Assembly (NCBI GenBank): GCA_047495785.1
Contig: JBLDXI010000031.1
Coordinates: forward strand, 1,240,001 to 1,304,000
Length of the DNA stretch: 64,000 nt
Direction: 5' to 3'
From: Lepidodermella squamata
Lineage: Eukaryota; Animalia; Gastrotricha
Position 1 is the stretch's first letter. Every line of letters begins with the position of its first letter. The position numbers were made by a program, and so were the translations under genes. Below the pieces are notes generated by a model. That model made no database searches and was not told the DNA's origin. It was given only the letters and a program-made list of their open reading frames with translations. Shown here piece after piece: positions 1-64,000 of the stretch.

Positions 1-2
1 CG

Positions 3-3000
3 CTGCAACCCGCCTGCCTAAGTTACTGGTACTTTGCGACGGGTGGGAACTTGCCTTCGATTAAAAGTGGCTACATGTCATCATCAACATCTCAAACCCC
101 TTCTGATATCTTTCAAAGAACAAGACCACAAACATCATCTTGGACTTATGTAGAGCACTTCATTCCACCTTCTACGTCATATTTGATCCACATAACAGCG
201 GAGCGTGGTCAGAAAGCTTATGGCGATGTTGCGTTTGACGATGTGAAACTGTGGAATGACAGCTGTCCGGCTCGTCCTAATGAATGCAGTTTCGACGCAG
301 GCTACGCTGATCCTAACAAACCTTGCGGTATCAAGACCTCCGGAGATGCGTCTTGGAAGTTTGGTCAAAGCAGTCGCACAAACTACGACCACACTTTGCA
401 AACAGCATCAGGAAGATATGCCTATGTTGACTCTAAATGGTCTGCGAGTTTTCAAAGCGCTAAATTGGCATTTCCTGTGGTGATGGATGGCAGGAATTCT
501 AAAGCTTGCATCAGTTTTTGGTACCAGTTGAGTGGAACTAAACCTGGAGAATTGAAGCTTTACTACAACGATGAAGCCGCCGAGGAAAATTTTGTTGCCC
601 AACTCTCCTCGTTTACATCCTGGGCCTTCGCAAAATCTGACGTCAAACTGCAAGGTAACCATCGAATCTCAAAAGCATCATAGCTGAGTTTTCGTTTTAG
701 GATTTCTGCCCGCTAAATGGCTTGCTGTTTTCATTGCAACCTACAGTTACGATGGGAAAGTACCAACTAACCAAATGATCCATTTGGATGATATCAAAGT
801 TACACCTGGGCCTTGCGAAACTGAAAGTAATATTGATAAAACTTCAATTTCTTGGCCTAATCGACTCTTCTACAGCAATCTGCACATTTGAAAATGGCCA
901 ATGCAATTGGGAAAATGATGCAGATAATGTTGACTTTGATTGGCTGTTAGGAAATGGCGCAAATGGTGGCCCAGTTGATCTAGATCATACAGCCGAGTCA
1001 GCCGAGGGTCATTACATGTTCCTTCCGATGAAAAGACCCCTAATCAGAGGATCAAGGGCTAGGTACATTAACCTTACTCCCTACTCAAAGCCTAGCTGCT
1101 TGAGCTTTTACTACTACCTATCAGCAAGCTCATCTTCAACTTACAAAACAGCTCTAAGAGTCCTAGCAGTTACAGATAAAACCCAGCTTACTTTATGGCT
1201 GACATCATTAGATACAAATGGAACATGGGCCTTCGGCCAAGTCGCAATCGATAAGATGTCAGAGCCGTATGAAATTGCTTTTGAGTCATATTTTGACTCG
1301 GACCGTTACGATCCTGTAATTGCTATTGACGATGTAGATGTCACTTTCGACATTGCAAAGTGTAAGACCGCCCCATCTATGAATGAAGCTCCCGAACTCG
1401 GATCAGATTGGCTGACCTGTGATTTCAAAGAAGGAAACCTTTGCCTGTTGAAGCCTAGCAATGAATTCAAGGTTATAATCGATGCTCTTGATTCGAAGCC
1501 ATCTGCGACATATGAATATAAATCACTGAACCATTCTGTCCATCTGGCAAGTCGATGGATTGCAGCACAGCCTAGCTACTGCATCTCCTTCTTTTATGCA
1601 TTTCACGGCCTCAACCCAGGAATCTTCAGTGTTGGTTTTAGAAATAGAAGAGGGGTGGAGCTTACGGAACTGATGATTAGGGAAGAAGGTCAAGGATACC
1701 GTTATCTCCCGGCTTATTTTGAGGTATCATCCTCGTATGATTTCGAGCTGATGTTTGAAGTCACCCCATTCGATCATAACTTCACAGTTGAGTTGAATTA
1801 CAGCGGAACAATATCACTTCGCGATGTCTCAGCTTCGCCAGGATCCTGTGGCCCAGAGATTACCCCTATCACAGATTTTGAGGCAAACGTTGGAAATTGG
1901 ACTACAGATTACTCATTAGGAGAGCCGAGAGGGTACTGGAACCTACTGACTTACAACGAAGGTCTCATCAAGTCATTTAAAGTTCCTCCATTTGACAATA
2001 CGTATTCAACCGCTGATGGGCATTATTATTCATTGACATTCAACGCAAAGGCTGAAGCAGCTGAAAGCATTCTCAGAAACAACATACCATTCCGGCCAAG
2101 TAGCGACCAATGCTTCATTTTCCGCTATTACATTGAAGATGGAGATAAGGATGAAAGTTACCCATCTACTTTGATGGTCTGGAGCGAGTACAGAATTGAG
2201 CATAGCATTGTCGAGAAGGAGTTATGGCGATCCAACTCAGCTATGGCGAATACATGGCAAACAGGCGTTGTTTTAGTTCCAGCAAATCTCGACTATTCGG
2301 ATGTCACGATTTCTGTCAGAGCATCATTGCTAAATAAGAACGACATTATTGCGATCGATGACTTGATTTTGGTGCCAGGTGCTTGCAGAAATCCGATTTC
2401 TTGCGATTTCGAGGCGGGAAAGTGTGGCTACACCAATCATTACAGCTCGAAGGCCCAGTCGTCTAAAATGGGTTGGTTATTAATGAGTGCAGGTCACTCA
2501 GACGCCGAGAACTCGCCCAAAGTCGATCATTCCACTGGGACATCATTTGGACATTACCTTTACGCGGATGGATCTTCACTGAAGACTGCTAAAATGAACT
2601 CATTCGTGGTACTTTCACCCATCGCTCCAAGTCATGTATCTTCTTGCGTTCAAATGTACTATTCGATTGGGGGTAGCGATGGGGCGATAAGTTTGGTAGT
2701 ATCAACGATTGACATGAATTCTAGAACCGAAAGAGTCCTGGGCAAACTTTCAGCAGGCACTTCGGGTGTTTGGATGGAGAAAAGTTACGAAATTGGTGCT
2801 TTTATGGAAGCTTTTCAGCTCAAGTTCGAGGCAATTCTATCAAATGAGGATTTATCCGAAAATGCATTTGTCGCTGTTGACGATATTCTCTATGTTGTTG
2901 GTTGTGGTAACCCTGTTACTTCAACACCTACGCCGGACTATCTAAGCTTTGCTTCGTGTAACTTCGATAACGAGTTCTGTCAATGGTCTCAGGATTCCGT

Positions 3001-6000
3001 TAGCCAAGCTGTTTTCTCGCGCGCAAGTGCAAGAGTTGATTCTAGATATGGGCCATCTTCAGATGTTGGTGGATCAGGCTCGTATGCTTACGTAAAAGCA
3101 GGCGGTTCCAGTGGCGGGTCAAACGACGTCATCACCGCAAGAATGATCTCTGCTCTAAGTGAAACGAGTAGCTCTGATATTTGCTTTCAGTTTTACTACC
3201 ATATGAGTGGTCCGTCAATCGATTCGCTCAGCCTAATCGACTCAGGTGAGTCGGAGAACAATGAGACTGTGGTTTGGGAGAGAACGAGGGAACAGGGCAG
3301 TAATTGGAAACTTGGCCACATTGAGTTAACTTTGCCTCAGACTCACAGGTTGGTTTTCAAGACCTCACTGTTGCAAGGCTCTGGAGCTGTAGTTGCCTTG
3401 GATGACGTCTTGGCTACTAAAGGGCACTGTCCCATTTACAGGTCCTGCGACTTTGAAGACAACGCACTATGTGGCTGGACGAATGATCCTTACACATCAA
3501 CACTGTGGAAGCAAACGAAAGGCAAAGATTCTCCAATCCTAGCCCCAACTTGGGATCATACTTACGGAACGCCAGACGGCCATTTTCTGTATTTCGAGTC
3601 TAGCCGAACGGAATCAAGGCACGCAATTCTACGAAGCCCTGAATATCGATTAAGGCAATCCGAAGGTTGTTTCTCCCTCTGGTTGCAAGTACTGTACTAC
3701 CCATCTCAACTATATATTAGCATTGTTCCTACAAGCAATGGAGTTGATTTGACGAGTCAAAAGCAAACAGCATTCCTTTTCTCGAATTGGACTGTCAATC
3801 GATGGAGAAAGGTATCAGCAAATGTCAAAAGCCAACTTGGCACATTCCGAGTGCTAATTGAGGCCGTTGGAGACCTCGGCCGAGGGAGTATCTCAATCGA
3901 CGATGCTGACATCGACCTCGACAAATCATGCGGATCAGCGACTGCCTGTGACTTCGAAATTGACGAATGCGGTTGGGAAAATGACAAAGATAACAATATT
4001 GACTGGCAGCGAGTGAGAGGAAAAGCGTCTAGTGTAGGTTTGGGTCCTGATTTCGATCATACTCTGCAAACTGAAGCAGGGTGGTACATGATGGCCGAGG
4101 CTTCGACGAATTACGCTTCTTTCGGACTACTCACCTCTGAAATAATCAGCCCTTACGAATTCGCCAGGCCAGAAGTTTGTTTCATTTTCTGGTACCATAT
4201 GACTGGCTTTGGGGCTGTCGTACAACTTGATATTGTAGAGGAGAAATCGAGGCAAAAAGTATGGTCGAAATCTGGAGATCAGGTTAGTTTGAAGTGCTAA
4301 GTCAAACCTATATCTGATGTTCCGTTATATCCAGGGGAAGCAATGGAATTTCGGACGACTTGACTTGACTCTGACCTACACAACCGCAATACAATTTCAA
4401 GCTAGAATTGAACCAAGAGGAGGAGGGTTGATAGCAATTGATGACGTAAATCTTAGTACTGTCTTTTGTGTCCCATAGTGATTGCTCCTTCATTTCAAGG
4501 TATCAATGGTCGCTGGTGATTGCTCTCAATTTGATGAGCCTATTTCGCCGCCTTCATTCGACTGTAAAGCTAGAAAACCAGATGGATCACAAGTCCGAAT
4601 CCCTATAAATCAACGCTGTGACCTGGTACCGGACTGTCCCGATGGCGATGATGAGTTAAATTGCGGTCGATCGTGCAGTTTCGACGACCCGGCCGAGGAA
4701 TGCGCCTGGATTCCGACGCCTTACTTCTCGCAGATATGGCAACTGGGCTACGGAAGAGATAATAACTCCCAGGGACCAACCGAAGATGCAACTCTGAGAT
4801 CTCCCGAAGGCGGTTACTATTTTCTCAACAGCAATGAAAAGAATGCGGAAAATGGGCTGACAGAGTTCAAAATTCAAATGCACCCTACGCCGAGCAGATG
4901 TTTATTACGTTTCGCCTACATTTATCCGGAGCTTCCTAACAGTGAGCAGCTATTGAAAATTGAAACTTAAGCAAATAACGTTTCTCTCAAATACAGCTGC
5001 CGATCTTAGAGTCAGCCTACGACGAGGAGGCAATACGTTTGACATATTTGCTGAGAAAGGCCCATTAAAAGATAAGAACAGATGGCTGTATCCTCTTGAA
5101 GAGTCTTTACGTGGAGTCATCATCGGTCGGATTCATACAAACTTTAGTGTAAGTTTTCGAATGGGTCAAGTTTTTTCATATAAGAATAACCATTCCCTAG
5201 CTGATCATTCGAGCCTCGAAAGCTGCTATTCAACAATCTTATATGGCGATTGATGGAATCGAGATATTAGACTGTCTCTTTCCAGGTAAGGAATTCAAAC
5301 ACTCGAATCCTCTTTCCTCCTTCCTCTTGTATACAGCCCCTTCTGATGAACCTTGTGGCCTGCCAACCGCTGCTCAGTTCACGTGTACTAGAAACGGAGC
5401 TTGTGTCAACTTAGACAAGATTTGCAACCGTAGGATTGCTTACCTCTACTTACGATCCGCATCACTCTCATTTTATAGTTGTCGATGATTGCGGCGATGG
5501 AAGTGACGAGGCAGATTGCGGGGAGTCCCCCTTGTATTGTGATCTGGAAACAAGCTCGTGTTATTTGCAAAGTGTGTCTGGACAATGGAATCTCTATCGC
5601 AATTCAATCAATACACTAAGCTGTAAGGATTTTTACCTTGTTGGCTATTCATGTAACGATTTCTTTCAGTGCCTACTCGGGATCATTCAACTGGCATGAA
5701 CTACGGTTACTACTTCTTAGCAAGAGATCCTAGCATGGTTAACAAACTACGAATCCCCAAGACCTATTACTTCAAACCGGGCGAAACTTGTGAACTGCGG
5801 TTTTTCTACACAACTGCCCCACATAGCCGAATATCCGACTACAAAGGAATCGGAATAGGCCTGACTATGGAAATTGATAACTCGTACATATTTTGGCAAA
5901 CAACGTACCTCCAACCAGCTGGATTTGACGAATGGGAGGCTTTGCGTTACAACATTTCTTACAAACTCAAACCCAACCAGCATTTCATTATCGATATTGT

Positions 6001-9000
6001 GGCCACCAACTTCGAAGAGTACTTCGCAATCGATGATATCGTCCTAACTTCGGGTTGTCGCGTTGCGAATGAAGAAGATTGTTTGCCGCCAAACTTCTAC
6101 CGCTGTAAAGACTCGAAAGGCAACACGGTTGGGCAAAAATGCATTCCTAAAGCTTACTTTGGTGACTATATCAAAGACTGCCCTCTTGGAGATGACGAAG
6201 ATGGCTTTGGGCCATGCGATTTTGAGCCTAAAACTTCCTCAGAGGAGCCGTATCTTTGCGGTTGGGCAATGAATAGTAAGGAACTTTTCTCCGTTGAGAA
6301 ACTTCCCCTATCCAGCAGTTATGCTCCAAACAACGACGGCCCTCCAACTAGTAACCCTAATGGGCATATATTATTCGCGAGATCTGGCACTTTGAACGAT
6401 AAAGATTTGTTCAATATCACGAGCCCTGCTCTTCCGAAGATGAGTTCAAGATGTTTGATGCGCTTTTCTTACTACATGAATGGCGAGCCTGGATCAAGCT
6501 CAAAAATTGAAGTTCTAATGGGTGGAGAAAGCCAACCCCTAGTAGCCGAGATAAATCTTTCTGTTCAGAATGATTGGGTGTTATCGGACTGGATTAAAGT
6601 CAGTTCGGGAGAAAACTCAACTGTGGCTCTCCAGATTACGACCAGCAATCAGCGTCTAATCAGTGCTATAGCCATCGATAACATCGCATTTTCTGAGGAC
6701 TGTAGTCCAAATCGTGGCCTCCCAGATATTGATTGCACCTTCAACGATGGAAGCACATGTAGTTGGTCTCAGGATCAAGTTTGGACAGAGCCCAAATTCG
6801 ATTGGAAGTTAGGTGATGGATCGCAATCGAAAACGCTTGGTGGGCCTGGTGTTGACTATGATGGAGAACGTGGTAGAGGGAAGTATCTGTTTGTGTCAGA
6901 AAAAACCTATAAAATGTCCGGGCTTCCACCAGGAAAAGCTACTGGTCAACTTACCAGCCCTTTGCTTACGACAGAAGATCCTTTTTGCCTTGAATTTGCC
7001 TATAACGTTTTCGGATCTAAACCAGGAGAGTTGACACTTTGGCACTTCTATGCTGGTTACTCAAGTGTCTTATTCAAAAGAGAAGTTTCCCAGGGTAACG
7101 AATGGCGATTAGGAAGTGTTACGGTTCCATCTGAAGCTGAAGCTAGGCTCAGTTTCCACGGAAAAGTTTCAGACACAGGAAGTGGATATTTAGCTATAGA
7201 TGCTATCAAAGCCAAGCGTGGTGAATGCCGTCAATTAGAAATGTGCGATTTTGAAGATTCAGCATGTGGTTGGCGTAACGATGAATCGGGTTATTACGGT
7301 ATTTCATGGCTTAGAAGGAAAGGAAGCTCTCATTCAATGGAAACCGGCGCTCAACGAGACCATACCACTGAATCTACGGATGGATTTGTCATGAATTTCG
7401 AAGCTCATGACCGAGTTGAAGGAGATCAGGCTTGCCTAATCAGTCCGAGCTACTCCGTACCTAGCCCATCTAACGAGGCTAAGTGCTTCCAGTTTTGGTA
7501 CCACATGTACGGTGCCGATATGGGATCTCTTGCTATAAATTTGTCACCTATCAAGTCAAGAAGATTCCTGTTTGAGAGATCTGGTAACCACGGAAATCAT
7601 TGGTGGCAAGGACAGTTGGAAATCAAGCAATCAGATTTCCCGCCAGAATACGTAAACGGGAATTTCACTCTAACTTTCATCGCAACTCGTAACCAAGGTC
7701 CATCGAGTGATATTGATCTGGATGATATTGCAATTCTTAACCACGCCTGCCCTCCTGTTGGAACTTGCGATTTCGAAAATGGTCAATGTGGATTCTCCAA
7801 CATGTACACCCAATCTGATTTTGCTTGGATTCGGAATAATGGGGACACTTTGAGTCAATTCAGTGGTCCTAGTGTAGACCATACCTATGGCAACTCAAGT
7901 GGTCATTATATGTTAGTTGAATCAGCAACTGCATCAGGCAATATCGTAAGTACCTTGCAGAAGCGATTTTGTAATTAATTTAATTCTGTCTATTCTAACA
8001 GTCCTACTATGCCAGCGAGATTATTCAATACTCGGATCGAGGTCACTGTCTTACCTTCTACTACCACATGAATGGACTAAACGCTGGCTCCTTGTCGGTT
8101 CAGATTTTGTACCCAAAAACATGGTCAAACGATACCATATGGATAGCTAAGGGCAATCAAGAAAACTCTTGGCTGGAGAAAAAACTGGCCATATTTAGTG
8201 ATCAAGAATATTCCATAGTTTTCGCCGCTGATGCCAAAGCCCTTCAATCCTCAGGGAATGGGGATATAGCGATTGATGACATAGCGCTAGATTTGACTGG
8301 ACCCTGTGATACTTCGCCTAAGCCAACTGCAAAGCCGAATCCTCGCCAGTTCGAACCTTGTGGCTTCGAGATAAGCGATTGTGGGTGGAAAGAGACAAGT
8401 CGTTCATCACTTGTCTGGCAAAGATCTTTTGGCTATGAACGGGTAACGAAAGATGCTCCAATCTCGGATCACACTAAGTTCGATCAAAGTGGCCATTACG
8501 TAAGATAAACCCACAACCGATAGGAAAACTTCATATGTAGCTTTTTAGATGATTTCGTGGTTGAACTTGACAAACTCTGCCGAGTATCGCTTCAAGAGTT
8601 TCAAGTCTCGGCTGGAAAGTCCTTTCTTTACAACAACATCAAGCCATTGCATATTCACTTTTTACCACTACATCGGAAATGGGATTACAAAGGGTGATTT
8701 GTTCGAAGTGGGCATTCACCCAAGAGATGGAAAGGATGCCCAAATCTATTCAATGGACTTCCGTTCAGTCACTGAAAAATGGACGGAGATCAAACTCGAC
8801 TTGGGTTATCAGCCAGATCTGTTCCAGATATACTTTTCACATAGCTTGAGCTTTGTGTATGATTATCCGGCCAGTGTTTCACTTGATGACTTTTCATTCT
8901 TGGACTGTTCCCCGCCTTCACCACAAACGTCTTGCAATCGATTCGAATTCCGCTGCAAAAACAAAATATGCATTGATCAATCACTGCAATGTGATGGCTA

Positions 9001-12000
9001 CGACAATTGTGGTGATAGTAGTGACGAAGAGAAATATTCATGTGAAAATCGCCTTGTAGCCAGCCTCGAAAATTCAGCGGCCGAGAGCCTGAAATTAACA
9101 AACATTGAACCCAGTTCAGATCACCCTGAAGTTCAAACCTCCTGGAGACTAAAAAATGGTCCTGCAAGTGAAAACCCAACTGGACCTAAATCCGACCATA
9201 CGTTGGGTAGCCCGGCAGGCTACTATTACTTATTAGATTCTGAAGCTCAAACTCAAGCAGACGCAATCGCTCGCTTAGTTACCGAACCGATCTTAAAACC
9301 TGCCGGCGAGTGTCAGCTCAGGTTTTACTATCATATGTGGGGTAAAGATGTGAGAAAGCTTGTCGTATATTACCGCACTACGAGTAACGGCCCAGCGAAC
9401 TTACTATGGAAACGAGAAGGAAATTTGCAAAACATGTGGCATCGAGCAGTTGTTGATTTGACGGGAATTGCTGAAGAATTCGAAATAATTTTCGAAGGCA
9501 AAACTGCTGGAGTCAATTCTATGAGCAGCATAGGGTTGGATGACTTCTCATTCTCAGAGGGATGTTTGAGGAGGAATAGTCCTCTTCCTATCTTTTCAAC
9601 GCCAAGTCCAGTTTTCACGACCGCCGAACCATGTGAATCTGATCCAAACAAATTCAGCTGTTTTGAGTCTGGAAGCTTGTGCATCGATCATGACTTGGTC
9701 TGTAATTTCGTGAAAGACTGTCCTAATGGTGAGGATGAGTCATTGTCGTATTGCATGGCTAATCCGACGAATTTTGATGGGTCGACCGTTGAGCAGAGCG
9801 GTTGGTATAGCTCGAACGGCAAGTGGGTAATCACAAAAGCTGACGATCTTCCGGATTCCTGCGTAAGTGCTTGTCCGAATTCGAGCACATCTGGAAATGG
9901 GCAGTACGCTTTAGTGGAATCTCCTCGGTCCTCAAGCTCTTACATGGCAACATTGGCTTTGAGATCGCCAATATCAAATACCGGCCCTTTGTGCATGCTA
10001 GTTTTTGACTACGTCGTAACTGAGAACTCAAAGCAGGGATTCGGGTCGATCACACTTTATAAAAAATTTGAAGATGCCTCAAACTCTAAGAAGAGCGAGC
10101 GTATCTGGATCGCTTACGGAAGCTACCTTGATAACAAGTGGATCCGAGCTGAAATCCCGCTAGGGAATAATAAAGTGCCGTTTTATCTCGAATTCCAAGC
10201 TAAAGGTCTCCCTGAAACTTATAAGCCTTCAGCCATTGCCTTGGATTCAATTTCATTTCTAAACTGTGGCCGATCACCGAAACAACCTTCGTGTAACACG
10301 GCCGAGTTTCGATGTGAGAAAGAGCAGACTTGTATCGACAAGCGTTACGTCTGCGATTTCGCTGATCATTGTGGTGATGGAGTGTCTTCTGACGTAACGA
10401 GCTCTGGCGATGAGCAGTTACAACTATGCGCTTCATCATACGTTGCGCGATGTGCATACGATTATCCGGCTGAGAATTGCGAGGACTGGGAGTCGGGCGA
10501 AGGGCAATTTTTATGGCGAGTTGTAGCGGCGAAAAATGCGCCGACATCAACATTACCTGGAGTAGATCATACGACAGGTTTGTATAAAGTATTTTAAACT
10601 AAAATTGCAACAGCTTGAAGTACAGGTACCCCCGATGGAAAGTTTTTGCTGCTCAACCACAATCGTAACAACGGCAAGAAAGTTGCTAGGTACAAGATAT
10701 CCAGACGTGTGGCATTGGATAGCAGCGGTGGTTGTAGGCTCCGTTTTTGGCTCTACTATTACAGCCCACAACTTGCTGAGGATTTCGGCTTATTGCAAGT
10801 CGTTGCAAGAACTAGTTATGCGCCAATTAAAGAAGTCTATATTGCAAATTTTACTGCATTCACTGGCAGCTATTGGGCAAGTTTTAGTTATAGAAAACGG
10901 CTAACCTAATCGTTTTCTTTTTCTAGTCAAGGCAGGACATTCCTATTGAACCTTCAAGCATTGGTGGAAATAAGATCTTCGAGCTGACATTTCGCGGTAT
11001 AGCCCTTAAATACCAGTTAAGTATTTAACTTCATTGTATGTCCTTTTTCAAGGAACGCAAGGGAATTCGGGTTATACAGGCGCTCTGGCAATAGACGATA
11101 TTTCTCTAACACCTGAGTGCCATCTAACTGATGAGTTACTGCCTGGTCAGTCAATCTCACCCGCTACAACGCGAGCTCCTCAATGTGAGGACGTTCCTGG
11201 TCACTATCAATGTAGTGATGGAATCGGTTGCTATTCTATAAGCCAACATTGCAATTTCATGGATGACTGTGCTGATGGCTCTGATGAATTTGGCTGCAGT
11301 AATTTTAAAATAACTAATGAGCCACATATCACTCAAAGCTTAAATGTTCTATTTTTCAGCTTATTCTTGTGATTTTGACGGGAGTTCGACCGAGTGGTGT
11401 AATTGGCATAACGACCCCAATGCGGTTAATACATGGAAGTGGTCAAAAAGCGGCACAACGTCCACTTCCCCCAAAAGTGATGCAACCGGTAATGGAACAG
11501 GCGGCTTCTTAATTGCAACCGGTGGAGTTAATCCCGGCGATAAAGCTGTGCTTCAATCAAACCTTTTCCAACACGCCTCGCCACTTTGCACCCTTCAATT
11601 TTATTACTGGGCTTACTTCAAAGTTGAAACGCGGAAACAGATACAAATGAATGTTTACCTCAAGAATTCGAAGCCCAACCCCGAACTGCTGCGTGTGGTC
11701 TTGCTGGGTCCAGAGCCTGGCTGGATTCTAACCAACGTCTCGCTAAATTCGTCCACCCCATTTGAAATTCAGTTTGAAGTCGAGAGGATTGCTGATGTTT
11801 CCGGAGAAATTGCAATAGATGGAATCAAGTTCATCGACTGCGCCCCTGAGACTCCAAGTGTTTCATGCTACAATCCCAGCGACTTTTTGTGCACAGACGG
11901 GCTTCGATGCATTCCATCGACTAAACTATGCGACTTCACTTCAGATTGTCGAGACGGTAGTGATGAAGAAGAGAGATACTGCTTAGCTTATCGAGCTCCT

Positions 12001-13005
12001 GGTAGTTGTACCTTCGAAAATCCTACCGATTGGAACAACGTTTGCTGGTTAGAAAAGCCTCTGTTTGAAGAGGAAATAGAGTGGAGGGCGGTTCAGGCCT
12101 TCGAAGTTCAGAAAGGTCCAACTGCCGATCACACCTTAGGATCGCCGTCCGGGCATGTTCTGCTAGCTGCTTCGAAAACAAGCGACGCTAGTGTTGATTC
12201 AAGAGCGATTATTACTTCAAAGGCAACTTTTCCGAAGAATCCATCTGGTTCTTGCGAAGTGAGGCTCTACTATTATCTTTACAGGGCATCGAAGAGTAGA
12301 GGCTCGGGCGCTATTAGTGTCTTTTCCGTTGGGGCTGAATCTGGATCAGCGTTTCTTCACCAAAAGCTGAGTCTATCCGGTGTAGCACCCGGGTCCAACT
12401 CCGCCAGTGGTCTTAATCAACAGTGGTCTTCTAAGGTCTTCTTCATATCTCGAGCGGAGGATTTCAGGATAGAAATCGTGGCGCATAACGACGATAGTCC
12501 ACTATCTATCATGGCCATTGACGATCTCAGCCTTTCAAGAGGGTGCCGAACTGGTGAAGAGGTTGTTTTCAACAACTCAACCATTCCAGTTTGTAGGGAG
12601 GAAGAGCTGTTTTGCCCGTCTGAAAGGTCTTGTATCCCTGCTGCCTGGGTTTGCGACGGAATATGTGATTGCCCTCCTAGTTCCGATCAAGACCTCTGCA
12701 TTGACGAAATTTGCAGCACAACAACTGAAAGTTCACTGTTGGAAACAAAAACTCCATTCCTTAATTCATCAATAGTTGCAGATACTACAACAGAAATTAC
12801 GGAACCTCAGTTAACAACGCCTATAAGTGCAATTGATCCCGGTGATCAAGACTTGGCCATCATTCTAGGATCCAGTTTTGGAGTGGCTGCTTTTCTTTGT
12901 GCTCTGGCAGGTGCAATCTTCTTATTTTTCAGACTCAAGCGGAGAAATCAGCCTGCGCAACTCTTAGCGGAAGAGAACAGCAACTCTGTAACGCCATCAG
13001 ATTAG
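3..13005 (+). CDS. Giant MAM and LDL-receptor class A domain-containing type-I membrane protein (MALRD1-like), 5' end outside window, multi-exon
   Basis: About 21 MAM repeats (CxFExxxCxW...DHT...GxY...CxxFxY...W...IAIDDI) and 9 LDLa modules (e.g. CNRFEFRCKNKICIDQSLQCDGYDNCGDSSDEE). The ORFs join through short GT-AG introns (e.g. 655-700, 827-875, 4283-4334, 4446-4499). C-terminal TM segment LAIILGSSFGVAAFLCALAGAIFLFF is followed by RLKRR. Stop at 13005; AATAAA at 13108. Confidence 0.92.
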
Positions 13006-13829
13006 ATACATCTGATCCATCTCAGAAGGAATAATTCCGAGAAATAACCCATTCCAAACAAAACTGCGTCTGTTGAAGCCTTGCCTGTTACTAAAGCTTA
13101 TTATTTTAATAAATTGAGAGCTAAAGTATAATAGACATTCGTTATTTCTGTTGGGTTGTTTTCTTGATTAATAATTGCATCTTCTGAGGTTATTGGAGAA
13201 GCTCGGGCAGCTGGGCTATGCCAGTTACATCACTGGTAACCAAGGCGTTTCACCGACCTCATACCTCCTTCCCTAAAATGTAGGCCTAGTCGACGTTGCA
13301 ATTTTCGCCAAATTCCCCAAATTTTCGATTTTTCAAACTGATCAGATTCCAACCAAAATGCATGCAAAATTCATTGGGGAATGGTACTTTGTATGACAGG
13401 GAATTTGTCGGTATAAAGAGTGTGTGGATTCGACGCATGGCTGAGCTGCAAAACCGGAAATTAAATGTTGCGTGGCGAATGTTGACTAGGCCCACGCGGG
13501 CCCTTGTTGGCAAAGGTCCCCCCTGTGGTTTTTGTCTGATTTTTCAACCTTTCATCGGGCTCTAAGCCAACTGCCTTGCCTAATTGATGACCCGGCCCTG
13601 CTGCCGAACAGCGTGGTTAAAAGCGAAGCAAATTAACGCCACCTTCCCCCTCATTTGAAAACCAGACCTTTAGGTTGAGAGATTAGCAATGGTTTAAATA
13701 AACGCTTGAAGCAAGTCAAGTTATTCCAGTTCCTTTATTTTTGATCAAATTAAAAAATGAAAGCATTAGAGCGAGAAGAAGAAAAATAACACTGTGTATT
13801 ACAAGCAGCCATCAACAACCAACAAAATT

Positions 13830-16800
13830 TCAAATAAGCAGCTCATCATCATCACTCAGCGTGTCATTCAAATCAACAAGATTCGCCGTCGGCGCATTGA
13901 CCAGCCGCGAAAGCGCCGAATTCGCATTCGCCAACAACTCCTTCGGCGAGCCATTTTCAACGACCAAACCACCATCTACAACTATCACACGATCAAAGGC
14001 ACCATCAGCTAACACGTTCTGCAACCGATGCGCAATCATCAGCAACGCTCGACGCGACTCGCCAGACCCTGTCGCGCCCTGGCACAACGCTCGAACGACT
14101 ACAGCCTCGGTTTCGCTGTCAACCGAAGCCGTCGGCTCATCGGCACACAGCATCACAGCTGTTGAAGACGACAACGCCCTGGCTACGCATAACAGCTGCC
14201 GCTCACCTAACGATAGTTTCGCACCCCTCTCGCCAACATCACAGTCTAAAATCTCAGTACCAAGTGGCGTTAAACGCTGAATTTTATCGGTAAGTTGAGC
14301 TAGATGCAACGCATTAACCAAAACGCTCTCGTTTATCTGAAGGCCAGGGTCCAAATTCTGCCGAACCGTGCCTGAAAAAACAATAGGTTCCTGTGGCACA
14401 CTGGCTAATAACGAACGCAATTGAGTCCGAGTTAACGTCGCTGTATCTAAACCATTCACTTCAATTGACCCGCGTTCTGGGGTCACTAGCCGGAATAACG
14501 CAGCGATTAGCGACGATTTCCCAGCGCCTGTTCTGCCTACGACAGCGACACGTTCGCCCTGTTTAATCGTCAATGAGATTCCGTTCAACGCAAATGGAGT
14601 TGTTTCTCGGTAACGCAGCCAGACGTTGTTGAAAGAAACCGCTGGCACGTGGCGGCCCTGTAAAACTTGAGAGCCGCTTCGCGACGACGGTTCTTTCGCC
14701 TCCTCTTTCGGCAACCCGTCAATGTACTGCTTCACACGCTCTACGCTAATCATTTGCCGTTCAGTTTCTGTGAAAGATCCGATGAGTCCGGACAGGAAAC
14801 CGGTTAGTGATAACGCATAGGACAGACTTAGACCGACCAGCGCCGGGTCGGCTGTGCCCTTCCAATGCTCGAGAATCGCAGCGGCGCAGCACGCTCCCAC
14901 TGCGAAGACGCCCATGATTTGCAGGGTGGTTGATAGCCATTGGCTGGCGAGTAGCGACGAGAATTGAACGCGTTGATTCGAATCAACGTGGCGTTTATTC
15001 TCGTCCAACACCGAATTTTCAAGGACTAGCCCTCGGATTACAGGCAGGCAGCTGCCGGTTAATGCATACGACGTTGCGTGAGAGAAAATCGGCGATTGGC
15101 TGTTCATTTGCAGGCGTTTTAGGTCACGGCTTGAGAAGCGGTAAAAGCGTTGTAGGAAGTAGTAGATTATGGCGAGTGGGGCGACTACGGCCAATGTGAT
15201 TGGGGCTGCGTAGATGATGGTCCCTAGAGTGCCTATCAGACCGGCTATTTGAGCGAGAAGGATGTTCAACTCAAAGGGGACTGAGTCATCACAGGCCCAG
15301 ACGTCAGCAGTTATCCGGTTCAAAACGCGACCTAAGGAAAGCAAAATTAACGGTTTTAACACCAAATATCAATCGAAATGTCTCACCAATCGGGGTGTTT
15401 TCGAAAAAGCTAAGCGGTGCCTTCAAAATAGACCCGAGCAAGTTGTCGTGGAGCACGGCGGCTGCGTTGAGGCCGACATAAGCGAAGGAGAAAGCTCGAA
15501 GGAGGGCGAACAACGAATTTGCCCCGCCGATACCGCCGTAAACAGCCAGATAGACGTCGGTGCCATTTCCAGTGGTCACGCTCGTTCCATTCTACAAATT
15601 ACAAAACTGGTTAACTTTTGGCTATACCGAGTTGATTTCCCGGCTCAGTTTGCTTGCAAATTCAAAAATTCAATGTTTAGCTCGGTTGAAATAAATTTGA
15701 TGTGAGACGTGATATCAATAGAAAACCATCAAAAGAAAAAGCAGGATAGGTAATAGCATTAAATGAAACGAATTTGTTCGTCTTTAAAATCCTACTGTAT
15801 TGTAAAAACTACCAACAGTCCTGAATCGTAGCCCTTATCAATCTAATGCAAGCCCGTGACAATCTCATTCCTAATTCGAAGATTTTCACCATTTTTTTTT
15901 AATTTTCAAAACATTTCGAACAACTGATAATAACGCGATTTCTTATCTCTTCGCCAAAAAACTTTAGAAATTTTCAAAAAGCCAGAAGAACAGTAATCCA
16001 ATATATCACTTGCCATTGGGATTAAGAAATCCGGAGAAATTAGGTCCATACCGGTAAAATACCGAAAATTACCGAACCAGTTACCATCGGAGTTTCCCGA
16101 GTTTTCCCCGGTAATTTTTCAATTTTTTTCGGTGAATAAAGGATGGAAAAATCTCCCGGTAGCTGCAATACAAAACTACAACGAGCCCCATAAGTTGCAC
16201 AACCATTTTTTGTAATTTCGAACAATTTTAAGGAAATTAAACCAAAAAATTGTTAAATTAAGTCCACTGGGGACTGGGGGAATCTTCCATCCTTTTTCCA
16301 TCATTTTAGAGTTTCTGATCTCTTTCCCGTGCATTTTCTTTGTTGCGTTACTTATGGAACACGATGTTGTTCAATTTCCAACAAAAATTTGAAAATTCAA
16401 AAATATTATGGGCCGCCATGTAATTAATGGCAATTAAACAAAAATTGTTGGTAGGAAAAAATGGGCCGAAATCTTACCGGAGATGAGCCGAGCCAATGAG
16501 CTAGCCAAATATCAGCCGCATTTCGACTGCCCTGCATCAACACCAAGGTGATCAAAGCGAACGCACACCAGCCATAGCCCGCTGCTTTCACGTACGAATG
16601 CCAAACGTCAAGCCGAACCGAGCCAACTTGACTCTTCTCCTTCGATTCATCATCTTCCTCTTCGCTTTTCTGGTTATTTGCGTCATTTTCGGTTGCCGCG
16701 TCGTCCGCAGTTCGAGATTCAGCGTTGTCTTCGAAAACGTCGCTCGGCGTCCAGCTGCGGCCGAGAACTTCCTGAGCCGGCCCAGCAGCTTCAACCAGCC

Positions 16801-19800
16801 CATCGGCGCTGATTTTAATGACCAAATCAGCCCGGCTAGCCAGGTCGTGGCGAGTTGTGGCCATGACAACGCTTGCATTCTGCTCTTCGATCAGCAACTT
16901 CCGAACGCAGTGTGAGAAAATGTGCCGGCCAACTTTAGCGTCGACGCTTGAGAACGGATCGTCGAGTAAGTAGACCGAATGGTTCGAGTCGTAAATCGCT
17001 CGAGCTAGCGCAACACGTTGTCGCTGGCCACCACTACAAATGAAATAATCAGATTTTTCAAAAATCCGAAGAAATTCACTTAGAATAGTTAAAATAGAGA
17101 AAATTAACGAACAATTCCTATCGGAATATTTCAGGATTTTCGATAAATTTTACGGTGAAAATACTTTTAGTAGCTTTTATTTTGTAAAATTACAAAAATT
17201 TGAAAACATAAGAGGTTGCGCATTCTAGGTTGAACATTTTCCAGCTATTTTTTTTAGCTTATAGTGAAAATATTTAAATTCGGTGTGCCAATTTTTTCCC
17301 TGTCTAGCGCAAAATTTAAAAGAAAATTACCTGAGAGCAGAACCATCTTCGCCGACGTCAGTCAAATCGCCTCGCGTCATTCGATTCAGATCAGTTCGCA
17401 GGGCAGTTGCATCGATAACTTTTTCATACCTGCAATCAATAATCAACAGTAATTCTCGAGAATGTCGCCAAAATGAAAGACTAGTTTGCATTCACGTTCG
17501 CCAGAGGCAAAATTCAACGAAATTGTAGCTTGCGTTTCAGAAAAATAGATCTCACGGGAAATTTCGCTTTTTTCTTTTAATATTCGCCGAAATTTGAAAT
17601 ATAACATTTAAAATTTAAAATGAATTTCATGTTTATATATAATAATTTCGGGGTTTTTTATTTTGAGATTTTGAAATTGAAAACACCATAAATTTCAATT
17701 CTTCCATTAATACCACTAATTAAAATAATCCTCAGTAATTTATGGCGGATTTTGAAAAAATTCAGGAATGTAACCACGCGAAGTATTTATTAGATTTATT
17801 TGATAGCCAATTTTCTTACCGTTTGCTATCGAATTGGCGATGAAGTAAAATGTTGGACCGTATTGTGCCGGAAACAAGCCACGGCTGTTGGGGTGCAAAG
17901 CCTACTCCACTAAATTCGGCGCCAGCAATAAAAACATGCCCACTCTCTCGCACAAGCTGTTACAGAAACAAATATTCATTAATAAAACCTTGTATTTTCG
18001 ACAGCAAAAATAGCCGAATAATCAGAAAATTCACGTACCTCTCCAGCCAAAGATAGCAGGAATGCGCTTTTTCCAGAACCGAGATTGCCAATAACACAAA
18101 CCAAAGATCCTTTCGCAACAGTAATACTCGACATTGATTGCAACGTGAACGAATTAGCACTTTCATCGTCCGATTTCTTCCTCGGATAAGAAAATACAGC
18201 ACCAGGCGAAACACTGATAACGGCAGAATCGAGCGAGGAATGACTGACTGGGCAAAAATATTTCGATCTAGCGACAAGAGCCGCGTCTCGATTACGAAGG
18301 GAGCCAGCTCGGAATTGAACGAGGCGGAAAAATTTCTGTAACCTTCGCATAGAGACTATACCATCTATCGTGCCATTAACGACCCAGGGGAACGCATTTA
18401 AGGGTGCAATTAACATGTTGAATAGGGCGATTGACGTATAAACTCGGGTTGAAGTCAAAGGTTGCCCGCTCAGGTACAAAAACCCTATGAAAGTCGATAG
18501 TTGCATCAGTAACGGCGTTGTAGCCCAGAAATAGACGCAACCAGCGTCGAGTAATTTTCTGCCCTTCAAACATCGCCAGAGCTCAGTTTTTCGAATATTA
18601 ACAATTTTAGACATGAAAATCGACTCCCATGCGTAGAGTTTGACAGCTTTCATGCCTTGAAGCATCTCAGAGCAAAGTTTAACCCTCTCATCTTTGGCGG
18701 CCAGCATTTCTTGCGTGTATTTCATGATTTGACGGCAAATCACGAAATTAATCGGAATTAACAGAACCGCCAAAATCACGCCAGCGATGAAGTAAATGCC
18801 CAACTGCTGGTACAATAAGTAGAACGCTATTCCGATTTGAAACGGTAGTGACCACAAGCTGTGAAATGACGGTAGAATATTAGCGACGCGATCGGTGTCA
18901 GTCGATAGAAACGTCATAACTTGACCTGGATTGAATTCGGCGGTCAAAACTGCATGCGGTACAGATAACATTTTCGCGAAAATAGAGGCTATCAGCGACG
19001 CCCGAACTTGCATAGTCATGCATTGAATCAGGTAGGTGAACCAAGAGTTGGTGAGAGCTGAGAGAAAAGTAGCGCCGAATAACCCACCAGCAATAGCCCC
19101 GCCGTAGCTCAACGGCTTCGATTGATCACTGACAAAATCAGTTAGCATTCCGAGAAGAAACGGAGCTCCGAATGACAGAGAGTCGGATAGCAATTTTAAA
19201 ATTCCAATCGCGAAAAACTTCCACCCAAATGACTTGAGCAAAATTTTTAGCAATGAGACATTAGTACATCGATTTTCTAGATACTCCGAGTTATGATAAC
19301 AGCCTGTATTTCCTTCTTCCACTGCAGTTAAGCTGTTGATAAGCAAATCGTAGGCGACAGTAAATTTTCGAAGCAGATAGTCAGCCGTGAGGGATTTCGG
19401 TAGCTGAATGAGAGATTCTATTGACTCAAGGCCGTACTTTTTTCCACGCTTCAACAGTAGAAATGCATCCCAGAAGAACAGTCGTCCCAGAAAGTTGGTG
19501 ACTCTTTCAGTTGGAACAAATGAGCCGTTCACAGATCCATAAGCAGGCCCATTTTCAGATTGGATCAATGGGCGCTCTTCGGATACATTTTGACTGTCGA
19601 TAAAAGCGTACACTTGAAACACCCTTCGCTTGACAATGCACGTGGTGGTGACGAAGCCAAGAATGGCAAACAGCATGATAACTTGGTAGATAATAAGCAC
19701 AACGAAGTCCAGAGAAGAAACAGAACTGGCCGCATAGCTCAATATAATTGGAATTTGAGCAATGAAAATTAACGAGGCCGAGAGGGTGATTGGAAACATT

Positions 19801-20219
19801 CCGGGTAGTAGAACGTATCGACTGAGATGGACACGTCGGAAATACGTCAAGATTGTAATCCAAGTTGTAAACATGAGCATGATCATGCAGTCTTGAATGA
19901 AACCAGTCGATTGGCCAGTAAGAAAGATGACTAAAATTAGTTTCAATAGCGGCAAAGAAATGAGAAGAATCAGCATCAGCTGACAGAAATAACTCATGCG
20001 GACTGGAAACGGTAAACGAGTGTATTCCAAGGTGTGACGGTTTATCCTGTCACGTTTGGGGTATCTTCCGAGATAATAGGCAGTAATGATCAGGACAAGT
20101 GAATGGCTGATAAAGCCGAATACCATTGTCGAGAAGCATTGGCCGAACGCTAGTCCGGTCCAGATTGCCAGAGAGTCATCCTGTCCGCAAACCCCTTGCC
20201 AATCAGAAGGTAAATTCAT
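13830..20219 (-). CDS. ABCC10: ABC transporter C family member 10 (MRP7)-like; exons approx 20219-18039, 17956-17820, 17429-17331, 17033-16478, 15591-15387, 15331-13830
   Basis: TMD0 with the ABCC10-type motifs [27 protein letters not shown] and [14 protein letters not shown]1 has [10 protein letters not shown]|GGQRQR and [10 protein letters not shown]; NBD2 has [15 protein letters not shown] and ADE. Canonical GT-AG junctions. Likely start is ATG 20219 ([11 protein letters not shown]), just after an AG acceptor. Confidence 0.9.
16040..16362. repeat. Dispersed repeat shared between ABCC10 intron 4 and EHBP1 intron 2
   Basis: 16303-16362 (CATTTTAGAGTTTCTGA...TTGCGTTACTTATGGAACAC) resembles 30560-30620. 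16040-16110 resembles the reverse complement of ~30400-30460. Confidence 0.6.
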
Positions 20220-20970
20220 CAGTTCTATGAACAATAAATCAAATAAATTCATCAAGTCAAGGTTGCACACATCGATTCGAAGGACTCAAGAAGAATATAG
20301 CTCAATGTGTTGCGCTAATCCGTGACAATAAAAAGCCAAACATATAGCGATTGCGCTGAAGAGAAAGATGAGCTAAACCATTGCTAAATATGCTAGAACG
20401 CCATCAGCCATCAGCCAAACAATCAACGAACGCTGCGACAGTTGACAAAAACATCTGACCTGCGCGCATGAAAAGTGCAGCCAAAAAAAACATGAAGAAT
20501 TCAAAAAATTTCGCGGGTTTTCAAAACTGGATTCGTATAATAAAACTTATGTCAAGTTTTGTATCATATATTCAAGCATTTGATTTATTAAGTGTCCTTC
20601 ACGTCTATTAATTGCTCGATCTCAAGATTCATCTTTCACCGCAGTCGCCGAGGGAATCCCTTGCGTTTTTTGAGGCTTTTGGCGTCACAACTTTGCTGTG
20701 GGGAGCCATCTGGCAGCCTCGGGAAGCGACAGGTAGTGACACTCTCTGAGTCCTCAAGAGGGAACCCTCTGAGATGTAGACCCTATATTAGCTCTAAGGC
20801 CTGAGCTTCCCAGATTAAACTTTTGATTTGTTTTTGCTCTTGTCATCATACCTTACATCTTAACATCTAAATATCCTTGCTCAAACAATGCTGCTAACAC
20901 TTTGGCTATATCACGTGTGTCGTGGCTTTATAGTTTAGATTAGTTGGAGTAGTTCGCGTTTGCCGTGCGG

Positions 20971-22096
20971 ATGGATCAAAGCAATGACGTGATTGTTAGT
21001 CTGCAAGATTTGAACAATCGCTTGACCAAGAAAACAATTCGAAAACCAAATGTTACTGAAACGTCTGAAGAATATGTCTCCTTGGCCAAAACGCTGGAGT
21101 CGCAGTCAGCCTTCAACTATGCTGGGCTTGTCAACATCCACAGAGCTCGCGCTGAAAGGCTTGTGCCGAACCCAGTTTCAGAGGCTGGTGCTCTTAGGGA
21201 AGCTGGTTTAGCTTATGCATCAGCTTGGTCTGAGAACGTTCAACACATCGGTCTCCCTGATACTGGATTAGAAACCAATGCTATAATTAACAGCCTTGTT
21301 CAATCTGCTCGTGTTTATGCCGAGTTTTGCGATCCTCTCATGTCATCGCGCAAGCTCAGTGAGCTAGGCGATATATTGTTTAAAGGTATGAATTACTAAA
21401 TTTTAATGGGTTATAAATTCAACGAGAATTGAACAGGAGGACAATTTTCTGATGCCGTCGCCGCTTATCAAAAAGCTATTGCTTCCATTCCGACCGATTC
21501 TTTTGAACGATCAGCGTTTATTGACCGTCTGCTGCAAGCTCGCACGCAGTTATTTTTGTCAAATAACGCCCAGCAGAACAATGCTTATCTAGCCGTTGTG
21601 GCTCAGCCAGACTTCCAAGTGCCGCATTTACCGGAGGAAATACAGCTTCAAAACATTGAACTTTCAATTACGACGTTCCTACTTTCGTTGCTTAAAATCG
21701 CTGTATTCTTGCGTAATTCTTACCCGATGATTCCAGTCTCAGCGCTCCTAAACTTTGCTTCAAACCGCATTTCTCAAGAAGTTGCGCCGAAATCTGCAGA
21801 CGCCAATGATGGTATGAAAACCTTTTTTCGTAAGATTATTTTTGCAATTTATGTAATTTTTAGTATCTTATGCCGAGGATTGCGATGCGTTGAATCGATT
21901 TCTAGCGAATTATCCTGGTTGTTGGCGGGTTGCACATGGCCAGCTGCTGCGAGCTCTGGCTGAAGCCGTCTGGTGGCGTGACTCGCATGCTGGTCTTGCA
22001 GTTGAACATGCGCTTTTACCTAGACTAACCGGTTCGCGTACGCAACGCGATATTTGCGCTCTAATAGTCAGTTGTCTGATTTCGCCAGTCAACTAA
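20971..22096 (+). CDS. F8A1: HAP40 / factor VIII intron 22 protein (F8A)-like; exons 20971-21385, 21437-21811, 21864-22096
   Basis: The N-terminus LNNRLTKKTIRKPNVTETSEEYVSLAKTLE...YAGLVNIHRARAE matches the HAP40 motif [20 protein letters not shown]...YAAWCQLAVARC. Two ~51-nt GT-AG introns preserve frame. Confidence 0.75.
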
Positions 22097-22200
22097 TTTA
22101 TTTGATGTGAAAAACTGGGCTCCCGTGATTCTATTTTCTACATATATATTGATTGACTATTAAATGATGACGTGTTTTAATTGTTTTATTTAGGATTATT

Positions 22201-24749
22201 ATGGGATATGATTTGAAGAGATTTCACGAGCCAGTCGATGAGGAGTTGATCTGCCCGATTTGCCGCAATGTCTTACAAGACGCGTTGCAAATTCGAGGCT
22301 GTGAACATGCGTTTTGTTCAACCTGTATCAACGAATGGCTCGAACACTCGCAGTCTTGCCCAGTTGATCGATCGCCGTTAGATATCGAAGAAGGCGACCT
22401 CATCTCCCCGCCTCGAATTCTACGAAATCTCCTCGCTAGGCTTGAGATCGCTTGCGATAATGTTGACCATGGCTGCACGATGAAAATTCGGCTCGAGAAC
22501 CTTGACCATCACTTGAAAGAATGCGATTTCTCCCCGAAAAAGCCGGTTCAATGTGAAATGGGTTGTGGCTTTGTTGTCGCTAAGGATGAGCTCAAAAATC
22601 ACAACTGCATACGCGATTTGCGGAAGCAACTGGTCGAGCAAACCGAAAAGGTATCAACCCTCGAATGCGAAGTTTCGAACTTGAAGCAAGTCTCCGGGGC
22701 GATGCAACGCGAGATTCATTTGTTGAAAGAATGCATTCGAGTTCTTCAGACCACAACGCCAACTCCGAGATTACGTGAGCTGCAAACCGAGTTGGAAAAA
22801 CAGTCCATGCTGCAATGGGCTAATACTTTGACGGTTGCGAGGGTTCAAAGATGGGGTGGCATGATATCTACCCCTGACAGGTACGTTAGAACTTGATAAA
22901 ATACTTATTAGCTCTCGCTTCTGAAAAATTGCCTAAAATTGTCATCACATGATTTCCATTTTTCGACATTATTAGGTGAAATGTGAAGAAATAGTAGATT
23001 AATTTTCTTCCAATATATTTCTGGTGCTTTATTATTTAGAAGGAAAAACTCTCATAGCTGTGGCTTTATCGTGCTATGAAATACCCCAAATCTTTAAAAT
23101 CTTCTCGCACTACTGTTCTACGTGATTTGGTTTCATGCGGATTTTTCTCATTTGCCGCATTAGTGGATTCTGAGGAAAATTTTAATGAAAACTGAATGAA
23201 CAGTTTAGCGGGAAAATGGTGCCTTTCATAAATTTTAGTCTATTTTTATTTTTCTAAAAATTTGCACATCACTTGACTCTATTGAAGACTTTCCTTAGGC
23301 TCGTTTTTGTGAGGCTTGAGTATATTTTTTCCGCCAATCCGTGGTTGGAAAGGCAGTGGCTAGCAGATTTCAACTTCGAATTATAAGTTTTGATGCTAAA
23401 ATGTTGATTAATCTGTAAGATTTACATGAGAACTTATTACGAGGCCAGTTTGGATGTTGAAAAAATCTGAAAATATCAGGTTTTCCCCTTTACGCAAAAG
23501 GCATTAGGCATTAATAATTTGAATATTACGACTTACCGTAGTGTGGGGTAACTTGACCGGGAGGTAACTTGGCCGGAAAAGTCGATTTACCATCGACATC
23601 ACAGCTAAATCATAACTTTTCTCCGCGTTTTTTTCCATTGAGTCAATCTTTGGAACTTGGGCTACATTGTGCACTTTTCCGAATTTTAAAATTGTTGACG
23701 AATCAAAATCGATAATCGATAATAACTGATCGATTTTGATCGTTGAAACTTTGACATTAAAAATCTCGACATTGGGGAAGTTTCAGACGACGCTGTTTTC
23801 AGATTCGGAATCCTCTCGTTGAGATCTTTCAAAATACACCTCAAACTTGAAAATCTGTTGGCGGAAGCACGGAAAGTGAGTACTTGAAGTTTGTGGGGTA
23901 ACTTGGCCGATTTTTAACGTGCGAAATGCGCACCAAAATTTGGCCTGGACTCGAGAGGGCGTGATGAATCATCGCCCTAGTTTCTGCCAGATGGTTCATC
24001 GCCAAGTGAAATAGCCATGCAGCCAAGTTACCCAACGCTACGGCCAAGTTGCCCCACTTGGACCCGATGCTTCAAACCCAGATAAAACCGACCAGGAGCA
24101 TCGGTTTTTGACGGGGTTTGCGGCTATCGCTTGATCATCAAACGAGGAATCTGCTGATATTAAATTTGCGGGGGTTTACGATAAAAGCTCGTTATGAGAC
24201 GCCGAAAACTGGTTTTCCGGCCAAGTAACCCCACACTACGGTATTGCGAGTTGACAGCAATTTTACGAAGTTTATTTACATATAATGATAAAATGTGTCT
24301 TTTTTATTATTCTAAAGTGTCTTGCAAAGTCTGGTCAAGCGTGCACTTCTCGACTCGGGCTGTCACCCGGTACTTGCCGCAGAACTGGTCGAAAATTCCC
24401 ACGAAAGGCGCTGGCCAAGTGGCCTGTCATCGCTGGAAACGCGCCAATTAAAGCGCCGGCATTACGCCCAGGTAAAACAACAAAATTCATGCAAACAAAT
24501 TCGCATTATTTACTTCGGAAAAAATATCGATCACGTTTTTTCGCACACGTGCCATAGTAAATTACGCGGCTAATTTCCGTGCGAACAATTATTATTATTA
24601 TTATTGAATTTTTTTCCTTCCAGTACGTGTGCCGTCGCGTGCCGGGAAAACAAGCCGTTATCGTGCTGTCGATGGACAATCAACATATGCCGGACGATAT
24701 GATTCTGGACCCGGGCATTGTCATGATTTTCGCCCATGGCGTTGAGTAA
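22201..24749 (+). CDS. RNF41: E3 ubiquitin ligase NRDP1; exons 22201-22880, 24318-24471, 24624-24749
   Basis: MGYDLKRF...ELICPIC...CEHAFC RING, TRAF-like zinc region and coiled coil, then RWGGMISTPD, HERRWP and the C-terminal QAVIVL...PGIVMIFAHGVE (USP8-interacting domain). Confidence 0.95.
23536..24241. mobile_element. Non-autonomous Tc1/mariner-pogo-type MITE in RNF41 intron 1
   Basis: Terminal inverted repeats CCGTAGTGTGGGGTAACTTGACCGG ... CCGGCCAAGTAACCCCACACTACGG, flanked by TA on both sides, with internal GGTAACTTGGCC repeats. Confidence 0.8.
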
Positions 24750-25224
24750 ATAATATTAAAAAATATTTCGCAGAAAAAATGCCTTTTCTTTTTGTACCTC
24801 TTACCAATCGCTTTTTTTCTGGCCAAAATTAATCATTTTTACTGCAGGTCTTTTGCTAAATGGCGTCAACAGTTGAGTAATAAATCATTAATGTAATGCT
24901 GAAAAAATGTACTTCCTTATCTGAATTAATTAACAATCCGCTTGTATTCCACTTCAAACCATGATTTTTTCCTATATTGTTGCGCTTCTGTATGTGTATA
25001 TAACGCCATGATGAAAAATCTCAAGCCCGAAAAAACTACTGAGTCGAGATAACACAAAATGAATAATATGATGATGAAAACTCATTTTCTTTCCAATAAT
25101 TCCAGTATATAACGAGTAATAACGTCATTTAATATTCATGATAGTTCGTTATTCAGCGCCAAAGACTTGAGATAAACTAACAGCTCGATACTGGGTGATT
25201 TTTTTCGATAAAAAATTATCAAAG

Positions 25225-28072
25225 TCGACATGTTTGCGTCAATTGTTGTGTTTTCTTCTTAGTCATACATTAATTAAATGTGATTTCTGGTCGAATTTTC
25301 GATTGTTCTGTATTATCTGGTCGAAGCTAGTCAGTCATCTTCGCGGCAATCAAACTTTGGCAATAGCATGTTGAGGCGTTTCAAGGACGCGGTCAAGTTC
25401 AATTTCACGGTTTCGCCGGATGACGTCACCCTTGAAACGAACAAATGGGAGCCGCATATGCTTGCGGTAAAGTGTACACGGCGCAGCAAGAAACGGAGTA
25501 CCAAGGTAAGACCTTTGCAATTAACTAAAATTTTAAGAATTAAAATTCCTGAATTAATTTCTTCAAATTTGAATTTGAAGTTGAGCGCAATAATTTTACT
25601 ACCGACGTTTCTGTCAGTAAAATTCGGTAGTAAAACTTTGCGCTAAACTTCATCAACCTTCGTTATTCCAACAAACTGGTTATCAAGAACTGAATAATTT
25701 TATTTTGTCGATTTTTTGCCTAAATTCATAATTTTACAAGTCGCTCTTATGAAAATTTTCGAAATCGTGTATCGTTTTGAAGCAGGTTCTTGGGATGAAA
25801 TGTTGACGTAATGCGAAAATGCTTTACCGTAACAAAGGGTAACGTTGGATCAAACCATGAGTTTTAAAGAGTCGTTATCAGTAATTGAATCGAATGTTTT
25901 AGCATTGAATATTGATAATTGTTCGTTATTTCAGCGCCGAAGACTTGAAGTAGCTATCATTGGGTGATATAGCGTATAGCGTTTGGGTCTACATATATGT
26001 CGTCGGGGTTTATCAAATTCCGGGGTATTTCATATTTTTTGGACATGGCTATGTGAACACAGGATTCATACTCGGAGAGCAGTTGAGCGCCTCCGAACCG
26101 AAGTTGTTGCGCGTCCTTTGTTCAGTGCGCGCGTTTGTAAACGAACATCTACAACTTCGGTTAGCGATTACGAAACTTTGAAGGCTAAAACGTCGTACAC
26201 GTCTCCGAAGCCGTTTGTGATCTATAATTAGTTCTGAGTGATTCCTGTCTTCAACCTGTTCAAGAATGAAAACCTTCTTCAAAGAATTCGCTCATAAAAT
26301 CAATATAACTTTATTTAAGATCGAATTTAGCGACATCAGCGTAGTAAAAAATTGGCGCGTTCCGTATTTTTTCCTCTACCCAGTGACAAGACAGACAAAT
26401 TCATTCGTTCATTGTATGTATTTTGTATGTTATTTTGCGCTTATTTTGTTTAGAAATTAATGATAATATGTCAATGAATACGTTGATTGATTGGGCGGGA
26501 GAGGCTTTGCAAGTGGCAGTGGATTACGGCAAGGGAATCAAAGCTCGAACCGAGAAATTCGTTGCCTCTGTTACAGTAAAAGATGGTTCTGGGAATGAGG
26601 TGGCAAGAGGCTGTGCCTTCTGCTACACTCCTAATAAACCTCATTTCATAACATGCCGTCATGTTGTCGAGCCTACGGATGCGAATGGCGTTAAAATTTC
26701 AAACTGCCAGATATTCGTTTCCTTTGTTGATGGTGATGGCAACAAGTGTCTAGAGTTGGCGCGTCTTCTTGGGGTTTCGCCAGTTGATCGTTGGGATTTT
26801 GCAATTTTAAGTTGTTCCGCGAAAGCTACTCCGACATCTCATCTATGTGCATCAATGTGCGGTGTCCGTGATTATTGTTACCTTATTGGTTGTCGTCCTG
26901 ACTCGATCGGCTCTCGTGACATCGCCTTCAGCATTGGAATGCTTTCAACAGTCGGATTCTATGAAGCGGTTATAACCGCTCACGCCGACGATGGCTGGTC
27001 AGGGTTCCCAGTTGTTAACATCTATGGCAAGCTAATTGGTGTTCTGGTAAAAGGCGCCGGGCAAACTATCATTTCACATGTGATTCAACTGTCTCACGTT
27101 CTCAACCTGTTCCTGACAACCTATAACGCTCGTGCGTCTCCGCTAGACCAAGCTGATTTTTTTCAGGGATAGTTGTGATGGTGCAATTGCGAGTGCAGTG
27201 ATTTACTAGAGAAATATGAAATTGGAAAACGAAGTTGTCGAGATTATCTAATATTGTCTTATTAATTTTAGGGAGTATTATAAGAACTACATTGGGGAAA
27301 ATGCCCAAATTTGATGGTGAAAGTCCCAAAATTGATGGTAGGAAAATTTACACCCAATTACATTTTACCAAGTCTGGACTATGCCCACTTGCGCATTCCC
27401 TTTTCTGCACGTGTAAATAATAATTAATAACAACAAAAACACAAGAACACGAGCGAATAAGCGAATTTTGTTAAGCGCGCGCACACATTTATGTTTCCTG
27501 CTCGTATATGTGGCACCTGCTTAATCTGTTGTTCGTACTCTGGATTGGAAAGGAATGGTACAAAAGGCATTAGATTGATTTCAAGAAGTTATTTCAATCA
27601 CTATCCTGCCATTTGCTTGGTGAAAGCTTCTGCATTCAGAAGTCAACTTCAACAACTCATAGAAATGCAGACCGTAACCTGAAGTCACTAAAAGAAAAAA
27701 CGTTCGGAACCACAACATTTCCCTATTTTTCCAGCTTTGCAAGTGGCACAAGGATCCCTTGATTATTTACCCGTTCTCAGTGAGCCACATCGACATGTTT
27801 GCGTCAATTGTTTTGTTTTCTAGTCATACATTAATTAAATGTGATTTCTGGTCGTATTTTCGCTCGCTCGATTGTTCTGTATTATCTGGTCGAAGCTAGT
27901 CATCTTCGCGGCAATCAAACTTTGGCAATAGCATGTTGAGGCGTTTCAAGGACGCGGTCAAGTTCAATTTCACGGTTTCGCCCGATGACGTCACCCTTGA
28001 AACGAACAAATGGGAGCCGCATATGCTTGCGGTAACGTGTACACGGCGCAGCAAGAAACGAAGTACCAAGGT
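25225..28072 (+). repeat. Direct duplication of ~280 bp (25225-25507 and 27790-28072) containing the EHBP1 5' region and first coding exon
   Basis: Both copies run TCGACATGTTTGCGTCAATTG...GCATGTTGAGGCGTTTCAAG...ACCAAG|GT. The coding parts differ at 3 positions (2 synonymous, 1 K>T). Confidence 0.95.
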
Positions 28073-31000
28073 GAGGCTTAAATATTTTTTATAAGAATTG
28101 ACTCGTCGGAATTCATTTTACTGCATTTTAAATTTATTTTTAAATTGCTGACTGAATGATCGGCCTGAATTTTCATTTTGTCTTTTTGCAACCCTAAAAT
28201 CCAAAATTTCAGAGGTCATTTTTCTAAAAATTTCTGGAGGTTACGTGCTCGAGATGAAATCAGGGATGTAGAATCTATGTAGAATCAAGACAGCGAACTT
28301 CTGACTCTACATCAAGGCTGAAGAATCGCTTTTCATTCTCACGGCTATTATTCGCTACCCGCCATTTCTTGAAGGTGGGTCGAACAAGCGTCGAAAAAGT
28401 TTCATGGTCTTCAGCGTTCAACTTTGGCGTTGATAGAAAAGCAGAAACTTGCTGCTGGAGGGCATCAACAACTAGACAAACCTCGGCATCTCCGTTGCAA
28501 ACATCCGAATTCGACGAACTTTTTTCGGCTAATGATTGCTGAACATCGATTTCGCGGGGCTCGAAAGGACAAGTGCTGGTCGCGCATGCTCAGTAATTGC
28601 TAAGAGGAGGCTATACAAACAGAAAGAAGCTAGCGATACAGTAGTAGGATGAAACTGAGTAATAAATTCACGCGCAAGGGGATCTCCAAGAGGTTCGTAG
28701 GCGCTTTCCCCGCCGTTGCTGCTGATTCGGTCTCGGTCTCCTCTACTTCCATCCTCTCCGCTTCGATAGTCCGCTGATCGAGCACATTCGAGTTAAAATT
28801 AACTATGGAATAAAGTAGGGCAGCTTACCTACCACTTCTTTTACCATCCTCATCATCACCAGAGCCAGAGCCCGAAGATGAATCAACTTCGAAGCTACCC
28901 TTCTCGTTTTATTTGAGACGCATTCGCCTTTCGACTCTCCAGCAGCAAAGCATTTCGGAGCCCTAGGAACATTTGGAATAGCGGCTACAGCCGGCCTCGA
29001 AGCTGCGAATGTAGCTGTTTTGGGGTTCACAGAGCTTTGCTGAAACAAGCTTTGCAAAGCCGGAGTCTTCTGCAAAGTCCCTGAAAATCTGATCTCCTGC
29101 GTTACGGTATCTTGAGTTGTTCTAAATTCTGAGTATTAATAAATAATTCCGAAAATCACCAAAATTGCTATTGTGCGGCCAAATTTTAATAGTTAATGGG
29201 GTTTTTTATGTATCGAAAATTGCTGACTATTCTGACTTAATTTCAGCCTATTTCTTGGGAGCGAAACACTGAAAATGCGGCAAAACTCGAAGTTCGATGG
29301 AGCATACCTGAAAATCTCGAATTTATGGTCACATTCTACCGCGACACGGATAAAACTCGATTCGACGATAAGGAATGGAATTTCGTCCTCGAAGAAATCG
29401 ACGGCTCAAAACGCAAACCCCTCGCCTCAGAAATGGTCAATCTCGCCGAATTGGCGTCGAAAAATCTCTCATCTCAAGAAACTCTATTCCTAAAACTACG
29501 TCCGATTTCGACGAAAATCCGCTCGGCTGAACTAGCAGTCACGCTTAGTTGGGTTTTCGTAAAAGCTGGCAATTCGAAAGATGACGACATGCAAAGTGTC
29601 GCGAGCTTGGACGCGATTTCGAATCTATCCTTCGACGATTCAGCATACGGGCCTGGTTCGCTGAAGCGGAACCATTTAGGCGGGTCGGATGCGGGCCATT
29701 TCGAACGGCTAACCCCGGGTCGCTCGACTATGGCCGGGTTTGAAACAGGCCGGCGGTTTGCTAATCTCTTCAAGTCACATCGAAATAAAGAAAAATCTCC
29801 GGGGAAGAATTTATCGCCGTCCAAGACGATATCAGACGGGACTAGGACGCTGCCACTGCCGCGTGATCACACGACGAAAAAGCCTGTGGGTGAAATTCAC
29901 GAGACGAGTAAGGAAGATAACAACTCAGAGGGTACGGTTGTTACGTCGGTCTCCGTCACGGCTTCGGTTCATTCAGATTTGGCGGATTCAGCGCCGCCGA
30001 GTTCGGCGCCGTCGGCTAGTTTGATCAATACGTTGGTGAATAACAGCTCGAGTGGGAATATCACGTCGTCGCCTGCTGTTGGCCAGAAGCCGATCAAGCT
30101 GACGAGTGAGGATTTGCGGACGATGGCCGAGCGGCAGAAGAAAATGGCTGCGAAACCTGCGAGACCGGTCTATGAAGGTGAGGAAAAATTTTCAGAAATC
30201 GAGAAAATCGCTTCTTTTGCCCTATAAGGGAACTTTTTGCAAAAAACGATAGCTTTACAGGGTGTCCCAGAAGTTGCGCAACTATTTCCCTAACTTGGAA
30301 AATTTTTGTGGGAAATTCAACTATTTTTTTAAATTGAACCTACAGAGAGAAATTTTCATCTTTTATCCGCGATTGGACCCTAGAAATGAAACATTTGCCG
30401 GAGTAAACTCGAAAAAACCCGGTCGGTAATTTTTGGTATTTTACCCGGTTGGAACTTATTTCAACGGACTTTTAACAAGCGTTATTCTAGGTCAATATTC
30501 TCGTAATTTTTTCCGATTTTTCCAAATTTTGTCTGACCATAAGATATGACTTCGTCTCGCATTTTAGAGTTTCTGAACCTTTTCCCTGTATTTTCTTTCC
30601 TTGCGTTACTTATGGGACACACTGTAATAACAGCAACTTCGGTATGCCTCAAGTCGTTCTTTAGTAACTCGGCTATATCGGCTTTCAACTCCTTGCTGAT
30701 CAAGAGTTGTGCGGAAAACTTTCCTATTGAAGTTTAATAGGAAGAATTTGATGGGGCTTTCTGTAGAATGATGCAGTGTATTCGCGAAACGGAGAATCAA
30801 AAAGGCTCTTCGTTTGCAATACATTCAAACGACTTCTTTCGAAACGGAACCAGCAGAGTTCGGACCAGCCCGGTTTGTCTTTTCGAAGTCCTTCGTCATT
30901 TCGATCAGTCCGTAGGGCTTAACTGGCCGAGCCAGCGGTTCAGATTTCCACTGGCTCACTACCAAGATTGACCTCTTAGAAATCATCTTGACAGCCACGT

Positions 31001-34000
31001 CATATCATATTGGACTTGCTGGGTTTGCTCCTCTACAATACACGAGGGCAGCAGTGACAACAACGCCGCAATCGCCTGAAGTTGCAAAAGTAAATTAAAG
31101 AACAGGCGAGTACTAGTCCTGCAGCTGAAAGTCCCACCATAGACCGAAAATATATCATACAAATTAGGGAACCCGGTGAACCATCCAGCCTCAGCATCAG
31201 TCGCGTTGCTTCCAATCGTAGAATTCCCGTTCACCATCGATTCCAATGTAGCAGTAACAAATCGATCGCCCCAAATACCACCTGCATTTTTCGTTGCCAA
31301 GTCGGTCGTTAATAGGGTTACGAGCGTTAAAAAAGCGGTGACGTTGGAAAGTACGTTGTAGAACGTCGTGGAGGTATATAACGACGATATAATGCCTAGA
31401 AAACCTTCAACGTCTTGAAGTGGAACCAAAGGACGATGGACGCTACTGGGGGAAATTTTCACAAATTTGGCTAAAAACGCTTGAAATTATCCAAATGAAA
31501 GAGATGTTGATATGTTAAAAAGAAGCGGTTTTCACCAGTCGATCAGAGTGATTGGAAGTGAACGTGAGAGACGATCATGAACATAGTTTTTGATTAGCTT
31601 GAGCTTCGAAAAAGATCGTTCATTGGCGGCGGTAGTCACTGGAAGAGTCAGAAATAGTTTACAAGCTTGAGGAGAGCTATCTAGCATCAAGGAAGAATTT
31701 TTAGGCGAACATTGCCACCGAGGTCTGGCATAAATCGGTCAATTGTCCCGAGGTGAGATGGCGAAATAGCAGCATTAAGAACACGGAAAAGACAGAGATA
31801 AACCTACTAATTACTGGCTGAATGTAGGGCTAACTTACGTTTCAAGCCGTTGATTGGTCCGCGACTATTTTGGCCATCTTTTAGGCCCCACCAAGTAGAG
31901 CGCAAGATATTCATCCGGTTGGAAAAAAAGCATTTTATAGGTAGGAAAATACTTGCCTGAAATTTGCCGACCTCAATTGGTTCATTAGATATGTCAAATT
32001 TTGAATCAACACGAGCAGTCCAGTACTTAGGTAAAGAACAGTCACGCACACTAGGTGTGCAAGATCATAATAACTACCCGGCACTCGCTCGCACGCACTC
32101 GGCCACGACGTTGAGCAGGTCGGCACGAAGGGCGCGTGCCTTGCGGGCGAAGCACAACCTTGCCATTCGGATGACCTGGCCGGCAAAGGTGATGATGGCG
32201 AAGAAAAGTGCGACGTACACTGCCGCTTTTTGCGAGTCTAGCCCAATCGCATCTCCTATGAATTAGAGATGGCAGAATGTGAACAAAACAAAACAGAACA
32301 GAATGTGCTGAAGGTGAAAAAATGAATTTCTCACGACCTTGCAATTCCGTGTTTGAATTGTTGACCATTTCGAATGCATCGGCTAAAATGCTAAATAGAT
32401 CAGAAACTATGAATTTGCCGGCATGCCTATGGCGTTTAGCAATCGACAAGTCATCGATTTCATCGCGCAAAACGTTCCAGAACCTTGCCTCTCGATAGCC
32501 ATCGCACCTCTGTGTGAAATAGCAGTACTTCGATATCTACTTAATTCTCCAAACATTGAACAATTCTCCAAAGTTTATTGAACAAACTCGAGGATTGAGC
32601 TTATAGAAATATTTAATACAGCGACCCCCCAAAAATTGGTCGCTTTTCCCTATTTGAGAACACCGAAAACCACGTAGAATCTCATTTTAATTCATTTGGA
32701 TTTCTGCCAATTAAAAATAGCGTCCAAACTGCTATTTAAAAAACCGCAATAAGTAAAAAGACGCGCGAAACTAAACGAGACATCGTAGTAAAGCTCTACG
32801 GACTCCACTTTGGATAACAAAATGACTCGAAGAGCTTCCCGCACTACAACTAAACTGTTTCATTTGACAATCTCCGCCAACCTCGGCAGACTTTCCTCCG
32901 AAACAATAACTCAAAAAACTTTGACCGCTGTCATCTAGAAGAGAAAAATCTTGAAACAGGACATTCAAATATGCTAGAAGGTTCATTTTCTTTTGCGGTA
33001 GTCATGGTCGTGCGGTAGTTTTTCGGTACCAAAATATTCCTAATATGGTTCCATTTAAATTGAGACTCATAAAAATGAGTATGGAGAATTTTCGAAAAAT
33101 TTGTTGAATTGATTGGAAATTCTAATTTATGCTTCATTTTTAGGTACCCCACCTCCGTCGCCAGATGCTGAAGAGAAGCCTCTCCCTGAACTGCTGCCAC
33201 CTTCAGAAATCGCTCAACAACCTACTGCGACGCCAAGCGAACCGGCTGCGAAAAACGCCGAAAAACCTGCGGAAAAAGCAACTACTGCTGATGAAAAAAT
33301 CGCCACATCTCAACAACCTCCAGAAATCGTCAAATCATCCAGCAACAACAGCAATTTACAGGAGAATCAAGAAAACTCCGAGGAGAAGAACTTACAGGGC
33401 CTCGACCTACTCGAATGGTGCAAAGAGGTGACGCAGGGCTACCCGGGTGTCTGCGTCACCAATTTAACAACCTCATGGCGGAATGGCCTCGCCTTCGCCG
33501 CAACAATTCACCACTTTCGACCGGAGCTCATCGACTGGGACGAGTTGATGCGAGCCCCCTCACAGTCGCAACTAGTCTATAAACGCGTGTTGGACGCAGT
33601 TCTAGCCCTCAATGTAACATCACTGCCGTGGGAAAGCGGCGGCGCGATTGATTTGAACGCCGTCCCAGACCGGTTGTTAGTCACGAAATTTCTATACGAG
33701 CTACGGCAGAAATTATCGAATGAGGTTGAGCAGATTGAAAAGTTTGAGTTCGAACCGTTTGAACTCTCCTCGACGATGACCGAGTCTCAGGAGTCGAAAA
33801 TGACGAAATTATCGCCGTCGTCATCGCTGTCAAGCTCAGACCGGCCGAGGGTGGTTAGCCCGGTTTTAGGGTCGGCGCCTAAACCAGCCCCTGGTACGCC
33901 GCTGATGAAAAAGCGGGAGTATTACGATCCGTTGGGGTCGGACGAGGAGGATGCGATATTTAAGGAGAGATTCGCGAAACCACCTGTTAACCCGCTCAGG

Positions 34001-37000
34001 CCGGCGAATTCGCCGTCGAAAACGCCGCAGATTCAACGCGCTGCGTCTAGTCCGAAGACGAAAATTCGAGTCATTCGACCCGGCGAGGTGAACAACAATA
34101 ACGCGAATAATAACAATTCGGTGAATTCGAGTAACGACTCGACGTCGAATTCGTTGATATTACAAAAGGTGGTTGAGGTGCCGTTTTCGGCGGAAATGAG
34201 CGCGTCGGCCATGTCGCCCCGCCAAGCTCCGCCCAGTCCGCGAATTTCAGCCGGGTCAGACCCGAATCTGGCGAAAAAACCGCCGCCATCTTCAAACGGA
34301 TCGGCTAGTCGATTGAGGGAGCTGATGAGTTCTCGGCCTGTTCTAACGTTTCCGGATGAAATCGAGCACGTCCCGTTGCCGGTTGAAGAACCGCCACCGC
34401 CTGTTAATGGGCATTCGAATGGTGCGATATCGAATGGTGCTGCTGAGAATAATCGAGTGTTGAGGTCGGGCGTTTCGATGCTCGTCGACGTTGAACCGGG
34501 CGAGCAGGAGAATTTGGCGCGGCAACAGACGGCCATTGAAAAAGAAACGGCTGATATTCAAAATTTGCTACAACGGATGTCTGCGACAGGTTTGTCATAT
34601 TTATTTGCATATTTCAAATTAGAATGGTAAAATTAGTGGGGAAATAGCTAAAATGTTACTTTCATCGCATCTATCCTCATGGGTAGCTCTGAAATTGTTC
34701 TCTGAAATTGAGGTGCCAGCAATAAATAATGAAGGCGGATCCTCCCTTTACCGGAGCCAAATTTACTGTATCGGAACCAAACTTTGAGATTTTCTAGTTA
34801 ACTGAAATCACTTTTCGGATATTTCTGGCTATCAAGTTTGACCACAGTAATCTGAAAAAAATCACCATTTAATTCAGCCTAACATTCACTGTAAGACGTG
34901 TTGTTCAATTCAGAACCCGTGCGTCTCCTCAAATTCGTATAATCATTCTAAAAGTGACTCTTTGTATATTTCGACTTTAGTTCCGTTCAAAGATATTCTA
35001 ATAATTGAGGAGCTTTTTTGCCAAAGTTTCCCAATTTGTTGCCATTTCGACTTTTTCCTCCCTTGATTGATTCTATTAATTCTATTTTATGACCTGTTGC
35101 AACTTCGTATCTTCAGATATTCGATCAGTTTAGCATATTTTCTGATTTCATAGCCCGAATTCGGTTACATTTTTGCTGGATACAAATATTTGCATTTGAA
35201 TTGTGCTCAGAGCTTCGACAGACCCCATTGCATTTTTCTGGAAATCGCACTTGCGTTGATCTAAATGAGCTGTACAGCCTACTGAACCCTGAGTCCATGG
35301 GAAATTGGGTCAGCAGATGGCTGAAAACTTTTCATTAGGGACTACTTGGTGGGATGTTGAAAAACCTCCGACCTAAATTCATTTTTTAACAAAGTTCTAA
35401 ATAATTCCGATGGCAGTAGTTAGTTCCTAAAGAATTCCTTTCCGATTCGAAATTCACTTCTCACCTCCAAAGTTTGGTCACGTTGTGTTTCAATCCGCTG
35501 AAGAACACCTTTGAATATTTCGACATCTTTAGCTTGAAGGAAATATGTTTTGAAATTTTTCATTTTTTTCGTTCTATTTCTGTTGGTAAATTTTCATTCT
35601 GTTCATTTCAACTGCTGCATATTTTTGAAATCCTGGTTCATCTCTGTCTTCTTTATTTTCATGTTTATTTTCAGCATCTTTAAGATATTTACGGATAATA
35701 GCGGAGCTTGTTTAGGTTTTTGCTGCAAATCGCGGAAGATCATCTCATTTGATCCTACTTGAGAAAAGTTGGATTAGCCATTGCTTTAATCGCACAAGAT
35801 CCTCGGGCTATAAAAGTCTTTTATAGCATTATAATGACGATCCATAAAAAAGCCCCTCTTATGACCTACTTACCGTATTTGCATAGATTATAAAAACACT
35901 ATCCCAAAATTCGGATGATCCTTGATTTGGTCAGATTATCCTCAATTTTAAGGCGGATTTTTTTGTTTTAAATCAGGTTTTTTTCCTCTATTATAAACTC
36001 GTTAGTCGCAGTAGGGTTTCTATTGGGTAATGTGCATTTAAATATTTACTTTGATTAATTATAATTGTGATCACGTTTTGTCGGCTGCTTTTCTCAGGCG
36101 ATCGCGACATGGAGCAAGACCTGTTGCAGCGGCTGTTTGTTCTCGTCAACCGAAAAGATGCGATCGTGCGGCGCAAGTTTCAAGTCGATCTCGTGTAAGT
36201 GATTCTTGTTTGTTTATCTTCTCACTCACAGCTTGATTGCCAATAGCCAGTAGTGGTAGAGCCCTTGCAGGTAGCCTACAGCCACGAACTAGCGGCGGCG
36301 CTTTGCTTTGATAGCTCGATATGTTTTGACACGGCCACTTGACGTCGTGTAATTGGCTAATATAGGCAGTAAGGTGGGACCCTGGTGGGCGCCCGGCTTT
36401 GATCACCTCAGAGCCGGCGCCCGCCCGCCTCAGGCACGTTTGCCGAGTTTAGGCAACTGGGCGTGACAAGGTGTCTTAGCTTAGCTGCTACCTGCTATGT
36501 CGTCTTATTTGACTGTTTGATTGGTCGTTTGCTGGTGGCTGTTGTTTGCCGAGGGTGTGGCGGAATACGTGAGCGCGAAAAGGAAGTCGAGGGGCCGTTG
36601 ACGCGCGCCACTTGACTAGTTGCGAATTTGTTTTATTACGCCGCTGAACAAGTGACTCGCGGTGAGTGATTGCCGGCCTCGGTCTTGTGTTGCGCGATCA
36701 AGCTGGAACCGAGAAAAATATGGAAAATATGGAAAAATTACAAAATATTCCACGAAAATTTGGAGGATCGAAAATATTAAATTCTGAATATTTTACTCCG
36801 AAAATAATTTAAAAAGAAATTAGCTGTAAAACTTTGGAAAATCGCAAAATTCTGAACATAATTTTGAAATGCCTCGAATATAAATTCCGATTTTAAATAT
36901 TTTTTATTCAATTTTTCATTATTCTCTAATTTGGATAATAAAACGTGAACCTGGAAATATTTCTGATTTTTCTAATTTTTTTGTTCATTTTGTTCGATGG

Positions 37001-39913
37001 TTAAGGTGGATTTTTCGTTCGCCTTTCTATCATTTTTGTCTCTTTCTGAGTTTTCATTTCAAGGGCCTGTTTTGATGGCTCCAGAGTGATTAGTACCAGC
37101 TTCTATAGTATCTGCGTGTCTCTTTTCGAAACAGATGCGATGAGCCTGATGCTGCTGCGGCCCGCCCTCGACTAATTAGCCGCGGCTAAGTCGCGTGATT
37201 GCCAGTGCGCGTGCCTGTGTGCGGCTAATCGCTTGGCAATGAGCCGGGATTATTAACTGCAACTGTAAAATGCTATGACACTGTTTTGTAATGTCTGTGA
37301 GATGAAAAACGAGCATCATCACCGCGGCATTGAGGCGAAATTAATCAGCCGTCGCTTTGTGCACCGGCCTGGCGCAAGCGCAAGCGCGCGCGTGTCGGGT
37401 GGGTGTCATCGCCCTCTGTTTCGGATTAAGGTGGATCGATTGAGTCACCCTACTGTTTCGATAGGCGGCGGTGATTTTCAAAGCGAAATTAAACGGTGAA
37501 AATATTTGAAATAAATCCAGGTGTTCAAGTACCGTAAAAAGAGCAGACATATTCAAATTTCATTGAAAAATTCACATTTTTGGAAAATTAGGCAAAACCC
37601 CAACTCAAATTTCATTTTATTTTTTTATTTTTTTTCCGAATATTTTAAACTATTTTCGAAGTTTTCAGTAATTTTGAACAATAATTTTTTTTATTATTCC
37701 CATTTTCCTTGTATGAAGTGCGTCGGTTGTTGAATTTTGAAGTGTGTGATTGAAAAATTGCATGGGCGCGACTTCATTTCGAGTATCTCCTATGTGTCTA
37801 GTCACCCTGCAACGCAGCGCATTGAAAGCCTCGGGCGCGCACGTTTTATTCGGATTAGAGGCTCGCTTCAATATAATAGCAGTTATTATCCTGTATTGTA
37901 TCACTAATTTTTGTCGTGTTTTTATGAAAACAGTGAAAAGGAGAAGTGGCTGATGCAGCAACGCGACGAAATCGAGAGGCAGTTGCGTCTACTTCTCGCC
38001 AAAGAAGGTGAGTGATTTTTCGCATTTGTAGAGAATCCTTAGAATGTCGAAAAAATTGCGCAACTCAGCCTCATTTTCGAGGACGTGTTCTGCCGCTATG
38101 ATGGCGATTGATTGATTTTTCATGAATTGCAAAATAGAGGCGTGACCTGGTAAATACATACGCTAAAGTTGGTGTCTGTTTCGCTAAGCCCGCAGCTAAG
38201 GCGGATTTTCGGGTATATAGCCGCGTGAAATCGATCGACGGCTTTTGCTTTTCAGATTATATCCACAGCATTGTTTGTGCGCAGTAGTATATTTTGAACG
38301 CCTCGTCATTATGGCTGACAATGGGTGATGTATCGAAAAATAGAGTCTCGCGCAGCCATTATCAGGCGCTGTTTGCCATTTGGATTTGGAGTTTTCGCCT
38401 CATGTGCGGGCGATTACCATATAGAACGGCTGCCGGCACTCACCCGTCGTCGGCGGGTGCTTAGCCGGCCGGATGAACCAGGGTTTGTTCCGGGTTGAGA
38501 AGTGGCGATACGCGAAAAGGAGGATGATAGGAAGAAGCCCGTCGTCGTTCTTTGCTGTGGGTTATTTATAGGCGGGCGGTTGTTACACGCCTCTCTAGAA
38601 GCCAGGGAAGCCTGCGATTCGCGTCGCATCGGTCAACGACAGCGAGCAAATTAACGACCTTGCCATGGACACTTGTGACTTCACTCTGTCCACCTTTTAA
38701 TTACAATTTGACGTAAATAATCGCTTCGAAAATGATCACGGAAAAAGAGTTAATGAAAGGATGAAAATGAGATTTAATAAGATAAATCCCATAGAATTCG
38801 AAAAAAATTGTTGTGCGCCAAAAATAGGAAAAATCCGAATAAAATTCTGAAAAATATTGCGATCGAGTCAGGATATTTTCGAAATTGTTCCTATATTTGT
38901 TCTCAATTTTTGGAATAATTTGGATTTTTTTAAATTTTCTGAGAAATTTTGGGAAAACCTGGAGACCTATTTTGAATTTTAGAAAATTCATAATATTATT
39001 TCGTAAATATTCCCAATATTCTATTTTGTTTTAGTAATAATTTTTTTTATAATTTTTCAGATCGAACGGCTGCGGATGCGGCGCTTGAAAGCGATCTGAT
39101 GAACCGGCTGCGGTTTGTTGTTCAAGAACGCGAATCGGTCGTCGAGCAGTTGGACCTGCAAACAGCCGAGTGAGTCTCAATTTTCGTAAAATTTCTCAAT
39201 ATTTGCGCCCAGCTGGTGCTTCCCGGCCTTTGATTATCACCCATTAAATTTCAATCGAAAAAGCCGCTAAAGGGCAGGGAAGAGCGCACGCTGATTTTGG
39301 TCGGTGGGTAAATATTTGGAAATCAATCGGTTGAATCGTCGCACGCCTGTATTTTCGAAATCGCGCCCTCGAGATGTGTGCGCTCAATTAGAGCGCGCGT
39401 GTTCGCGGGCAGCTGTACGCGCCTTTGTGCAGGTGGCCGCGCGTGGCTTTGACACGCCTCGGCATCTCGAGTGCCCGCTTGTTTGCGTCAAAAAGCGCCC
39501 GAGGGCCCACTCGCCATTTTACGACGCCTCGTTAACCTCTTGACCGTTTTCTTACAAGTTTTTTTGCCGACCAAGTGCCTTTTTATTGCACCGGGAAGTC
39601 TTTAATGTACTCCAGAAAAATTGAAAAAAATAATTGAAAATATTAATTTATTCTAATATTAATTTTAATTTAATATTAATTTTTGTAATTTTTTTCCAGA
39701 ATTGAAGCTGACGAGGAGATGTCGAGTAACAACCGAATAGTGATGCGGCAAGTTGAAGTGACACAAATCGCGACTGTTTCATCGAGTTCGCGACTCGCTG
39801 CGCCGAGCGGCCAGGCGCAAAATGCCGCCGATGTCGCCGCTTCGCCTCGCCTTAACAGATTCGCGCAGTCCGTGAAAAATTCGTGGCGCGGCTGGCTGTC
39901 CGGTTCTACGTGA
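25368..39913 (+). CDS. EHBP1: EH domain-binding protein 1; exon 1 at 25368-25505 or its duplicate 27933-28070, then approx 29247-30177, 33145-34589, 36098-36194, 37934-38008, 39061-39169, 39700-39913
   Basis: NT-C2 domain (KFNFTVS...KWEPHML...TRRSKKRSTK...PENLEFMVTFYR...DKEWNFVLE...DDDMQSVAS), CH domain ([31 protein letters not shown]) and bMERB coiled coil (LLQRLFVLVNRKDAIVRR...QLRLLL). The 3' exon phases are compatible, and the gene lies directly upstream of Otx. Confidence 0.9.
26468..27172 (+). CDS. Intronless trypsin-like (Trypsin_2/HtrA-fold) serine protease without signal peptide
   Basis: Catalytic-triad-like motifs FITCRHVV (His), WDFAIL (Asp) and GWSGFPVVNIYGKLIGV (Ser). Acceptor TTTGTTTAG ends at 26453, just before ATG 26468. 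Upstream exons cannot be excluded. Confidence 0.7.
   Translation: MSMNTLIDWAGEALQVAVDYGKGIKARTEKFVASVTVKDGSGNEVARGCAFCYTPNKPHFITCRHVVEPTDANGVKISNCQIFVSFVDGDGNKCLELARLLGVSPVDRWDFAILSCSAKATPTSHLCASMCGVRDYCYLIGCRPDSIGSRDIAFSIGMLSTVGFYEAVITAHADDGWSGFPVVNIYGKLIGVLVKGAGQTIISHVIQLSHVLNLFLTTYNARASPLDQADFFQG
30983..32257 (-). pseudogene. Antisense hydrophobic (membrane-protein-like) coding fragments nested in EHBP1 intron 2
   Basis: ORF 30983-31462 has hydrophobic stretches. An exon-like block from the acceptor at ~32258 reads DAIGLDSQKAAVYVALFFAIITFAGQVIRMARL. The two blocks are separated by a hAT remnant, and no family was recognised. Confidence 0.35.
31561..31666 (-). mobile_element. hAT transposase C-terminal dimerisation domain remnant
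   Basis: Minus-strand translation ACKLFLTLPVTTAANERSFSKLKLIKNYVHDRLS matches the hAT dimerisation consensus LTLPVTxAxxERSFSxLKLIKxYLR. Confidence 0.85.
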
Positions 39914-41673
39914 AGAAAAAAAAATATAAATAAATTATTTATTCCTCTTTGAAATAAAAAAATGATATGATTTGAAATTGTCCTTCTTTTTCTCGGCAAT
40001 TTTTGTTTTAAACAGCGGCTTCTGATCCTGTTTTTTTGTTATATAAAACGCTGATCGAAATAATAAAATAATACGACGGGAGTAGATCATTGCGGGTTTT
40101 TCAGCGTCTTATCCGGTGTAATTCGGATAAAAATTATCATCTAGCTGCGTTTTATAGCCGCTGCACCTGAGAAAAATGGTCGCGCGAGACCAAAAGTGTA
40201 AGATGCGCCCTGTCATAAAAACGGCGCGTGGTCGTAATAGGATTAGCGAGCGCGCAAATCCGCGCGCCACACACTCGAGCGTAGCCGTTACGGCCCTTGA
40301 ACACCGAAAAAATTCGTATTTTTATTTTCTCACCTACAACAGGTAATTTATTATCTCTCGTTGTGATATATTGTTATCATTAATAATAATAATAATAATT
40401 GTTTCACCTGTTGCTGATGCTGCTATGGATGTTATTGTTCAGGCAAGTGAACAGCAGCAGCAGCCGTGTTGAAAAATGTGAAGAATAAACATGAGCACAA
40501 AGGTGACGACACGCGCCGTGAAATCTTGTCACCTCTCGGTGGCCGCGGCACCTGAACACTGAAATGTCGCCGCCACTGCTAAATGATAATTGCCGGCAAT
40601 TGTGCCTTTTTGATGCGATGGGCCGCGGACGTGCTTTTGCAGCCGTGTTCGAGGTCACACAACGCCTGATGAAATTGTTGTTATCGCAGTGTCTCATCGC
40701 ATCTCATCCGCGTTGCAACACGCAAAATCCGAGGATAAGCTACCGAGCTAAGCTAACGGATCACATACGCACAAGTCTATATTTTCTCAATCTCCGAAAC
40801 ATGAGAAAAATCAGAATAGTTCGTCGAGAAACGCGCAAATTTCATATTGCCAAAAATCGAAATTTGGAATAATTTTCAAGGCGGAATATTTTTCCAAAAT
40901 TCCGACATTCAGGATATGAATAAAATGAATCCTCGCGTTGAAATTCGCGCAAGAATTGAGTTTTTTCATCATTTCAGTCACACTCCTGATGGCCGGCCAC
41001 CTTCCGAAAATTATGTATTTCAGCAATATGAGATCTCGCTGTTTTTCATCGAGTTCTGTTGAAAATTGATGTCTTGTCGGAGGTTTTTGGGTTTTCCATT
41101 ATTTTCGAAATTTAATTGGATGAGATAGTTTTCACGTGGCCTGCTGTGATTGAGTGTTGCGCAATCGTGTGAAATCTGGCCGTAGCAATTTCCAGTGGTG
41201 GTGGCATCATTCGGCGGTTCTTTGTCGGCCGCATGGTGTCATGTGGCGTCAAGTGGAGTGGGTGTCAACAACACACTTGCTCACACACAAGGCTCGCGCG
41301 CACCAGCCACTGAGAGGCGGATCATCCGCTTGTGCCTACACCCCCCGCACAGCTTTTTGCAGGTTCGAACGGCGAACGCTTGACAGGCCACGCGTTCGTG
41401 CGTTTTCAAGCAGGCATTCTTGCGGTTCCACCTAATCTCAGCGCCGGCTCCGTTTCACCTTTTGGACCGGGCGCCGCACCGCTCTCACTCGAGTTTTTGA
41501 GCCTCACTCGTTGAAAAATCGAGGCGCGACACCTCGCCAGCGAATAAAACCTGTCCGAAAACCGTCACTTTTTATGCAAAACCCATGCGTTAGTAAATCA
41601 AACCTGCGACAGTATTCGCAGACACCTGTTTGTCAGTCGGGGAAAATTATTAGCATTATTATGTTTTATTACT

Positions 41674-41745
41674 ATTGGCTAGCTTGTGCGCACCAACTCG
41701 CGCGCTGATTGGCCGGCGCGTTGAGTGCGCCGCGCTCTTATTGGC
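41674..41745 (-). promoter_or_regulatory. Three CCAAT boxes (ATTGGC on + strand) upstream of Otx
   Basis: ATTGGC at 41674, 41708 and 41740, spaced 34 and 32 bp, within a GC-rich block ~0.9 kb upstream of the Otx ATG. Confidence 0.45.
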
Positions 41746-42618
41746 CGCGTGTAATTCAACGGCGCCGCGAGGCTTCTCTAAGCAGCCGCCGCAGTTAGAA
41801 TCTTCTTATTTAGATCTAGAGAGAGATATTTCTTTTCCCAATCCGCTTTTTATCACGCTCAAGCTCTAATCGCAGGATTTTAATAGCCCGAGTCAATTGA
41901 GTTATAATACGCTTTTTTGTAATGTGGAAACCCTGGTTTGTCCGAACTGAATTATCCTGATTAACTTTAATAGGAAAAAATTCGACCGAAATTCGCGGAC
42001 TTAGTTAAGGATTTCAGTTTTATTGCGATGTCGTGTTAATTTCTGCCCGGTGGTGATCTAGGCCGGCCCGGGTGCGCAATCACAGGGCGACCGGGCGCCG
42101 CTGATCAGAACGCGCGCGCGCTAAATTGGGCGCACACGCTCGCTGTCAAATTACCACCCCGTGTGCCGATATTTGCGCGCCGGTTTATCGGCGTCCAATT
42201 TCGGTATCGGCCAGTTATTCTTCAGCGAATTGCTGCACACAACACCCGTAGCAGTAGTAGCAATCGGTGCTTGCGCAAGCTTCGCGCCTGTCAACAGGCA
42301 CTCGGCGACGGCTGGCGAGCATAACGCCACCTCTTCAGGCCCAAGTGCCTGTACCTCGCCCCAGTAGCCGATTTTTACTGTAGTCACCCTATACTGCGTC
42401 AATCACTTAGTTAAGTGCCTCTTCCTTCCGCCGGGCGTTGCGCAATTGTCTTTCAAGACCTAACGCACGGCTTGTGTCACCCTAACACACCGATCAACGG
42501 CTTTCGGAAAAACGCATTTCAGGATAACGAAAAATCCGCTTTTCTTACCATTTTAAGCCCATTAAAACACTCATCCGCGACTTAGTCCAGCCTAATTTTT
42601 TTCTTGTTTTACAATTAG

Positions 42619-44320
<1,702 letters not shown>

Positions 44321-45141
44321 AGGAAGATCGAAATACTAATAATCAAACACCCTCTATAAAGTATTATTATTAATATTATTAAGACCAACTTGTTAAGCTT
44401 GTTTTTATTATCGCACTGTAATAATAATTATTGTAATTATTTAGCTAAATTATTCTTGTCTCGTGTAACATTTTATCGCATCATTCCGAATAATTTTTTT
44501 CTCTCGTGTTTTTTCTACCAATGATGATTTATTGAGCGATCGATGAAAACAAAAAATTACAACGCACGCCAATCTCCCCCGTTGTTGATCGATGGTTTTT
44601 TATAATAAAAAAAATGTGAAAATTTTTTGTGTCTGTAAATTTCGATGAGTCTTGTGAATGATTTTTTTCGTCCTTTGAAAAATATTTATATAAAAAAATA
44701 TTATTGGTTAAAAAAATTTCTCGCGTCCTCTCTCCGCCTTTCGTCGTGTCGCCCGCCGCCGCCTGATTTTTTAGTATTATTATTCTGATATTATCGGAAA
44801 AAATCTTGTTTTTGCGATATATATTATAATTTCTTTTGAACACCGGATAACGTTGTTCTAATATCCATTCGAAAAAAATATTATTGTGTCTTTTTGTCGC
44901 GCCTCGCTTATTGATGGTGGATGAACTCACTGAGGATGGAACGCGCTTGATAATGATGATGAAATTGTGAAGAAAAACAGAATTAACAATGGCCATGATT
45001 GAATTTTAACATTTTTTAAAAATAAAATAGTAAAAACTCGTCAATTCATGCGTGCCTTTTTCAAAAATAAATGAGCCGAAAACGGAATTTCAGAATTTCG
45101 AAAAATTTAAAATTTAAATTGGAATAATTGAACGGTGAAAT

Positions 45142-45659
45142 GTCAACTCGTCCGCGACAAGTCATCCGGTGACAACTCATCCGCGACAACTCGTCCAGCG
45201 ACAACTCATCCGAAATTAAATAAATATTTAAATAATTATTTTTAGTGACAACTCATCCGGTGACAACTGGTCCGGCCCGGCCGAGTTGTCGCGGATGAGT
45301 TGACACTAAAATTAAATAATTAATTATTTTTTAATTATTTCAATTTTCGGACAACTCGTCCACGGACAAGTCATCCGCGACAACTCATCCTGAATTTACT
45401 AACTCATGTTATATTTCGAATTTCGGACGAGCTGACCGTGGACGAGTTGTCCGAAAATTGAAATAATTAAAAAATAATTAATTACTTAATTTTAGTGTCA
45501 ACTCATCCGCGACAACTCGGCCGGGCCGGACCAGTTGTCACCGGATGAGTTGTCACTAAAAATAATTATTTAAATATTTATTTAATTTCGGATGAGTTGT
45601 CGCTGGACGAGTTGTCGCGGATGAGTTGTCGCGGACGAGTTGACCGCGGATGAGTTGAC
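45142..45659. repeat. Foldback (long inverted repeat) element built of GACAACTCRTCCGC units
   Basis: Arms 45171-45365 and 45436-45630 are reverse complements (~195 bp, one mismatch seen) around a ~70 bp spacer. Each arm is itself roughly palindromic around CCGGCCCGGCCG. Confidence 0.9.
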
Positions 45660-47511
45660 GCCCCACGAATTGAACATTTAAATTTTTTAATTTATTTTTC
45701 GATATTTTCTGAATGCACTCTCTCAACAGGAACAAGATTGGCAGGAATTTACGCACGAAATTTCAGCATTTTCAGAGTCAAAGTAGAAAACAAACCCCGC
45801 AGTTATTTTCGCAGCCAATTAAATTTGTACGGCTTCTAAACCGTTAAATTACTTTTTTGCTTCTCATACGCATGCGACGGCCTTAGAAATGCCAAAAATG
45901 TCGCAGCAATTATCGGATAATCGACGCGTAATTGCCTTGATTTACAGGCGGCATGGCTTCTTATGATATTTGGAAGGGGCGTGAACCAACTTCTGAGGAC
46001 GCGAGGTCCCTATTTCGTGCATATGGTGATGAGGTGAGTCTTGTGACAGCAATGAATTGACGATATATTAATTGGCTGTCGCATCTTTGAAGCACCGCAA
46101 TCAGCGAAATGCGGGCCGCCGCGAATCCTCACCAAGGTGCGATGATTAGCCTGTCGAATTAAGGTCATATTGCTACCAGCCGTGCAGACAGTATTTTAAC
46201 GACACTGTCCGAAGCTGAGTGCCTGATTGAAAGCAAAAGATAAAATAATTTTTTTTTCAAATTTTCAAATAAAAAAGCAATTAATTTTCTATTTGAAGGG
46301 TGAAAATGTTCTGAGTGTATTCTTACATGAGTATATCATTAGAACTTTGGTCTGGGCGTTTCCATACAGCGTTGCTCTCTGAGTTATCGAAAAAAATCTG
46401 ACGATTGATTAATTCAGGGCATTTTCCTGAAGTTCGGGTGAAAATCGGACCTGGACTCAGCACACAGTCCTGATTTCGGCCAATTTTCAGGTTTTTACTA
46501 AGAATTTTTTGAGAAAAATTGGCAAAAACAGGATTGTAGTTCCTGAACTATCGAAATCCGCTTTCTGCAAGTCCGGACGATTTTATTGTACTATGGCTAA
46601 TTTTGTAGTCACCTAGACACCGGTGCGGCCGGAATAAGCGGCGGGGTGCCCTAACTTCGGCCCTTTCATCCAAGTAATTTATTATACCATAAGTTTGGTA
46701 TCGTTGGGTTCCTCCCAAAAAACTGAATTTAGAAACAGCCTTTGTCGCTTATCAACTCGTGAGCTTTCAATTGACGACAAGATGCGTGAGTCAACCGCCC
46801 AAAATTAGGTCGCAGCGTCCCGACTTTGGGAAGTGGCCGAAATTAGGGCGCGGTACAATACCGTTTCGAATATCGTTATCAAAACAACCACTTGGATGAC
46901 TCATTCGATCGTATTTTCAGTCGCCTGACGTATTGACGAAGTACGTTAGGCTTATTGAGCACCGATTTTTCATATATCAAACGTACTTTCCATATAAAAT
47001 CTATAAATAGCAAAGTGGTTGTTTTGGCGCGTCGGTAACGATGTGCAAATGAGCGTCCCAAATTAGCCGCTAATTGTCAATAATGTTTTAGATCGTCAAA
47101 AAATCGTAAAAATCGAAAAATTACCAGAATTTGCAGAAAAATCGGGAATCACATGACACATCTTTGTCTCAAGTAATAATATTATAATAAATTTCCGAAT
47201 CAGGACGATTTTTGATCCACAAAAAAATGTTTTTTCCTCCAAAATTAAGCTACCCTAAATCTAGTTGAATTCAGTTGAAGAGCATGAAAAAATTAGTTGC
47301 GCTAAAAAAGTGAATTTAAAAGCAAGTTGTTTACGTGCTACATGTGTATTACGTGACTTGCACACGCGCTCATTTTCGATTTCCGTTCTCAAACTTTCAA
47401 TATCACGCGTCGCTCGAGAACAAGGGCTGGGAATAAAACGGACGACGTAAGCAGTAGTGTTTAAAACATTGAATTTCACAATTCGTTTTTTTCTCTGAAA
47501 TTCACAAAAAC

Positions 47512-50500
47512 ATGATTTATCGACCAACAACAGCGCTAATAATGTGTGCAATCATTATGGTTTGCGACAGCGCTGTTTTGTCAAATCCGGACTCGCCAGA
47601 TGGCGAAGATGTGACGTTCACAACTGGCGATTCTTTCGACCCTAATAGCCCGAATGCCAATCCATGGCCTCAGCCGGTTGTTTACTGGTATTCACAAGAT
47701 TACTGGCAATGCCTTGATAATGATAATAATCTTGTTTACGCCAATCCAGGTTTTTATTTAAATGTTTTTTTCCCAATACTTATAAAGTATGCGCAAAATT
47801 TTTTGCATAGCGTTTTTTTAATAACTTCGTAACCATGAGGAATTCTTCAATGCGGTTTTCGCCAATCGATAGATCTAGCCTGGGGTGAACTTTCCACAAA
47901 TTTCCGTTAGAATGGGGTTCGGGAGAGAAATCTGATGAGGAAAATGCTGTCCGCGACTTTTTGATAAATTCTCATTTTTGAAAAATGGCATTTTACAGGA
48001 TTTGAGGCCGATTGGCATAATCCTGAGAAAAGGCTTCATTGGAAAGTTTTCTTACCGAGAATTGGGTTCATAAAGCGCTGTCAACAGGGAAATTTGCCTT
48101 AGCGGACACAGGAAAGGGCTTATCCACAAACTGCGATCGGAAAATGATTTTGCAGAATTTTTGATTGATCTGTACCAATTTTCAAAAACCTTGAGTTTCG
48201 GATACTGATGCAATTTTTTTTCAAGCATGGGTGACTTGGATCCATCACGGACCATCTCCTAAAAACTCTTGAAGCCTCTGGCAAGAGAGGAAATCAACTC
48301 AGGCCACATCGAATGAAAATAATTTATTTTTCAAACATGAAAAAATTATGAAAAATGCCACAACGCATTTTTCGCTTAACTTCTTGAAGGTACATCTGTT
48401 TGAAACAAGCTTTTAGGGAATAATCAGACCACATCTACTCTTTAATTTGCTGAAAACTGCTTCTTCGCATCACTTATGGTTGAAAAGTTATTCAAAAAAA
48501 GCGAGGCAAAAAAATGTTTGCTCACACTTTAGTTATGGACTCCATTACTGATTTATGAATGAATGATAGTGCTAACAATAGAACAGATAAAAATGAAGTA
48601 AGGAATGAGTTCGGACTAGACTTCGGATTCGATCCCGGGAACTCCGAGGCTGAAGCCCTCTTGTCACACAATTGCTGTGTGACAGATTAGGACAGACTAG
48701 GGCGCTCCGGTCTCGCCGGTCGGAATTCCTGTGAATGAATCCGAAGTCTAGTCCGAACCCATTCTTTACTTCATCTTTATTTTTTATCTGTTCTACTGAT
48801 AGTCAGTGATGACTCATGCTGTAACTAGAGCCCACCCAACTCAAAGTTGTTGACAGCAACTCAAATCGCAACGCTTTTACCTAAGAGGTTACGGTGTTTA
48901 GTCGAGGCAAAGAGATTTGAAACATTCGACATTTTGTCCTTATTATTTATTAAGATGCGGTTGACATAGCCTTTTTCGAGGCAGCCAAGGCGGCGATCGA
49001 GGACTCAACGTGCATCAAGTTCCAAAAATCGGAGGTGAACCCGGGCGCCCAACGTGCGATAACCATTATCAAACTTGCGTAAGCAACGAATATGCTTTCT
49101 TCAGCTGTAATAAATATTGTTGTCGCATGTGGCAGAGCAGGAAGTCGTGCGTATCTCAGGCGCAATCAATCAGCCATCGTCACTGTCAATGTTGCAGACT
49201 CGTTAGACGTACGAGCTCCATCTTCATTTACAAAATTAATTATTAATTATTAATCATTCACAGACCACTATGTCACCGGCCTTTACTACGGCGCAACTTG
49301 GTTACATTCTCGGCATGTCTTTCGAAGCTAGGCGCCCCGATAGAGATGATTATCTGTCTCAAATCCGGTTTGTCATCATTTTTTCTCTGATTGATCTTTT
49401 TACTTAACTAAATTTCAAAAGAAAATTCCAGGAAGACTTTTCAAAATTGCTAGTAAAGTTAAGAAAAGTAACATAGATACTATATAGAATTATTACACAG
49501 CCAGATATTACCCAGCCAGATTTACAAGTGTTCCACAGATCGATGGTTTTGGATTTTTTGCAGGATTGTTGACTCTGATATAAACAACGCAATGGTAACG
49601 TATGATCAGCCGTTCGACTATGACAGCTTGTTCAACCCGGTCCGACGTAGTACTGCACCTCGACCATTGGTGCCGAAAGACTTGCGCTATCAGATGTCGC
49701 TCGGCCAAAAGAGGTACCTCTCGTTTCTCGATATCTACAAGCTGAACAAACTCTACAACTGCTTTGGTCGATAAGCGTTTTACTGATTTTTTATTTTGGG
49801 TTTTATGATAATTCTGTTATATACAGCTTGCCCCGAGAACTCACTGCCCTGCGAAAACGGTGGCTACGCTGATCCGAAGGTGAATTGTACCGCGTGCCGT
49901 TGTCCATTCGGGTTTGGAGGCAAATTGTGTCAGGCGAACGCCGAGTCGGAACCGTCGGGTCTTTGTGGTGGCGTCGTTCAAGTTAACCCATGCGGTATGG
50001 CTGAAATAAAATCACCAAACCACCCTGGTTTGTTCCCTAACAAATCAAGCTGCTCCTGGATGGTGAAGACCGTATGTTCGATTTTCGTTCGAAATGTATC
50101 GATATGAAAGTACCGTACTGCCCGGAACAAAAACCATGACATTTGTTTTTTCCAAACGCTGATGAACCCCTGACATTTTTAAAAGGGACTGACATTTATT
50201 TATTCGAACCAACTAGTAACTTGCCTGGGTACCAAAATGGCATATATTTTCCTGTGATTCTACGTATTTTGACCCAAAAAATTGGTCCCTGACCTTTCTA
50301 TAAGCCAGGAGTGGAAATTATCTCCATTCAAAAGGGCTATAATTACCTCATTAGTTATCTTCAGTATAGTCCCTGCAATTGACCTGACATTTATTTCGGG
50401 CCTGCCATTTATTATTTCGAACGACCTCTAAGCCTTTTTTTTTTCGGGCAGTACGGTACCTTGAACTTGTATATATACAGTAGAAAATCGTTATAGTGGT

Positions 50501-53500
50501 TAACACTTATAGTGGACTTTCGCTTTAGTGGACAAATTCGGGTGACCGAGGCTTAAAAAGACCTGGTTCTATAATAATTGCTATCGGTATAGTGGACAAC
50601 ACATACAGTGGAAAATCGATATAGTGGACGAAAAATGAAGGCGCGTGTCCTATTAAGCGCACGTATTTTACTTGCGATATAGTGGACGTTCGAGCATTTT
50701 CTCAAACGGGCTGAAAAATTTGCATGCGTTTTATAGGGGAAATCACGAATTTTGACTTTCATTACATGATTTTTCACCGTTATAGGGTTTTTTTCTTTCA
50801 CTTAGGGGACAAACTCGATGGCATGAAGAGCGTCCACTATATCCATTTTCTACTGTATATACTTTTATAACTAATATATGTTGCATATCAAAGTTTCTTC
50901 CAATAGCCGATAGAGCTTTCGAGCTCTATAAACGATGATAATTTGATAGATAGTATGAGGATCAGAAGAAGGCGCTGAAAGCAACATTCAAATTGCTCAT
51001 TTAGATATCCCAGTCAGCAATTGGGAGAGTTGCCTTTTGATCATAGATAAATAATTTATTTATCTATGCTTTTGATATACGACATATATATGTCGCATCG
51101 TTTGATCCTCCCAAAAGACAATTGGGATAACCCATGAGGCAATATGCCCATTATGGAGATCGTTAGCGTTTCGGTATAACTCTCCATTTGACGGTAACTC
51201 CATGTCGTCATTGTTCTCTAGTTGCGGTAAATAGTTTACCGTAAACGGCACTACACTGCGACAATAACGCGTAAAATACTCGCGTGCGGTAAAATTAATT
51301 TCTCTGCGGTAATTTCAGCTCATATTATCTAGTAGGAACAGTAGGAATAACAAGCATATTATGGAGGAATAGAAATGGAGTTGGAACTACCCTCAGGTTA
51401 TTGGTGTGCGCGCGCAGCCGCTCGCGTACTTACAATACAGCGTGTTACGCAACCGCTGTAGCGCATTGCTGCGAGCCGCAAGCCACAAGCTTGGGCCGCA
51501 AGTGCTTCTGCGGTAAAAATAACGCCGCGTGCGGTAAAAATTAACTTACGCGGCGCCGTTAGTTTTACCGCACGAGCATTAAGTAACCTGGTTTGCGTGC
51601 TGCGGTAAAATACTTACCGTCAAATGGAGACTTATACCGAAACGCTAACGAGATATCAGATATCGCTAAGAACAATAATTGACAGTATCTAGAAACTCCG
51701 AATATTTCCTCCTGTAGCCTTGCTCACTGATTAAAGTCCCAACTAAGTGGGTTGATAGAGATAAAATAAAGCTTTCCCGAAGTTCAACCAAAACCCGACT
51801 GATAGATCATAGTTGGCAGCTGAAACTTTTGCTGAACCTTCCAGGTTCAACTTAATGATCTTAGTTCCGACTGATTAATTCGCCATCAGAAGCAATTGAT
51901 CAGTCTAAAAAGTAAACTCAACCGCTAGTTGATTTCATGGAGGTTGGAAGAGTCTCTAGCATCAACTTCTGTGGAAAAAAGGATTCCGAAAATTCAAGCA
52001 AGGTGAACCACATACTAGAACTGGGGAATCAAAAATGAAACTGCTAGGGTTGATATCCTTTTAGAAAATTTAAATTTGCGTATTATTTGAAATTTCCAGC
52101 CATTAATGCCGAAAAATGATAATAAGTAGAGAATAAATTGAAAATACTACGATTATCGGTCATCGATGTATCGTTTTGGGAAATAATTATTTTGGGAATT
52201 AATTTGCTTAAAAAGTAGATTTTTAGAGCAATTTCTCTTCAGGGTAACCCAATTGCCAATTGGGGCGGATTGCTCGTAACGGTACGACCCCCGTTGGAAA
52301 CAGGTCCGGTCGACCGACGCCGTTCCCGGTCCGTTCCCGTTCCAGGTCCGGTATGGGTCTCAAAAAACGCCACCGGTAGACCGGGAAAAGTTGAATTTTC
52401 AATTTAGCAGGCTGGGCGTGGGAAAAATCTATAGCAAACTATATTTGTATGGTATGACATTAGTAAAACGTTTATATCTGTACGGAGCCGCCCGAGATTT
52501 ACGAGTCGGAACGAGCCGGAGGCGAGTTGCGATGAGTAAATCGAGTGCGGCGAGTTCAGATATGAACGATTTACGAATGTTATACCGTAAAATATCGAAT
52601 TGTCATAGCGACTCGACCTATATTTTTGGCGACAATTCTATATTTTCCAGTTTTGCTCATTATTCTGACTGTGTGCATTAGTGTCGCAGTGCAATGTTTT
52701 GCAAACTTATTAGCTGGTTGGGCTGGTAGGGGCTTACCGAACTATTATACTGACCCCGATCGAAAGGCCCCGTAAGCCTTAGAAGGCTCCTAGCATAGAT
52801 TGATCTGATTTTTTAGCTGAGTTAAGAAAATGTATGCGTTTGGTATCTTGTTTTCGCTATTTTCATGCGATTTGAAAAATGCAGTTCCATAACCGGTAGA
52901 ACGGGCCGTTCCCGCCCCGGTCAAGTTTGACTTCCACCGTTCGCAGGTCCGGTACCGGACTGCAATACCTTACCTGTTTCCAACACTGGGTACGACATAT
53001 ATGATTAGGGTTTGAAAGAGTGTGCAGCATTTAGCTGAGTAGCTGAGTAGCGACCCAGTAATAAGTTTTCGGCTAGCTTTCTGATTTGCTGAAATTTTCC
53101 AGACTGTTGGGAGCGGCTTAATTTTTGGCTTCGACAAAGCTCCGGATTTGAACTGCGATAATTTTTGTGAGTTAATTGATAGCTATTTTCCTGCGTTTTA
53201 CTTAATCTTCGCCAAAGACGATGACTTGTGCAACGACTTTGTGTTCATTCGAGATCTTGGCAAAGCGGGATATCCGGGATTTAAGTGAGTCATTCCAACG
53301 AAAGCAAGTCACCAACTATTCAATTTCTGATGGTAGACTTTGCACCTGTTCTGTCAGCAGAGGCCGCGTTTTTGTTACCGACAAGAATGAAGCCAATGTT
53401 CATTTCCGATCTATATGGGACACACCCTCAACTGGATTCAAACTGATCGTGTATGCTACCTGCCCGGGCGTCCAAGCCTCTAATTTCACGAAGGATTGCA

Positions 53501-54501
53501 AGCTCACTGAGAATGCCTATGATTATGAAGGCTTCGATTTGAAAAAGAGCGTCAGCGGCGCTACTTGTGATGCTTGGAGTGGTCTCAACGAAGCTAACCC
53601 CTATACAAGCTACATCGATAGATACCCACTTGGATTGCCTGATGCGTCGATGAATGCCTGCCGGAATCGACAAGATCTCAACGCGACGACCAAACTAGTT
53701 TGCTACACTAACAACTTGACCCAGCTTGAACAGTGTGCCGACGTGCCATTCTGCTACGACACCAATGGTACAACACCAACGAATTCGTCGAACGGCGGAA
53801 ACAATGGTTAGCGATAGTTATCCCGTACGCGAAATTCTCACTTTTCTTCCAACTAGGAAATCTTCAATTTCGATGCCTCGACGCCTCTACTGGACAATTC
53901 CTCGGATGCCGTTCCACTTGTCTGTCGGGCGAGGTTGCAATTGCGAATAGCAAGTTCAGCTCAGCGTCATGTTGCTTTGGCGTGAGTTTCTCCATCGAAT
54001 AACTATTTTCAGGATAGATTCACCGTATGTTGTCCTTGACCTACAGCCGGCTAAGAGGTGCATCAAGGGCGACTCGTTCCGCTGTGTTCCTGGAGGCACC
54101 AAGTGTGCAGCTGATGAAACCACGGTAACAGTTGGTTTCTCTTCTTGTTTTGTTACCTGTTATAAGTATTTAGGAAGAGCGTAAATTCAATGTCTACAAA
54201 TACTTTTCGCGCAATCTGCTGGCTTGTAATGAGATGGACAGTTACGTAAGTTCAATCCCTATGCAATCGCGGTATAAAATGTACGGCAAGTTTGCCGTTT
54301 TCGCAGTCTTACATTCGTTGCTACAATAAGGATAAACCTCCAGAGCTAATCGACTGTCAGCGAGATAACAGTCGTTGCAAAGACGGGCAGGTATAATAAT
54401 AATTGTATTGCATCAGCATTACTTTGTTTATATATTTGCCTTTATCGTAGGATCCAGTTGGTCCGTTTCCATCCGTGTCATCTTGCTACGCCGGGCTGTA
54501 A
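47512..54501 (+). CDS. Secreted astacin-like (M12A) pseudo-protease with EGF, CUB, kringle-like and C-terminal Cys-rich repeats; multi-exon
   Basis: Signal peptide, then WPQPVVYWY, AIEDSTCIKF (exon from 48955), GMSFEARRPDRDDY (49264-49367), PFDYDS, LSFLDIYKLNKLYNC, EGF (CENGGY...CRCPFGFGGKLC), CUB (CGG...IKSPNHP...CSWMV; resumes at 53103) and a kringle (CKLTENAYDYEG...SGATCDAW...NACRN...CYT...EQCADVPFC). The last exon 54451-54501 is tentative. Confidence 0.8.
48581..48793. mobile_element. MITE with ~50 bp TIRs and TA flanks, in pseudo-astacin intron 1
   Basis: GAACAGATAAAAATGAAGTAAGGAATGAGTTCGGACTAGACTTCGGATTC pairs with GAATCCGAAGTCTAGTCCGAACCCATTCTTTACTTCA...TTATCTGTTC; TA on both sides. 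Confidence 0.75.
50113..50456. mobile_element. Tc1/mariner-type MITE
   Basis: TA|CCGTACTGCCCGGAA ... TTTCGGGCAGTACGG|TA. Confidence 0.8.
50478..50855. mobile_element. pogo/Tigger-type MITE
   Basis: TA|CAGTAGAAAATCGTTATAGTGG ... CCACTATATCCATTTTCTACTG|TA, with internal TATAGTGGAC repeats. Confidence 0.8.
51161..51650. mobile_element. Non-autonomous TIR element with apparent 4-bp target duplication (AGAT)
   Basis: 37-bp TIRs CGTTAGCGTTTCGGTATAACTCTCCATTTGACGGTAA / TTACCGTCAAATGGAGACTTATACCGAAACGCTAACG. AGAT at 51157-60 and 51651-54. Internal GCGGTAAAA repeats. Confidence 0.75.
52289..52988. mobile_element. Non-autonomous hAT-type element with 8-bp TSD
   Basis: GGTACGAC is duplicated at 52281-88 and 52989-96. 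Termini are ccccGTTGGAAACAGGT / ACCTGTTTCCAACACTG. An internal imperfect palindrome lies at ~52449-52587. Confidence 0.75.
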
Positions 54502-55774
54502 GCAATGCAAGTGCTGCTGGAATTGAATTAAATTACTCTTATTATTATTCATGTTAAGTATATATTGACATTATTGGCGTTTAGCCTTTAGCAGCATGCT
54601 AACATTTAGGTATCTGCCGAGTTGATATAATCGTATTTATTATTTAAAACCGCAGAGAATAAAACAAATATTGCTCAGGTAAAACTTGTTACGGCAATAC
54701 ATGAAATTGTTTCCGGTGATGAATTGGGCAAATTCAAGCATGCAGTAGAAGCTGAGTGCTGAGTGCACATGGTGTGAAAACCCTGCAGCCTGCAATAGAT
54801 TTGCCAAAAACTGGTTAGCCTCTACTTTCTTAATACCTAGCAACAGACTCGTCTCGTTGGGAGGAATCCGATTGATATATCAATTTCGAGAATCTGGCAG
54901 GATCTGAGCATCTGATTGTTAAGGTTTCATCCGACAATCAGATGGGGGTCTTCGGTCTTCGGTCCTCGGTTGACCGCTTCGAATTGCTCGATACGGAAAA
55001 AACGCTCGATACATAGCACGTGTTGCAAGTTTATTCGCGAACAGCGTACGAAAGGGAACTCTTAAGCTGAGGTGTTTTCCAGTGCCCAGCCGAAAAGAGA
55101 TGGTGTCGTGTGTCGTGACGCCCCAGCGTCCCTGCATGGATGACGGCATGGGAGATCTGCGACGAAAAAGGCGGACCATCCCGCCGTTTGCCTGGCAGGA
55201 GTCAGTGACTACAGCCATTATTTCTTACGGTGGAAAGCTCGTGTCATGAAAGTGGCCAGGGCAGATAAAGAAAGATCTCCAATCTTGACAACGGTTGCAA
55301 TGATTTGGCGACTGTTTTCGTTTGCCAAGATTGCGTCAGAGAAAAATGTCGCAAGACGAGCTAACAACCCCTTTGATTGTCGAGATCTGTCTCAAAAAAT
55401 GTTTAACAGAGAAATCGGGTTGGGTCGTCGGTCGATTCGTAAGTTCACTCGTGTTTCTGCCCTCTGTGCCATACAAGATTTGATCTATGCGCACTACTGC
55501 CTTGAATAATCCTGACGTGGGAGATTTATTAATAGTTAAGCACTTGATTTTTAGCTATCTTGAATAATTCCGTTTGTCAGATAACATTTTTCTTCCTTCC
55601 CTCAATCGCTCATGTTTTTTGTGTTATTACCAAACAAAAGACAGGTCTTATCGCAATTTTTTGCACCACTTATTTTCACACTCCCACGTTTTTTAGCCCA
55701 GCCACTCGCTATGAAACATTGGTATGCTGATTAGCCAAGCCAAAAAACGAGATAAGGCAATTATCAGCTGGCGT

Positions 55775-55782
55775 TATATAAG
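55775..55782 (+). promoter_or_regulatory. TATA box with nearby GATA motifs for the His-rich gene
   Basis: TATATAAG ~80 nt upstream of ATG 55855. GATAA-type sites at ~55579 (AGATAA), ~55647 (CTTATC), ~55750 (AGATAA) and ~55761 (TTATCA). Confidence 0.55.
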
Positions 55783-55854
55783 CCGCAATATTACCTGGTG
55801 ATACTTATTCCATATATTTTTCTTGTTTCAAAACCAACACTCCTATCCTTCATC

Positions 55855-56196
55855 ATGTGTAAGTAAATTTTGCATTAGTTGGTATTGAAATTCAGTTTCA
55901 TGTTTCAGCTCACCACGGACACCACGACCCCCACCATGGCCACCACGTTCCCCCGGTGGTCCACCATGTTGACCCTCATCACATGGCTGCAGCTCACGTT
56001 GTAAGTATTATTAGTAAATTTGTTTTCATGTTTTAAATATTTTTTTTGTCAAAAGGTTCAGCACGTAATTGACCCCCACCATGGCCACCACGTCGCCCCG
56101 GTTGTTCACCACACCGTTGTTGATCACCACCACGTGGCGCCAGTTCACCACCACCACCCACCGCCCCACCATGACTCCCACCACCATCACCATTAA
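55855..56196 (+). CDS. 78-aa histidine-rich mini-protein; exons 55855-55858, 55909-56000, 56056-56196 (not in ORF track)
   Basis: ATG T|gtaagt...tttcag|CT..., then GTT|gtaagt...aaaag|GTT..., giving MSHHGHHDPHHGHHVPPVVHHVDPHHMAAAHVVQHVIDPHHGHHVAPVVHHTVVDHHHVAPVHHHHPPPHHDSHHHHH* (34 of 78 residues His). TATA box upstream; AATAAA at ~56347. Confidence 0.85.
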
Positions 56197-56595
56197 ATCA
56201 CCATAAACATCAGGTCATCGATTGTGCGGCGGATACAAATCCCGATAAATGATGTCTGTAACTGGGTCACAGATTGAACGATGAACTTGCGTTGAATTTC
56301 AACGCTTGTTGCAATAATATTATTGCTTGCACTGATTTATTCGTAAAATAAAATTTATAAAAAAAAACATAACTTGCATGGTCTTTTTGAATTGCATGGA
56401 AATATGCTCTAATATTCGCGAAAAAATCGGAGAATGTTAATTAATTAGATCTCTACCGCTGCCACCTCAATTTTAGTGTTGCATATTACGGCCTTCGAAA
56501 AAAATTAATTTAATTACATTATTTTATTTCATTAATAATGGAAAATAGTGAAACAAATGAGTAAGTAGGAGTTTTAATTTTCCAAACATTTTTCG

Positions 56596-58520
56596 CTATT
56601 TTGCCGCGTGTTTTTGCAGTCCACACGAGCAATTGATGCCTTGATGGTGCTTGGCCGTTATTTCCTTCAGACTGTACTCCTTCATCCGGTGGCCGTAGTG
56701 GTGGTAATGGGCACAATACAAGCAACAGAGTGCCTTATTAGCACAGGTTAGGCACTGCTTCATCGGCTGCTGGAAGGCCACCAGAAACGCGTCGAACGTA
56801 CACTTCGGACCGCCGTAGACGTAGTTGATCGCCAAAATGTCCCGAGCGCTTAGCCCTTGAAAAGAAAATATCAAAAAATCGATATTCAGTTGAAATAATC
56901 TGTTCGAAAATCAATTTCAAAAATTTTAGACATGCGAAATTGAAATCGAAATTTCAAAAAAATTCAAAAATTTTCAATTACCAATAAAAAAAGTAATAAC
57001 AAAATTTAGGAATTTAAATTTCTGTTTTTTAAATCACTTAATTTTCAATTTTTTTACTTACCTCCTGGACGGTTTTCATTTTTAATGAAAGGCTTGAACC
57101 AGTCATGAAAATTAGCTTTGAAATGGCGGCCACATTCGTAGTTCATAATCGAATCCGAATCGTAGTTTCCAAGCGAAGTGAACCGCCTGTTATCTCCATC
57201 CACCTCACCAGAATCTTCGCTATTAGCGTCCTTAGCAACAACTAGGTAAGCATTATCATTATTTTTATGCCCGTGGTCGAAACCAAGCGTGTGCATAGCT
57301 TCGTGTAAAATCGCGGTGAAATCTCCGAATTTGTGGTTCACATTGAACAGTTGACACCCGCCTATGCGGCCGATTTTCGAGTAAGTCTGCGAGTTGTGGT
57401 ACGTGAAGAGAACGTAATGGGCCTCGTGAAATCGCGGCGTGAAATCAATGTTAGAAACTTTCTTATTAATCTCGCCGATGACGCATTTAATGTTCCATAT
57501 TAGGTCATCTTGGTAGCAAAGCTTCTTTTTCGAAATGAGGAAGGATTCTCGATCGATTACGTAAGGAATTTTCCCACATGGCCAACAGTAAGGCGATTCC
57601 GAAGGATGCGAATATCTAAAATAAATTTGAATCGATTTCAAAGATAAACTTCGATTGTAACATTTAAATTTTAATTGGTGATCGAATTACGAAAAATCTC
57701 GGGAATTGTTATTGATCATAACAGGAAATTCTGAATTTTAAAGGTGAGCTCAATTTTTGTATGCCAAATTTTGAAATTTTGAAAAATAAAGTTGAAAATT
57801 CACGATTCAGCAGCCGGCTGATTGTATTGCTGGCAATTCTCCTCTGGGGTCAATAGCCGTTTGTAGGATAACTTTTTCGCAAGTTTTCGCTCAAATAGAC
57901 CAGACGTGTAATCGGGTTCAGGAGCTGTAGAAGATTCATCGAGTAGCACAGATGAGCTGCTTGCCGATGCCGAAAATTCATTTTTGCCTCCGATCGATAC
58001 TTCGGCGGAACAATTTCTAACTAACTTGAGTGCTGTCCAGATCTAAAAATTTTAGATTCAATTTAAACAAATTAAAATAGCAATAATTTTCAATTTTAAA
58101 GTACCATCAAAGTTTTTATCAGGCCGGCTATCCATTCGCTCAGCTTGAAGATTGCAGTGAATGCTGAAATCCAAATTAGAACTTGAAATGCTGTTTCCAA
58201 CATCCAAAATGGTGGAGTATTTTCGATAGGAACCGTTGTGCCTAACAGCCATGGTGATATCACCTCTGTGTAAACGCACCGAAAACCGGTTAAAATTGCG
58301 ATAAATATCGCCCGGAAAAGGGTGAAAACGTTGCCAATCAGCCAGATAGAAATTGGGATGAAAATATTCCTAAAAATGCTGATTATCGTAGCGATCGTGG
58401 AACTGATTGGCCAATATACAGCTAGCCTAATTGTGTCAACAATTTGCAAAATATTTGAAGGATCCAGGTTAATTGCCGCAGCCAACATTAGTTCATAAAA
58501 TTGTGGCCTCTCATATTCTG
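56596..58520 (-). CDS. Hydrophobic N-terminus + astacin-like metalloprotease + UBR-box-like zinc finger; exons 58520-58105, 58042-57804, 57615-57062, 56855-56596 (true start uncertain, possibly ATG 58749)
   Basis: Phase-compatible GT-AG joins. Astacin motifs WPCGKIPYVI, HEAMHTLGFDH, Met-turn YDSDSIMNY and GLSARDILAINYVY, followed by CTF-x13-CLTC-x6-CLYCA-HYHHYGH-x19-CSCG. Confidence 0.8.
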
Positions 58521-59291
58521 CTATAAATAATATTTTAAGGCTACCTCTCCGCAGAATGTAGTTGCTATACGAACCAGTATTACTTCATCATTCGTGCTAT
58601 AACGCGTTGCATCGGCCTTTAAAAATCGATTTTCGAATGATGATTTTCACCTGCGGGATAATAGATTTACACTAGATGTGGAAAGATCGGCCTTTCGGTA
58701 AACAAAACCGATAACATTCACGTTTTTCCTTTTCTTGTGGCTTGGCATATAGAAAAACGAGTCGAAATTCCGCAGTTTTGTAGTGTCCTTATTTCAGACA
58801 CTTTAGCTGGATTTTCCGTGTTTTTTCCTGAATTTAAATCTCGAAAATTGTCTCGCAGCATCGACAATTTATTTTCTATCTACCACCAGCGATTCACCAT
58901 TCGTTTGAAATGAACTCATTCCCATTTTCGAATAAACCAGTTATTTTATTGTTTTTACTCTATCACCTTTGAGAATTGACAGTTTCAAACATCATATAGG
59001 CAGTAATCGTCGTAACATTTTATGTAGTCATTCAGTTTACTTCTGAAGGGAGAAGGCAGGCATCACAGGGAAGAGGAAGACAACAATAAAGCAGAGCAAA
59101 TAATCCTCAAAAAATAAACACAGGAAGACGAGCTAAATACTCGGAAAAATATGAGCTATACTCCAACCGGTCACATGCGACTTAATTTTGGCACACGGTC
59201 GCTACATAATTTCAACCATCATAATAGATTTAATAAACAAAAAATACTTCAGTCCAGTCAATTTTCGTCAAGAATCTCTCGAATTATTCGA

Positions 59292-60974
59292 TTAGGTGAT
59301 GACAGTGGGCGATTCGCGTTTAAGGATCTTCGCCAAATCAGAAACGCTCAGAGCAACACGCGCCAACGGGGCGAGCATTTGCTGCGTATCAACCTGCCAG
59401 TTCGTCGACGGCTGTTCCATGTAGAGTCGAACCGTAGCCCCCGAAGACCCAGTGCCACTCAGGCGATAAATCACCCTAGCGCCATTTGCGAACATGATAC
59501 GAACACCCTGGCGTTTAGTCACCGACCCATCAACCGGGTCAGTGTATTGAAACTGGTCCATATCAACGACTTTGAAGCCGTCGAACTCCTTGCCGATCAG
59601 CTCTTTAGTTTCAATCATTTTATCGAGGCTTGCAATCAGTTTATCGCCATCGGCCGATGCGCAGTTTTCGTAGTCCCAGCGCGAGAAGTAGCAACGGCCG
59701 TGCTTTTGCCACACCTCTTCAACAATTTCTTGCACGCCATTTTTCGGCCGACGAGCCGCGAGAACGGACAGCCACGCTAGGGCAGACCAAACGCCGTCCT
59801 TCTCGCGAATGTGATCCGAGCCGGTTCCGAACGACTCCTCGCCGCACAGCGAGATGAGCCCGGCGTCCATTAGATTGCCGAAAAACTTCCAGCCAGTTGG
59901 GACTTCGAAGCATTTGATGTTCTTACTCTTCGCGACAATGTCAACAGCGCACCCTGTCGGCATGCTTCGGGCAACGCCGGGTAGACCTCGCTGCCTCAGC
60001 CAGCGAATATGCTCAGAGTTATCAGCCAGAGCAGCCAAGGAGTCACTCGGGGTAACGAAAAACCCGCTCTTACCAATGATCATGTTACGATCACCGTCGC
60101 CGTCAAACGCAGCGCCTAGATCGAACTTTCCGGTTTTCATCGATTCAACCAACTCGTGGGCGTAGGTCAAGTTCGGGTCGGGATGTGACCCGCCGAAATC
60201 AGGCAGTGGGTTACAGCGGACTGCAGCCGAAGCCGGAGCTCCAAGTGTTTCACACAGAATTTTCTTGACGTAAGGCCCCGTAACGCCATGCATCGCGTCG
60301 AATTGAACCTGGAATCCAGACGCGATCAAGTCACGCATTGCGTCGAAATCAAACAGTTGACGCATGTATTGAAGATAGCCTTCAACTGGGTCGACGATTT
60401 CAACAACCGTCGTTGAGTTTCCGGTCGAGAAGGTGTGACTACCAATTGCGTCGATATCAATGTTGACAGAGTTGCTGATCTTGTAGGTTGTAAGCTTCTT
60501 GCTTTCAGCGAAGATGCGCTCAGTTACGCTGCTTGGAGCTGGACCGCCATTGGGCGTGTTGTATTTCACTCCAAAATCAGCCTCAGGACCTCCGGGGTTG
60601 TGGCTTGCGGTTAGGATGATACCGCCATGAGTCTTGCGACGACGGATGCATTCGCTGACAGCAGGCGTTGACATCAAACCGCCAGCACCGACGATCAGGC
60701 GAGCAATGCCATTAGCAACAGCCATTCTCACGATGGTAACAGTCGCTTCGCGGCCGAAATAACGGCCATCACCACCGACGACGAGTTCGCAGGGGCCATT
60801 AGGGCACTGACCCAGGTCGCCCGCCAAGACGGTGTTGATGGTAGCTTGGATGAAGTTCTCCAAGTAGTGAGGCTTCATAAAGTGAGGTGTAGGTTTACGG
60901 AGACCACTTGTGCCCGGCTGCTGGTCGGTGAACGCAGTGGTCTGCACAGTGCTTACTTCGTGATTTGCTGCCAT
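59292..60974 (-). CDS. PGM1: Phosphoglucomutase 1, intronless, 560 aa
   Basis: PGTSGLRK, catalytic TASHNPGG, metal loop DGDGDR, sugar loop GEESFG and the C-terminal RLSGTGSSGAT...PTVIT. Confidence 0.97.
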   Translation of the reverse strand: MAANHEVSTVQTTAFTDQQPGTSGLRKPTPHFMKPHYLENFIQATINTVLAGDLGQCPNGPCELVVGGDGRYFGREATVTIVRMAVANGIARLIVGAGGLMSTPAVSECIRRRKTHGGIILTASHNPGGPEADFGVKYNTPNGGPAPSSVTERIFAESKKLTTYKISNSVNIDIDAIGSHTFSTGNSTTVVEIVDPVEGYLQYMRQLFDFDAMRDLIASGFQVQFDAMHGVTGPYVKKILCETLGAPASAAVRCNPLPDFGGSHPDPNLTYAHELVESMKTGKFDLGAAFDGDGDRNMIIGKSGFFVTPSDSLAALADNSEHIRWLRQRGLPGVARSMPTGCAVDIVAKSKNIKCFEVPTGWKFFGNLMDAGLISLCGEESFGTGSDHIREKDGVWSALAWLSVLAARRPKNGVQEIVEEVWQKHGRCYFSRWDYENCASADGDKLIASLDKMIETKELIGKEFDGFKVVDMDQFQYTDPVDGSVTKRQGVRIMFANGARVIYRLSGTGSSGATVRLYMEQPSTNWQVDTQQMLAPLARVALSVSDLAKILKRESPTVIT

Positions 60975-61759
60975 CTTGTTTAAAACAACTACAAATAAAT
61001 CGAAACAAGATATTACCGAGCATTTCCAAGCAAAAGCTTCTCACACTTGGAAGTAAAGGAACAACAACTGAAAATATGAAACTAGGGAATCAAGTGGATT
61101 ACTAGACCTAGTTACCGACAGAAAAAGTCAGCTCCGCGGTTTGAACAACATGAAAACAACATAAAAAGCACAAAAAACAAGAATGGTCGCGCCAAATCGC
61201 GCGCCAAAATATTATATTTCCGTTATTTAATTGTTAAAAAGATGGTATAAAATGCATTTTAATTAAAACTAAATAGTTTCATTTCAAATATCTGTCAAAA
61301 TATTTTGAATTTTGCCGAGCTTTGCTTTTTATTGCTTTGTTATTGATGAGTTTTCGGTTCTATTTTTTGTCTCTCAACTTATTTATCTCGTTGTAAGCGC
61401 AAGTTGAAAGTGTCGGGTGTCGGCGATATGTTAATTACTTCCAAAAGTCCCCTCCTTGCCAAAAGTGACACCCTGAAAGCATTGTTGGGCTCACTTTCGA
61501 TTGAAACATACCGTCTCGAAGTCGTGTCACGAATCACGACGTAAAATACGTAATGCGTGAAATCTCAGCAGTGTTGTAAATGATTTAGGCCAATTTCAGG
61601 GCATGAACTCTGCATGAACTCTCTTGGCAACTCCATATCGCCGCCACTGGAAAATGAATGCGTTTCCTTTGTGTTGATTGCGGTGATTGCGCAGTGATTG
61701 CGGATTTTTGTTGATGGTTCTAATTGTGATCTTTAATTTCATAGAAGCAACATTAATCA

Positions 61760-62466
61760 TGAGTGTTGCAGATGGAGAAAACTTGGCACCATTGGATATC
61801 GATGACATCGAAATCCGTCAGTTTCCCTACATGACGCCGTCTCCAAATGCCGCCCCTTCAGAGACATTGTCAAATCAGTCTCACGGTAATGTTGAAGCTG
61901 GTACTAGTTGCGAAATCTCCCCCAACGTCGAAAACAATCGCGGCAATGAGGAAACCTCCAAACTGTCCAATGTTCCTTCAGAACTCCGCAGATCTCTCAG
62001 CCTGATGCCTCCTGACATCGTTGTAGCTGACATGGCTCCGAAATTGCCGGACCCCCACATTGTACGGGGCTGCGGCACTTTAGTTGTGTTCGGGTTAAGC
62101 AATAGGTTTCCTGCCGACTTCCCGCCCAATTTAGTCGGCAAAATCGCTTCAGAAGAATACTGTGCTACTGTCAAACGAATCAATCTTTTATTATCAAAGA
62201 GCCAGAGTTCTCGGGCACGTTGGCTAATCTTTGCCTGCCTCTGCTGCTTCTGCACTCTATCCGCGTCACTGTGGCCTGTAGCCTGCCTAGCTAAAAGAAC
62301 TCGTGCCCAGCTGGAAAAGCTTCTCGATTGGGAGAACAACCGGTTGTATTATAAATTAGGTTTTCGATGGCGGCTCGTATCGTTAAGATCCGATAGTACA
62401 ATGCTCCGCGAGTACGCACTGGCCTTGGAATATCTTCCTCGCGTTTATTTACATCTACCAGAATGA
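61760..62466 (+). CDS. CHIC2: Cysteine-rich hydrophobic domain protein (CHIC1/2, Golgin A7 family), intronless CDS
   Basis: PDPHIVRGCGTLVVFGLSNRF...RWLIFACLCCFCTL...LLDWENNRLYYKLG...EYLP. Likely start is ATG 61760, after acceptor TTTCATAG at 61744. Confidence 0.9.
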
Positions 62467-62796
62467 GAGTTTACTACCGCTATTTCTAAACACTGGCTAC
62501 GTCGCCTTCTTTTCTTGTTAAAGTCTTGTCAAGTTTTTTTGGTCTCGTCTTGAATCTTACATATCGCCGTTGTCAGCACTAACATCATGAATGGAATCAT
62601 TACACCTACAAATTTGCAATTATTTCAGCTATTTGTAAAAATGACGCGTTTCTTCTGTCTACTTTTCTAGACTTGGACGGCATTATTTGGTTTTGTACTG
62701 ATGAACTCGAATAAAAAACGATTATGATCTGCACTAATTTAACTGATTTTCTTTTATTCTTAGTTTAAAGCCTTAATTGTTTAATTTTATCCTGCT

Positions 62797-63563
62797 ATGG
62801 ACGGCAAAGAGAATATCGACGAGGGAGCCGATTCCAAGGACTTGAAGGTTGGTTTTTATTTGAATTTCCCAAGTGTCTCCACATGGCCCCACTTATTTCA
62901 TGTATATAGTGCAACATGACTGATTATAAGGTTTGGGTCTATCTATGTTTGAGTGTTCTTTCTCGGTTTTAGTTCACCCTATCGTTTCTCTGTTGCAATT
63001 ATTTTTAATTTGAAAATAATTATTGGTTTTTTTTCTATTTCAGAATCGTACCGAAACAATTGATCTCGGCGGCGATAACTCGCTGATAGTTGACATTCCC
63101 GATGCGTTGAGCGAGCGTGAAAAGGTCAAGTTTTCCGTTCGAACTCGCACAACTATGCCGACGTTCAAGAAACGTGAAGTCCAGGTGACTCGTCTGCACG
63201 AAGAATTTGTGTGGCTACACGACCGTTACGTTGAAAATGACGAATACGCCGGCATTATCATCCCACCAACTCCGCCTCGTCCTGACTTCGACGCCTCTCG
63301 CGAGAAATTGCAACGCCTTGGAGAGGAGAGCGAGGGAAATTTCTCGAAGGAGGAATTTCAAAAAATGAAAAGTGAACTCGAAGCGTTAGTTGATTTTCGA
63401 ACTTATTATTGATTTTTTTTAATTTTCGCTGATTTATAGGGAGTATTTGGCTACCTTCAAGAAAACTGTTGCTATGCACGAAGTTTTTCTTCAACGCCTT
63501 GCCGCTCATCCGATTTTGCGAAACGATGCTAACTTCCGCGTCTTCCTTGAATACGAAGGCGAG
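62797..63563 (+). CDS. SNX6: Sorting nexin 5/6/32 family (PX-BAR), continues beyond window; exons approx 62797-62847, 63044-63384, 63440-63563
   Basis: [20 protein letters not shown]...HEEFVWLHD...[23 protein letters not shown]...ELEA|[24 protein letters not shown]. Confidence 0.93.
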
Positions 63564-64000
63564 GTATTGAAAAATTAATTGTATTATTTTCGGAAGAATT
63601 GAACAGATTAATTTGCGTTGAAGCGACTGGGAAGTTTGATTTTATTAAAAAGTTGGAAAATTAAAGATTTCCTAACAAATAATTAATATTTACTGAAATG
63701 CCGTTGAAAATTACCATGGGACAAAAACAATTTCAATTTACTCGTAATTTATTGACACCGTTCGGGGAATTAGTTACAAAATGCCTCAAAATGGAGATGG
63801 GAAAAGCCTGTTGTTGAATATTGTGGGTCTAAAAAATTCCAGCGCGAAATTTATGCGTTCTAGTTTTCAGTTAATTACATTTTTAGCGCGTTCGATTTTT
63901 TCCTTTCTCGATCGATAATGATAGACGTAATTTCCTAGGATTTTTATTTTTAAGCTACCCGATACCCATAAGTGTCCCTTTTTTAGCGTTGAAGGCTCAA

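Follow-up and report, generated by a model that had tools for sequence, protein, structure and literature searches.

Gene Structure at the Locus

The window examined here is a 64-kb stretch of DNA from the gastrotrich Lepidodermella squamata. Near its 3' end, on the forward strand at positions 55855-56196, lies a gene for a histidine-rich peptide that, as read from its sequence, is a genuine protein-coding gene with three exons (Table 1). The structure proposed in the initial annotation, comprising a first coding exon of only ATG+T, GTAAGT donors, a TATA box and a poly(A) signal, could be read directly in the sequence. The gene is also missing from the open reading frame list, as had been stated, since that list shows exon 3 only, as a 58-aa ORF starting with TTG.

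Table 1. Features of the histidine-rich gene and its upstream region (window coordinates).
Feature	Position	Strand	Details
GATAA site	55580-55584	+	about -275 relative to ATG
GATA 8-mer TCTTATCG (CGATAAGA on opposite strand)	55646-55653	-	at -209
Two more GATA sites, AGATAAG and TGATAA	55751-55765	+ (AGATAAG), - (TGATAA)	directly 5' of TATA box
TATA box, TATATAA	55775-55781	+	ATG 80 nt downstream
Exon 1	55805-55858	+	probable 5' UTR of ~50 nt, then coding ATG+T (55855-55858); predicted start site
Intron 1	55859-55908	+	50 nt, GTAAGT...TTTCAG, phase 1, 28% GC
Exon 2	55909-56000	+	92 nt; finishes Ser codon, then 30 codons; repeat unit 1 at 55926
Intron 2	56001-56055	+	55 nt, GTAAGT...CAAAAG, phase 0, 16% GC
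Exon 3, coding part	56056-56196	+	46 codons + TAA; repeat unit 2 at 56071; C-terminal His5
3' UTR	56197-56370	+	AATAAA at 56347-56352; predicted end

The placement of the splice sites and the contrast in base composition across the gene are more than chance would give. GTAAGT occurs at only 12 sites on the forward strand of the 64 kb, two of which fall exactly at the edges of CAC-rich blocks, and the exons contain 60-63% GC, compared with 16-28% in the introns. Introns of the neighboring genes are of 58-59 nt. On one side of the gene, a Cys-rich kringle-like gene finishes near 54500, and on the other an astacin gene occupies 56596-58749. Intron 2 has an alternative in-frame acceptor, TTCAG, 6 nt downstream of CAAAAG. 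The stretch from the TATA box to the ATG contains no AG that could act as a trans-splice acceptor, a search of the genome for nematode SL1 gave no match, and neither did an Rfam scan of the 64-kb window.

The CAC-rich blocks are open in all six frames. A gene on the opposite strand was ruled out, since the TATA box, the ATG, both donors and acceptors and the AATAAA all lie on the forward strand. An upstream exon encoding a signal peptide was also rejected, because the sole upstream ORF with a hydrophobic start that was examined (55612-55734) joins exon 2 out of frame. Introns 1 and 2 share an 18-nt stretch that is 83% identical, with a score not above that of shuffled introns, and we do not claim that an intron was duplicated along with an exon.

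The Encoded Peptide and Its Coding Constraint

The product has 78 residues, of which 34 are His (43.6%), 14 Val, 10 Pro, 5 Asp and 5 Ala, and it is devoid of Cys, Lys, Arg, Glu, Leu, Asn and aromatic residues. It starts with Met-Ser-His-His-Gly-His-His-Asp, contains runs of His4 and His5 as well as many HH pairs (roughly 17), and finishes with His5. The earlier description of a protein with 44% His, no Cys and a His5 end is thus borne out by direct counts (34/78 and 0/78), and the DPHHGHHVxPVVHH repeats that it reported are present as two full copies and additional degenerate ones. Its statement that there is no signal peptide likewise agrees with a hydrophilic N-terminus, the first 20 residues having a mean Kyte-Doolittle value of -1.2. 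The calculated net charge is about -4 at pH 7.4 and becomes strongly positive, about +26, at pH 5, and AlphaFold2 returned coil only, with a pTM of 0.19.

When the two internal repeat units were compared over 25 aligned codons, dS was 0.97 and dN 0.13 in the His frame, and dN/dS was about 0.13 in this frame vs 1.1-1.8 in the other two. Differences between the units fell at third positions in 9 of 16 cases (P=0.05). This mostly synonymous divergence, confined to comparison of the units in the His frame, supports both translation of the repeats and selection on them. Codon use was also evaluated. Histidine is encoded by CAC in 79% of cases, compared with 40% in neighboring long ORFs and 100% in EF-1alpha, and the predominant Val codon is GTT (64%), compared with GTC (83%) in EF-1alpha. 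Since Val usage is unlike that of EF-1alpha, slippage within the repeats, and not a high level of expression, may be behind the preference for CAC.

A Family of Five Genes

The gene does not stand alone, since four further genes in the same genome have its features. The sequence comparisons described below suggest that it is the most His-rich member of a five-gene family that is known, as far as the tools see, from this animal only. Three of the other members (A, B, and D) are arranged in tandem on contig C12, and the fourth (C) is on contig C3. The paralogues were found via a His-codon pattern followed by reading of the loci. Protein searches of the animal's own genome cannot detect the family, and exon 2, exon 3 and the paralogue exons retrieved only themselves or the nearest tandem copy. 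Both the genes and their kinship were missed by the ORF list and by translated searches of the genome, owing to a first coding exon of only 4 nt and to low sequence complexity.

The most telling shared feature is the way that these genes begin. A start split as ATG+T, a phase-1 intron of 50-57 nt, and a continuation CT-CAY that gives Met-Ser-His are found in the His-rich gene, A, B, and C, and gene D differs in beginning with Met-Tyr-His. The strict pattern ATGTGTAAG-N30-80-AGCTCAYCAY occurs at exactly three places in the 121-Mb genome, namely the His-rich gene, A and B, with no occurrence in the control, and relaxing the start pattern brings in the fourth gene, C. A match to HHGHHV on contig C7 was attributed to chance, there being no His-rich frame at that place. 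All five gene models close in frame, each with one to five GT-AG introns of 50-63 nt. The five proteins are 78-121 aa long, are nearly free of Lys and Arg, carry clusters of His at either end and look disordered, with a His content that spans 16% to 44%. No signal peptide or membrane helix was detected in any of the five, the maximum 19-residue hydropathy being 1.54 or less.

Similarity between the paralogues was scored against shuffled sequences, and was high for A and B (z=16.6), and lower for A and C (z=6.5) and for B and C (z=4.9). For the His-rich gene and A, z was 2.6, with 11 of 1000 shuffles reaching the score (P about 0.01), and the two share the short motifs PPVVHHVD.HH, VAP.VHH and SHHHHH. 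Scores of the His-rich gene against B and against C were not above those of shuffles, and this similarity does not exceed that expected from composition. Within the GHAISDALFGHHHH block of 15 codons, 7 synonymous changes separate A from B, compared with 0-1 replacement changes, a sign of strong purifying selection on these two paralogues. The C-terminal block GHA[IV]..ALFG(G)HHHH is found in A and B, and is altered in C and D; it is absent from the product of the His-rich gene, which ends ...HHHHPPPHHDSHHHHH. The cores of the paralogues differ, being V/P-rich, Y/P/Q-rich or made of GPGFGP repeats, and the His-rich ends are kept.

GATA Sites Upstream of the Family

The 300 nt upstream of the His-rich gene contain four GATAA/TTATC sites, compared with a mean of 0.8 per 300 nt, and a count of four is reached in ∼1% of windows of this size. 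The relevance that had been attached to these sites gained weight when TCTTATCG, at 55646, was seen to recur upstream of three paralogues. Read as CGATAAGA, the 8-mer lies at -209 in the His-rich gene, at -185 in A and at -198 in C, all in the same orientation, and at -49 in D in the opposite orientation, and is not present upstream of gene B. The 64-kb window contains just two copies of it, and 36 kb of unrelated loci contain a single one. Paralogue C carries TATATATAAG at -98 as the counterpart of the TATA box. The GATA sites are compatible with expression in the gut but do not discriminate gut from epidermis.

The match to an MRE core (TGCGCAC, 55488), which had been offered as weak evidence, is at chance level, since the window contains 51 TGCRCNC matches in 64 kb, or 0.4 per 500 nt. 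Upstream of the His-rich gene, TRE/AP-1, ARE and SKN-1 sites are absent, and HSE motifs are not above chance.

Searches Outside the Genome

The searches that were made detected no relative outside this genome. Neither exon 2, exon 3 nor any of the four paralogue exons matched a Pfam family, and a word search with the 58-aa exon-3 ORF and with paralogue C (109 aa) gave no match at E<=1. Exhaustive phmmer comparison of exon 3 with 1.84 billion representative proteins gave no match at E<=0.001, and the ESM Atlas returned nothing usable for exon 3 or paralogue C. Metagenome contigs were searched with an exact 36-nt exon-3 pattern and with back-translated paralogue C, and no match was obtained with either. 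The best relative of the neighboring PGM gene in the searched collection shows only 56% identity, and this gene has no entry in the exact-sequence index; a route to an orthologue via synteny was dropped because PGM is without a close relative.

Comparison with Known Histidine-Rich Proteins

KREG-1 (F53A9.2) of C. elegans is an 83-aa poly-His protein that is induced by Cu2+ in the intestine and is required for heavy-metal resistance, for which its authors proposed metal chelation (PMC3578760). Like the 78-aa product, it is a small animal protein with poly-His stretches, but it is under TRE/AP-1 control, and no such site is found at the His-rich gene. Both the split ATG+T start and the V/P-rich repeat DPHHGHHVxPVVHH are specific to the gastrotrich gene family. 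In library searches with exon 3 by phmmer and by words, in which low-complexity scoring is insensitive, no match that would indicate homology to KREG-1 was obtained.

Hpn of H. pylori has 60 aa, 28 of them His (47%), and is an abundant cytoplasmic protein that sequesters nickel and probably originated by growth of a short CAT-repeat motif (PMC4671568). Its His fraction is nearly equal to that of the gastrotrich product (44%), its size is similar, and both are without a signal peptide. In contrast, Hpn is a bacterial protein with no sequence relationship to the product described here, which has no Cys, no Glu and no Gln-rich part, whereas Hpn contains Glu/Gln and two Cys pairs. Hpn is also under NikR control and functions in urease maturation. 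No homology to Hpn or Hpn-2 was found when exon 3 was compared with the 1.84 billion proteins at E<=0.001, and the word search was blank.

The tandem AHHAHHAAD repeats of Plasmodium falciparum HRP2 form bis-histidyl haem complexes (PMC4232395). The 78-aa product resembles them in having HHxHH spacing together with Asp and small hydrophobic residues, and no homology to HRP2 was detected. As an exported protein of far greater length, HRP2 is rich in Ala where the 78-aa product is rich in Val and Pro. Metallothioneins are comparable in small size, low complexity and the metal-buffer role proposed here, but they bind metal through Cys thiolate clusters, and with no Cys among its 78 residues the product is not a metallothionein. 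In mussel preCol termini, Nereis Nvjp-1 and squid beak HBPs, His clusters flank low-complexity cores and provide metal- or pH-dependent cross-linking. They carry signal peptides, are secreted and are rich in Gly, Ala and Tyr; the five members of the gastrotrich gene family lack a signal peptide. More generally, the signal peptide that marks secreted His-rich peptides (histatins, Nvjp-1, HBPs, HRP2) is lacking in the 78-aa product.

Possible Functions

The reading that we favor, while holding it tentatively, is that the peptide might be an intracellular buffer or store of high capacity and low specificity for metal, possibly including haem. In such a scheme, a GATA factor would drive transcription, probably giving expression in gut or epidermis, and the peptide would presumably remain in the cytosol, where its ∼17 HH pairs (spaced as HHxHH or as HH-5 residues-HH) could chelate Zn, Cu, Ni, Co, and possibly haem iron via imidazole. 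Because of the charge shift between pH 7.4 and pH 5, bound ligand should be released on acidification. A role of this type has been proposed for KREG-1 and shown for Hpn. An ATCUN-type Cu/Ni site would require that the N-terminus be free. The suggestion of a Cys-free, metallothionein-like buffer, made in the initial annotation, seems chemically reasonable, yet it is not new, because KREG-1 and Hpn already represent such proteins. Binding of Ni, Zn, or Cu in vitro is expected of any peptide with 34 His, and alone would be no proof of a physiological role.

Should the animal produce the peptide, and should it bind metal or haem in vivo, an independent animal example would join the very few known Cys-free buffers of the poly-His kind (KREG-1, Hpn), and it would come from a phylum that has almost no molecular biology. 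The five paralogues, with their graded His content, would also constitute a ready series for studying the origin and diversification of such peptides.

A role specifically as a cytosolic haem buffer or chaperone is unlikely in our estimation. In this reading the animal, which apparently cannot synthesize haem, would take it up from the diet, and HHxHH motifs could offer bis-histidine coordination in GATA-factor cells, as in the repeats of HRP2. Five families of haem synthesis (ferrochelatase, UROD, ALAD, CPOX, and porphobilinogen deaminase) were unmatched in the 121-Mb genome, in a six-frame scan of a single assembly in which the citrate synthase control was found, and their absence is what leaves room for a haem-buffering role. 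On the other side, HRP2 is an exported protein that works in an acidic vacuole, and no poly-His protein is known among the haem-trafficking proteins of haem-auxotrophic nematodes, which counts against this role. The product resembles the HRP2 repeat in composition (His, small hydrophobics, and Asp, without Lys, Arg, or aromatics) as well as in HHxHH spacing (PMC4232395). Because haem synthesis appears to have been lost, a role in haem handling can be tested directly. A broader version, in which the family evolved independently as a substitute for thiol buffers and would act in the gut as a cytosolic poly-His sponge for dietary haem and metals, in a phylum auxotrophic for haem and functionally convergent with HRP2 and Hpn, is speculative, and we consider it quite unlikely.

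The varied, low-complexity cores of the paralogues (Y/P/Q-rich, GPGFGP repeats) would suit a material or condensate protein no less than a metal buffer. Under the former reading, the terminal His clusters would act as pH- or metal-switched cross-links between the cores of a self-assembling protein, and the family would form a gel inside cells or a structure exported by a non-classical pathway. Retention of the His-rich ends around very different cores, the near absence of Lys and Arg, the calculated charge switch, and the all-coil model are all consistent with this idea. However, the known structural His-rich proteins are secreted, and all five proteins of the family lack a signal peptide. In addition, His is spread along the whole chain of the 78-aa member rather than confined to the ends, and no structure is known to require such a protein. 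We give such a role little credence, and retain the metal buffer as the preferred reading.

It is very unlikely that the gene is only a recent ORF, expressed weakly or not at all, which arose by slippage of CAC repeats and internal duplication and has no selected function. In favor of that reading, no homologues were found beyond the genome, CAC-rich blocks are open in six frames, Val codons are unlike those of highly expressed genes, and Hpn itself probably derives from a short CAT repeat (PMC4671568). Against it stand the synonymous excess between repeat units, which is limited to the His frame, intact signals for promoter, splicing and poly(A), conservation of both the GATA site and the start architecture among paralogues on three contigs, and strong purifying selection in A and B.

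Structure and coding evidence of the His-rich gene

The structure read from the sequence matched that proposed in the initial annotation exactly, from the TATA box and an ATG+T first coding exon, through two GTAAGT introns, to the TAA and AATAAA. As that annotation had also stated, the ORF track misses the gene; its 4-nt first coding exon kept it off the ORF list. Open frames in that list are uninformative and no proof of coding, since all six are open in CAC-rich DNA. Other evidence was therefore considered. Only 12 GTAAGT sites occur in the 64 kb on the gene's strand, and two of them fall exactly at the switch from blocks of 60-63% GC to spacers of 16-28% GC, both of which, as introns, preserve the reading frame. 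The His frame in exon 2 depends on a splice from ATG+T, because it lacks an ATG and a stop at 55860 closes it. When the repeat unit at 55926-56000 was compared with that from 56071 onward, a small sample of 25 aligned codons, the His frame showed 9 synonymous and 7 replacement steps (dS 0.97, dN 0.13), and dN/dS was 1.1 and 1.8 in the other two frames; 9/16 differences were in third positions (P=0.05). These changes, few as they are, point one way, suggesting that the His frame is the coding one. CAC makes up 79% of the gene's His codons, compared with 40% in neighbouring long ORFs, 67% in the neighbouring phosphoglucomutase (PGM) gene and 100% in EF-1alpha, but this bias gives weak support for coding, because the Val codons depart from the EF-1alpha pattern. 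We consider it very probable that the gene is genuine, codes for protein and belongs to a His-rich family.

The product contains 34 His, 14 Val, 10 Pro, 5 Asp and 5 Ala among its 78 residues; just 11 different amino acids occur, and Cys, Lys, Arg and Glu are all absent. It begins with Met-Ser-His-His and ends in His5. Claims that it lacks Cys and a signal peptide were borne out, with 0 Cys among the 78 residues, no hydrophobic stretch at the N-terminus, and no secretion signal found on reading the sequence. Tandem acceptors 6 nt apart (CAAAAG, then GTTCAG; 56056-56061) are both in frame for exon 3, and use of the downstream one could drop two residues, giving 78-aa and 76-aa isoforms.

Features of the His-rich gene and its paralogues (G000, the animal's 121-Mb assembly; L, loci fetched from it)
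Feature	Position	Strand	Description	Basis
TATA box	55775	+	TATATAA	sequence read directly
Start	ATG at 55855	+	ATG then T	sequence read directly
Intron 1		+	50 nt, GTAAGT...TTTCAG	sequence read directly
Exon 2		+	92 nt	sequence read directly
Intron 2		+	55 nt, GTAAGT...CAAAAG	sequence read directly
Exon 3, coding part	TAA at 56194-56196	+	141 nt	sequence read directly
Poly(A) signal	56347	+	AATAAA	sequence read directly
Window gene product			78 aa, 44% His	gene model
Gene A	contig C12		99 aa, 35% His, 6 exons
Gene B	contig C12		101 aa, 16% His, 3 exons, Y/P/Q-rich core
Gene D	contig C12		121 aa, 20% His, 2 exons, five GPGFGP repeats
A/B/D tandem	L023 2021-4716 = G000:C12:530520-533215		His-rich small genes without signal peptide
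Gene C	L036 1501-1892 = G000:C3:479916-480307		111 aa, 21% His, 2 exons

A family of His-rich genes in the same genome

When exons 2 and 3 were searched against the translated genome of the animal itself, they recovered the window gene alone and no paralogue; the paralogues escaped because the sequence is of low complexity. A cluster on contig C12 was exposed by a search for the His-codon pattern, followed by reading of the fetched loci. Two of its genes, A and B, share the odd start of the window gene (ATG+T, GTAAG, a 55-57 nt intron, AG, CT-CAY-CAY), and the pattern ATGTGTAAG-N30-80-AGCTCAYCAY had three matches in 121 Mb, namely A, B and the window gene, with none for the reversed control. 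Gene C was recovered with a looser start pattern, and gene D, which adjoins the C12 pair, starts with Met-Tyr-His-Pro-His-His and has in common with A and B a C-terminal block of the GHA..ALFG..HHHH type. The product of C has a Met-Ser-His-Gln start, P.VVH(T) repeats, an Ala/Gly/Val-rich stretch and a His6 run. All five gene models are in frame throughout, across 1-5 GT-AG introns of 50-63 nt each, and their products hold 0-2 Lys+Arg each, with no hydrophobic N-terminus or membrane helix found in analysis of the model sequences. No other member is as short as the window gene or as rich in His.

Alignment against shuffled sequences indicated a clear relationship among A, B and C (A-B z = 16.6, A-C z = 6.5, B-C z = 4.9). 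The likeness of the window gene to A was modest (z = 2.6; score equalled in 11/1000 shuffles), with the short motifs PPVVHHVD.HH, VAP.VHH and (D/N)SHHHHH in common, and its likeness to B and C did not exceed composition in the same test. Over the 15 codons of the GHAISDALFGHHHH block, which is missing from the window gene, A and B differ by seven synonymous changes and at most one replacement, and the family therefore appears to be translated and selected.

Outside searches used the separate exons of the spliced model, whereas the joined 78-aa sequence served for composition, charge and alignments. No Pfam family was matched by exons of the window gene or paralogues, and no relative was found in two word searches of the protein collection (exon 3, paralogue C), an exhaustive phmmer comparison of exon 3 with 1.84 billion representatives, the ESM Atlas (exon 3, paralogue C) or two metagenome scans. 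The best matches of the neighbouring PGM are only 52-56% identical and scattered over many animal phyla, so the collection holds no close relative of this animal. For this reason, and given the shortness and low complexity of the peptide, the age of the family cannot be read from the blank searches.

Promoter features

The promoter had been described as GATA-rich, and the 300 nt 5' of the gene indeed hold four GATAA/TTATC sites, compared with a mean of 0.8 per 300 nt in the window; about 1% of stretches of that length reach four. More informative is one of these sites, the GATA 8-mer TCTTATCG (other strand CGATAAGA) at 55646, or -209. Genes A and C carry it in the same orientation at -185 and -198, and gene D carries it reversed at -49; the 64-kb window has only two copies, and unrelated loci totalling 36 kb have one. 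Gene C also has a TATA box at -98, GATA sites at -201 and -196, and a further GATA site in its intron. The 8-mer, as a footprint among the paralogues, supports putative control by a GATA factor and is silent on which tissue. The MRE core match, offered earlier as weak evidence, is at chance level for the window, and a motif search of the promoter found no TRE, ARE, SKN-1 or HSE site. There is no AG dinucleotide between the TATA box and the ATG, and the 5' end is therefore probably not trans-spliced. An exact 10-nt direct repeat, CTTGAATAAT, lies in the distal promoter at 55501-55510 and 55559-55568, 58 nt apart.

Possible functions of the peptide

AlphaFold2 returned only coil for exon 3 (pTM 0.19), and the chain is predicted to be disordered. 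About 17 HH pairs, in HHxHH and HH-5 residues-HH spacings, are set between Val/Pro residues; the calculated pI is 6.7, with a net charge of about -4.5 at pH 7.4, +12 at pH 6 and +26 at pH 5. Imidazole clusters bind Ni, Cu, Zn and Co by chelation and can ligate haem iron. His lies at position 3, or at 2 and 3 once Met is removed, a placing like that of an ATCUN-type Cu/Ni site, which forms only with a free amino group; eukaryotic Ser N-termini are often acetylated.

Our tentative reading, to which we give somewhat less than an even chance, is that the peptide would act as a cytosolic transition-metal buffer of high capacity and low specificity in GATA-expressing cells, and would let go of its metal load on acidification. 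Two precedents support it. In the C. elegans intestine, Cu induces KREG-1, an 83-aa protein with poly-His stretches that is needed for metal resistance (PMC3578760), and in H. pylori nickel is sequestered by Hpn (60 aa, 28 His), which accounts for about 2% of cell protein (PMC4671568). Small Cys-free poly-His peptides are thus already known from a bacterium and a nematode; KREG-1 is like the window gene product in being a small poly-His peptide and Hpn in being a small His-rich one, but by sequence the present family appears, from the blank searches, to be new and unrelated to either.

The peptide might instead buffer haem, which we think unlikely, although two observations favour it. Its HHxHH + Asp pattern is reminiscent of the Plasmodium falciparum HRP2 repeat, which binds haem (PMC4232395), and five haem-synthesis families (ferrochelatase, uroporphyrinogen decarboxylase, ALA dehydratase, coproporphyrinogen oxidase and porphobilinogen deaminase) had no match in the 121-Mb assembly, in which the citrate synthase control was detected by the identical method; the animal may be a haem auxotroph. 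A haem or metal role, if true, would have added value as coming from a little-studied phylum. Quite unlikely is a condensate or material protein family, suggested by paralogues holding His-rich ends around dissimilar low-complexity cores, GPGFGP repeats included, but disfavoured in that no member is predicted to be secreted. A functionless young ORF is very improbable, as the excess of synonymous changes speaks against it, and so does the conservation of start and promoter features.

Neighbouring genes and other His-rich frames

The window is animal DNA, holding giant MAM/LDLa genes, an ABCC-type transporter, an astacin gene and an intronless PGM, and the introns of the His-rich gene's neighbours are short (58-59 nt). 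The spans 788-13005 (+) and 13830-20270 (-) hold very long exons, which encode LDL-receptor class A repeats and no fewer than 16 MAM domains, and, adjoining these on the opposite strand, the ABCC-type ABC transporter. The upstream neighbour at 53221-54500 (+) is multi-exon and Cys-rich and shows a weak kringle-like match. Its end lies about 1.3 kb 5' of the His-rich gene, and AT-rich stretches resembling poly(A) signals occur near 54640-54665. The PGM at 59292-60974 (-) is complete, with 560 aa.

Elsewhere in the genome, an open frame at L024 1958-2377 (G000:C20; 29 His/140 aa) begins with a very His-rich portion, continues through a Pro-rich stretch, and closes with a C-terminal part that has a CxxC motif and a hydrophobic end and looks like a putative LITAF/SIMPLE-like domain. 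Two near-identical paralogous frames, L026 1865-2353 and L028 1758-2246 (G000:C16 and C7), each have a hydrophobic segment at the N-terminus and, after it, HHGHHHSHH...HHHHHH runs.

What the first reader, a model, noticed from the sequence alone, without database searches (positions are those of the whole stretch)
56596..58749. Membrane-anchored astacin metalloprotease fused to a UBR-box zinc finger, probably acting inside the cell
Seen in sequence: four frame-compatible exons encode a multi-hydrophobic-segment N-terminus, a Ser-rich linker, an astacin domain and CTFDAFLVAFQQPMKQCLTCANKALCCLYCAHYHHYGH...CSCG. The astacin domain keeps the zinc ligands and catalytic Glu (HEAMHTLGFDH) and the Met-turn (SIMNY). 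Established knowledge: the C-terminal pattern has the spacing of UBR-type zinc fingers (UBR4/FBXO11: CTF...CxTC...CxxC...HxxH...CDCG), which are cytosolic or nuclear, whereas astacins are normally secreted and disulfide-bonded. Also seen: the Cys positions typical of astacins (the GCxSxVG strand, here QTYSKIG; the Cys before HExxH; the terminal LYxC) and the family ExxRxDRD residues are missing. The UBR CDCG Asp is Ser. Inference: a cytosol-facing, membrane-tethered astacin with a UBR-like substrate or zinc module. I do not know this architecture from characterised proteins.
Basis: partly seen in the sequence, partly recalled or inferred. Interest (0 to 1): 0.85.

Follow-up and report, generated by a model that had tools for sequence, protein, structure and literature searches.

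The report
Membrane-anchored astacin protease with UBR-box finger
This animal gene joins a protease of a normally secreted type (astacin) to a zinc finger that normally works inside cells (a UBR box) and to a membrane anchor; it belongs to a small uncharacterised protein family that looks intracellular, although this copy is a divergent, loosely constrained member.

Summary
A minus-strand spliced gene (about 514 aa) encodes a hydrophobic N-terminus, a Ser-rich linker, a divergent astacin domain (Pfam PF01400, 50 bits) and a Cys/His tail. It has five GT-AG exons if the ATG at 58748 is used, and four if Met37 is the start.

The tail alone misses Pfam zf-UBR. It aligns end to end with the first finger of about 20 unnamed metagenomic astacin proteins.
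- A profile of those fingers hits the UBR4 UBR box (E 1e-9).
- An AlphaFold model (pLDDT 90) matches the UBR4 box (Z 7.5, 2.1 A over 64 residues).
- On the catalytic domain alone, the window groups with this family (SH-aLRT 93).

The relatives have no signal peptide and no transmembrane segment, they lack the astacin disulfide cysteines, and 11 of 15 start with Met-Gly (myristoylation-like). A cytosolic, membrane-associated life is therefore plausible.

This copy is atypical. The Asp of CDCG that binds the N-degron amino group is Ser. HEHxRxDRD is HGHKNNDNA. Haplotype variants give dN/dS near 0.8.

Topology and splicing are untested because no RNA data were found. Three first-reader notes on other DNA of this genome report the same architecture. 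A 2023 review lists ZF-UBR among astacin-associated domains without comment.

The parts
58673..58748 (-). Tentative exon A (MPSHKKRKNV...STS, phase-1 donor CTA|gtgtaa)
   Evidence: Only ATG-initiated upstream piece that joins exon B in frame. The better-looking donor CAG|gtgaaa at 58653 gives a stop. No RNA or homology support. The alternative is a start at Met37 in exon B.
58105..58520 (-). Exon B: hydrophobic N-terminal region (aa 26-164) with Met37
   Evidence: Open frame. The annotated frame is the best of six by codon usage. Kyte-Doolittle 19-residue maximum is 2.11. No Pfam family.
58144..58425 (-). Hydrophobic segments aa 58-75, 77-94, 96-118 and 131-151, followed by amphipathic 155-173 across the B/C junction
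   Evidence: Hydropathy scan. The number of true membrane spans is not resolved.
57804..58042 (-). Exon C: Ser-rich linker / pro-region (aa 165-243), no Met, contains EENC (57830-57844)
   Evidence: GT-AG and phase compatible. Best of six frames. The E-x-C motif aligns with 7 of 15 relatives.
57062..57615 (-). Exon D: astacin catalytic domain (aa 244-428)
   Evidence: Pfam PF01400 E 3.4e-13. PDB TLL1/BMP1/astacin hits. No in-frame ATG before HEAMH, so it needs upstream exons.
57273..57305 (-). Zinc-binding motif HEAMHTLGFDH (three His ligands and the catalytic Glu); followed by GHKNNDNA instead of EHxRxDRD
   Evidence: Read directly from the sequence. Aligned to HELGHVIGFWHEH of TLL1.
57138..57152 (-). 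Met-turn SIMNY with the Tyr
   Evidence: Aligned to SIMHY of TLL1/BMP1.
56596..56855 (-). Exon E: astacin C-terminal strand LSARDILAINYVY, UBR-type finger and stop codon
   Evidence: Alignments A1 and A3. 59.4 bits to the family tail HMM built without it.
56608..56802 (-). UBR-box-like zinc finger, aa 447-511. Conserved C447, C463, C466, C473, C476, H480/H481, H484, C504, C506, H511
   Evidence: Columns invariant across 16 sequences. Profile hits the UBR4 UBR box at E 1.3e-9. AF2 pLDDT 90. VIA-align Z 7.5 to 8j9q.
56620..56631 (-). CSCG: Ser505 replaces the Asp of CDCG
   Evidence: Asp in 15 of 15 relatives. In UBR2 (D150) and UBR4 (D1715) this Asp binds the alpha-amino group of the N-degron (PMC10687169).

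Best explanation
What it is (shown). This is a real, spliced gene for a divergent member of a small, uncharacterised family. In that family an astacin (M12A) zinc endopeptidase domain runs directly into a UBR4/FBXO11-type UBR-box zinc finger.

Where it likely acts (inferred). The family is intracellular rather than secreted: it has no signal peptide, its astacin disulfide cysteines are lost, it carries a zinc finger that needs reduced cysteines, and most members start with Met-Gly, which suggests N-myristoylation and attachment to the cytosolic face of a membrane. The window's copy has no Met-Gly start. It carries N-terminal hydrophobic exons instead, and these most likely tether the same catalytic and UBR unit to a membrane with that unit facing the cytosol.

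How it likely works (inferred). The zinc site and Met-turn are intact, so the protease probably cuts proteins or peptides at the membrane surface. In the family, the UBR box probably recruits substrates or partners by their free N-terminal residues, as UBR boxes do in N-recognin ligases.

Why this copy is different. The Asp that holds the N-terminal amino group is Ser. The astacin Glu and RxDRD after the third His are lost. Haplotype variants look nearly neutral. It is therefore a rapidly evolving paralogue whose finger probably no longer reads N-degrons in the canonical way, and it may be changing or losing function.
For: - Gene model with GT-AG junctions and compatible phases. The astacin exon and the linker exon have no start codon of their own. 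The annotated frame is the best of six for exons B and C.
- Astacin: Pfam 50.1 bits; TLL1/BMP1/astacin in PDB.
- UBR box: 11 ligand columns invariant in A3. The A3 profile hits UBR4 8j9r at E 1.3e-9, FBXO11 7yrb at 3e-6, and BIG, UBR5 and UBR1. Pfam zf-UBR matches 12 of 16 tails and passes its cut-off in P0018 and in the first gene of L001. AF2 pLDDT 90. The top 17 Foldseek hits are all UBR boxes. The fold search independent of Foldseek gives UBR4 box Z 7.5, rmsd 2.1 A over 64 of 73 residues, UBR5 Z 6.2, and unrelated folds at 2.2 or less.
- Membership: tail HMM without the window 59.4 bits against 13.2 for the best shuffle. The catalytic-domain-only tree puts the window with all 16 family rows, SH-aLRT 93.
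- Intracellular reading: relatives have max KD19 of 1.54 or less and no signal-like N-terminus; 11 of 15 start MG, 8 of them with Ser at position 6; the cysteines of TCxxF and GCxS are absent.
- Divergence of this copy: Ser505 against Asp in 15 of 15; role of that Asp from PMC10687169; 13 nonsynonymous to 4 synonymous variants over 647 to 166 sites.
Against: - No transcript evidence. No RNA run holds the locus, and the single holder is DNA contigs.
- Exon A is weakly supported. Open-frame length alone is not decisive for exon B.
- Topology is unresolved. An odd number of spans would put the astacin-UBR unit in the lumen or outside the cell.
- On its own the tail misses Pfam zf-UBR. Foldseek E-values are weak, 0.06-0.5. 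The clade support of 93 comes from a quick search and is not starred.
- Myristoylation is inferred from sequence only.
- dN/dS near 0.8 rests on 17 variants and fits decay as well as rapid adaptive change.
- No activity, zinc content or binding was measured for any family member.
Confidence: 0.6

Rival explanations
1. Decaying or functionless paralogue. The gene is a recent, drifting copy of the astacin-UBR family that still has an open frame but is no longer under selection for protease or N-terminus-binding function.
For: - dN/dS about 0.8 between haplotypes, 13 nonsynonymous to 4 synonymous.
- Loss of the otherwise invariant Asp of CDCG and of HEHxRxDRD.
- Long branch (1.25) in the tree.
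- No RNA holder.
- Earlier notes report dead paralogues in the same genome (unchecked).
Against: - The open frame is intact over five exons, with all splice sites canonical.
- All zinc ligands of both the protease and the finger are kept.
- None of the 17 variants hits a ligand or makes a stop.
- The variant sample is small.
Confidence: 0.25
2. Lumenal or extracellular orientation. The N-terminal region acts as a signal anchor with an odd number of spans, so the astacin-finger unit faces the secretory lumen or the cell surface, like other membrane-bound astacins.
For: - Astacins are described as extracellular (PMC9848320).
- The hydropathy scan can be read as three spans.
- The orientation was not tested.
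Against: - Relatives of the same catalytic clade have neither signal peptide nor TM segment.
- All canonical astacin disulfide cysteines are gone.
- The finger needs 11 reduced Cys/His zinc ligands, and solved UBR boxes are from cytosolic or nuclear ligases.
- The only K/R-free loop (aa 119-130) fits a model with both ends on the same, positively charged side (inference from the positive-inside rule).
Confidence: 0.2
3. Mis-joined model. Exons A-C belong to a separate small membrane-protein gene, or are not coding, and the astacin-UBR protein is soluble like its relatives.
For: - No RNA evidence.
- Exon B has no homologue.
- ORF length alone is not significant.
- The relatives lack such a region.
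Against: - Exon D has no in-frame ATG before HEAMH, and neither has the open frame upstream of it. Exon C has no Met either, so a start must come from further upstream.
- Junction phases fit.
- The annotated frame is the best of six in exons B and C, and the introns score lower.
Confidence: 0.12
4. The Cys/His tail is a disulfide-rich extracellular module, or another kind of zinc finger such as zf-UBP or ZZ, and only resembles a UBR box by spacing.
For: Alone, the tail has no Pfam hit and only a weak SAD1 zf-UBP-like match, E 0.39. Single-sequence AF2 failed, pLDDT 43.
Against: - Family profile E 1.3e-9 to the UBR4 box.
- zf-UBR in 12 of 16 relatives.
- Fold Z 7.5 to the UBR4 box, with ZZ and B-box at 2.2 or less or far weaker.
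- Shuffle control.
Confidence: 0.04

Closest known systems
Unnamed metagenomic astacin-UBR proteins (P0007, P0018, P0031, P0037, P0066, P0085/P0152, P0169-P0175, P0224, P0225, and both genes of L001)
   Same: - Same order: pro-region, astacin, then directly a UBR finger.
- Same junction motif (F/L)SxxDxxAIxYxYxxPxC(T/S)(F/Y)D.
- Same loss of the astacin cysteines.
- Same clade on the catalytic domain.
- P0066 and P0031 end at the same point after one finger. P0018 and P0066 share the HHxxH variant.
   Different: - They are intronless ORFs on short contigs of unknown organisms, soluble by hydropathy, and mostly begin MG. Most have two or more fingers.
- They keep HEHxRxDRD and CDCG.
- The window copy has introns, a hydrophobic N-terminus, HGHKNNDNA and CSCG.
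UBR box of UBR4 and FBXO11/UBR6 (subfamily 2 of PMC10687169; PDB 8j9q/8j9r, 7yrb, 5vmd)
   Same: CTF...Q...CxTC...CxxCxxx(C/H)HxxH...CxCG spacing; three-zinc ligand set; predicted fold (Z 7.5, rmsd 2.1 A).
   Different: - Those boxes sit in giant E3/E4 ligases or an F-box protein; here the box follows a protease.
- Eight extra residues before CxCG.
- The final ligand is a His four residues after CG, as in UBR1-3, rather than the downstream Cys of UBR4.
- The amino-group-binding Asp is Ser, and the residue before the Cys is Asn, not Phe.
Canonical astacins (astacin, BMP1/TLL1, hatching enzymes; MEROPS M12A)
   Same: HExxHxxGxxH, Met-turn with Tyr, WPxGxIPY start of the mature domain, and the C-terminal LSxxDxxxIxxxY strand.
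   Different: No signal peptide; conserved disulfide cysteines absent; Glu after the third His and RxDRD absent; SIMNY instead of SIMHY; 10-residue insertion before the first beta-strand motif.
Meprin alpha/beta (membrane-bound astacins)
   Same: An astacin catalytic domain tethered to a membrane.
   Different: Meprins are type I proteins with signal peptide, MAM/TRAF/EGF domains and a C-terminal anchor, and the protease is extracellular. Here the anchor is N-terminal, has several segments, and there are no extracellular modules.
N-degron readers coupled to proteolysis (UBR1/2 N-recognins with the proteasome; bacterial ClpS-ClpAP)
   Same: Conceptually, a module that reads a protein's N-terminal residue is coupled to a degradative machine.
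   Different: Here it would be fused in cis to a metallo-endopeptidase. This is an analogy only and nothing was tested.

Membership tests
Astacin, peptidase family M12A (Pfam PF01400) | Profile match above the curated cut-off | tested here: met
   50.1 bits against a cut-off of 22.5, E 3.4e-13, covering profile positions 2-145 in exon D. The remaining C-terminal strand lies in exon E.
Astacin, peptidase family M12A (Pfam PF01400) | HExxHxxGxxH zinc motif and Met-turn SxMxY with Tyr | tested here: met
   HEAMHTLGFDH and SIMNY align to TLL1/BMP1.
Astacin, peptidase family M12A (Pfam PF01400) | Family-specific Glu after the third His, and RxDRD | tested here: not met
   HGHKNNDNA in the window; the relatives keep HEHxRxDRD.
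Astacin, peptidase family M12A (Pfam PF01400) | Signal peptide and conserved disulfide cysteines (secreted enzyme) | tested here: not met
   No signal-like N-terminus. The Cys positions of TCxxF, GCxS and pre-HExxH are substituted in the alignment to TLL1/BMP1.
UBR box (Pfam zf-UBR PF02207; UBR4/FBXO11 subtype) | Pfam profile match of this sequence on its own | tested here: not met
   No family at E<=1 or E<=0.1. Twelve of 16 aligned relatives do match (best 3.8e-9).
UBR box (Pfam zf-UBR PF02207; UBR4/FBXO11 subtype) | Homology to solved UBR boxes at profile level | tested here: met
   The A3 profile, which includes the window, hits UBR4 at 1.3e-9, FBXO11 at 3.3e-6, BIG at 3.8e-6, UBR5 at 0.056 and UBR1 at 0.18. 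The window scores 59.4 bits to the family HMM built without it.
UBR box (Pfam zf-UBR PF02207; UBR4/FBXO11 subtype) | Cys/His ligand set for three zinc ions | tested here: met
   C447, C463, C466, C473, C476, H480/481, H484, C504, C506 and H511 fall in invariant or near-invariant columns. Zinc binding itself was not measured.
UBR box (Pfam zf-UBR PF02207; UBR4/FBXO11 subtype) | UBR-box fold | tested here: met
   AF2 pLDDT 90, pTM 0.76. 8j9q Z 7.5, rmsd 2.1 A over 64 residues, with unrelated folds at 2.2 or less. The Foldseek top 17 are all UBR boxes. This is a prediction, not an experiment.
UBR box (Pfam zf-UBR PF02207; UBR4/FBXO11 subtype) | Asp of (F)CDCG that binds the N-degron alpha-amino group | tested here: not met
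   Ser505 (CSCG); Asp in 15 of 15 relatives. Role of the residue from PMC10687169.
Astacin-UBR fusion family (unnamed, defined here) | Colinear astacin C-terminal strand plus finger, and common descent of the catalytic domain | tested here: met
   Alignments A1 and A3. Catalytic-domain-only tree: one clade with all 16 family rows, SH-aLRT 93, quick search.
Astacin-UBR fusion family (unnamed, defined here) | Soluble protein with an N-terminal Met-Gly start (candidate myristoylation) | tested here: not met
   The window protein starts MPSHKK or MLAAAINL and has hydrophobic segments (KD19 2.11). Eleven of 15 relatives start MG and none exceeds KD19 1.54.
Meprin-type membrane astacins | Signal peptide, MAM/TRAF/EGF domains and a C-terminal single TM anchor | tested here: not met
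   No such Pfam domains in any exon. The hydrophobic region is N-terminal.

The most novel reading that the evidence does not exclude
Astacin-UBR proteins are the first intracellular astacins. They would be membrane-tethered (lipid- or helix-anchored) zinc endopeptidases that select substrates by their N-terminal residue through a cis-fused UBR box. That would be a ubiquitin-independent N-degron protease pathway in eukaryotes, possibly kept latent by a pro-region Cys (E-x-C) acting as a cysteine switch in the reducing cytosol.
Probability: 0.25. Interest if true: 0.85.

Novelty: new variant of a known kind. Interest (0 to 1): 0.6.

Why it matters
Astacins are textbook secreted or cell-surface proteases, and the 2023 family review describes them as extracellular proteins with a signal peptide. 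A lineage that has lost the signal peptide and the disulfides and has gained a UBR box and a cytosolic-type membrane tether would move the family into a new compartment. It would also couple N-terminal-residue recognition, so far known to feed ubiquitin ligases, autophagy receptors or ClpS, directly to an endopeptidase.

The family is small and entirely uncharacterised, so it offers a clean test case: binding of N-degron peptides, proteolysis, myristoylation and localisation can all be assayed. The window's copy adds a natural variant with a helical anchor and an altered N-degron pocket.

Tried and rejected
- Pfam, PDB phmmer, ESM Atlas and single-sequence AF2 on the tail alone gave nothing usable: no family; SAD1 zf-UBP E 0.39; no Atlas hit; pLDDT 43. 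The domain became recognisable only through relatives.
- RNA evidence: no RNA run holds the locus. The single holder X1 is DNA contigs that span the D/E intron, and no contig was laid over 57618-59000. Junctions therefore remain unconfirmed.
- Exon B: no Pfam family, Atlas scores below 0.9, and no look-alike in the scan index.
- Open-frame length as evidence for exon B: 9.6% of Markov shuffles reach 138 codons, so this argument was dropped.
- Metagenome scan with the family alignment returned mostly high-GC bacterial astacins. L003, L016 and L031 were inspected and are not family members.
- The viral-contig scan found no relative.
- The finger-only word search found only 6 proteins, all unnamed.
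- Organism: the exact PGM protein is not on record. The best PGM hits are about 56% identical to many animal phyla, with no rotifer among the best 120, so the earlier 'rotifer-like' guess could not be confirmed.
- Literature: no paper pairs astacin with 'UBR box'. 'zf-UBR' co-occurs only in the review's domain list. The phrases 'cytosolic astacin', 'intracellular astacin' and 'cytoplasmic astacin' appear in none of the 12 top-ranked papers listed.
- The donor CAG|gtgaaa at 58653 for exon A was rejected because every nearby acceptor then gives an in-frame stop.
Full report
**1. The observation**

I translated the minus strand of 56400-58900 in three frames and joined the open pieces at GT-AG sites with matching phases. 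This gives a 1545-nt, 514-aa model.

- Exon A, 58748-58673. Tentative.
- Exon B, 58520-58105. Hydrophobic region.
- Exon C, 58042-57804. Ser-rich linker.
- Exon D, 57615-57062. Astacin domain.
- Exon E, 56855-56596. Astacin C-terminal strand plus the Cys/His tail; the stop is at 56596-56598.

That makes five exons from the ATG at 58748, not four. If translation starts at Met37 (58488), four exons remain.

Exon D matches Pfam Astacin with 50.1 bits against a cut-off of 22.5. It also matches TLL1, BMP1 and crayfish astacin in the PDB. That alignment confirms three points:
- The three His ligands, the catalytic Glu and the Met-turn Tyr are kept.
- The cysteines of TCxxF, GCxS and the one before HExxH are replaced.
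- HEHxRxDRD has become HGHKNNDNA.

One detail needs correction. The terminal 'LYxC' element is not missing. Exon E begins LSARDILAINYVYGGPKC, which is the astacin C-terminal strand. So the catalytic domain spans the D/E intron, and its last Cys is also the first Cys of the finger.

**2. Are the upstream exons part of the gene?**

- Neither exon D (nor the open frame just upstream of it) nor exon C contains an in-frame ATG before HEAMH. A start codon must therefore come from exon B or beyond.
- For exons B and C the annotated frame scores best of six with a codon table trained on the neighbouring PGM gene and exons D and E. The three introns score lower.
- Open-frame length alone is not significant: 9.6% of Markov shuffles reach 138 codons.
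- Exon A rests only on frame compatibility.
- No RNA run holds this locus. The only holder is DNA contigs that run through the D/E intron.

The junctions are therefore supported by homology for D/E and by logic for B/C/D. No transcript confirms them.

**3. What the tail is**

On its own the 85-aa exon E product finds no Pfam family, only a weak zf-UBP-like PDB match, nothing in the ESM Atlas, and folds poorly.

A phmmer search with the astacin exon against 1.84 billion representatives found no close orthologue; the best hit has 83 bits and 29% identity. Among the hits, however, were six unnamed metagenomic proteins in which an astacin domain is followed by C(T/S)(F/Y)D...CxTC...CxxCxxx(C/H)HxxH...CDCG. 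Word-based searches added more. The set is now about 20 proteins, all from JGI, ENA or Logan contigs of 1-10 kb, and none carries an organism name. One 9.7-kb contig carries two such genes in tandem.

Evidence that these tails are UBR boxes and that the window's tail is one of them:
- Pfam zf-UBR passes its cut-off in P0018 (42.4 bits) and in the first gene of L001 (48.2 bits). It matches 12 of the 16 aligned first fingers.
- The window's tail aligns with these fingers from end to end. Eleven Cys/His/Gln/Gly columns are invariant. P0066 and P0031 stop at the same position after CxCGxxxH.
- An HMM of the 15 relatives' tails, built without the window, scores exon E at 59.4 bits and the finger alone at 34.1. 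The best of 1000 shuffles scores 13.2.
- A profile of the alignment hits the crystallised UBR box of UBR4 at E 1.3e-9. It then hits FBXO11/UBR6, plant BIG, UBR5 and UBR1.
- With this alignment AlphaFold2 models the window's tail at pLDDT 90.
- Foldseek's first 17 PDB hits are all UBR boxes, although the E-values are weak.
- An all-against-representatives structural search gives the UBR4 box Z 7.5 (rmsd 2.1 A, 64 of 73 residues) and UBR5 Z 6.2. Unrelated folds score 2.2 or less.

**4. Is the window gene a member of that family?**

A tree built from the catalytic domain only, with finger columns removed, covered 73 astacins. It places the window sequence in one clade with all 16 family rows and one short fragment. 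SH-aLRT is 93 from a quick search and the branch is not starred. The tail and the protease domain thus point independently to the same family, which argues for a single origin of the fusion.

**5. Where the family lives**

- None of the 15 full-length relatives has a transmembrane-grade segment (maximum KD19 1.54) or a signal-like N-terminus.
- Their astacin domains lack the conserved disulfide cysteines.
- Eleven of 15 begin with Met-Gly. Eight of these have Ser at position 6, which is the classical N-myristoyltransferase pattern. This reading is my inference from established knowledge, not a test.

Together with a zinc finger that needs about 11 reduced Cys/His ligands, this makes a cytosolic, membrane-associated location the best reading for the family.

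The 2023 review of astacins describes the family as extracellular with a signal peptide. It lists 'ZF-UBR' only in the domain key of its Figure 1, without any discussion (PMC9848320). None of the papers listed by my search uses 'cytosolic', 'cytoplasmic' or 'intracellular astacin'.

**6. What is special about this copy**

The window protein has no Met-Gly start. It has a hydrophobic N-terminal region instead (KD19 maximum 2.11), with segments at aa 58-75, 77-94, 96-118 and 131-151, and an amphipathic stretch at 155-173.

A four-span model with both ends on the K/R-rich side and the K/R-free loop 119-130 on the other side would put the astacin-UBR unit in the cytosol. Three or five spans cannot be excluded. 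I put cytosolic orientation at about 0.65, mostly on the strength of the family context.

The copy is also divergent in three further ways:
- The Asp of CDCG is Ser505, although it is Asp in 15 of 15 relatives. In UBR2 (D150) and UBR4 (D1715) this Asp binds the alpha-amino group of the N-degron (PMC10687169).
- The residue before the Cys is Asn rather than an aromatic or aliphatic residue.
- The astacin Glu and RxDRD are lost.

The second haplotype seen in the DNA run carries 17 coding differences in exons D and E. Thirteen are nonsynonymous and four synonymous, over 647 and 166 sites, which gives dN/dS of about 0.8. None creates a stop or hits a ligand. This fits relaxed constraint or fast adaptive change, and the sample is too small to tell them apart.

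**7. Mechanism**

Shown:
- The domain order.
- Intact zinc-site residues of the protease.
- A UBR-type ligand set and predicted fold.
- Family membership.

Inferred:
- Membrane tethering with the catalytic unit in the cytosol.
- Endopeptidase activity.
- For the family, recruitment of substrates or partners through their free N-terminus by the UBR box.
- For this copy, weakened or altered N-terminus recognition.

One speculative point: an E-x-C motif in the pro-region is shared by the window (EENC, 57830-57844) and 7 of 15 relatives. It could act as a cysteine switch.

**8. Context and limits**

The neighbouring PGM gene is only about 56% identical to PGMs of many animal phyla. The genome is therefore from an animal lineage without close relatives in the collection, and the earlier 'rotifer-like' guess could not be confirmed here.

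The scan's index holds three first-reader notes on other DNA of this genome with the same astacin-UBR architecture, some with a TM anchor and dead active sites. I could not inspect them.

Scans of metagenome and viral contigs added no further members.

**9. Verdict**

The architecture is not unique to this locus, and a review domain key lists ZF-UBR among astacin-associated domains. No member has been characterised, the intracellular reading of the family is undescribed in the literature I could search, and the helix-anchored variant is new.

Noticed in passing
P0001/P0002 (lamprey proteins, e.g. XP_075909979.1), best phmmer hits of exon D: Lamprey 'uncharacterized' proteins of 1000-1560 aa carry three astacin domains between armadillo-like repeats. 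They have a hydrophilic N-terminus and NWSFLG in place of GCxSxVG. This may be a second astacin lineage without secretion signals.
   Followed up: no
window 57830-57844 (EENC, Cys234) and the pro-regions of P0007, P0169-P0174: A partly conserved E-x-C motif lies 20-45 residues before WPxGxIPY in the window protein and 7 of 15 relatives. Several relatives also share (Y/F)xC(V/I)R(K/P) near residue 20. These are candidates for a cysteine-switch latency motif or a palmitoylation site.
   Followed up: partly
window 59292-60974 (-): An intronless 560-aa phosphoglucomutase-1 gene ends about 540 bp upstream of the astacin gene on the same strand. With the scan's notes of operons and trans-splicing in this genome, the acceptor at 58520 could be a trans-splice site with Met37 as the start. 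A short out-of-frame ATG (MRGHNFMN) whose stop overlaps that ATG (TAATG) precedes it.
   Followed up: partly
window 56020-56196 (+): A His-rich open frame (HHGHH...HHHHPPPHHDSHHHHH) lies just downstream of the astacin gene's 3' end.
   Followed up: no
L001:1504-4102 (Logan SRR28926453 contig, 9.7 kb, GC 0.35): Two intronless astacin-UBR genes in tandem, 100 bp apart, both starting MGSN/MGNK. The flanking ORFs have no Pfam family, and the source organism is unknown.
   Followed up: partly
window 57143-57528: The only public run holding this locus differs from the window at 11 of 386 bases in the astacin exon (about 2.8%). Elsewhere it shows paired contigs with and without variants, which suggests two diverged haplotypes or strains.
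   Followed up: partly
window 61687-62463 (+): An open frame with an Erf4 / Golgin-A7 family match (palmitoyltransferase subunit), E 5.9e-9.
   Followed up: no
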